DNA of 32,000 nt from Thermodesulfobacteriota bacterium (GCA_026625185.1 CP113000.1:300001-332000); one strand, 5' to 3'. Shown: positions 1 to 32,000, counted from the first letter of the stretch. A program made the numbers and translations. Notes: a model not told the origin generated them from the sequence alone.

Positions 1-1
1 A

Positions 2-382
2 ACCTCTCCGCATCTTCATCGCAGCGTTCAGTTTATTAAAGATCAGGGTTGTAAAGCCGGGGTATCGCTTAACCCGGCCACTTCTCTCACTATGCTTGAT
101 CATATCCTTTCTGAAGTGGATATGGTCCTTATTATGACCGTTAATCCGGGGTTTGGCGGGCAAGAATTTATTTCCTCGGTGCTTCCTAAAATTAAGCACC
201 TGTGGGAGAAAATAAGGGAAAAAGGGATAGGCGTTGATATTGAAGTTGATGGAGGTGTTAATCTCAACACCATTAGCAAGGTAGCTCAAGCAGGCGGCAA
301 TATTTTTGTGGCGGGAAATGCTGTTTTCACCACTCCCGATTACGGAAAAACCATCAGTGAATTGAGAAGATTGGCGGAATGA
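2..382 (+). CDS. rpe: ribulose-phosphate 3-epimerase, C-terminal part (5' end lies outside the window)
   Basis: The frame is open from the window edge. The translation HLHRSVQFIKDQGCKAGVSLNPATSL...MTVNPGFGGQEF...EVDGGVN...FVAGNAVF matches conserved Rpe TIM-barrel motifs. Confidence 0.9.
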   Translation, partial: TSPHLHRSVQFIKDQGCKAGVSLNPATSLTMLDHILSEVDMVLIMTVNPGFGGQEFISSVLPKIKHLWEKIREKGIGVDIEVDGGVNLNTISKVAQAGGNIFVAGNAVFTTPDYGKTISELRRLAE

Positions 383-492
383 GCCTAAAAATATTTTTTT
401 TTGGTGAACCCCGGTAGAAATATTCCACCCTGGGCATTTACCAAGTCTGGAAAAGTATAAGAATTTTGAAGGTTAATCCACGCTTTTTCACC

Positions 493-538
493 CGTTTAGA
501 TATTTGATATCTACGCGGGCAAGCAGAGCATTTATAAC
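493..538 (+). repeat. copy A of a conserved palindrome-containing element upstream of the ttcA-like gene
   Basis: The palindrome TAGATAT-TTG-ATATCTA (497-513) has GC-rich pairing flanks (CCCG...CGGG) and is followed by GCATTTATAAC (528-538). A near-identical element lies at 2827-2868. Confidence 0.7.
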
Positions 539-563
539 ATGTTGAGTACCGGCAGAGGCTCGA

Positions 564-1340
564 GTGGTTGACAATCATAGCTATCGCAAGAAGGTGCCCG
601 AATTTTTGGGAGTGAAAAAGCGCTATCCAAAATTTATCCATAAGGTTTTCCGTGGGGTTGGAAAAGCAATTGACCAATTCCACATGATGGAAGATGGAGA
701 CCGAATCCTGGTCGGTGTCTCCGGCGTGGACAGCATTACCCTGCTTTGGGTACTCCGGGAGCGCCTCGCGTGGATTCCCGTAAAATACACCTTAAAAGCT
801 GTTTATATTAATCCGGGGTTTGATGAAACAACGGAAAAAATAATCGGAGATTATTTAAGGAAAGAATTCTTTGATTATGAGATGATAAAGACCGATATGG
901 GGACAAAGGCGCATGATCCTCATGCCCAGGAGAACCCTTGCTTTTTATGTTCTCACGATAGAAAAAAAATGCTTTTTTCATTAGCCTGTGAGGGTAACTA
1001 TCAAAAAATCGCTCTGGGACATCATTTAGATGATATCAATGCTACCCTTTTTATCAATATCCTCTACGGAAGCTCTATAAGCACCATGTTACCGAGGCAA
1101 GATATCTTTGGAGGAAGGCTCACCATCATTCGCCCCCTCGCCTTAGTCGATAAAGAACAAATTCAAAAGTCGGCGGAATTCCTCAACATCCCCTCCATCA
1201 TCAACCCCTGCCCTTCTTCCCACCTTTCTCAGCGCAAACAAATAAATGATTTTTTAGACTATTTTTACAAAAAAGATCAAAGGATTCGTTATAATATTTT
1301 TCACGCTATGAGTAATATTCATCGAGATTATCTTCCCTGA
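564..1340 (+). CDS. ttcA: TtcA-family PP-loop ATP pyrophosphatase (tRNA 2-thiocytidine synthesis-like)
   Basis: The N-terminus GKAIDQFHMMEDGDRILVGVSGVDS aligns to the TtcA N-terminus and PP-loop. NPCFLCS and GHHLDD motifs are present. The GTG start has GAGG 5 nt upstream. The PP-loop reads SGVDS, one Gly shorter than SGGxDS. Confidence 0.65.
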   Translation: MVDNHSYRKKVPEFLGVKKRYPKFIHKVFRGVGKAIDQFHMMEDGDRILVGVSGVDSITLLWVLRERLAWIPVKYTLKAVYINPGFDETTEKIIGDYLRKEFFDYEMIKTDMGTKAHDPHAQENPCFLCSHDRKKMLFSLACEGNYQKIALGHHLDDINATLFINILYGSSISTMLPRQDIFGGRLTIIRPLALVDKEQIQKSAEFLNIPSIINPCPSSHLSQRKQINDFLDYFYKKDQRIRYNIFHAMSNIHRDYLP

Positions 1341-1492
1341 TAAGAAATAGGTTGTTGAAAAACAAATTTACGCAGGCTAAATTACAATGTCGCCGCACCC
1401 CTTAGAGTGCGTTTCATGCATTATATACCTTTTTCAAAAGTCTGCTAAACGGGTTGCCAAGGGAGGAAAAAGAGAAACTTAGAAAGAGGCAA

Positions 1493-2152
1493 TTACATCA
1501 ACCCTGCTTCCTTAAAGGAAAGGTAGCCTTTTTTAGTAATAATGATGTGATCTAATGCTGTTATTCCCAAAATTTTTCCGGCGTCAATCAGCTGCTGATT
1601 GATGGTTATATCCTCAGGGCTTGGTTTCAGTACCCCGGAGGGGTGGTTGTGAGCAAAAATAACGAATGCCGCCCGATCAGAGATCGCATCAGCAAACACT
1701 TCCCGGGGATGAACCTGGCTTGAATTAAGCAAACCAACCGTTACTACTCTATTCCCAATAACTTCATTAGCCCCATTTAAAGAAAGGCAAATGAAATGTT
1801 CCTGTTTTTTGTCGGCAATAGGCATAATGAGGGGAAGCACATCTTTTGCTTTTTTGATTATTAATAGGTCATTAGAGAACCTCCGTCGGGCAAATTCAAG
1901 AGAGGCGATAACCTGACAGGCTTTAGCCAACCCAATACCTTCAATTGCTAAAAGGCTTTTTAGTTCTATTTTCTCACGCTGCTTAGCAAGCGTGCGAAGA
2001 ATACTTTGAGCTACCTGCATAACATTTTTCCCCCTCACCCCACTTCCCAGGATGACGGATAGAAGCTCAGCGTCAGAAAGAGCTTCGGGGCCTTGGGCAG
2101 CCATTTTTTCCCGGGGGCGATTAAATGTGGGGAGGTCTTTTATACTTTTCAT
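1493..2152 (-). CDS. radC: RadC-family JAB/MPN domain protein, full-length form with N-terminal HhH-like region
   Basis: LSDAELLSVILGSGVRGKNV at the N-terminus and the JAMM-type motif FAHNHPSG...PSPED at the C-terminus. It lies 9 nt downstream of the XRE gene on the same strand. Confidence 0.9.
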   Translation of the reverse strand: MKSIKDLPTFNRPREKMAAQGPEALSDAELLSVILGSGVRGKNVMQVAQSILRTLAKQREKIELKSLLAIEGIGLAKACQVIASLEFARRRFSNDLLIIKKAKDVLPLIMPIADKKQEHFICLSLNGANEVIGNRVVTVGLLNSSQVHPREVFADAISDRAAFVIFAHNHPSGVLKPSPEDITINQQLIDAGKILGITALDHIIITKKGYLSFKEAGLM

Positions 2153-2161
2153 TCTTATTGA

Positions 2162-2596
2162 TTACTTTTTTTCTAATTCGATAATCCCCTTTAATTGCCT
2201 CAGGACGCCTTCACGGAGGTTTTTGTTTTTTATCTTACGAAAAAGTTTCAGGATAGTAGCCTCTTCTGCGCTAAGGAGGGTAGGAGTGTAAAGAGGAGTT
2301 TCTGTGGAATCATATTTTAAGGTAGGACCAAAAATTTGCAAAGCGGATTCCTTCGCTTCAAAGAAGGTATTAATATTAGTATCTAAGGCCTCAGAAATTT
2401 GTTGTAAACGCAAGACCGATATTTTCGAAGTACCCTTCTCATATTTTTGGATTTGCTGAAAAGAGATGCCTATCCGTTCAGCCAAAGCAATCTGAGATAA
2501 GCCCAAGGCTTTTCTAATTTGTCTAATTTTTTTCCCGATCTTTTTGTCAATCTGGGCCAAATGAGAGTACCTACCTAAAATATATAAAGAAATCAT
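2162..2596 (-). CDS. XRE-family helix-turn-helix transcriptional regulator with an uncharacterised C-terminal half
   Basis: IRKALGLSQIALAERIGISFQQIQKYEKGTSKISVLRLQQISEAL is a canonical Cro/C1-type HTH. Confidence 0.8.
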   Translation of the reverse strand: MISLYILGRYSHLAQIDKKIGKKIRQIRKALGLSQIALAERIGISFQQIQKYEKGTSKISVLRLQQISEALDTNINTFFEAKESALQIFGPTLKYDSTETPLYTPTLLSAEEATILKLFRKIKNKNLREGVLRQLKGIIELEKK

Positions 2597-2826
2597 GACT
2601 CAAATATTTTTCCTTCGCCCAGAGTATCATAAAGAAAAACCAAAAAGTCTACGGCATTAAGGTTGTATTTTTTACTTGATTTTTTCTCTTTATAGTTGTA
2701 TTTATTTATATGCTACGATTTTCTTTTCTCTTTCATTGAGTAATCCAAATCTCCAGGAAGAGGGGAAGATACGTGACCATTTTTTTGCGAGAAGGGGTTG
2801 AGAGCAAAACAGCGTGCTTATTCAAC

Positions 2827-2868
2827 CGGTTAGATATTTGATATCTAACGGGGCGGGGCATTTCTAAC
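2827..2868 (+). repeat. copy B of the same palindrome-containing element, upstream of the orphan response regulator gene
   Basis: GTTAGATAT-TTG-ATATCTAAC (2829-2849; the 17 nt core is identical to copy A) is followed by GCATTTCTAAC (2858-2868). Orientation is the same as copy A. Confidence 0.7.
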
Positions 2869-2937
2869 GGGCTCAAAGCCCAAGTTAAGGAATAGATTTA
2901 AGCATTTCACTGTCAATAATAAGGGAGGGGGAATCTC

Positions 2938-3318
2938 ATGAAGAAAAAAAGAATTTTGATCGTTGATGATAAAGAGACGATGAGATTTTTACTAACCGAG
3001 GCACTAAAACCTCTGGGTTACAAAATCGAGACCGTAGGAGATGGAGAAGCGGCAATTCAGCATCTTGCCGAGAAAGTTTACGATTTATTTATTGCAGATT
3101 ACACCATCTCCAAAATGAATGATCTGGAGCTTATCCGGAGAATAAAAAAAATCAATCCTTCGCTACCAATTCTCGTAGTTAACACCAATGGGCCTGAAAG
3201 TGAAATTTTAAAAAATGGCGCCTTAGTCTGTGTTAAAGAGCCGTTAAATACCTCACAGTTACAAATTATATCTCAATTAATCATCAATGATATCCTGCCT
3301 CACGCTCCGTTCCCCTGA
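2938..3318 (+). CDS. single-domain response regulator (CheY-like receiver, no output domain)
   Basis: All receiver hallmarks are present: ILIVDD acidic pair, FIADYT phospho-acceptor Asp, VVNTNG Thr and VKEP Lys. A strong SD (GGGAGGGGG) lies upstream of the ATG. Confidence 0.85.
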   Translation: MKKKRILIVDDKETMRFLLTEALKPLGYKIETVGDGEAAIQHLAEKVYDLFIADYTISKMNDLELIRRIKKINPSLPILVVNTNGPESEILKNGALVCVKEPLNTSQLQIISQLIINDILPHAPFP

Positions 3319-3334
3319 AAATCGATGTGAGTCA

Positions 3335-4669
3335 TTAACTTTTATTTTCCAGATCCTTTACTCCCTGGGCAATGATGCTGAACAACTCATCAATATTTTC
3401 TTCCTCAACACTGGAAAAAGTAATCCTCAGATCCCATTTATCCATAGCGATGGTCCCCACACCGTATCTCTCTAAAAGGCGTACCCGCAAAGGCTCTGCT
3501 TCCACGTTTTTCAATTTTAAACACATAAAATAACCGGAATTGAAAGGATAGGCCTCCCACAGCCGTTTAAATTCTTTCTTTTTAAGAACCTCTTGGACTT
3601 TCAAGGCTCTTTTTTTTAAGATCTCTAATTTTTCTGCCTTTTCCTCCCCATACGTTGGAGAATCGAGTGCTCTACAAACAATGCTTTGGCCTAGGTGGGA
3701 GCAGTTTGAAATACTGGATCGGATCGCTCCCATAGTCTTATTTTCCAACGCGTTGTAAACATCGGCAAACGATCCATCCCCCCCTACCCCAAATGTAATA
3801 AATCCTATCCGGAAGCCCCAGACATACTGTTCTTTAGTAGGACCATCAAGTTTTACGGCTATAATATTAGGATGAAGATTAACAAAATGACCAAAGAGGG
3901 ATTCTTTCATGGTATTTTGGTAATAAAAAAGTCCGAAATACGCATCATCAATTATTACCACCACCTTAATGCCTTTTTGAGCAGCTGCAAGAATAACCCC
4001 CACAATTTCTTCGCCTTCGGATTGGCTGATGCTATAGCCAGTCGGATTATTGGGAAAATTAAAAAGAACGACCAGTTTATCTCGGTCAGAACCAAGCTCC
4101 GTGATCATCTTATTCAGGCCATCAGCGTTAAACTTTCCTTGAGAAGTAAAAAGGGGATAGGTATGTATCTTTGCTTCTTTTCGCACTTCAAAAATAAGAC
4201 TATAATTCTCCCAGAATTTGTCCGGCAAAATAATAACATCTCCGGGATCAACAAAAAGGTCGGCCGCGAGTTCCAATCCATGAGTGAGACCGCTGGTTAC
4301 TATAGGAACGCTAAAATTTTTCCCTTGTGTGCTGGGATTATCGGCAAGCAGTTTTTTTTGCCACTTTTCTCTTAGCAGGGGCTTTCCTGCTCCCGGTGCA
4401 TAAGGATAGCTCTCCTGAGGGGGAATTTCCTTAATAATTTTTTGGACACACGGAAGATACATTGGCCCTGCCCCTTCAGTGGCAATACCAATAGTAACAT
4501 TGTATTTGTTCGCTTTTTTTTGAGCATCGGCAGTCTGACTCAGAATACCTTTTGGGAAATAAAGATTTTTCCCCAATCTTGAAAGCATTTGATATAATGA
4601 ATAATTTTGTTTTTGGAGAACTTCATTCAGATCCTGCGCTAAGGGGTCCATATCCATCTTCCTTTCCAT
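3335..4669 (-). CDS. PLP-dependent aminotransferase, class I/II fold
   Basis: FNFPNNPTGY, IIDDAYFG and the PLP-lysine region DGPTKEQYVWGFRIGF are present. The start is ambiguous: in-frame ATGs occur at 4669, 4657 and 4651, and the last has AAGGAAG 6 nt upstream. Confidence 0.8.
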   Translation of the reverse strand: MERKMDMDPLAQDLNEVLQKQNYSLYQMLSRLGKNLYFPKGILSQTADAQKKANKYNVTIGIATEGAGPMYLPCVQKIIKEIPPQESYPYAPGAGKPLLREKWQKKLLADNPSTQGKNFSVPIVTSGLTHGLELAADLFVDPGDVIILPDKFWENYSLIFEVRKEAKIHTYPLFTSQGKFNADGLNKMITELGSDRDKLVVLFNFPNNPTGYSISQSEGEEIVGVILAAAQKGIKVVVIIDDAYFGLFYYQNTMKESLFGHFVNLHPNIIAVKLDGPTKEQYVWGFRIGFITFGVGGDGSFADVYNALENKTMGAIRSSISNCSHLGQSIVCRALDSPTYGEEKAEKLEILKKRALKVQEVLKKKEFKRLWEAYPFNSGYFMCLKLKNVEAEPLRVRLLERYGVGTIAMDKWDLRITFSSVEEENIDELFSIIAQGVKDLENKS

Positions 4670-4685
4670 AATCTTTTGGTTGGTT

Positions 4686-5591
4686 TTAAAACTTTTTTCC
4701 GGTTATTTTTTCGTAAATACTTATATAAACGTCGGTTACCCGCGAAATCATGTCATCTGGCAACGGAGGAATATCAGGCTCTGGTTTTCCTTTCTCACGC
4801 GCCTCATAAAGCGCATCTTTATACCCAATTCCCCGGTAATATTGTCTCACTACCTCTTTGCTTAACTCTAAGTATTCATTGTGAGCGTAGTTAGCGGCAT
4901 CCCAAAAGCGATCTTCATCTGCCGTTCCAAACACATCGATTATCATAAGGTTGCGGTTTTCATCCATGCCGAATTCTTTTTTACCGTCCACATGGATAAG
5001 GCCACGATGCGCCACTTCGTCATTAATCATTTCATCGAGACGAAAAATAATAGAGCGGATCTGGTTAAGAGTGTTTTTATCGATGCCCGAAATTTTAACT
5101 GCTTCATCAAAGTCAATCTTTCTATCCACCCGTTCCAACTTGGTCGTGGTTTCAAAGAATGGTTGGGGAAGCTTATCGCCGTACTTAATCGTCTTGATAT
5201 CCATCCCCCCGATTTCAGAAGAAGCTATCCCCCCTTTTTTGACCCGGTCAAAAAAAGAACCCGCTACATAATAACGAGTAATAAATTCACAGGGAACAAG
5301 ATAGCGAATACTCTGGGTGCTAATCTTGTCGTAATCTCTTATAATATCAACTTTTTTAACCCTGATCCGGTTCGGCGCAATGTGCTGAAGGAAATGGGTT
5401 TTTATTCCCATGTCCTCCGCTTTTTCAAACCAATGAACCGCTGTCCTGCAAAGTGTTTCCCCTTTATTCGGGATAAGGGAAGGAATCGGTTTATCAAAAA
5501 CCGATATTTTATCCGTAAACTGAAAGTCTATTTCATCCTTGCCGGGGACCTGATAAAGCTCTTTAACTGAACCAGCATATATCAATTTCAT
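4686..5591 (-). CDS. purC: phosphoribosylaminoimidazole-succinocarboxamide (SAICAR) synthase
   Basis: LIYAGSVKELY...FTDKISVFDKPIPSLIPNKGETLCRTAVHWFE matches the PurC N-terminal signature, with long-form PurC length. SD AAGGAGGG lies 7 nt upstream of the ATG. Confidence 0.88.
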   Translation of the reverse strand: MKLIYAGSVKELYQVPGKDEIDFQFTDKISVFDKPIPSLIPNKGETLCRTAVHWFEKAEDMGIKTHFLQHIAPNRIRVKKVDIIRDYDKISTQSIRYLVPCEFITRYYVAGSFFDRVKKGGIASSEIGGMDIKTIKYGDKLPQPFFETTTKLERVDRKIDFDEAVKISGIDKNTLNQIRSIIFRLDEMINDEVAHRGLIHVDGKKEFGMDENRNLMIIDVFGTADEDRFWDAANYAHNEYLELSKEVVRQYYRGIGYKDALYEAREKGKPEPDIPPLPDDMISRVTDVYISIYEKITGKKF

Positions 5592-5805
5592 AATTTTTCC
5601 CTCCTTTGAAAAACCGAGATAGTTTTTTTCTTATAGGAATAAAGAAAATTTAAAAGGGCAGAAAATAATTGTCCAACTTTTAACATTTTGTCAAGAATTT
5701 TTTATTTTTTATTTTGTTTTCGAGTAGTTAAGTCTATCAATCAGCATATAGATATTGACCACCATTCCGAACCCTTTGATAAAAAAATTTAGGTTACCAT
5801 AAACC

Positions 5806-5834
5806 TTGACTTTTGAGTAATATCCAATTATTAT
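5806..5834 (+). promoter_or_regulatory. candidate sigma70-type promoter for the small secreted-protein gene pair
   Basis: TTGACT (5806-5811), a 17 nt spacer, then TATTAT (5829-5834), about 47 nt upstream of the GTG at 5881. Confidence 0.4.
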
Positions 5835-5880
5835 TTAATCTTAAAAATGAAAATTCTGTGCAAGGCAAAAGGAGATTAGT

Positions 5881-6222
5881 GTGATAAAAGCCATTTTAGC
5901 CGTTATATTTCTTTTTTGCTGTGGTTCAATCGGAAATGCAGCTAAAATTGATGAAGGAGACACGTGGGTAAGCAACAGGTACACAGGTACAGTCCCCGAT
6001 ACCGGTTATCGGCAAGGTGATCGCATAAAACATTTGAATATCAACAAAAGGGTTTATGAGTTTAAAAAATCAGGCCATAATCTTTATAAAGCCTATGATG
6101 ATGAAACCGGCAATTTACTTGAAATGAAATCAAAAGGCAGGAGTGGCTATGGGGAATGGGAAGTATATGATCATGAAACCGGAGAAAATTGGCTTATTAA
6201 AGAACCCGCAAAAAGAGAATAA
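5881..6222 (+). CDS. small secreted hypothetical protein with two YD-like motifs
   Basis: GTG start with AAGGAG 6 nt upstream. The hydrophobic N-terminus ILAVIFLFCCGSIGNA is signal-peptide-like. The motif Y.(A/V)YD(D/H)ETG(N/E) occurs twice. Confidence 0.5.
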   Translation: MIKAILAVIFLFCCGSIGNAAKIDEGDTWVSNRYTGTVPDTGYRQGDRIKHLNINKRVYEFKKSGHNLYKAYDDETGNLLEMKSKGRSGYGEWEVYDHETGENWLIKEPAKRE

Positions 6223-6237
6223 AAAAACAGGTGCGCA

Positions 6238-6660
6238 ATGAAAAAATTATTTTTTTACTTTATAACACTAAATATTATATTTCCTGTTTTAATTTGGGGC
6301 GAGGATACCGATGCGGGTAATAGATATATTCCCCGAACGATTGTGACGGGAGACGCTTCGGAATTATCTGACCCCTCTGGCAACATTGTCAGATACAGAT
6401 ACAATCCCCTTCTCGAGATATGGGAATACGAAGCTAACAAAGCGACTATTAAATATAATCATATAGATGATAAATGGACCTATGCTTATCCCGGTGAAGT
6501 TCTGCGATTTAATCCGGTAGAAAACGAATGGGACTACCAATTTCCTGAAAAAAGGCTTCGCTTCGATATAACAACCGAGAAGTGGTTTTACGGTTATGTT
6601 CCACCAACAGAAAAGCCGAAATATGACGAGCTCCTCCCCCCAGGATTACTCCCTTATTAA
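6238..6660 (+). CDS. small secreted hypothetical protein with four ~19 aa Trp/Tyr repeats
   Basis: Signal-like N-terminus (LFFYFITLNIIFPVLIWG). Repeats: RYRYNPLLEIWEY, IKYNHIDDKWTY, LRFNPVENEWDY, LRFDITTEKWFY. It lies 15 nt downstream of the previous ORF. Confidence 0.55.
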   Translation: MKKLFFYFITLNIIFPVLIWGEDTDAGNRYIPRTIVTGDASELSDPSGNIVRYRYNPLLEIWEYEANKATIKYNHIDDKWTYAYPGEVLRFNPVENEWDYQFPEKRLRFDITTEKWFYGYVPPTEKPKYDELLPPGLLPY

Positions 6661-6747
6661 GAAATAAGACACCGTTTCACTATTTTTTTTCGATAGAGTT
6701 GCGCCTGCTGCTAAGAAAATCCAATTAAAATCTCAGGCCATCTTTAT

Positions 6748-7710
6748 TTATGGCTTTCTCTTTTCTCTTACCAATCGAAAACCAATAAAGTCGCTATTTG
6801 CATTCGGAGACCAGTGAAAACGAGCAGCAGAACGGCAGTTCTTTGCATTAGAAAACCACGAACCACCACGAATAACCCGGCCTGACCCGGTGATAGGACC
6901 AGTAGGATCTGTTTGTGTTGTCGGAGGGTATGGGCCGTACCAGTCTTGGCACCACTCTAATACATTGCCATGCAAATCATAAATCCCCCAGGGATTCGGC
7001 TTCTTCTGGCCTACCGGATGAGTCCTCCGATCTGAATTGCCGCAATACCAGCCCACTGCGTCCAAATTAGGCTCATGCTCACAGAAAAGCTCATTAATCT
7101 CTCCTTCTGAAAAGGAGGAAAATTTCCCCGCGCGACAAGCATATTCCCATTCTGCTTCAGTCGGTAACCGATATCTATACTCACCAATGTTGTTTAAACG
7201 CTCGATAAATTTCTGACAATCATACCATGATACGCTCTCCACCGGATAATCATCATCCTTATGAGAAAATCGTGCGGGATTATCCCCCATTACCGCGTTC
7301 CATTGTCCTTGAGTTACTGGAGTGGTTTGAAGAAAATAACCATGCGTTATGCTTACCTCGTGCGGCAGTTCATCATCGCTCCGGCCCGGTTCAGTTTCAG
7401 GACTCCCCATGATAAAATGCCCCGAAGGAATAAATACAAAAGAAAAGTCGGGCAAAGAAGGAGTGATGGTTGGAGAAATTACTTCCTTTTCAGTAGGTAA
7501 CAGAACAGTGGTGACTGAAGAAATTTCTTTAGAAGGGTTTGTTAGTACAACGGCAATGGTTTCCGGCTTCAAAACTGCTGTTACTTCTTTGGTTTCTTTT
7601 ATTTCAGACGGAATTATTGCTTGCTTAAAAATATTTTTTTCCGTTTTTTCAATCCTGATCTCTTCAAGGGCGGAAAAGATCGGCTCTTGTTTTTTTTTCT
7701 TTTTTTTCAA
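6748..7710 (-). CDS. FGE-sulfatase (SUMF1) domain protein, probably not a true formylglycine-generating enzyme
   Basis: GSPETEPGRSDDELPHEV, RLPTEAEWEYACRAG, NPWGIYDLHGNVLEWC and RGGSW...CRSAARF are the FGE-fold signature. The start is TTG followed by a poly-Lys run. It lies 5 nt downstream of the ATPase gene. Confidence 0.85.
   Translation of the reverse strand: MKKKKKKQEPIFSALEEIRIEKTEKNIFKQAIIPSEIKETKEVTAVLKPETIAVVLTNPSKEISSVTTVLLPTEKEVISPTITPSLPDFSFVFIPSGHFIMGSPETEPGRSDDELPHEVSITHGYFLQTTPVTQGQWNAVMGDNPARFSHKDDDYPVESVSWYDCQKFIERLNNIGEYRYRLPTEAEWEYACRAGKFSSFSEGEINELFCEHEPNLDAVGWYCGNSDRRTHPVGQKKPNPWGIYDLHGNVLEWCQDWYGPYPPTTQTDPTGPITGSGRVIRGGSWFSNAKNCRSAARFHWSPNANSDFIGFRLVREKRKP
7690..7707 (-). 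repeat. A8-G-A9 homopolymer pair (plus strand T9-C-T8) encoding KKKKKK directly after the TTG start of the FGE-like gene
   Basis: Read directly: the minus strand is TTG AAA AAA AAG AAA AAA AAA CAA. Confidence 0.9.
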
Positions 7711-7715
7711 TTTTC

Positions 7716-9857
7716 TTATTTCACCTCTTTTTTAGATTCGGGTGATTGTGCGATCTCCGGTTTAATGATGATATCAGGTTTCCCTTCATTCTTTTTAAAA
7801 TTCAAAGCTGCTGTTTCCGCTTCTTCCTTGGTGCTGTAATTTCCAATAAAAATTTTGTAGATAATTTTGTCATTCTTTGTTTTTGTCTCAGCGCTATAGG
7901 CAGGATACCCTTTTTGCTTCAGTTCAGTTATATACGCTTCAGCAAAAGCGCTGCTTGCGTTAAATAATGTACAAATCTGCACAGCGAACGTGTTTTCTGT
8001 TTTTTTACCGGATTCCTGCCGGGCGTCAGTCTTTGCTTCTATCTCCGGCAGGACTAAAACCTGGCCGGGATAGATCAGGTCACGGTTTTCAATTTTGGGA
8101 TTAGACTTAAGAACAGTTCCTATCCCGGACCTTTCTTTTTTGGGATAGTGTTGAAGAGCGATCTCCGTGAGATTGTCGCCATTCTTAACCGTAACTTTTG
8201 AAGAAACCGCGGCCTGTTGTTTGCTTAATGCTGGGGCTGAGTGATCTTGCTGTGTTTTTTGTTTCTCTGTTTCAGTTTTTTTAGAAGTGGTTGAAACCGG
8301 AGTTGGAGCAGAGTCTGAAAGAGGTTGCTGGTTTTTCTCCGAACCGTCGCTTATCCGCTCCTCCTTATCGGTGGTTGAATCCTCTTTTTCTTTAAAATCT
8401 TTTTTCTCTGCCTGTGGGCTTGGCATACTTGACTCGACTTCTTTTTTTGCCAATTGTTTTTCAGAAGCAAAAGTAGCGTCGTTGAACTCCTGTGGAGGTG
8501 CTGCCGTCAAAGGAGAAAAGGGAAGTAACCCCTCTGATGAACCTGTTTCACCCTCAGGAACAGAGGGAAATGTTGGATTTACCTTTGCAGAAATTTGCGG
8601 AACAGTCTCGACCGGGTTGTCTGGAGTTGTCGCGGAATCCGACCCGTTTAGAAGGTTTTCACTCAAGGAATTAACCCCATTTGAAAAACTGATAGAATCT
8701 TTGCCCCATGTTTCCGCACCGGGCGCGTCTAACTGGGTAGATGCCGTACTCATCTCCGGTGACTGAGACATTGCTTCAGGTGAAGAAGTATTGGGGGGCA
8801 CAGAAAAAGGCTGCGGCGTTTGAGCTTTTTTTTCTGAAACATTTTGATTTTGTGCCGCTGGTAGTGTGATCGTTTTTATGTTTGAAAATTGCAATGACAC
8901 TGGGAATAAAAAAGGTTTTATCACATCAGCATAGTGTAGCCATCCAATAAAAAGAAGCACCATCAAACTTCCCAGAGCAATAAGTTTAAGAATTTCCAAG
9001 GGATTAAAACTTTTTTCAATTTTTTTCTTAAAAGACCCCGGGGTAAAAAGAAGGTCACTTCGCAAAGCTGCATAGGTCTTTTTTACAATTTTTTTGTTTA
9101 CTTTTTTAAGTCCGGAAGCCTTACAAATTAGAAGCGCAGTATCGCACATCTGATTGATCTGCCGGGGAACACCATCGCTTAATCGATAAATCAAAGCTAA
9201 ACAATTTGTTTCAAAGCACCAAGCAAAATTTGATCCCACCAGTTTTAAGCGGTGGTCAATATAACGGGAGGTTTCGTTAAAATCCAAAGAAGAAAGAAAC
9301 CGATTGACGCTGATCCGCTGGCGGAGTTGGCGCATTTTCGCATTTTGGAGTTTATAACTGAGTTCATATTGCCCAACAAGAAGGATGGGTAAAAGTTTAC
9401 GATCCTGGGTTTCGATATTGGACAGAAGGCGGATGTCATCCAGGCTTTGATCAGAAAGCAGGTGAGCTTCGTCAATAACTAAGAAAAAATACTTTCCGCC
9501 TTTCTTTCTTTCTACCAAAGCATTATTCACATCATCAATCAGGTCCAACACCTTTTGCCCCTTATCAGTAATACCCAATGAACTCGCCACATACATAAGT
9601 ATTTCCCGATATTCTACCGAAGGGTTTAATATGATTATGGGGGTGTGAGATTCCGGTAATCGGTCCAAAAAATTGTTTAGCAGCATGGTCTTTCCGGCGC
9701 CGACATCACCACAGAGCATTGCCAACGCTTTATTTTCTTTAATAAAGTATAGGAGCGCGGCTAAAACCTCTTTGTGGTCTGCGCTAAGAAAAAAGAAGCG
9801 CTGATCAAGATTGTTTTCGAATGGGGATTCGGAAAATCCAAAATACTCATTATACAT
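7716..9857 (-). CDS. ExeA/GspA-like AAA+ ATPase with a transmembrane segment, a long low-complexity linker, and C-terminal LysM and SPOR peptidoglycan-binding domains
   Basis: The MYNEYFGFSESPF N-terminus is typical of ExeA. Walker A is GDVGAGKT (9687-9710) and Walker B is FFLVIDEAH. TM segment: LKLIALGSLMVLLFIGWL. LysM-like: VTVKNGDNLTEIA...IYPGQVLVLP (8046-8195). SPOR-like: FAVQI...YKIFIGNYSTKEEAETA (7776-7991). I chose the ATG at 9857 (AAGAGGT 6 nt upstream); the ORF track begins at 9875. Confidence 0.85.
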   Translation of the reverse strand: MYNEYFGFSESPFENNLDQRFFFLSADHKEVLAALLYFIKENKALAMLCGDVGAGKTMLLNNFLDRLPESHTPIIILNPSVEYREILMYVASSLGITDKGQKVLDLIDDVNNALVERKKGGKYFFLVIDEAHLLSDQSLDDIRLLSNIETQDRKLLPILLVGQYELSYKLQNAKMRQLRQRISVNRFLSSLDFNETSRYIDHRLKLVGSNFAWCFETNCLALIYRLSDGVPRQINQMCDTALLICKASGLKKVNKKIVKKTYAALRSDLLFTPGSFKKKIEKSFNPLEILKLIALGSLMVLLFIGWLHYADVIKPFLFPVSLQFSNIKTITLPAAQNQNVSEKKAQTPQPFSVPPNTSSPEAMSQSPEMSTASTQLDAPGAETWGKDSISFSNGVNSLSENLLNGSDSATTPDNPVETVPQISAKVNPTFPSVPEGETGSSEGLLPFSPLTAAPPQEFNDATFASEKQLAKKEVESSMPSPQAEKKDFKEKEDSTTDKEERISDGSEKNQQPLSDSAPTPVSTTSKKTETEKQKTQQDHSAPALSKQQAAVSSKVTVKNGDNLTEIALQHYPKKERSGIGTVLKSNPKIENRDLIYPGQVLVLPEIEAKTDARQESGKKTENTFAVQICTLFNASSAFAEAYITELKQKGYPAYSAETKTKNDKIIYKIFIGNYSTKEEAETAALNFKKNEGKPDIIIKPEIAQSPESKKEVK

Positions 9858-9982
9858 CTTAGGACCTCTTGTCATTGAAAATGAAAGGAAAGTCCTCTCT
9901 TCAGGGAACTCTGTTATGATATGGCAACTTAAAGTTTCTTCTTTCTTTTTCTTTTTTCACCAGTGACAATTTTATATCTACT

Positions 9983-10798
9983 TCATCTTTTCTTTTTACC
10001 CCTTGATTTCGAAGGAGGGGGAGTGGGTGTTGGAGTGGTACTAGGAACCTCAGGAGTAAAAGTAAAATCTCTAATAATGACTGCGGTCTCAGGCGCATCC
10101 AAATCACTCGCATCTGCCACCGACCCCTGCGGTCCGGCAGTCACCCACATATTGAATACAACTGCCTCGGACCCCGGCACCGGAACGTCCTGGGTAATTT
10201 CTGTATGAAAAAAAGGGGTCCCCCCCGTACCAGTTCCAATGAACGAATCAAAGGTTGCTTTCCCCGCTTGCCAGATAAGCCTGTGGGTTTGAACCCTATC
10301 CGATGGGATAGGCATGCGCATCCCATGTGTTAATAGAGAAGTCGGATAAGTCCCATACCAACTGTTATGAATGATTTGCGTGGTCGCATAACCGTCCCAT
10401 TTTGAAGTCTCGCATACATCAAACTCTATATAGGGAGTTCCATTGTAGAGGGGGAATAATCCACCAAAGACTATGTTTTTATCGAAAGCAGCCCAGTCTC
10501 CTTCAACAACTACCGTATACGTTCCATATCCCCAACCTACCTTTTGGGAATTCATCTGGCATCCTATAGGCTGTATGCCAGTAGGATTAGTTACTTTAAA
10601 GGTAAGGTAACCATTGGCATCAGGGCCAAGAATGTTGGCAGAGGACCACGCACAAATTCCGGGGCTATCATATGGTGGATCGTTCCTTAAATTCCACGTA
10701 TATCCCTTCCACACAATAGAAGAAACCTGGGCTCCGACATCACTACCAAACACCCATCCCATAATAAGGAGCATGATTAAACAGATTAATTTTTTCAC
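9983..10798 (-). CDS. secreted GH16-like / concanavalin-A-like glucanase-fold protein with a Pro/Thr-rich basic tail
   Basis: GTG start with AGGGGGTG upstream and a signal peptide (LICLIMLLIMGWVFG). An ExDxxE-type motif EFDVCE lies at 10409-10426. THRLIWQAGKATFDSF and VVFNMWV resemble GH16 beta-strands. The tail is TPEVPSTTPTPTPPPSKSRGKKKR. Confidence 0.5.
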   Translation of the reverse strand: MKKLICLIMLLIMGWVFGSDVGAQVSSIVWKGYTWNLRNDPPYDSPGICAWSSANILGPDANGYLTFKVTNPTGIQPIGCQMNSQKVGWGYGTYTVVVEGDWAAFDKNIVFGGLFPLYNGTPYIEFDVCETSKWDGYATTQIIHNSWYGTYPTSLLTHGMRMPIPSDRVQTHRLIWQAGKATFDSFIGTGTGGTPFFHTEITQDVPVPGSEAVVFNMWVTAGPQGSVADASDLDAPETAVIIRDFTFTPEVPSTTPTPTPPPSKSRGKKKR

Positions 10799-10940
10799 TT
10801 TGCACCCCCTTTAACTTTATTTTTGTAACGTGAAAAATGGTAATGTGACTAATAATCCCAGCCGCAATTAAAACAACTGTTGATCAGATGAGACTTATTT
10901 GCAATCACCTCCTTTATTTTTCCATAAAGGCAAATATTTT

Positions 10941-12500
10941 TCACTTGAGGAAAACTACTGGTCGTTTAAGTCTCCCTTTACTGATCTTCAAAAAATCCTT
11001 TAAAGCGAAGCGAATAAGCTTCAGCCTCGACCGTATGGATAGTGGAAGATGATCAAAACACAAATGGAGGTAAGAAGAAAAAAAATTCGTAGGGTTGATC
11101 GGTTCTGCTAATGCCTCCGGCCACATTTCTTCGATAAGTTTGGTGTAAATAGGAAAACGCGGCCCGGAACGATATTCACGGGGCAATGACAAAAGAGTTA
11201 TGACCAGCAAACGATTATTAAAAGGTTTAAAATCTTCGATTGAGACATCCTGTTCCGATGCATAGTGAGCCCCCCAGTTACTCATCCGCTGTTCCCAATA
11301 AAGTAAGTCCAGGATATGATATCCGAAAGTACCGTTAAGTTCGAGGCCATTTTCCCAATCTGCCAGCTCATTTTTGACAAATTTACTTTTATAATACCCC
11401 ATGAAGCCGGCAAGTTCAGCAGTAGTGGGATTATCCCCGGAGATCAGAGAAAATTTATCATAAAAGTTTCGACACACCTCACTGCCATTCCCGTTCACAT
11501 CAATACTCTTGAGGCCTTCAGAAAATACCCCATAAATCATCCTGGTTTTCGGCAACAGACGAGCTTCGGAAACGCTTTGCGAAAGGATTTTCATAAACCA
11601 TTCCGGAGGATCTTCCCTGGAATTTTTAACAACAAAATTTAACCCCAACTTCTGAAATAAGCGCTGTGGTACTTGTACGTCGGGATGATAAGGGGGCAAA
11701 GCACCCATGCGATCAACATAATACACAAAACGACTCGAAACATTCTTTGTTGCCGCAAAAAGAAGCCGTGTATCCCAACCGGCGGTAACCGCAAGCATTG
11801 CAGAAAATCTTTGAGAAATCGCATCCATTGATCCTTTAAGAATAGATGAAGCTATTTGTATAGCATTATCTACTGTCACAGACGATGGTTTTTTTTGGGG
11901 GAAAAAACGGATTGATGAACCTGTATTTAAGTTTAAAAAGTGATTAGGCAACAGGTGATAGCAATCAGCATACCTGGTCTTATTTCCGACTAAAGCGCAT
12001 TCAGTGCTCTGATAGTTTAGACTTGTTATAAATTCCAAAAAATTTTTATTTTTGTTAAGATCAAGACCAGTGGCCGCTTTTATGATTTCAGGTTGAGAGC
12101 CGCACCAAAAACCTTCATTGTTGACATGGTAATAGACTTGTCGCAAGCCGTACGGATCAGTAAAAATTACCGAGTCTTGTGAATCGAAATATATTAAAAC
12201 CCAACGACCAGAAAGATGAATAGTGGCGTCTATCACCGTTAAAACATCGGTAGCCTTTTCGATTATGTCAGTAAGAATTTCAGCAGATGTCTTAGCGGGA
12301 TTAAAGGGGTCAATGATATATCCAAGCAAAACAAGGGTACACGACCCAGCGGTTTCAATTTCAAAATCAAGTTTAGGGTGGGTTGATAAAATCAAACTTT
12401 TTTCAAGAGGTGTTGCTTTCCATTGATTTGTAAGAACAAAGGGGCGTGGGCCAAGCAAAAACTGCCGTGAAAATATTAACTCTTTAAGGTTTTCGTCCAT
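10941..12500 (-). CDS. asparagine synthetase (AsnB)-like protein lacking the N-terminal glutaminase Cys and carrying a deviant PP-loop
   Basis: SGRWVLIYFDSQDSVIFTDPYGLRQVYY resembles the AsnB N-domain core. TAGWDT (11769-11786) sits where SGGxDS is expected. I chose the ATG at 12500 (AAGAGGG upstream); the ORF track starts at TTG 12551. Confidence 0.45.
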   Translation of the reverse strand: MDENLKELIFSRQFLLGPRPFVLTNQWKATPLEKSLILSTHPKLDFEIETAGSCTLVLLGYIIDPFNPAKTSAEILTDIIEKATDVLTVIDATIHLSGRWVLIYFDSQDSVIFTDPYGLRQVYYHVNNEGFWCGSQPEIIKAATGLDLNKNKNFLEFITSLNYQSTECALVGNKTRYADCYHLLPNHFLNLNTGSSIRFFPQKKPSSVTVDNAIQIASSILKGSMDAISQRFSAMLAVTAGWDTRLLFAATKNVSSRFVYYVDRMGALPPYHPDVQVPQRLFQKLGLNFVVKNSREDPPEWFMKILSQSVSEARLLPKTRMIYGVFSEGLKSIDVNGNGSEVCRNFYDKFSLISGDNPTTAELAGFMGYYKSKFVKNELADWENGLELNGTFGYHILDLLYWEQRMSNWGAHYASEQDVSIEDFKPFNNRLLVITLLSLPREYRSGPRFPIYTKLIEEMWPEALAEPINPTNFFSSYLHLCFDHLPLSIRSRLKLIRFALKDFLKISKGRLKRPVVFLK

Positions 12501-12578
12501 TAGCAAAGTGCCCTCTTTAAAATTTTTATTTAACCGCTTCTTACCACCCAAAAACCCATTGTTAGATATCTTTATTGT

Positions 12579-12587
12579 GGGGGGGGG
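12579..12587. repeat. G9 (C9 on the minus strand) homopolymer tract in the divergent intergenic region
   Basis: Counted directly: 9 consecutive G at 12579-12587, 79 nt upstream of the ATG at 12500 of the AsnB-like gene. Confidence 0.95.
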
Positions 12588-12818
12588 TATTCAACCATTT
12601 ATCCCCTTTGCTGTAGGGTTTTTAATACATTAATGTAATGCTCCCATTCGTGTCAAGGCGGAAAATTACAAAAATAAATTGCCTTTTACGATTCAAAATT
12701 TTATAAAGATTTTTTATTTAAGAATTGCTAAAAACATTTTTTGCCGCCGGTCTCACCCCCATTGGGATGAAATTTTATGATAAGAACATTTCTTGGCATA
12801 GCCTACCCCTGCTAAAAA

Positions 12819-12847
12819 TTGACTTTTAACCCTGAAATATATATAAC
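12819..12847 (+). promoter_or_regulatory. candidate sigma70-type promoter for the DUF354 gene
   Basis: TTGACT (12819-12824), a 17 nt spacer, then TATAAC (12842-12847), about 87 nt upstream of the ATG at 12934. Confidence 0.4.
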
Positions 12848-12933
12848 TATAACAAATAAGGGAGAAATTCCGGATTTTTTTAAATGGGCATGGAGCTTAA
12901 AGAATCGTCGTTGCTTTTGGCAAATTGATTGAT

Positions 12934-13959
12934 ATGAACACCATTTGGATAGACCTCGATAACTCACCCCACGTACCATTGTTTAAACCCGTTATTGAAG
13001 AGTTAAACAAAATGGGTATCAAGACCATTGTTACTGCCCGTGATTATGCTCAAACCATCAGGTTGCTGGAACTCTGGAATATTAAGCACATAATTATAGG
13101 CCAACATGGGGGAAAAAGCAAGGTTCGGAAAATTATTAATCTGTTTCACCGAGCCTGGCAACTAATAAGGTTTGCCCACGGTAAAAATATTAATTTGGCA
13201 TTAAGCCACGGATCGAGGACGCAACTTCTGGCTTCACGCATTCTCGGTATACGCAGCATCGTAATGCTTGATTATGAATTCACCGAGAGATTTCTCTTTA
13301 ACCTCCTTTCAACAAAACTACTGATCCCTACCCACATACCTGATTGGCGTCTTCGGCAAAACAATTTTTTTCTGCACAAAGTAATCCGTTATAACGGTTT
13401 TAAAGAACAATTATACCTGAAGTCTTTTGTGCCAGATTGCACGTTAAGAAACCAACTGGCTATTGATGAGGATAAAGTACTTGTGACCTTGCGTCCTTCT
13501 GCAATGTTAGGAAATTACCATAATATTCTTAGTGAAAAGATTATTCTGAAAATACTCGACACCCTTATAGATAAGACGGAGGTTTATATTTTGGTCGTTT
13601 CCCGCACAAAAGAAGATAAGAAATTGATCGAGGACAGGTTTTCGAAAAAAATCAGGTTCCTTGAGCGGGCTGTCGATGGGTTGCAACTGATCTGGAATTC
13701 TGACGTATTCATTAGCGGCGGAGGCACCATGAGCCGTGAAGCCGCATTACTTGGGGTCCCGACTTACAGCATTTTTACCGGCAAAAAACCTTATCTTGAT
13801 GAATACCTGGCACAGCAGGGCAAATTAGTTTTTATTGATACCCTTGAAAAAGCTTGCGGACTGGTCGTGCAAAAACGGCATATTACCCTCGACTATAAAA
13901 GCAGTAACGAGAAAGTATTGCAGCAGGTCGTGGAAATGTTGCTGCAAGAATTATATTAA
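12934..13959 (+). CDS. DUF354-family protein (GT-B / UDP-GlcNAc 2-epimerase-like fold)
   Basis: The N-terminus IWIDLDNSPHVPLFKPVIEELNKMGIKTIVTARDYAQTIRLLELWNI...IGQHGG matches my recollection of the DUF354 signature. The C-terminus has GGGTMSREAALLGVP, as in GT-B enzymes. It is the only plus-strand gene inside the EPS locus. The ORF track starts at TTG 12925. Confidence 0.55.
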   Translation: MNTIWIDLDNSPHVPLFKPVIEELNKMGIKTIVTARDYAQTIRLLELWNIKHIIIGQHGGKSKVRKIINLFHRAWQLIRFAHGKNINLALSHGSRTQLLASRILGIRSIVMLDYEFTERFLFNLLSTKLLIPTHIPDWRLRQNNFFLHKVIRYNGFKEQLYLKSFVPDCTLRNQLAIDEDKVLVTLRPSAMLGNYHNILSEKIILKILDTLIDKTEVYILVVSRTKEDKKLIEDRFSKKIRFLERAVDGLQLIWNSDVFISGGGTMSREAALLGVPTYSIFTGKKPYLDEYLAQQGKLVFIDTLEKACGLVVQKRHITLDYKSSNEKVLQQVVEMLLQELY

Positions 13960-14049
13960 AAAGTGAGAGAAAAATTTCCAAGTTAAGCGAAACTGTTACC
14001 CATAATAATGAACCATGGTTTAGTAAAAAAAGTTTTAGAACTATTTTTG

Positions 14050-14925
14050 CTATTTACCAAGATTCCCGCCCAGTAAGGCAATCAGTTTTTTAAACTCTTC
14101 CTGTCTCAGAAATTTCACAAATTTTTCAGGCACTTTTCTCTTCGGTCTTTGTAAACATGTCCAGAAAAAACCACACGTCCTCACCAAACTTCCAAGCACA
14201 AAAGGTTCCTCCCAGAGTCTTTGCATTGCCCGCGCAATATGAAACAAAGGGTGGTAGCCAAGCATGTACTCAATGCGTCCTTGTTTAAATCGTGCCTTTA
14301 AAATACTCCGCCCTTCTGTCCCTGTTCTTCGGTGGTGCAAAACCTTTAGCTCCGTGAAGGAACGCGTCTCCCATCCTTTCATCCTGGCAGTAATCTCGGC
14401 AATAGCGTCTTCATTCCCAAAACTAATAGGGATGTATCCTCCTACCTCCTCAAAACAACTCCTTCTAAAGAATTGCACCCCACCAGCAACACTATTATAG
14501 CTGGAGTATCGCTTGTGCGCTTTGTTATCATAAAAATCAAATACTTCTCCTCCGGCAATACCGAGCCTGGGATTGGCTATAAATTTTTCCAGCACCTTTT
14601 CATAATAAAATGGTGCAAAGGTTAGATCAGCATCTAAATTTCCGATAAAATCATGCTCGACCCCCGCTACTCTCCCCTCACCATCCTTAAAAGCATATAC
14701 CTTAGATGCGAAATTTCTTTTTTCAGAAGACTTCCGTCGAAGTAACTCAATAAAGGAATACCTTGCTTGGTACTGCCGAACGATTTCATCAGTGCCATCA
14801 GTTGAGCCATCGCTCACTATAATCCATTTTTCCGGTAAAATCGTTTGCTTAATAACGGACTGGATCGTTTGCTCGATATAGACCGCTTCGTTGCGCGCGG
14901 GAGTTATCAAAACAAATTTTTGCAT
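14050..14925 (-). CDS. family 2 glycosyltransferase
   Basis: ITPARNEAVYIEQTIQSVIKQT...IIVSDGSTDGTDEIV and a DAD motif (NLDADL). Its ATG directly abuts the stop of the upstream Wzy-like gene. Confidence 0.9.
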   Translation of the reverse strand: MQKFVLITPARNEAVYIEQTIQSVIKQTILPEKWIIVSDGSTDGTDEIVRQYQARYSFIELLRRKSSEKRNFASKVYAFKDGEGRVAGVEHDFIGNLDADLTFAPFYYEKVLEKFIANPRLGIAGGEVFDFYDNKAHKRYSSYNSVAGGVQFFRRSCFEEVGGYIPISFGNEDAIAEITARMKGWETRSFTELKVLHHRRTGTEGRSILKARFKQGRIEYMLGYHPLFHIARAMQRLWEEPFVLGSLVRTCGFFWTCLQRPKRKVPEKFVKFLRQEEFKKLIALLGGNLGK

Positions 14926-16206
14926 TTACTGTTCTTCGAGTAGCTTTTTGGTATTAAAAAAGTATTTTTCCCGATCGAGTATTATTAGGTAAAAAAAGAA
15001 CAGGGGTTGAAATGGCAGCAATTTTACTGCGATCCTTGCCTCAAAAAGCGCACTTACTAGAAACATCACCACTACAATCGAAGCATGGAGCGCCAAATCA
15101 CAGGAAAATATTCCTTTGAGCCGCGAAAAAGATATTAGCCACTTTAGGTTGTAGATATACAAAAGCAACAAAGCGATAAATCCTAAGATACCTGTGCTAA
15201 AAAGTGCTTCAAGCATTTCATTGTGGCAGTGAGCGGCCTGAAAATCCCAGGTAATAGGTTTAAGGGTAAACCGAGAAATGCCATACCCATGGCCAGTAAA
15301 TGGGGCCTCAGGTATCTGACGTATAACCTGGCGCCAAATGTCCGTACGACCCGTGAGAGCAAAAAATTCGGCCTTACTTTGTCCTCTTTTCCCATAAAGA
15401 ACCGCTTTGTTCCCCCAACGCGGATTCAAGGAAAAAGCTAACAAAACAAAAACAATCCCGCTCAAACAAGTGAGTGTAACTATCCATTTCATATTAACCT
15501 CTCGTGCCCGAAGGAAGAAATAAGCAAAACCTCCAACGAAAAACGATAGGATCCCCACTCGGCTGATGGCCCCTATAATGATACCAAGCATTGCTATTCT
15601 TAAGAGCCACAGGATACTGTTGGCTTTGGTTTGTTTAAAGGAAAGCCAGAAAACTAAGCCTGCGAGCAACCCAAGTTGGTTGGCATGGGTTGTTCCCATT
15701 CCCAACCGGATGATTTCTTCTCCAGCAGCGGGATCAGGAAAAATAAAACTGGTGATAGCATCCTTTATGGCGCATACACCGATAACACTGAACCATATCT
15801 TTTCAAGTTGTTCTAACCGTTTAAGATCTGGTGCCGTGTAAACCAAACCGAGGACTAAAATACTTGCTCCCAAAAGCAGAGCGACATAGCCAATAACAAT
15901 TGTGGGATAAGAACTGTTTATAGCCGAAATGCCAGTTGCCACCAAAAAAATAGTTAAAACGATGCTGCCCAATCCAAACCGGGCATGACTTTTAAGAATC
16001 AGAATAGTGCCTATTACAAAACCAAACGCGCTGGTTATCAATCGCACCAGAACCAGCCAGTCCATTTCAGGAAGTTCTTCCGCCGGACGAATTCGAAAAA
16101 ATGTCCCGTTAAATACCAAAATAGCAATAAATACTAACGGGGCAAGGGAACCCAGCACATTACTCCTGCCGACTTTTGTGTCATCGGATAAATTACTTTC
16201 GTTCAT
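14926..16206 (-). CDS. O-antigen ligase/polymerase-like (Wzy_C family) polytopic membrane protein
   Basis: Multiple TM segments, and a periplasmic loop followed by AHCHNEMLEALFSTGILGF, which is a Wzy_C-type HN..L motif. Confidence 0.8.
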   Translation of the reverse strand: MNESNLSDDTKVGRSNVLGSLAPLVFIAILVFNGTFFRIRPAEELPEMDWLVLVRLITSAFGFVIGTILILKSHARFGLGSIVLTIFLVATGISAINSSYPTIVIGYVALLLGASILVLGLVYTAPDLKRLEQLEKIWFSVIGVCAIKDAITSFIFPDPAAGEEIIRLGMGTTHANQLGLLAGLVFWLSFKQTKANSILWLLRIAMLGIIIGAISRVGILSFFVGGFAYFFLRAREVNMKWIVTLTCLSGIVFVLLAFSLNPRWGNKAVLYGKRGQSKAEFFALTGRTDIWRQVIRQIPEAPFTGHGYGISRFTLKPITWDFQAAHCHNEMLEALFSTGILGFIALLLLYIYNLKWLISFSRLKGIFSCDLALHASIVVVMFLVSALFEARIAVKLLPFQPLFFFYLIILDREKYFFNTKKLLEEQ

Positions 16207-16376
16207 CTGAGGCCACCATAAAGATAAAATTAATTAATCTTACCCGATTCTCCTTTCCTCCAACAAAGAACCTAAAACCAATAACGTCTAACCGCTCGGA
16301 AAAAACTAATTTTTATCTCAGTGGAGATAATGTAATATTTTTGTCCGAGCTGCAAAAAACATTTACGTAAAATAGG

Positions 16377-17810
16377 TTAAAAAAAATCTTTAAATGCATT
16401 TAGTTCTTTTATAGAAAAAAACCGCATTTTTATCAGAATCACTATACTTACTGAAGCAGCCACGAGCGAGGCCACAACAAAAGTTGCCAGTTTTACCTTG
16501 GTTAAAATTAAAAACACACAGAAAAAAAATATATAAATCATTCCGAAAACTGTTATTTTTCTCCATTCAATACAAAAAGAGAAGTATTTTTTCCCGAGCA
16601 TTAATAAAGTTACCCCCGCGAATATATAAAAAATATTTGTGGCAATCACTGCGCCATACGATTTTAGCGGAGGGATAAGAAGGCAATTGAGTCCCACCGC
16701 AAAAAGTGCATAGACACTCATTATGAATCCAATAAGATAAGTCTTTTTTACTGCTCCAAGAAGGGTTTCACCAATGAAATAAAGTCCGATAAATGATATC
16801 CCTGGAAGCAGGAAGAGAATTATTGAAAAAGCTGAAGAATACTCAGGTGGTGCAATAAGCGGTAAAAAGACACGGGCACCAAAAAGAATAATAAAAAACA
16901 TTAACGTTATCGCAAAAAAAAGGTATGACATTGCTTTGGAAATAACCTCTTTGACCTCAGTCGGGGCTAAATGGTTAAAAACGAACGGTTGAAAAGCCAA
17001 TTGAAAAGGCAGAAGGATAGCAATAGATAAAACTGAAGCTAATTTTGAGCCAAGAGAAAAAATAGCAACTGACTCAAGCCCCGAATAATAACTCAAGAAA
17101 TAAATACTCGCCCCGCCTATAATAAATAGAGCAAAATCGGAAAAGATGAGGGGAAAACCAAAATGAAGAAGTCTCGGGATCAGAGACCAGGAAATTCCGA
17201 TCCCCGTTTGAAGAAAAATATCAAAAGCAAGAAATACAAGAGTGGTCGAATACGCAGCAATAGCTGCCCAAAGAGCACCCTTCACACCCAAGTTAAACCA
17301 ATAAAGAAAAATTCCATTAACGACAATCAATAATAAAGAAGATAAAACCCCCGTGAGCATAAATTTAAGTGCTTTATTCTCTGCCCGATAATAGGTCATA
17401 AGGTGAATCGCTAAAGATTGGGCAAGAGCTGCCCCGCAGGCAAGATAGATATAAAGAAAAACACTGTCGAGATGCAGGACTTTTCGAAAAAAATTGGTCA
17501 AGAAAACAAATGATATTCCGGTTACCATCACACCGGCCAGTAGATTAATAAAACTTGATGCCCCCAAGAGATTGCCGTAGCTATTATTTCCCTTGCATTC
17601 TTTAGTAAAACGCAACAAACAAGACGGCATCCCACAATTCATAAATCCTATCATAGCCTGCATAGTTAATTGAAGAGTTGCCAGCATACCATATTCATTA
17701 ATAGAAAGGCCATGGGTATAAAGTGGGATTAACAAGAAGGCAGTCGCACGCATTCCCACATTTCCAAGAGCATAGATTACCGTATCTTTCCCGATCCGCC
17801 TCAGACCCAT
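16377..17810 (-). CDS. wzx: Wzx-type oligosaccharide flippase (MOP superfamily polysaccharide biosynthesis protein)
   Basis: The N-terminus GKDTVIYALGNVGMRATAFLLIPLYTHGLSINEYG is typical of this family. The 477 aa protein is highly hydrophobic, with roughly 12 or more TM segments. Confidence 0.85.
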   Translation of the reverse strand: MGLRRIGKDTVIYALGNVGMRATAFLLIPLYTHGLSINEYGMLATLQLTMQAMIGFMNCGMPSCLLRFTKECKGNNSYGNLLGASSFINLLAGVMVTGISFVFLTNFFRKVLHLDSVFLYIYLACGAALAQSLAIHLMTYYRAENKALKFMLTGVLSSLLLIVVNGIFLYWFNLGVKGALWAAIAAYSTTLVFLAFDIFLQTGIGISWSLIPRLLHFGFPLIFSDFALFIIGGASIYFLSYYSGLESVAIFSLGSKLASVLSIAILLPFQLAFQPFVFNHLAPTEVKEVISKAMSYLFFAITLMFFIILFGARVFLPLIAPPEYSSAFSIILFLLPGISFIGLYFIGETLLGAVKKTYLIGFIMSVYALFAVGLNCLLIPPLKSYGAVIATNIFYIFAGVTLLMLGKKYFSFCIEWRKITVFGMIYIFFFCVFLILTKVKLATFVVASLVAASVSIVILIKMRFFSIKELNAFKDFF

Positions 17811-17847
17811 ATTACCTGCTATAATTTTTTTCTGACATCAATGGCCA

Positions 17848-18702
17848 TCAGGAATAAATTCGTTTTTCACTTTTGCGTGAAAACTTTTTTAATTTCCGTT
17901 TAAGAACAACCGCCCACGGAAGCCAACCATATGCTCCCTTAACTTTAAGCTTAAACTCAACCAACAAGTCATGAGGGGAGGTATCTATGCGGCCCCATAA
18001 AAAATAATTTTTTTCAGTTCGATGAGGGAGCAAAGAAAAGACCTGCTGGTAGCCTGCCTGCTTCGACCATTCTAAAATTTGGTCATTATATTCACCATAA
18101 GGGAAAGCAAAAAGAGTGATCGCCCGGTTCAGTATTACTTCCAAATCATTTCGTGACTCAAAAATTTCCTGTTCTGCGGTATCCTGGTCAATCAAGGGTA
18201 GGTGAGCATGAGTTCGGGCATGTGAGCCGATGGTTACCAACTCAGGCGGAAGGCTCAACAACTCCTCGGAAGTCATAACCATTTCCATAACCCTGGTCTT
18301 ATAATGAGCAGTAAACCCGGGGCGCTCACCCAGACAACGACTGGGAACAAATACAACCACCGGAATTTTTCGCTTTACCATTTCCGGAAGTGCGTTTTCG
18401 CGAAAACTTCGGAATCCATCATCAAAAGTTACGAGGACTGGTCTGTTTTGAGTATATTCTTTACCAAGCCTGGATACATCTATGGGGGTTCCAATTTTCA
18501 AAAGCGTATCCATTTGCTGAGCAAAAGACAATCGCTCATCTGAAAAAACTGAATGATAAACCAATATGGTGCATGACTTTTGTCTCTTTATCCCAAGCGC
18601 CTTAAAGAAACTGTCCAAGAAACAATCAGCAATAAAAAAAACAGCGCTGATAAGCAACTTTATAATACGATCAATCCGTTGGGGCAAATTCAATCTCCTC
18701 AC
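17848..18702 (-). CDS. polysaccharide deacetylase (CE4 / NodB homology) with an N-terminal TM anchor
   Basis: VLVTFDDGFRS (the TFDDG motif) and GSHARTHAH (His-His metal motif). GTG start. Confidence 0.85.
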   Translation of the reverse strand: MRRLNLPQRIDRIIKLLISAVFFIADCFLDSFFKALGIKRQKSCTILVYHSVFSDERLSFAQQMDTLLKIGTPIDVSRLGKEYTQNRPVLVTFDDGFRSFRENALPEMVKRKIPVVVFVPSRCLGERPGFTAHYKTRVMEMVMTSEELLSLPPELVTIGSHARTHAHLPLIDQDTAEQEIFESRNDLEVILNRAITLFAFPYGEYNDQILEWSKQAGYQQVFSLLPHRTEKNYFLWGRIDTSPHDLLVEFKLKVKGAYGWLPWAVVLKRKLKKFSRKSEKRIYS

Positions 18703-18734
18703 CTTTGAATGGGTGAGCTTTTTACCTAATTTTA

Positions 18735-19841
18735 TTAGAGCCTACCAAAAGCAATTATTGCATTCACAACGTGAGTTATTTGCTCATTGGTCAGTTCAGG
18801 AAACATGGGGAGAGATAAAAACTCTGCAGCGCATTTTTCGGCCATGGGGAAACTTCCGGGACCACAACCCAAGAATCGGTAAGCCTCCTGAAGGTGCAGG
18901 GGAATGGGGTAGTGAATTCCGCAAGAAATATTTTTTTCAGCCAGGACGCTCAAAAGAGCCTCGCGATTTTTCGTACGGATGGCATAAATGTGATAAACGT
19001 GCTTAGCAAAATCAGCTTCAATTGGTGTCTGCACTTTGTTTACGCCGGCAAGAAGTTCATTGTAAAGTTTTGCATTTTTTCTGCGGGCTTCATTCCAAGC
19101 AGTAAGGTATTTTAGTTTTACACTCAGCACCGCACCTTGAAAACCATCCATCCGGGCGTTCCAACCGATCATCGAGTGATAGTATTTCTTCGTCTGCCCG
19201 TGATCACGAAACCGTTTAATTTTTTCCGCTAATTCAGCATTGTTCGTTACTACTGCGCCTGCTTCGCCGTATGCTCCGAGATTTTTGCCCGGATAAAAAC
19301 TGAAACAACCGGCATGGCCGATTGACCCGGCAGGCCGTCCTTTATACTTAGCGCCATGCGCCTGACAGGCATCTTCAATAACGAACAAATTATGTTCCTG
19401 GGCAATCTTTATAATCGGATCCATGTCCGCAGGCTGACCAAAAAGGTGAACCGGAACAATCGCCTTGGTCTTAGGACTAATAACACCTTTAAGGAGGTCG
19501 GGATTCATATTGAAGGTCTGTTCATCAATATCCACAAACACCGGTTTGGCGCCACAAAAGGTAATCGCTTCGGAAGTAGCAATAAAAGTATTGGGGGTAG
19601 TGATGACCTCATCCCCGTTTCCGATGCCTGAAACCATAAGCGCCGCCCAAAGTGCATCGGTGCCACTACCCATCCCTATGGCAAATTTTGTTTGACAAAA
19701 AGAAGCAAACTCCTTCTCAAATTTTTCCACAAAAGGCCCGCCCGCAAAGGAAGTGCTGTCCAACACATTCTGCAATGCCGAGGTAATTTCCGCTTGTATG
19801 ATCTTATATTGTGTTTTTAGATCAAGAAAAGGAACGCTCAT
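18735..19841 (-). CDS. DegT/DnrJ/EryC1-family sugar-nucleotide aminotransferase (WbpE-like)
   Basis: FEKEFA..., GSGTDAL, DACQAHGA and SFYPGKNLGAYGEAG (PLP Lys) are present. Its start overlaps the stop of the upstream acetyltransferase gene in an ATGA arrangement. Confidence 0.9.
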   Translation of the reverse strand: MSVPFLDLKTQYKIIQAEITSALQNVLDSTSFAGGPFVEKFEKEFASFCQTKFAIGMGSGTDALWAALMVSGIGNGDEVITTPNTFIATSEAITFCGAKPVFVDIDEQTFNMNPDLLKGVISPKTKAIVPVHLFGQPADMDPIIKIAQEHNLFVIEDACQAHGAKYKGRPAGSIGHAGCFSFYPGKNLGAYGEAGAVVTNNAELAEKIKRFRDHGQTKKYYHSMIGWNARMDGFQGAVLSVKLKYLTAWNEARRKNAKLYNELLAGVNKVQTPIEADFAKHVYHIYAIRTKNREALLSVLAEKNISCGIHYPIPLHLQEAYRFLGCGPGSFPMAEKCAAEFLSLPMFPELTNEQITHVVNAIIAFGRL

Positions 19842-20317
19842 AATTTATCCTTCCTTGTTTTTCGTAATATCCTCGCCGGGTTTCCTGCTGCCGTTGCATA
19901 TGCTGGTACATTCTCTGTCACCACACTTCCGGCGCCGACCATAGCATTTTCTCCGATTGTAATTCCACAGAGAATGGTTGAGCTTGACCCAACGGAAGCC
20001 CCTTTCTTTACCAATGTGGGGATGCAAACCCAATCCTTCTCCCCTTGAAGAATACCCTCTGCGGTAGTGGCCCGAGGGTATTTGTCGTTAATAAAGGTAA
20101 CGTTGTGTCCGATAAAAACATTGTCCTCAATCGTCACTCCTTCGCAAATAAAGGTGTGGCTTGAAATTTTACAATTTTTGCCTATCTTCGCTCCGTTTTG
20201 TATTTCAACAAACGTTCCTATCCTAGTTTTATCACCAATTTCACATCCATAAAGGTTCACGAAGTCATAAATCTTTACATCCTTACCTATCTTAACATCC
20301 GGGGCAATTTTTTTCAT
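19838..20317 (-). CDS. left-handed beta-helix (hexapeptide) N-acetyltransferase (WbpD-like)
   Basis: Imperfect hexapeptide repeats run throughout (IGDKTRIGTFVEIQNGAKIGKNCKISSHTFICEGVTIEDNVFIGHNV). I chose the ATG at 20317 (MKKIAPDVKIG); the ORF track extends to GTG 20356. Confidence 0.8.
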   Translation of the reverse strand: MKKIAPDVKIGKDVKIYDFVNLYGCEIGDKTRIGTFVEIQNGAKIGKNCKISSHTFICEGVTIEDNVFIGHNVTFINDKYPRATTAEGILQGEKDWVCIPTLVKKGASVGSSSTILCGITIGENAMVGAGSVVTENVPAYATAAGNPARILRKTRKDKL

Positions 20318-20478
20318 TGTGTTTCCGTAGTTTAATTTATTTGTTGATAAAACCACGTTGTCCAGTAAGGCAACTTATGTAACTAAAAAAATTTGAAAAG
20401 GGAAAGGGAAAAACCTTGTAATGACAAGATAGTGACACGGTGGCTATTGATCTTGATTTAAAAAGGAACCAAAGGGAA

Positions 20479-21504
20479 TCAAAGCTTGCCAAAATTAGTC
20501 AGCTTAACTTTACCTCCACCTTTTTTCAAAGATTTTGAAGCTGCCTCAAGGATTTGGACTACCCGTAGGCCGTTAAGGCCATCGGTATCGGGTTTGGAGT
20601 TGTTTTTAATACAATCTAAAAAGTGTTGACACTCAACCTTCAACGGTTCAATTTCTTGAATATACGGAGAATACACGTCGCCATAATGATAGGAGTAATG
20701 AAACTCGGCAAACGTGTCATAGTAGGGAGGGGTTTCTACCCGTTTATCAAAAATCTTGATTTTTTCTATTGGCTCCAAATCATTATATACCAGCATACGC
20801 TTAGCCCCCACAAAGATCATATCTCTTATCTTGTAAGGATCAAGCCAACTATTTCGTATGGTGACGAATGTGCCGTTATCAAAATCAATCTCCATAGTTG
20901 TAATATCTTCAATAAGGGGGTGTATATGTGCTTTCCCCTGGCAATTTACGGATACCGGAGGAGAATCAAGGATAGAAAGAATTATGGAAATGTCGTGGGG
21001 AGCCAAATCCCATAGCACATTGATATCGGCCTGATAAAGCCCGAGGTTTAACCTCCGCGAGCTGATGTAAAGAATTTTTCCTAAGTCACCGGTACAAATG
21101 ATGTCTTTAACCTTCCGCACACCGGAAGAGTAAAGAAAAGTATGACCAACCATAAGAACGCATTCTTTTTTTTGTGAAAGTTCAATGAGTTTTTTACATT
21201 CTAAAGAAGAAGAGGCCATCGGCTTTTCGATAAAGGTGTGTTTTTTTGCTTGTAAACATTTTTTTGCCATTTCATAATGATGCCGAACTGGCGTAACAAT
21301 GGCGACAGCATCGATCTCACGATCATCAAACACATCATCAGCATTGGTAGTGGTCTCGATTTCAGAATAGAGTTTTTTCATATGTACCAGGCGTTGGAGA
21401 TCCAAATCACAAACCTTTTTAACTTTACATTCAGGAAGCGAACAAAAATTCCGAATGAAATTTGGTCCCCAGTAACCACAGCCAACCACAGCAACATTAA
21501 GCAC
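20479..21504 (-). CDS. Gfo/Idh/MocA-family NAD-dependent sugar-nucleotide oxidoreductase (WbpB/GnnA-like)
   Basis: The Rossmann N-terminus is VAVVGCGYWG and the central motif is EKP. I chose the GTG at 21504 (AAGGGAG 6 nt upstream); the ORF track starts at TTG 21510. It overlaps the end of the sugar transferase gene. Confidence 0.85.
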   Translation of the reverse strand: MLNVAVVGCGYWGPNFIRNFCSLPECKVKKVCDLDLQRLVHMKKLYSEIETTTNADDVFDDREIDAVAIVTPVRHHYEMAKKCLQAKKHTFIEKPMASSSLECKKLIELSQKKECVLMVGHTFLYSSGVRKVKDIICTGDLGKILYISSRRLNLGLYQADINVLWDLAPHDISIILSILDSPPVSVNCQGKAHIHPLIEDITTMEIDFDNGTFVTIRNSWLDPYKIRDMIFVGAKRMLVYNDLEPIEKIKIFDKRVETPPYYDTFAEFHYSYHYGDVYSPYIQEIEPLKVECQHFLDCIKNNSKPDTDGLNGLRVVQILEAASKSLKKGGGKVKLTNFGKL

Positions 21505-22699
21505 TATCAACTCCCTTGGCTAATGATTGTTTTTTTCGCCGTCTATCTTTAATTTCATAAAATATGGCAAGAGGGGTAGACAGGAGGATTTTTAAATCAA
21601 GCGCAAAGGACATTTGCCTGGCATATCGGATATCTAAGCGGGCCATGTCCTTAAAGGTAAGCCGGTTTTTCCCGCTTACCTGCCAAAGTCCGGTCATTCC
21701 CGGCACCGCATCAAACCGCCCCCTATACCAACTGGCGTATTCTTCAACCTCATAAGGTATAGGAGGCCGCGGCCCAACTAAACTCATGTCCCCGAGAAAC
21801 ACATTAATAAGTTGGGGCAATTCATCAATACAGGTAGCCCGCATTATCCGCCCAAAGAGAGGAATGACCTGCGGATCATCCAGTTTAACCATCGGCGTTC
21901 CTCTTTCTTTGTCCCCGAAACCACCACGAATTAATTCAGAAAGATGCTTCCGGTGAGCAGAGCTGTCAGCATTAACTTTCATAGTCCGAAATTTATAAAG
22001 GGTAAATACTTGGCCTCCGTAGCCAACTCGGACCTGTCGAAAAAAAACTGGTCCGGAGGATACGCTTCTAATCATAAGCGCAGCAAGGACAAAAAGAGGG
22101 GAAAAAAGGATAAGAAGAAATAGGGCGCCAACGATGTCCAACAACCGTTTCCATTTGGGCATGGCAAGGAAGTATAACGTTTTCATTTGCCCAAATGCCT
22201 TCGTCCCCTCCAGCTTTGAGGTATCCCTTGAATAAGAAAATATCCGGAGCGATTTTTTTCTTTCAGAGCGTTGATAGGTCGAAACATCCTTCGGTTTTTC
22301 TGCTGGGTAAGTATGAATCTTGTATTCCGGCGGGGGAAGTCCCGCGGGAAGCAACCCCAAAATAGTTTTACTAAAAATTTCAGCCCCTTCGAATGGGGTG
22401 TTATAGAGCAAAACCCCAATATGGTAATTATCAAGCCATCCCACTTCGTCAGTAGAGCGCAGTCTTTTCGAAAGCACCCGCAAGAGGAGTTTCCCAAGTT
22501 CACTGTTAACTTCAACATCCCCGATGTCGAAATCAACCACTGAAAAAATCTGATCGGTCCGTTCCGCACGGGCAAGTTCACGCTTCAAAATACAGCTGAA
22601 CTCTTCCCGCGAGCAAATGGTGCTTATTTGGGGCATTCCTACCGACTCAATTAACCGCCTCAACCGATTAAAGAAAGACACTTTTATCTGACCTCGCAA
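21497..22699 (-). CDS. polyprenyl-phosphate glycosyl-1-phosphate (priming) sugar transferase with an N-terminal degenerate GGDEF-like domain
   Basis: The C-terminal 200 aa (LLDIVGALFLLILFSPLFVLAALMI...GPVFFRQVRVGYGG..F.LYKFRTM...DELPQL.NV..G.MSLVGPRP) is the bacterial sugar transferase domain. Residues ~25-115 align to a GGDEF domain; see findings. The start is uncertain (TTG 22699 or ATG 22636) and neither has a good SD. Confidence 0.85.
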   Translation of the reverse strand: MRGQIKVSFFNRLRRLIESVGMPQISTICSREEFSCILKRELARAERTDQIFSVVDFDIGDVEVNSELGKLLLRVLSKRLRSTDEVGWLDNYHIGVLLYNTPFEGAEIFSKTILGLLPAGLPPPEYKIHTYPAEKPKDVSTYQRSERKKSLRIFSYSRDTSKLEGTKAFGQMKTLYFLAMPKWKRLLDIVGALFLLILFSPLFVLAALMIRSVSSGPVFFRQVRVGYGGQVFTLYKFRTMKVNADSSAHRKHLSELIRGGFGDKERGTPMVKLDDPQVIPLFGRIMRATCIDELPQLINVFLGDMSLVGPRPPIPYEVEEYASWYRGRFDAVPGMTGLWQVSGKNRLTFKDMARLDIRYARQMSFALDLKILLSTPLAIFYEIKDRRRKKQSLAKGVDSA

Positions 22700-22785
22700 T
22701 AAAGGTTAGACCGCCATTGGATATTGTGTAATATGAGAGGGTAAATTAAAAAGAGGAAACATAATAAATTTACACTCGCACTCGC

Positions 22786-25053
22786 TTATAGCTTCTGATA
22801 AAGCCATTTCGGAACATAGAATAATCTCTTATTGAGAACCCCTCCAACCGGCTTTGCACCCCCCATTACAAGACGATCTTTTGCACGTTGTGCCACTTCC
22901 CATCGGTCCTCCTCCGCCTCAAAGACCATAATAACGCCATCAACCATATTTCCTAAGGTAACGACATAATTTTCTTCCCAAACAGCCGGGGTATCAATGA
23001 GCACAAAGCTGTATTCATGTTTCCAGTACCTCAGTAAATTAGCAAATCCTTTTGATTCAAAAATTCTTTTATCGCTTGCCATGCTCTCTTTACCCGCGCA
23101 AAGCACATCAAGCTTATTAACTGCAGAAGGCTGAATAACTGATGTCTGACTATACGTTCCGGCCGCAAGGTCAGCAAGCCCAGGAGAAAGATTTAAATCG
23201 AAGATTTGATGGATAGAAGGAACTTGAAAGTTTGCATCGACCAGAAGTATACGGCCGTCGCTATGTCGGGCTAAAGAACTGGCAAGATAAGCAGCAACCG
23301 AGCTTACCCCTGCTCCTTTACGGCAACTTGTTAAAGAAAAAACACGCTGCGGTTCAGCCTGAAGCTTCACTCCCATGAGTAAACGTTCTGCCATTGCTTC
23401 AAAGTCCTTAATTAAGGGTAACAACGGATCAAATCTCGTAGGCAAAACCATGGATGCCCTTTCTTGAGAAGATGTCCCTTCAGGATAAAAAGAGGCGATC
23501 GCGCCCAAGGCGGGGATTTCCAAAGTCCTCTCGATGTCTTCCGGCTTTCCAAAAGAATGGTCCAGACTTTCGCTAATAAATGCCAGCCCTAAGCCGCCAA
23601 AGACCCCTAACAAAATTCCTAATAGAAGATTAAGTAATAGGCGGGGACGAACAGGCTTAATTGGATAGTTTGCGGGCTGAACGATGCTAATATTTGAGAT
23701 TTTCACCAAATCCATGGCCTGGTCGATGAGTGATTGTTCAAAGCTTTCTGAGTATTTTTGATAGCTGGCCTGCTGGATTGAATTATCCAGCTCTAATTGT
23801 TTCATTCGCTGTTCGACATTATTAATGGTATTAAGCTCTTCTTGTGCTTTGGCCAGTTGAGTGCTTAATTCTTCGCCTTTAGCTTTAAGCGAGGCTAAAA
23901 CTGATTGTTCAGTTAATAAATTTAATTCAATCCGCTGGCGAGTATCATTTATTCCTTTAGTGACTTCACGGGCCTCTTCTGTTTTCTTAAGAATCGCTTT
24001 CGCCTCATCAATCTGGCGTTTGGCTTCCAGAACCGGTATGCTGTCAGCGGTGAAAGTTGACCTAAGTTCATTTTCCTTTAGCTGCAATTCGTTTACCCTT
24101 TTAAGCATCTCATCCGGAGCTGATAATGCTACTCCGCTTACTTCTTGTTTTATAACAGAGTGTGGTAATGAACCAATCTCTTGTTTCATCGTGTTAACCA
24201 TCGCTTCGGAAACCACCCTTTCAGACTCAGTGCTTTCGATTTCCCGCTTGAGATAACCGATTCTTTTCATTACGAGATCTTTTTGAGTATCTAATGAGCC
24301 AATTTTCGTTTTGTTTTTAAGTTCTCTCAGCTCATCGCCGGTCTTGACTAACTCCTCATAAAGCCTTTTTTTCTGATTCTCAAAAAACTGGTAAGAACCT
24401 TGGGTACGGTGTGCCTGGATATGTTTGTCAAGATAAAGATTAATGAGGGTGGTAAGTACCCTCTGGGCCATCCTGGGACTCTTTGTCTCATAGGATACGG
24501 TAATACTATTGCTCTTTTTTATGGTATCGGCATCAAAGTTGTTTAAGAGATTATCAATTGCTTTTTCCCGTTTTTTCAATAAAACAACCGTCTGGGGATC
24601 AAAAAGGATGCTGATAAAGAAAATACCTCTGGAAAGCATTTGGAAAGGAAAGGTTACTATTGTGTTTATTATTCCCGGCCCAGCAGCACCTTTCTCGTAG
24701 CCTTTGAGCACTGCGTCAACCCCAACCGTGTCTACTACTTTTCCGAGGAGTTCGCGGTTTTTAAGTATTGCCAGTTCGGAATTAATTTCGTTTTCACGCT
24801 GGGCGCCGGCAGCCATATCAACAATTTTATTTGGCTCCACGGTTGGAGAAAGCCCCACACTTTCGCGCCCAATCTTAACCAAAAGTTCCCCTTCGGAACG
24901 ATAAATTTTTGGGGAAAGAATGCTAATAAAGGCCACCAGAGCCACCACAGCAATAAAAAACCAAACGATCTTCCATTTATGTCTGAAAACAACATAATAA
25001 AAGTCTCTCAGGTTTTTTTCTGGGAACCCCTCAAATTGGATTGTTTTTTGCAC
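22786..25053 (-). CDS. polysaccharide co-polymerase (PCP-2a, Wzc/GumC-like): Wzz domain, coiled coil, second TM, and a C-terminal BY-kinase-like ATPase domain with a degenerate P-loop
   Basis: GTG start with AAGGAGG 6 nt upstream. The first TM (WKIVWFFIAVVALVAFISIL) is followed by YRSEGELLV (Wzz motif). A long coiled-coil region is followed by the second TM (LLLNLLLGILLGVFGGLGLAFI). The C-terminal domain aligns to CapB/Wzc. Confidence 0.9.
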   Translation of the reverse strand: MQKTIQFEGFPEKNLRDFYYVVFRHKWKIVWFFIAVVALVAFISILSPKIYRSEGELLVKIGRESVGLSPTVEPNKIVDMAAGAQRENEINSELAILKNRELLGKVVDTVGVDAVLKGYEKGAAGPGIINTIVTFPFQMLSRGIFFISILFDPQTVVLLKKREKAIDNLLNNFDADTIKKSNSITVSYETKSPRMAQRVLTTLINLYLDKHIQAHRTQGSYQFFENQKKRLYEELVKTGDELRELKNKTKIGSLDTQKDLVMKRIGYLKREIESTESERVVSEAMVNTMKQEIGSLPHSVIKQEVSGVALSAPDEMLKRVNELQLKENELRSTFTADSIPVLEAKRQIDEAKAILKKTEEAREVTKGINDTRQRIELNLLTEQSVLASLKAKGEELSTQLAKAQEELNTINNVEQRMKQLELDNSIQQASYQKYSESFEQSLIDQAMDLVKISNISIVQPANYPIKPVRPRLLLNLLLGILLGVFGGLGLAFISESLDHSFGKPEDIERTLEIPALGAIASFYPEGTSSQERASMVLPTRFDPLLPLIKDFEAMAERLLMGVKLQAEPQRVFSLTSCRKGAGVSSVAAYLASSLARHSDGRILLVDANFQVPSIHQIFDLNLSPGLADLAAGTYSQTSVIQPSAVNKLDVLCAGKESMASDKRIFESKGFANLLRYWKHEYSFVLIDTPAVWEENYVVTLGNMVDGVIMVFEAEEDRWEVAQRAKDRLVMGGAKPVGGVLNKRLFYVPKWLYQKL

Positions 25054-25161
25054 GTTGGTCCTCCTTCACAACTAAATTTAATACCCTGGGTATTACCTAT
25101 TATGTTCTTTACTAAGTGAGTTCACCCAAAGATATTACCTAATATATAAAATTATCTGTTA

Positions 25162-25920
25162 TCACCTTTCTAGCGAATTAGGCTGATCGGTTAGGATACC
25201 AATGGTATGATGCGCCGCATTAAACTGGTACATAAATCCGGTTTCCGGGACAACCTTGTTGATGTACTGGTCAATCCATTGATTTACCTTAGTGATGGTG
25301 GTTCTCGGCACATACACGATGTCGTACGGTTCCAGGTAAAACAGCTGTTTTTCTTCTTTGCCGGCTAAAGCGTTTCTACAGTCAAGAGCGCACCCGTACC
25401 GCTGCCCATTTTTATGGCGGATAATAATGACATTTTTAACATTCGCTGATCGCATATCGAATCCCCCAGCGTGCATGATCGCCTCCAAAGGAGTCATCCG
25501 TCCGGGCATATCAATTTGTCCTGGTGTTTTTACTTCTCCACCCACATATATTCGGGCTTGATACAACTTTCTGGTAATGACCGCGAGCTCTGAGTGTTGC
25601 AGGTAGGGTTTACAACGAGTCATCAGTTCTCCTCGCAGGGCTTCCGGGGTCTTTCCATCAGCAACAACATCACCAATCAGTTGCAGCTGTATTTTCCCAT
25701 CAGGACGTACGGTTAAAGCTTCACTGAATTGCGGGGCGTAGGTAAATTTAACCTCAATAATATCACCCGGACCTAATGTGGTTTCGGTTATGATTTCCGC
25801 CTGCATCTCTTGAGCAGTCTTTGCAGGATGATGCGAACAACCAGTTAAAGGAAGCACCAAAAAAATAATTATCAAAAAAGCGAATATTAGCTTGGCTTTT
25901 ACATTAATACATAATTTCAT
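25162..25920 (-). CDS. Wza-like outer-membrane polysaccharide export lipoprotein (Poly_export + SLBB)
   Basis: Lipobox LPLTGC. LGPGDIIEVKF...VRPDGKIQLQLIGDVVADGKTPEAL is the Poly_export signature. SD GGGGAGGT lies upstream. Confidence 0.9.
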   Translation of the reverse strand: MKLCINVKAKLIFAFLIIIFLVLPLTGCSHHPAKTAQEMQAEIITETTLGPGDIIEVKFTYAPQFSEALTVRPDGKIQLQLIGDVVADGKTPEALRGELMTRCKPYLQHSELAVITRKLYQARIYVGGEVKTPGQIDMPGRMTPLEAIMHAGGFDMRSANVKNVIIIRHKNGQRYGCALDCRNALAGKEEKQLFYLEPYDIVYVPRTTITKVNQWIDQYINKVVPETGFMYQFNAAHHTIGILTDQPNSLER

Positions 25921-26101
25921 CTGGTTTTACCTCCCCGTTTATTTATTTAAGATTTTTGTTTCTTGAACTCAAATCTTCTCATTAGATTAGACTAAATTCT
26001 TAAATAAGCAGCTATGAAAAAAATTATTTACTCTTGTTTTGCTTTCCCGAGTTATCTTTGTAGTGCAATGACTCCAAAGGCCATCCCTGCGCCAGAAATA
26101 A

Positions 26102-26136
26102 AAAGCCGGATTGCTTTTTATTGGTAACCCGGCTTT
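26102..26136 (-). other. terminator-like hairpin inside the long leader upstream of the Wza-like gene
   Basis: An 8 bp stem AAAGCCGG/CCGGCTTT (26102-26109 and 26129-26136) with a 19 nt loop. On the minus strand the stem runs into TTTTTATTT. The large loop makes it weak. Confidence 0.25.
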
Positions 26137-26856
26137 CTTAAATTTTAAGATCCGTGGCTTTCCGGCCCAGCCTCACGACTGGTGTGGCTTTATCATACGA
26201 ATATTATCTTTTAAAGTTGATGTGTTAATAAATATCACAGCAAATATTATACCAACAGAGAAAACCTGTATTGAGACAGGAATTTTAAAAAATAATAACC
26301 GGTAAAAATTCACCCTCCAAGGCTATTGGTCGATTTCTCTCTGGATGTAGTGCTCTAACTCGGATATTTGGACAATATATTGCGTAGCCTCCAGTTTTGA
26401 TTTAAACATTTTTCCATCCGCAAATCGAAAATTTGCCGATAGTTTTCTATTCTATGCTTTTTTGTTTATACAAATTTTTGGAACCTTTTTGACAATTATT
26501 GGCATTCATGTAAAGATTAAGCATCCCAAATAAAAAAATTGTAAATAATTTTAAAGAGTTTTTTAAAAAAAGCAAACTAAAAAATTAGGTATTTTTAAAA
26601 ATTTTAATTTGTTACTGTTATTGCCAAAAAATTTCACCTCTAAATAAAAAAATTCTTCTAATTACTGATACTCGTCCAATAATCGGCTCTTTTTTCCCAT
26701 CCCACAATCATGTCAGATTTTTTACTCCTCTACAAGTCCCTTTTCCCCCTTACTTTATGACCCCTTATCCTCTCTTGCCTATCAGCTTTTAACCACTCTC
26801 TTTCACGATGAGCCACAAAAGTTTTTCAACCGCCCGTTAAGTTGATTGATATTGTT

Positions 26857-26886
26857 TTGTCAATTATGTTAAATTGTGCTTATTAA
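26857..26886 (+). promoter_or_regulatory. candidate sigma70-type promoter for the TPR gene
   Basis: TTGTCA (26857-26862), an 18 nt spacer, then TATTAA (26881-26886), about 50 nt upstream of the ATG at 26937. Confidence 0.3.
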
Positions 26887-26936
26887 AAAACTTCTTTTAG
26901 TTTTTAATTAACCCAACGGAAGGAAATAGCAAATAA

Positions 26937-28727
26937 ATGCAGTCTGCCTTTGTTAAATATTTTCTGATGGCTATCTCGATAGCGAGTTTTTTTTATTGTT
27001 CCAGTTGCACTCATGTTCCGGAGCAGGCTTCCCCGAACCCGGCGATTCCCACTCCTGTACAATCAGAAGAGAGCAAAATTCCTTTACCTTCCTCAGCGGT
27101 TCAAGAAAAAGCCGAAGCAAAAGCAGAAGAAAAAGTAGATTTGCCCAAAGACTCCCGCGCCTATCGCTCTTTTCTTTTAGCCCAATCTTTTCAATTGAAT
27201 GGTGAAAATGCAAAAGCCCTCAAAGCATACCAGGATGCTTTAATCTATGACCCCAATTCTCCGGTCATTCAAACAGACATTGCTGCCATTTACTTAAAGC
27301 AGGGAAAGATAGACGAAGCGCGTAATCTTTGTAAGCAAGCACTGACTCATAACGCCCGTTATCTCCCGGCGAACTTGCTTATGGCGCGAATTTATTTAGG
27401 CAGTAAAGATTATGATGCTGCTATTGCTCAATATGAAACAATTATCAATCTGGCTCCGGACGATGAAGAAAACTACCTTTACTTGGGAAACCTTTACGCG
27501 GAGAAAAATAAATACGAAAAAGCGCTCACCACCCTAAAGACTTTGCTCACCAAAGACCAGAATTCTTTAATGGGTCTCTATTACCTGGGAAGAATCTATG
27601 CCCAGATGAAACAGTATGAGGAGTCCGTTTTATATTTTAAAAAAGCTTTAAAAATTAACCCTAACTTTGAGGCGGCAATGATTGACCTTGCGATAGTTCA
27701 CGAAACTCAGGGAAAAATGCAGGAAGCAATTTCCGATTATGAAAAGCTTCTGGAATTTTATCCGAACAACAGCCGGGTAGTGGACCACTTGGGAAATCTT
27801 TATCTTCGGCAGAAAAATTACGATAAAGCCATCGATACCTTTAAAAGCATAGAAAGTTTTGGGCCGAGCAGCATAGATGTAAGCGCCAAAATCGGGCTTA
27901 TCTACCTGGAACAGGGAGACTATGATAAAGCAATTTCAAAATTCGAATTTATTCTGGTAACAAAACCTGATTTTCATATGGCGCGGTATTATCTTGCCTT
28001 ATGCTATGAAAAGAAAAAAAATTATGAAAAGGCCCTACAGGAATTCCAAAAAATTCCTTCTGGATCGGAAGAATACGTTGATGCGATAATCCAGATCGGC
28101 AATATTTTTGTTGACCAGAAGAACTTTCCCAAAGCGGTTCAGACGGTTAAGGAAGCTCTCTCCATCAAAAAAGATAGTACCAGTCTGATCGCTTATTTGG
28201 GTGCCCTTTACGAAGAGACCAAACAGTATGAAGAGGCGACGATGATCTTGAGGGATGCAATTAAGCAGGAACCGAAAAATTTCAAGTTACATTATCAATT
28301 GGGAGTCGTCTACGACAAGATGGGTAAATTTGAAGAAGCTATCCAGGAAATGAAAAAAGTTTTGGAACTTAATCCCCAAAATGCCGATGCCCTTAATTAC
28401 ATTGGTTACTCATATGCGGACCGAGGAATGAAGTTGGATGAAGCTGAAGAACTTATAAAAAAAGCGATGACCTTAAAACCGAACGATGGATATATCACCG
28501 ATAGTTTAGGGTGGGTTTATTTTAAAAAAGGAATGATCAAAGAAGCCCTCAATGAGTTGGAAAAAGCCGTCACCTTAGTGCCCGATGATTCCGTGATCAT
28601 CGAACATCTCGGAGATGTCTACCTCAAATCAGGGGAAAAAAATAAGGCCAAAGCCCAGTACGAGCGGGCCTTAAAAATCGATCCGGAACAGAAAAAAATT
28701 AAGGAAAAATTAGAAAATCTGAAATAG
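26937..28727 (+). CDS. TPR-repeat protein with an N-terminal signal-like segment (PrsT/PelB/AlgK-like scaffold candidate)
   Basis: More than 12 tandem 34 aa TPR units (for example AKALKAYQDALIYDPNSPVIQTDIAAIYLKQGKIDEA). Hydrophobic N-terminus with Cys residues (ISIASFFYCSSC). It is divergent from the EPS operon. Confidence 0.9.
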   Translation: MQSAFVKYFLMAISIASFFYCSSCTHVPEQASPNPAIPTPVQSEESKIPLPSSAVQEKAEAKAEEKVDLPKDSRAYRSFLLAQSFQLNGENAKALKAYQDALIYDPNSPVIQTDIAAIYLKQGKIDEARNLCKQALTHNARYLPANLLMARIYLGSKDYDAAIAQYETIINLAPDDEENYLYLGNLYAEKNKYEKALTTLKTLLTKDQNSLMGLYYLGRIYAQMKQYEESVLYFKKALKINPNFEAAMIDLAIVHETQGKMQEAISDYEKLLEFYPNNSRVVDHLGNLYLRQKNYDKAIDTFKSIESFGPSSIDVSAKIGLIYLEQGDYDKAISKFEFILVTKPDFHMARYYLALCYEKKKNYEKALQEFQKIPSGSEEYVDAIIQIGNIFVDQKNFPKAVQTVKEALSIKKDSTSLIAYLGALYEETKQYEEATMILRDAIKQEPKNFKLHYQLGVVYDKMGKFEEAIQEMKKVLELNPQNADALNYIGYSYADRGMKLDEAEELIKKAMTLKPNDGYITDSLGWVYFKKGMIKEALNELEKAVTLVPDDSVIIEHLGDVYLKSGEKNKAKAQYERALKIDPEQKKIKEKLENLK

Positions 28728-28768
28728 TAGGGACGACCGACCGGGCGCCCCTACTCGGATTTTTATTT
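28726..28768 (+). terminator. rho-independent terminator between the convergent TPR and SPFH genes
   Basis: A GC-rich hairpin pairs AGTAGGG (28726-28732) with CCCTACT (28749-28755), with extra inner pairs. It is followed by ATTTTTATTTAT. Confidence 0.6.
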
Positions 28769-29524
28769 ATTGCTGTCGGTCAGCTTTGATAAAAAAGGCT
28801 TGATCAAGTCAATAGGGATGGGGAAAAGCGTGGTTGAGTTCTTTTCCGATGCCACCTCGCGCAAGGTTTGGAGATAGCGGAGCTGTAGGGCCATGGGGTT
28901 AGGAGCCATGAGATCTGCGGCTTCAACCAGCTTGGCCGCTGCCTGAAATTCTCCCTCCGCGTGGATAACTTTTGCCCTTCGTTCTCGTTCTGCTTCAGCT
29001 TGTTTGGCCATCGCCCTTTTCATCTCATCCGGCAAATCAATTTGCTTCACTTCCACGTTCGTGACTTTTATTCCCCAGGGACCAGAATGCTTGTCCAGGA
29101 TTTCCTGGAGGTGAGCGTTGACCTTTTCGCGCTCCGATAAAAGTTCATCCAACGCTGCCTGTCCGCAAACGCTTCTCAGGGTAGTTTGAGAAAGCTGGGA
29201 AGTAGCATAGAGATAGTTTTCCACCTCCACGACTGCCTTATTCGGGTCCATCACCCGAAAATAAACGACCGCATTCACTTTAATCGAAACATTATCCCGG
29301 GTGATAACATCCTGAGGCGGGACTTCCAAGGCCACGAGCCTGAGGCTTACTCTCTGCATCTTATCAACTATGGGGATAAGAATGATCAAACCCGGTCCTT
29401 TTGCCCCAATCAGTCTCCCTAATCGGAAGATAACCCCGCGCTCATATTCATTTAAAATTTTAATGGCACTCATTAAAAACATAACTACCACTACAACGAC
29501 AAAAATAAGAAGCGGTGAAAACAT
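28763..29524 (-). CDS. SPFH/band-7 (stomatin-like, slipin) membrane protein
   Basis: An N-terminal TM is followed by [15 protein letters not shown]...GPGL..IIP..D, a coiled-coil region and an AEAERE-rich region. SD AAGGAGG lies upstream. Confidence 0.9.
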
Positions 29525-29538
29525 GTTAGTCCTCCTTT

Positions 29539-30846
29539 CTATCTATCTTTTTTAATAAATTTTTTGACCTTAATTTTTAAACCATTTATTTCGACAACCT
29601 CCACCTCCTCTCCTTCCTCAATCACCTCCTCACTATAAGCATTCCAGTATTCTCCATGAACAAAGACTTTGCCGCGGGGAGCAATTCGGTTTATCACAAC
29701 TCCGACTAAACCGATCATCCCTTCCGAACCCGATGCTGGTTTTCGTATATAGGCTCGAAAGGCTATTGTCGCAACCGTAATAAAAAATCCTGCGGTGATA
29801 ACAATAGTAGCGATCAACACTGTAAGTGAAGGCCTTAAATAAGGCGACGTGGAGTCAAAGAGCATCAGAGATCCGAAGAGGAGACAGATTGTACCCCCGA
29901 TGCTCAACAGGCCGTAGCTCGCGACCTTAATCTCCGCGAGAAATAAAATAATAGCCAGGATGATAAAAAGAATACCCGCATAATTGACTGATAAGACCTG
30001 GAATGAATAAAAGGCCAAAATTAAACAGATCGCTCCGATTACCCCGGGGAAAATCGCTCCCGGATGAGCCAGCTCAAAATAAAGCCCGGCTACCCCAAGC
30101 ATCATCAGGATATAGGCGATATTAGGATCTGTTAAGGTAGCTAAAATCTTTTCCCGGAGGGTCATCTTCAGGTCTTTCACCGTTGCTCCCTTAGTGGCAA
30201 GAATAACCTTTTTGCCATCAATATCTACTTCCCGGCCGTCAAGCTTCTGGAGAAGGTCATCCAGGTTAGGACTCACCAAATCAATGACCTTAATTTTTAA
30301 TGCCTCATCAGCTTTTATGGAAACACTTTCACGCACCGCTTTCTCAGCCCACTCAATGTTCCGTTTCCTTTTCGTGGCAATACTCTGGATATAGGCGACC
30401 GCATCGTTTTCTACCTTTTCCGACATCTCCCGGCTCATCTTTCCTCCACCCATGGATACGGGATGAGCAGCCCCAATATTGGTGCCGGGCGCCATGGCCG
30501 CTACATGCGCGGCCATGGTGATGAGTACCCCGGCGGAAGCTGCCCGGGCTCCATCAGGAGCGACATAGACAATGATAGGAACATGAGTATTCAGTATCTC
30601 TTTAATAATCTGCCGCATAGAGGTATCGAGGCCACCCGGGGTATCAAGCTTAATGATCAGGCATTGCGCTGATTCCTTCTCGGTAGCTTTGATGCTGTCG
30701 ATAATATATTCGGCAGAAACCGGATTAATGATGCTATCTACTTCGATGAGGTTGACCGTATTGCCTCCAGAAAAGACGATAAGCGGCAAAGAAAAAAGTA
30801 AAAGAAGAAAAATTAGTTTTTCCCCCGTGTTTTTTGCAAACTTCAT
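29539..30846 (-). CDS. NfeD-like membrane-bound ClpP-class serine protease (stomatin operon partner)
   Basis: ClpP-like N-domain ([11 protein letters not shown]..., AASAGVLI), central TM bundle and C-terminal NfeD OB-fold ([12 protein letters not shown]). I chose the ATG at 30846, which overlaps the udg stop as ATGA; the ORF track extends to 30906. Confidence 0.85.
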
Positions 30847-31601
30847 GCCTTGTCCTCCAATAATTTCTGGATTAACTGCATATCCTGCCACACCTCCCGT
30901 TTCCATTGCGGATTCCGAAGCAGGGACGCCGGATGAAACGTGGGAATTACTTTGATCTGCTGAAATTCACCCATTTTCCCTCTCAGCTTTGAGATCCTTT
31001 CGGTGGTTCCCAATAAGGTCTGAGCGGCAAACTTTCCGAGCGCGCAAATAAAACGTGGTCGGATGATTTCAAGCTGCTTTTTAAGAAAAGGGAAACAGGC
31101 TTCAATCTCCTCGGGTTTTGGGTCCCGATTTTTCGGCGGGCGGCACTTGATGACATTGCAGATATAAACATCTTCCCGCCTCAGTTTAATGGACTGAATG
31201 ATCCGGGTTAACAGCTGCCCCGCTTCACCCACAAAAGGTTCCCCCGCCTTGTCTTCGTCTCCTCCCGGAGCCTCACCCACAAACACGAGCGAAGCGTGGG
31301 GGTTTCCCTTCCCAAAGACAATGTTTTTCCGGTAGGAAAATAAACTGCACCGGGTGCATTCCCCAAGTTCTTCCCGCACGGTATCTAAGGTGCCGGGGGT
31401 ACAAGCGAGCGTTTTCTTTTTTGGAGAAAAATTTTCTTCTAACCCATCAAGTAACTTTACCACCTCTTGCGCATCATCCGAAGCAAGAGCCTCCATTCCC
31501 AAGGTGTGCTGGTGCTTGAGATAAATGGTAAGGTCATTGACAATTTCCTGAAAATCTTTAAAAGCGTTTTCAGACATACGGCGCGTGAAAAAGGTTAGCA
31601 T
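30843..31601 (-). CDS. udg: family 4 uracil-DNA glycosylase (4Fe-4S type) with an ~80 aa N-terminal extension
   Basis: CTRCSL...[37 protein letters not shown]...IKCRPP and HPASLLR are family 4 UDG motifs. Confidence 0.9.
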
Positions 31602-31607
31602 TCAGAA

Positions 31608-32000
31608 TTAATTTCTTGACCTTCGGGCTTCTGTCTTCTGGCGCCTGGCTTCTGATTGTAGCGCTATTACCTTATCGAGAATTTTGTGTGCCAGGAGTTC
31701 CTTGCTCATTTGGGGAAGCTTCTCGGATTTTCCATTCCGACAAAGGAGGGTCACGATATTGGTATTCGTTTCAAAGCCTGCTCCGGGCTGAGTAACATCA
31801 TTTGCAACGATGAGGTCAACATTTTTCGTTTGTAGCTTTTGCTGAGCATTGGCAAGGAGGTCTTCGGTTTCCGCCGCAAAGCCAACCAAAAAAACAGTGC
31901 CCTTTTTCTTGCCCATTGCTGCCAAAATATCCGGGGTCTTAACCAGGGCAATAGTTAGGTTGTTTTTTTCTTTTTTGATTTTTTTTGGTGAGAACTCAGC
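31608..32000 (-). CDS. coaBC: phosphopantothenoylcysteine decarboxylase / phosphopantothenate-cysteine ligase, C-terminal part (5' end lies outside the window)
   Basis: The frame is open to the window edge. LVKTPDILAA...VGFAAETEDLLANAQQKLQTKNVDLIVANDV matches the CoaB C-terminus. Confidence 0.85.
   Translation of the reverse strand, partial: AEFSPKKIKKEKNNLTIALVKTPDILAAMGKKKGTVFLVGFAAETEDLLANAQQKLQTKNVDLIVANDVTQPGAGFETNTNIVTLLCRNGKSEKLPQMSKELLAHKILDKVIALQSEARRQKTEARRSRN

Follow-up and report, generated by a model that had tools for sequence, protein, structure and literature searches.

A degenerate GGDEF-like domain joined to a PglC-like phosphoglycosyl transferase: a candidate c-di-GMP-sensing regulator of exopolysaccharide initiation

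In a 32,000-nt stretch of Thermodesulfobacteriota DNA (the window, meaning that whole stretch), we found a gene for a PglC-like small monotopic phosphoglycosyl transferase (PGT) whose product carries a shortened, degenerate GGDEF domain at its N-terminus. The resemblance of this N-domain to GGDEF domains is far above chance. Its most conserved block contains an RxxD that aligns on the inhibitory site (I-site) of cyclases, and the operon lies downstream of a c-di-GMP-I-class riboswitch aptamer. The preferred reading is that the N-module is a c-di-GMP-sensing regulator of the PGT, in an operon also placed behind the riboswitch (two-tier control), to which we give a probability slightly better than even (about 0.52). 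The analysis establishes the domain identities, the lost catalytic features, the motif conservation, the pattern of fusion and fission, the synteny and the presence of the riboswitch; ligand binding by the N-module, the direction of its effect and the ON logic of the riboswitch are what we infer from this evidence.

Gene, operon and transferase module

The first-pass annotation reported a sugar transferase ORF at 21497-22699, and the quoted sequence is present there exactly, on the minus strand (ORF list). Residue numbers here follow this 400-aa ORF (TTG start). The translation start is likely GTG 22681, not TTG 22699: the exact 394-aa product is annotated by NCBI in GCA_029216075.1, and the homolog P0001 begins at the residue equivalent to the GTG start. 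The protein has three parts, a ~110-aa N-domain, a ~40-aa linker and the PGT.

21497-22699, minus strand: longest ORF, 400 aa from TTG 22699 (ORF list)
21497-22681, minus strand: PGT gene for the two-module protein, 394 aa from GTG 22681 (NCBI call and P0001)
22295-22621, minus strand: degenerate, shortened GGDEF-like N-domain, residues ~27-135 (profile, hhalign, AF2, Foldseek)
22175-22294, minus strand: linker, residues ~136-175 (low pLDDT)
21500-22174, minus strand: PglC-like small monotopic PGT (PF02397, Foldseek)
22055-22156, minus strand: reentrant membrane helix with Ser-Pro kink, residues ~182-215 (LFSPLF)
21821-21826, minus strand: Asp-Glu dyad in IDELPQ, D292 and E293 (alignment of fusions)

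It had been estimated that ~115 aa precede the transferase domain. This figure is too low: ~175 aa do so, made up of the N-domain (~27-135) and the ~40-aa linker, and Bac_transf starts at residue 184. Residues ~136-175 are probably disordered, with pLDDT of 37-50 in both AF2 models (N-domain model and full-length model); the median length of the inter-module linker across the family is 59 residues. The PGT assignment is straightforward. PF02397 (Bac_transf) matches residues 184-380 of the window protein with E=1.8e-58, and Foldseek of the full-length model found PglC (8g1n/8e37, E~1e-14, TMt 0.77-0.80; for 8g1n E=7.9e-15 and 37% identity) and also WbaP (8t53). In an alignment of 36 fusions, the LFSPLF, D/E dyad and PRP positions are nearly invariant. 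We take the Ser-Pro kink and the Asp-Glu dyad to have the same roles in the window PGT as are known for PglC.

The PGT gene sits in an exopolysaccharide (EPS) operon, with the Wzc-type gene immediately upstream and the biosynthetic genes downstream on the same strand.

25162-25920, minus strand: Wza-type polysaccharide export protein, first gene after the riboswitch (Poly_export and SLBB)
22786-25053, minus strand: Wzc-type co-polymerase with a C-terminal tyrosine-autokinase-like ATPase (Wzz, GNVR, AAA_31)
14050-21510, minus strand: GFO oxidoreductase, hexapeptide acetyltransferase, DegT aminotransferase, polysaccharide deacetylase, Wzx, Wzy and GT2 (Pfam)

The gene order GFO-hexapeptide-DegT after the PGT recurs in six other loci (L006, L007, L018, L020, L062 and L063). 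Taken together, the GFO, DegT and acetyltransferase genes suggest UDP-diNAc sugars as candidate substrates of the PGT. The best NCBIfam match of the Wza-type protein is pepcterm_export and the Wzc-type protein matches pepcterm_ChnLen/pepcterm_TyrKin. Across the locus, the best NCBIfam matches (pepcterm_export, ChnLen, TyrKin, ATPase and PrsT) all score below their curated cut-offs, and TIGR03013 on the PGT gives 135.6 against a cut-off of 393. No exosortase gene was identified among the window ORFs tested. XrtA/PEP-CTERM membership is not claimed, as all matches fall below cut-off.

GGDEF homology and the RxxD block of the N-domain

The first-pass annotation had read the N-terminal region as a degenerate GGDEF-like domain, and the outcome depends on the method. 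The Pfam scan of the single sequence did not bear it out: PF00990 (GGDEF) gave no match to the window protein at E<=10, and with the N-terminal 150 residues as a single query Pfam and NCBIfam returned noise alone (DUF3912, FadD17). The family member P0010 scored 18.6 bits against PF00990, below the 23.8 gathering score. Family profiles did recover the homology. Searched against PDB sequences, profile A1 found 3ign at E=3.5e-5 with GGDEF proteins making up 14 of the 20 best matches, and profile A3 found 3ign at E=6.6e-12 with GGDEF proteins in 22 of 26 matches. By hhalign, the family aligned to bona fide cyclases with a probability of 95.9% (E=5.6e-9). The predicted fold agrees with the profiles. 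The N-domain has alpha-beta-alpha-beta-beta-alpha-beta topology and pLDDT ~90-97 in the full-length AF2 model (overall pLDDT 84, pTM 0.76). When the N-domain model was searched with Foldseek, each of the 50 best matches was a GGDEF domain, including c-di-GMP-bound ones and PelD 4euv (among others 5llx, 2.7e-5; 3ign; 4urq, TMt 0.59; 6khu, TMt 0.62), and this was reproduced with the second, full-length AF2 model. The N-domain is a shortened, degenerate GGDEF domain.

The features that bear on catalysis and ligand binding are as follows.

22448-22459, minus strand: RSTD (RxxD), residues 81-84, aligned on the cyclase I-site
22418-22432, minus strand: DNYHI at the GG(D/E)EF-equivalent position, residues 90-94, aligned on GGEEF/GGDEF
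22436-22465, minus strand: most conserved family block R79-L-R81-S-T-D84-E-V-G87-W88, containing RxxD
22559-22579, minus strand: helix alpha-1 motif E41-x-x-R44-x-x-R47 (consensus ERxRxDR; family alignment)

RSTD and DNYHI had been placed correctly from the sequence, as had the replacement of GGDEF by DNYHI and the truncation of the substrate-binding segment, which is a 9-10-residue deletion exactly at FKxxNDxxGHxxGD. Over 165 family domains, residues 91-93 vary, so that a catalytic motif is not conserved at the GGDEF position, and an equivalent of the metal-binding Asp is present in 67. Without GG(D/E)EF, with a shortened substrate loop and with the metal Asp mostly lost, the domain is by its sequence catalytically dead.

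The RxxD has a different fate. Five residues (EVGWL) lie between D84 and D90, the same spacing as in the aligned cyclases and as first described, and the window RxxD aligns on RQSD in 3ign, RSSD in WspR and RPxD in the neighbouring cyclases. The predicted conservation among homologs is borne out, with R81 and D84 each present in 163 of 165 domains and the block retained in every architecture class. Neither of the two computable outcomes that would have refuted the first-pass reading, the lack of a GGDEF-fold match and the loss of RxxD among orthologs, was seen. Within the same block G87 is found in 163, W88 in 156 and R79 in 134 domains; in the alpha-1 motif the counts are 161 (E41), 153 (R44) and 157 (R47). 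In the alignment R44 corresponds to the RA arginine of cyclases, which by our own count is presumably PleD R313. A feedback-inhibition site would be purposeless in a dead cyclase, and the invariance of RxxD therefore suggests a receptor.

The third I-site arginine (PleD R390/PelD R402, in helix alpha-3) is not conserved among the 165 domains. The equivalent position 112 is D in 55, K in 19, S in 17 and N in 16; the window protein has Thr there. Only some half of the family carries a basic residue, placed one helical turn before this position. Since position 112 is not a conserved Arg, a canonical I-site of three residues, RxxD together with an R390 equivalent, is ruled out. The missing arginine weakens the c-di-GMP reading. 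It also favors a rival in which the N-module is a GGDEF-derived interaction or dimerization domain without a nucleotide ligand, using RxRxxDxxGW and ERxRxDR to contact the PGT, another N-module or Wzc. The strong conservation of G87-W88 and of the alpha-1 motif, which have no known I-site role, fits this rival as well: the G87-W88 extension of the block has no parallel in known I-sites and might form a protein-protein contact. Against it stands the RxxD, which falls exactly on the I-site at the canonical distance and is conserved above all else in a domain whose other cyclase features are lost. We consider a ligand-free domain possible and somewhat unlikely; the genomic evidence on it is given below.

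Family size, architectures and genomic context

The earlier impression of a rare fusion did not survive the wider search. The N-domain family is large, widespread and unannotated, with 1427 cluster representatives at E<=1e-3 in an exhaustive profile search. A word-indexed search for homologs of the N-terminal region found four, so the family is visible only by exhaustive profile search. About ten nearly invariant positions span Desulfobacterota and Planctomycetota. It might be argued that the N-region is the functionless, decayed remnant of a cyclase once fused to the PGT, or that the similarity is fortuitous, since Pfam and NCBIfam are blind to the single sequence and the catalytic features are gone. 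This is very improbable given the family size, the near-invariant positions shared by the two phyla, the confident fold (pLDDT 90-97) and the repeated independent fusion, fission and duplication with PGT. The conservation effectively refutes it.

PGT fusions account for 58 of 154 family representatives. The forms tied to the PGT clade are fused, split-adjacent, tandem, and PilZ-fused beside a PGT, and they always lie in Wza/Wzc/Wzx/Wzy loci. The N-domain and PGT are separate adjacent genes in L024, L029, L030 and L040. Seven N-domain+PilZ proteins were found, with intact RxxxR and [DN]xSxxG motifs, and one of their genes lies directly upstream of the orthologous stand-alone PGT in a syntenic locus (L063). 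A separate PilZ gene is upstream in L054. A census of 143 neighbours counted Wza 13, GFO 13, PCP 12, DegT 8, Wzy 6 and Wzx 4. The locus sample was recruited by the single peptide RSTDEVGW and is therefore biased to this motif.

Bona fide GGDEF cyclases adjoin in 2 of ~35 usable loci, both planctomycete (L005, divergent at ~43 bp, and L011), and they carry ordinary-type GGDEF/DGDEF motifs. The 25 commonest neighbour families of the census do not include GGDEF. It is ruled out that the loci are linked to diguanylate cyclase genes in general, as these two alone have one. Taken as supports for a c-di-GMP link, the upstream riboswitch, the PilZ-fused N-domains beside PGT and the adjoining cyclases in two loci strengthen the preferred reading.

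The PilZ fusions at the same time permit an adaptor role and to that extent weaken it. The c-di-GMP input could lie elsewhere, in the PilZ domain fused to the N-module in some lineages and in the riboswitch in the window's lineage. The N-domain+PilZ proteins with intact motifs occupy the place of the fused N-domain, where a second c-di-GMP site would be redundant. The split genes imply interaction in trans, and the pTM of 0.76, in a model in which the PGT makes up ~56% of the residues, may hint at a defined domain orientation (a weak inference from AF2). Control of a PGT by protein-protein contact has a precedent in EpsW-EpsZ (PMC12802240). On the other side, stand-alone paralogs occur away from any PGT. 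One of them, P0003 from the same genome, is outside EPS loci, and no riboswitch was found at its locus. Nor is redundancy exclusive, since proteins with two c-di-GMP-binding elements are known.

The riboswitch, the proposed mechanism and related systems

Two RNA features were mapped in the Wza leader, ahead of the genes for Wza, Wzc and the PGT.

26119-26197, minus strand: c-di-GMP-I-class riboswitch aptamer, best model RF03167 (c-di-GMP-I-GGC; covariance model)
26096-26135, minus strand: terminator-like hairpin AAGCCGGGUU / AAUCCGGCUU, then UUUAUUU (folding of 26080-26135, minus strand)

The window aptamer scores 65.2 bits against a gathering score of 59 (E=8e-13) and is full length (1-80/80). 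In L016 (61 bits vs 59) and L019 (RF01051, 59 bits vs 35) homologous aptamers precede the same operon. By score, all three belong to Rfam clan CL00126 (RF01051/RF03167). The 5' arm of the hairpin is the 3' strand of the aptamer, and the switch is therefore predicted to be ligand-ON; judged from the folding, it would read through when the ligand is bound. In the L016 and L019 leaders the hairpin stem is retained on folding despite changed sequence. A simple terminator scan missed the hairpin because of its 13-nt loop, and in terminator and promoter pattern scans along the operon the counts were at or below shuffle expectation. More than 40 other loci gave no riboswitch. That it generally accompanies N-domain/PGT loci is ruled out; it is confined to the window's clade. 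This restriction and the scarcity of adjoining cyclase genes count against the preferred reading.

The better fit of the leader RNA to the GGC variant model than to canonical c-di-GMP-I also counts against the preferred reading and raises the question of the ligand. GGC-type variants were reportedly proposed (Weinberg and co-workers, PNAS, 2017) to sense other signalling molecules. The variant protein site might likewise sense another nucleotide, such as 3'3'-cGAMP, another cyclic dinucleotide, pGpG, (p)ppGpp or GTP. The site does deviate from the canonical I-site (extra R79, W88, no R390 equivalent), the Geobacter Hypr-GGDEF structure 6d9m is among the PDB matches of profile A3, and Desulfobacterota use cGAMP. 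We nevertheless consider this improbable. The window RNA has the canonical A at both visible departures from the GGC consensus (GGAAAGCC, GGGUUACC), where that consensus has G, and the L019 aptamer is best with canonical RF01051. The associated PilZ domains carry canonical c-di-GMP motifs, and the adjoining cyclases are of the ordinary type.

Under the preferred reading, c-di-GMP sensing by the N-module, the following mechanism is proposed. The PglC-like PGT, anchored in the membrane, transfers the first sugar phosphate to undecaprenyl phosphate and so begins a Wza/Wzc/Wzx/Wzy exopolysaccharide. The N-module lies in the cytoplasm on a flexible linker, as a dedicated regulatory partner of the PglC-like PGT clade. 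Most likely the module would sense c-di-GMP at RxRxxD (residues 79-84), a variant of the inhibitory site. Occupancy of the site could be passed to the transferase by docking on or release of the catalytic domain, or by ligand-bridged dimerization, and EPS initiation would then track the second messenger. In the window's lineage there would be two control tiers, operon transcription (riboswitch) and the activity of the first enzyme. The priming transferase is the logical place for control, since scarce undecaprenyl phosphate is committed at its step. For the mini-GGDEF family as a whole, we see an even chance that its members are c-di-GMP receptors gating the first committed Wzx/Wzy step, fused or in trans, and that with the riboswitch the control is two-tier here (coherent feed-forward).

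If true, this would be the first case of a phosphoglycosyl transferase controlled directly by a second messenger. Should the module sense c-di-GMP, the I-site receptor principle would extend from synthase systems to the PGT step and a domain family missed by current annotation would be defined. A riboswitch and a protein sensor on one operon would amount to layered second-messenger logic. The proposal is directly testable with a ~110-aa soluble domain, a two-residue mutant and a cultured host (Desulfonema ishimotonii, whose family protein is WP_208022657.1), and the natural split, tandem and PilZ-fused variants serve as comparators.

Several I-site receptors of EPS systems offer precedents. 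PelD, whose degenerate GGDEF domain is non-catalytic but retains RxxD, serves an EPS machine as its c-di-GMP receptor (PMC2170427, PMC8461298). The N-domain resembles it in having lost catalysis and kept RxxD, and in the structural match to 4euv. PelD differs in being a separate TM-GAF-GGDEF protein with a full-length GGDEF in a synthase-dependent system; the window domain, at ~110 aa and without the substrate loop, is joined to a Wzx/Wzy priming transferase. PelD R402 was reported to be absolutely required (PMC8461298), and the window family has no conserved equivalent. PssE of Listeria monocytogenes (PMC4125290) and BcsE (GIL/degenerate GGDEF, enterobacterial cellulose; PMC8461298, PMC7439463) are, like the proposed module, I-site-type receptors in EPS operons. 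Unlike it, they serve synthase-type glycosyltransferases; neither carries a fused PGT, and action on a PGT is not known for either. PopA is a further I-site receptor (PMC12564702). A 2021 review of c-di-GMP control of EPS covers synthase-dependent systems only (PMC8461298).

Post-translational control of Wzx/Wzy pathways is incompletely understood according to the 2025 EpsW/EpsZ study (PMC12802240). In EpsW-EpsZ of Myxococcus xanthus, a small signalling domain directly controls the initiating Wzx/Wzy monoPGT post-translationally (PMC12802240). There the regulator is a phosphorylated single-domain response regulator working in trans on a large dimeric monoPGT; in the present family the monoPGT is small and PglC-like, and the GGDEF-derived module is part of it or encoded beside it. 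In the Caulobacter holdfast pathway, which is Wzx/Wzy-like, c-di-GMP binds the enzyme HfsJ directly (PMC9980756), but HfsJ is a later glycosyltransferase, not a PGT, and has no GGDEF-like domain. The window riboswitch is similar to GEMM-I riboswitches before EPS genes in reaching the gathering score and in a terminator platform overlapping the 3' strand, and differs in the best model (GGC variant) and in its restriction to the window's clade of loci.

As the first-pass annotation had supposed, the literature open to search yielded no characterized fusion of this kind. According to its summary in PMC12802240, the monoPGT survey of O'Toole, Imperiali and Allen (2021) describes small monoPGTs with extra N-terminal domains, including receiver domains, a likeness to the window protein in the PglC-type core with fused N-terminal accessory or regulatory domains. 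Pfam misses the N-domain, and a Pfam-based survey would thus probably have left it unnamed. Records of the domain family give no more than 'sugar transferase' or 'hypothetical protein', the fusion proteins being listed as 'sugar transferase'.

The N-terminal domain of the transferase

The ORF at 21497-22699(-) is present with exactly the sequence quoted in the first-pass annotation, which had also placed its RSTD (R81-S-T-D84, 22448-22459) and DNYHI (residues 90-94, 22418-22432) motifs correctly. NCBI starts the gene at GTG 22681, giving a 394-aa product; this start is shared by the closest homolog, and the identical 394-aa product is recorded in GCA_029216075.1 (Thermodesulfobacteriota MAG). 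The sole Pfam match is Bac_transf at residues 184-380 (E=1.8e-58). The N-terminal 150 residues gave nothing meaningful in Pfam or NCBIfam, even at E<=10, and for this reason the N-terminal domain proposed earlier was missed by standard annotation.

That this region is a GGDEF domain was borne out by three independent lines: profile searches against PDB, hhalign, and AlphaFold2/Foldseek. A profile made from the region and its four closest relatives was run against all PDB sequences, and 14 of the 20 best matches were GGDEF proteins (top match 3ign, E=3.5e-5). With a 67-member family profile 3ign improved to E=6.6e-12, and 22 of 26 PDB matches were named diguanylate cyclases or GGDEF proteins. 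Alignment of the family by hhalign to three bona fide cyclases gave 95.9% probability (E=5.6e-9). AlphaFold2 models of the N-terminal part (core pLDDT ~85) and of the full-length protein (mean pLDDT 84.2; N-domain 90-97) were compared with PDB by Foldseek. GGDEF domains took all 50 best matches of the N-terminal model, including c-di-GMP-bound structures and PelD; in the full-length model the N-terminal half resembles GGDEF domains and the C-terminal half PglC and WbaP.

All residue-level alignments place R81-S-T-D84 on the RxxD inhibitory site (I-site) of diguanylate cyclases, opposite RQSD in 3ign, RSSD in WspR and RPxD in the neighbouring cyclases, and DNYHI at the GG(D/E)EF position. The substrate loop FKxxNDxxGHxxGD is gone through a 9-10-residue deletion. 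Given DNYHI in place of GG(D/E)EF and the loss of this loop, the N-domain cannot be a cyclase. It was concluded that the earlier structural interpretation is correct and the finding real. The domain falls below the Pfam GGDEF gathering threshold and has neither the GGDEF motif nor the third arginine of the I-site. The most fitting description is a domain derived from GGDEF whose working may resemble that of an I-site receptor; it does not count as a PelD-type member.

A family coupled to PglC-type transferases

A profile, searched exhaustively, matched 1427 cluster representatives at E<=1e-3, 321 of them at E<=1e-10. Family members occur in genomes of Thermodesulfobacteriota, Desulfobacteraceae, Candidatus Desulfacyla and several Planctomycetota (Pirellulales, Thermoguttaceae); one from cultured Desulfonema ishimotonii (WP_208022657.1) is annotated just as 'sugar transferase'. 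An architecture census took in the window protein together with the 153 best cluster representatives. It contained 58 proteins in which a phosphoglycosyl transferase (PGT) domain follows the N-domain (six carry N-domains in tandem, two or three per protein), 77 stand-alone N-domain proteins of <=200 aa, and seven N-domain+PilZ proteins. Complete stand-alone ORFs of ~140 aa were confirmed within contigs (e.g., loci L021-L023 and L029-L031). A 143-aa stand-alone paralog (P0003, 56% identical) is found in the same genome (MAG; L001 10001-10432, contig JARDUI010000046.1), adjoining a TPR protein and sensor kinases; it lies outside any EPS locus and has no riboswitch.

The RxxD motif is conserved among homologs, with R81 and D84 each in 163 of 165 aligned domains. 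Other top positions are G87 (163), E41 (161), L98 (158), R47 (157), W88 (156), A106 (156) and R44 (153). Residues 91-93, equivalent to GGDEF, vary freely over the same domains. The block R79/R81/D84/G87/W88 is retained in all architecture classes. Such conservation all but rules out the reading of the module as a relic without function.

Among 31 non-redundant loci the commonest neighbours are Wza (13) and Wzc/PCP co-polymerases (GNVR 12, Wzz 10, AAA_31 8), a trio of GFO oxidoreductase (13), DegT aminotransferase (8) and hexapeptide acetyltransferase (8), Wzy (6), Wzx (4) and glycosyltransferases. The gene arrangement of the window agrees with this census. In L030 the two are split but in the same synteny: 41 nt separate the gene for a 139-aa N-domain protein from the PGT gene after it. 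Separate adjacent genes are likewise found in L040 and L029, and in L024, which has an additional, fused copy. In L063 (5651-7376) an N-domain-PilZ gene (canonical PilZ) lies directly upstream of a 246-aa stand-alone PglC-like PGT, a close homolog of the window protein's C-terminal half; GFO, hexapeptide, DegT, Wzx, Wzy and GT genes follow, syntenic with the window. This alternation of fused and split forms shows the N-module to be a working partner of this PGT clade. Two complete fusion genes stand in tandem in L032 (5284-7731) and L037/L039 (e.g., L039 8195-10672), which suggests paralogous priming enzymes with separate regulatory modules.

Among known systems the N-module is most like PelD, PssE and BcsE, which serve synthase-dependent EPS systems as I-site receptors (PMC2170427, PMC4125290, PMC8461298, PMC7439463). 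Close in function are EpsW-EpsZ, where a signalling domain controls the initiating PGT (PMC12802240), and HfsJ, a c-di-GMP-binding enzyme of a Wzx/Wzy-like pathway (PMC9980756). In the literature that was searched, neither a GGDEF-like domain on a PGT nor c-di-GMP action at the PGT step turned up. What is new is a mini-GGDEF family, widespread yet unannotated, whose output, the priming transferase, is also new; this system makes an open question directly testable.

Links to c-di-GMP and a proposed mode of action

Riboswitch and cyclase features (coordinates, strand, feature)
26119-26197, minus: c-di-GMP-I-class aptamer (predicted ligand); Rfam 65.2 bits vs gathering score 59, E=8e-13
26096-26197, minus: aptamer with overlapping terminator hairpin, leader of the Wza-Wzc-PGT string
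L005 1695-2732, minus: PAS-GGDEF cyclase gene next to the fusion PGT, divergent, ~43 bp away
L011 2946-3953, minus: GGDEF cyclase gene upstream of a PCP-PGT pair

The aptamer precedes the Wza gene by ~200 nt; Wza heads the same-strand string Wza-Wzc-PGT onwards. The best Rfam model for the aptamer is RF03167, the GGC variant, and the window RNA keeps a canonical A at both visible differences between the GGC and canonical consensus. A 10-bp hairpin with a U-run directly follows, its 5' arm being the aptamer 3' strand. The same operon is headed by homologous aptamers in L016 (8-86) and L019 (2690-2768), where the hairpin stem is kept with altered sequence. This layout would fit a transcriptional switch of the ligand-ON type. 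A sigma-70-like match (consensus match only) ends 4 nt before the aptamer. The riboswitch is restricted to the window's clade of loci. In L062 (Desulfonema ishimotonii) an Acido-Lenti-1 RNA match (4952-4996(+), 41.6 bits vs gathering score 37) occupies the corresponding place, a gap of ~1 kb ahead of Wza.

Bona fide GGDEF cyclases are adjacent in two planctomycete loci, L005 and L011, an exception among the loci; the two enzymes are related, and that of L011 has DGDEF for GGDEF. The L011 fusion gene is apparently split by a frameshift (6121-6654 / 6501-7088). A PilZ gene lies just upstream in L054. The PilZ motifs RxxxR and [D/N]xSxxG are intact in all seven N-domain+PilZ proteins, one of which (P0022) has an extra receiver domain. 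These fusions are ambiguous: PilZ could add a second c-di-GMP site, or be the sensor with the N-domain as PGT-facing output.

We put at about 0.5 the probability that the N-module is a c-di-GMP sensor controlling the PglC-type transferase in an operon also activated by riboswitch. The module would derive from a cyclase that lost its active half-site and retained the inhibitory site. It would sense c-di-GMP and pass control via a flexible ~40-residue linker to the transferase, which sits on the membrane's cytoplasmic side; in the window's lineage the riboswitch would additionally switch the operon on. The helix alpha-3 arginine that completes the canonical I-site (PleD R390, PelD R402) is reported to be absolutely required in PelD (PMC8461298). 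The equivalent position 112 is unconserved in the family, Asp being its commonest residue; the window protein has Thr there. Because this third arginine is not conserved, any c-di-GMP binding would take a variant mode, perhaps via the family-specific R79. The chief rival, which we hold to be possible if somewhat unlikely, sees in the module an adaptor or dimerisation domain blind to nucleotides; binding of a different nucleotide ligand by the same module seems improbable. The G87-W88 pair and the ERxRxDR helix are also conserved, and we know of no established I-site role for either.

Other features of the window

XrtA/PEP-CTERM-system models are the best NCBIfam matches of several locus proteins, all below curated cut-offs; the window showed no exosortase.

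Proteins with NCBIfam matches below cut-off (coordinates, strand, feature)
7716-9875, minus: XrtA/PEP-CTERM ATPase-like protein with LysM and SPOR domains
22786-25053, minus: chain-length determinant with kinase (Wzc)
25162-25920, minus: export protein (Wza)
26937-28727, plus: PrsT-like TPR protein

An FGE-sulfatase (formylglycine-generating enzyme-like) domain protein (6748-7710(-)) adjoins the AAA_22/LysM/SPOR ATPase. Two sizeable ORFs that lie distally in the EPS region, 9983-10798(-) (271 aa) and 10941-12551(-) (536 aa), have no Pfam/NCBIfam match; a DUF354 protein (12925-13959(+)) lies on the opposite strand between them and a GT2 gene. Just past the TPR gene, 28763-30906(-) encodes an HflK/C-like band-7 protein and an NfeD-family membrane protein, a pair that appears unrelated to the EPS locus.
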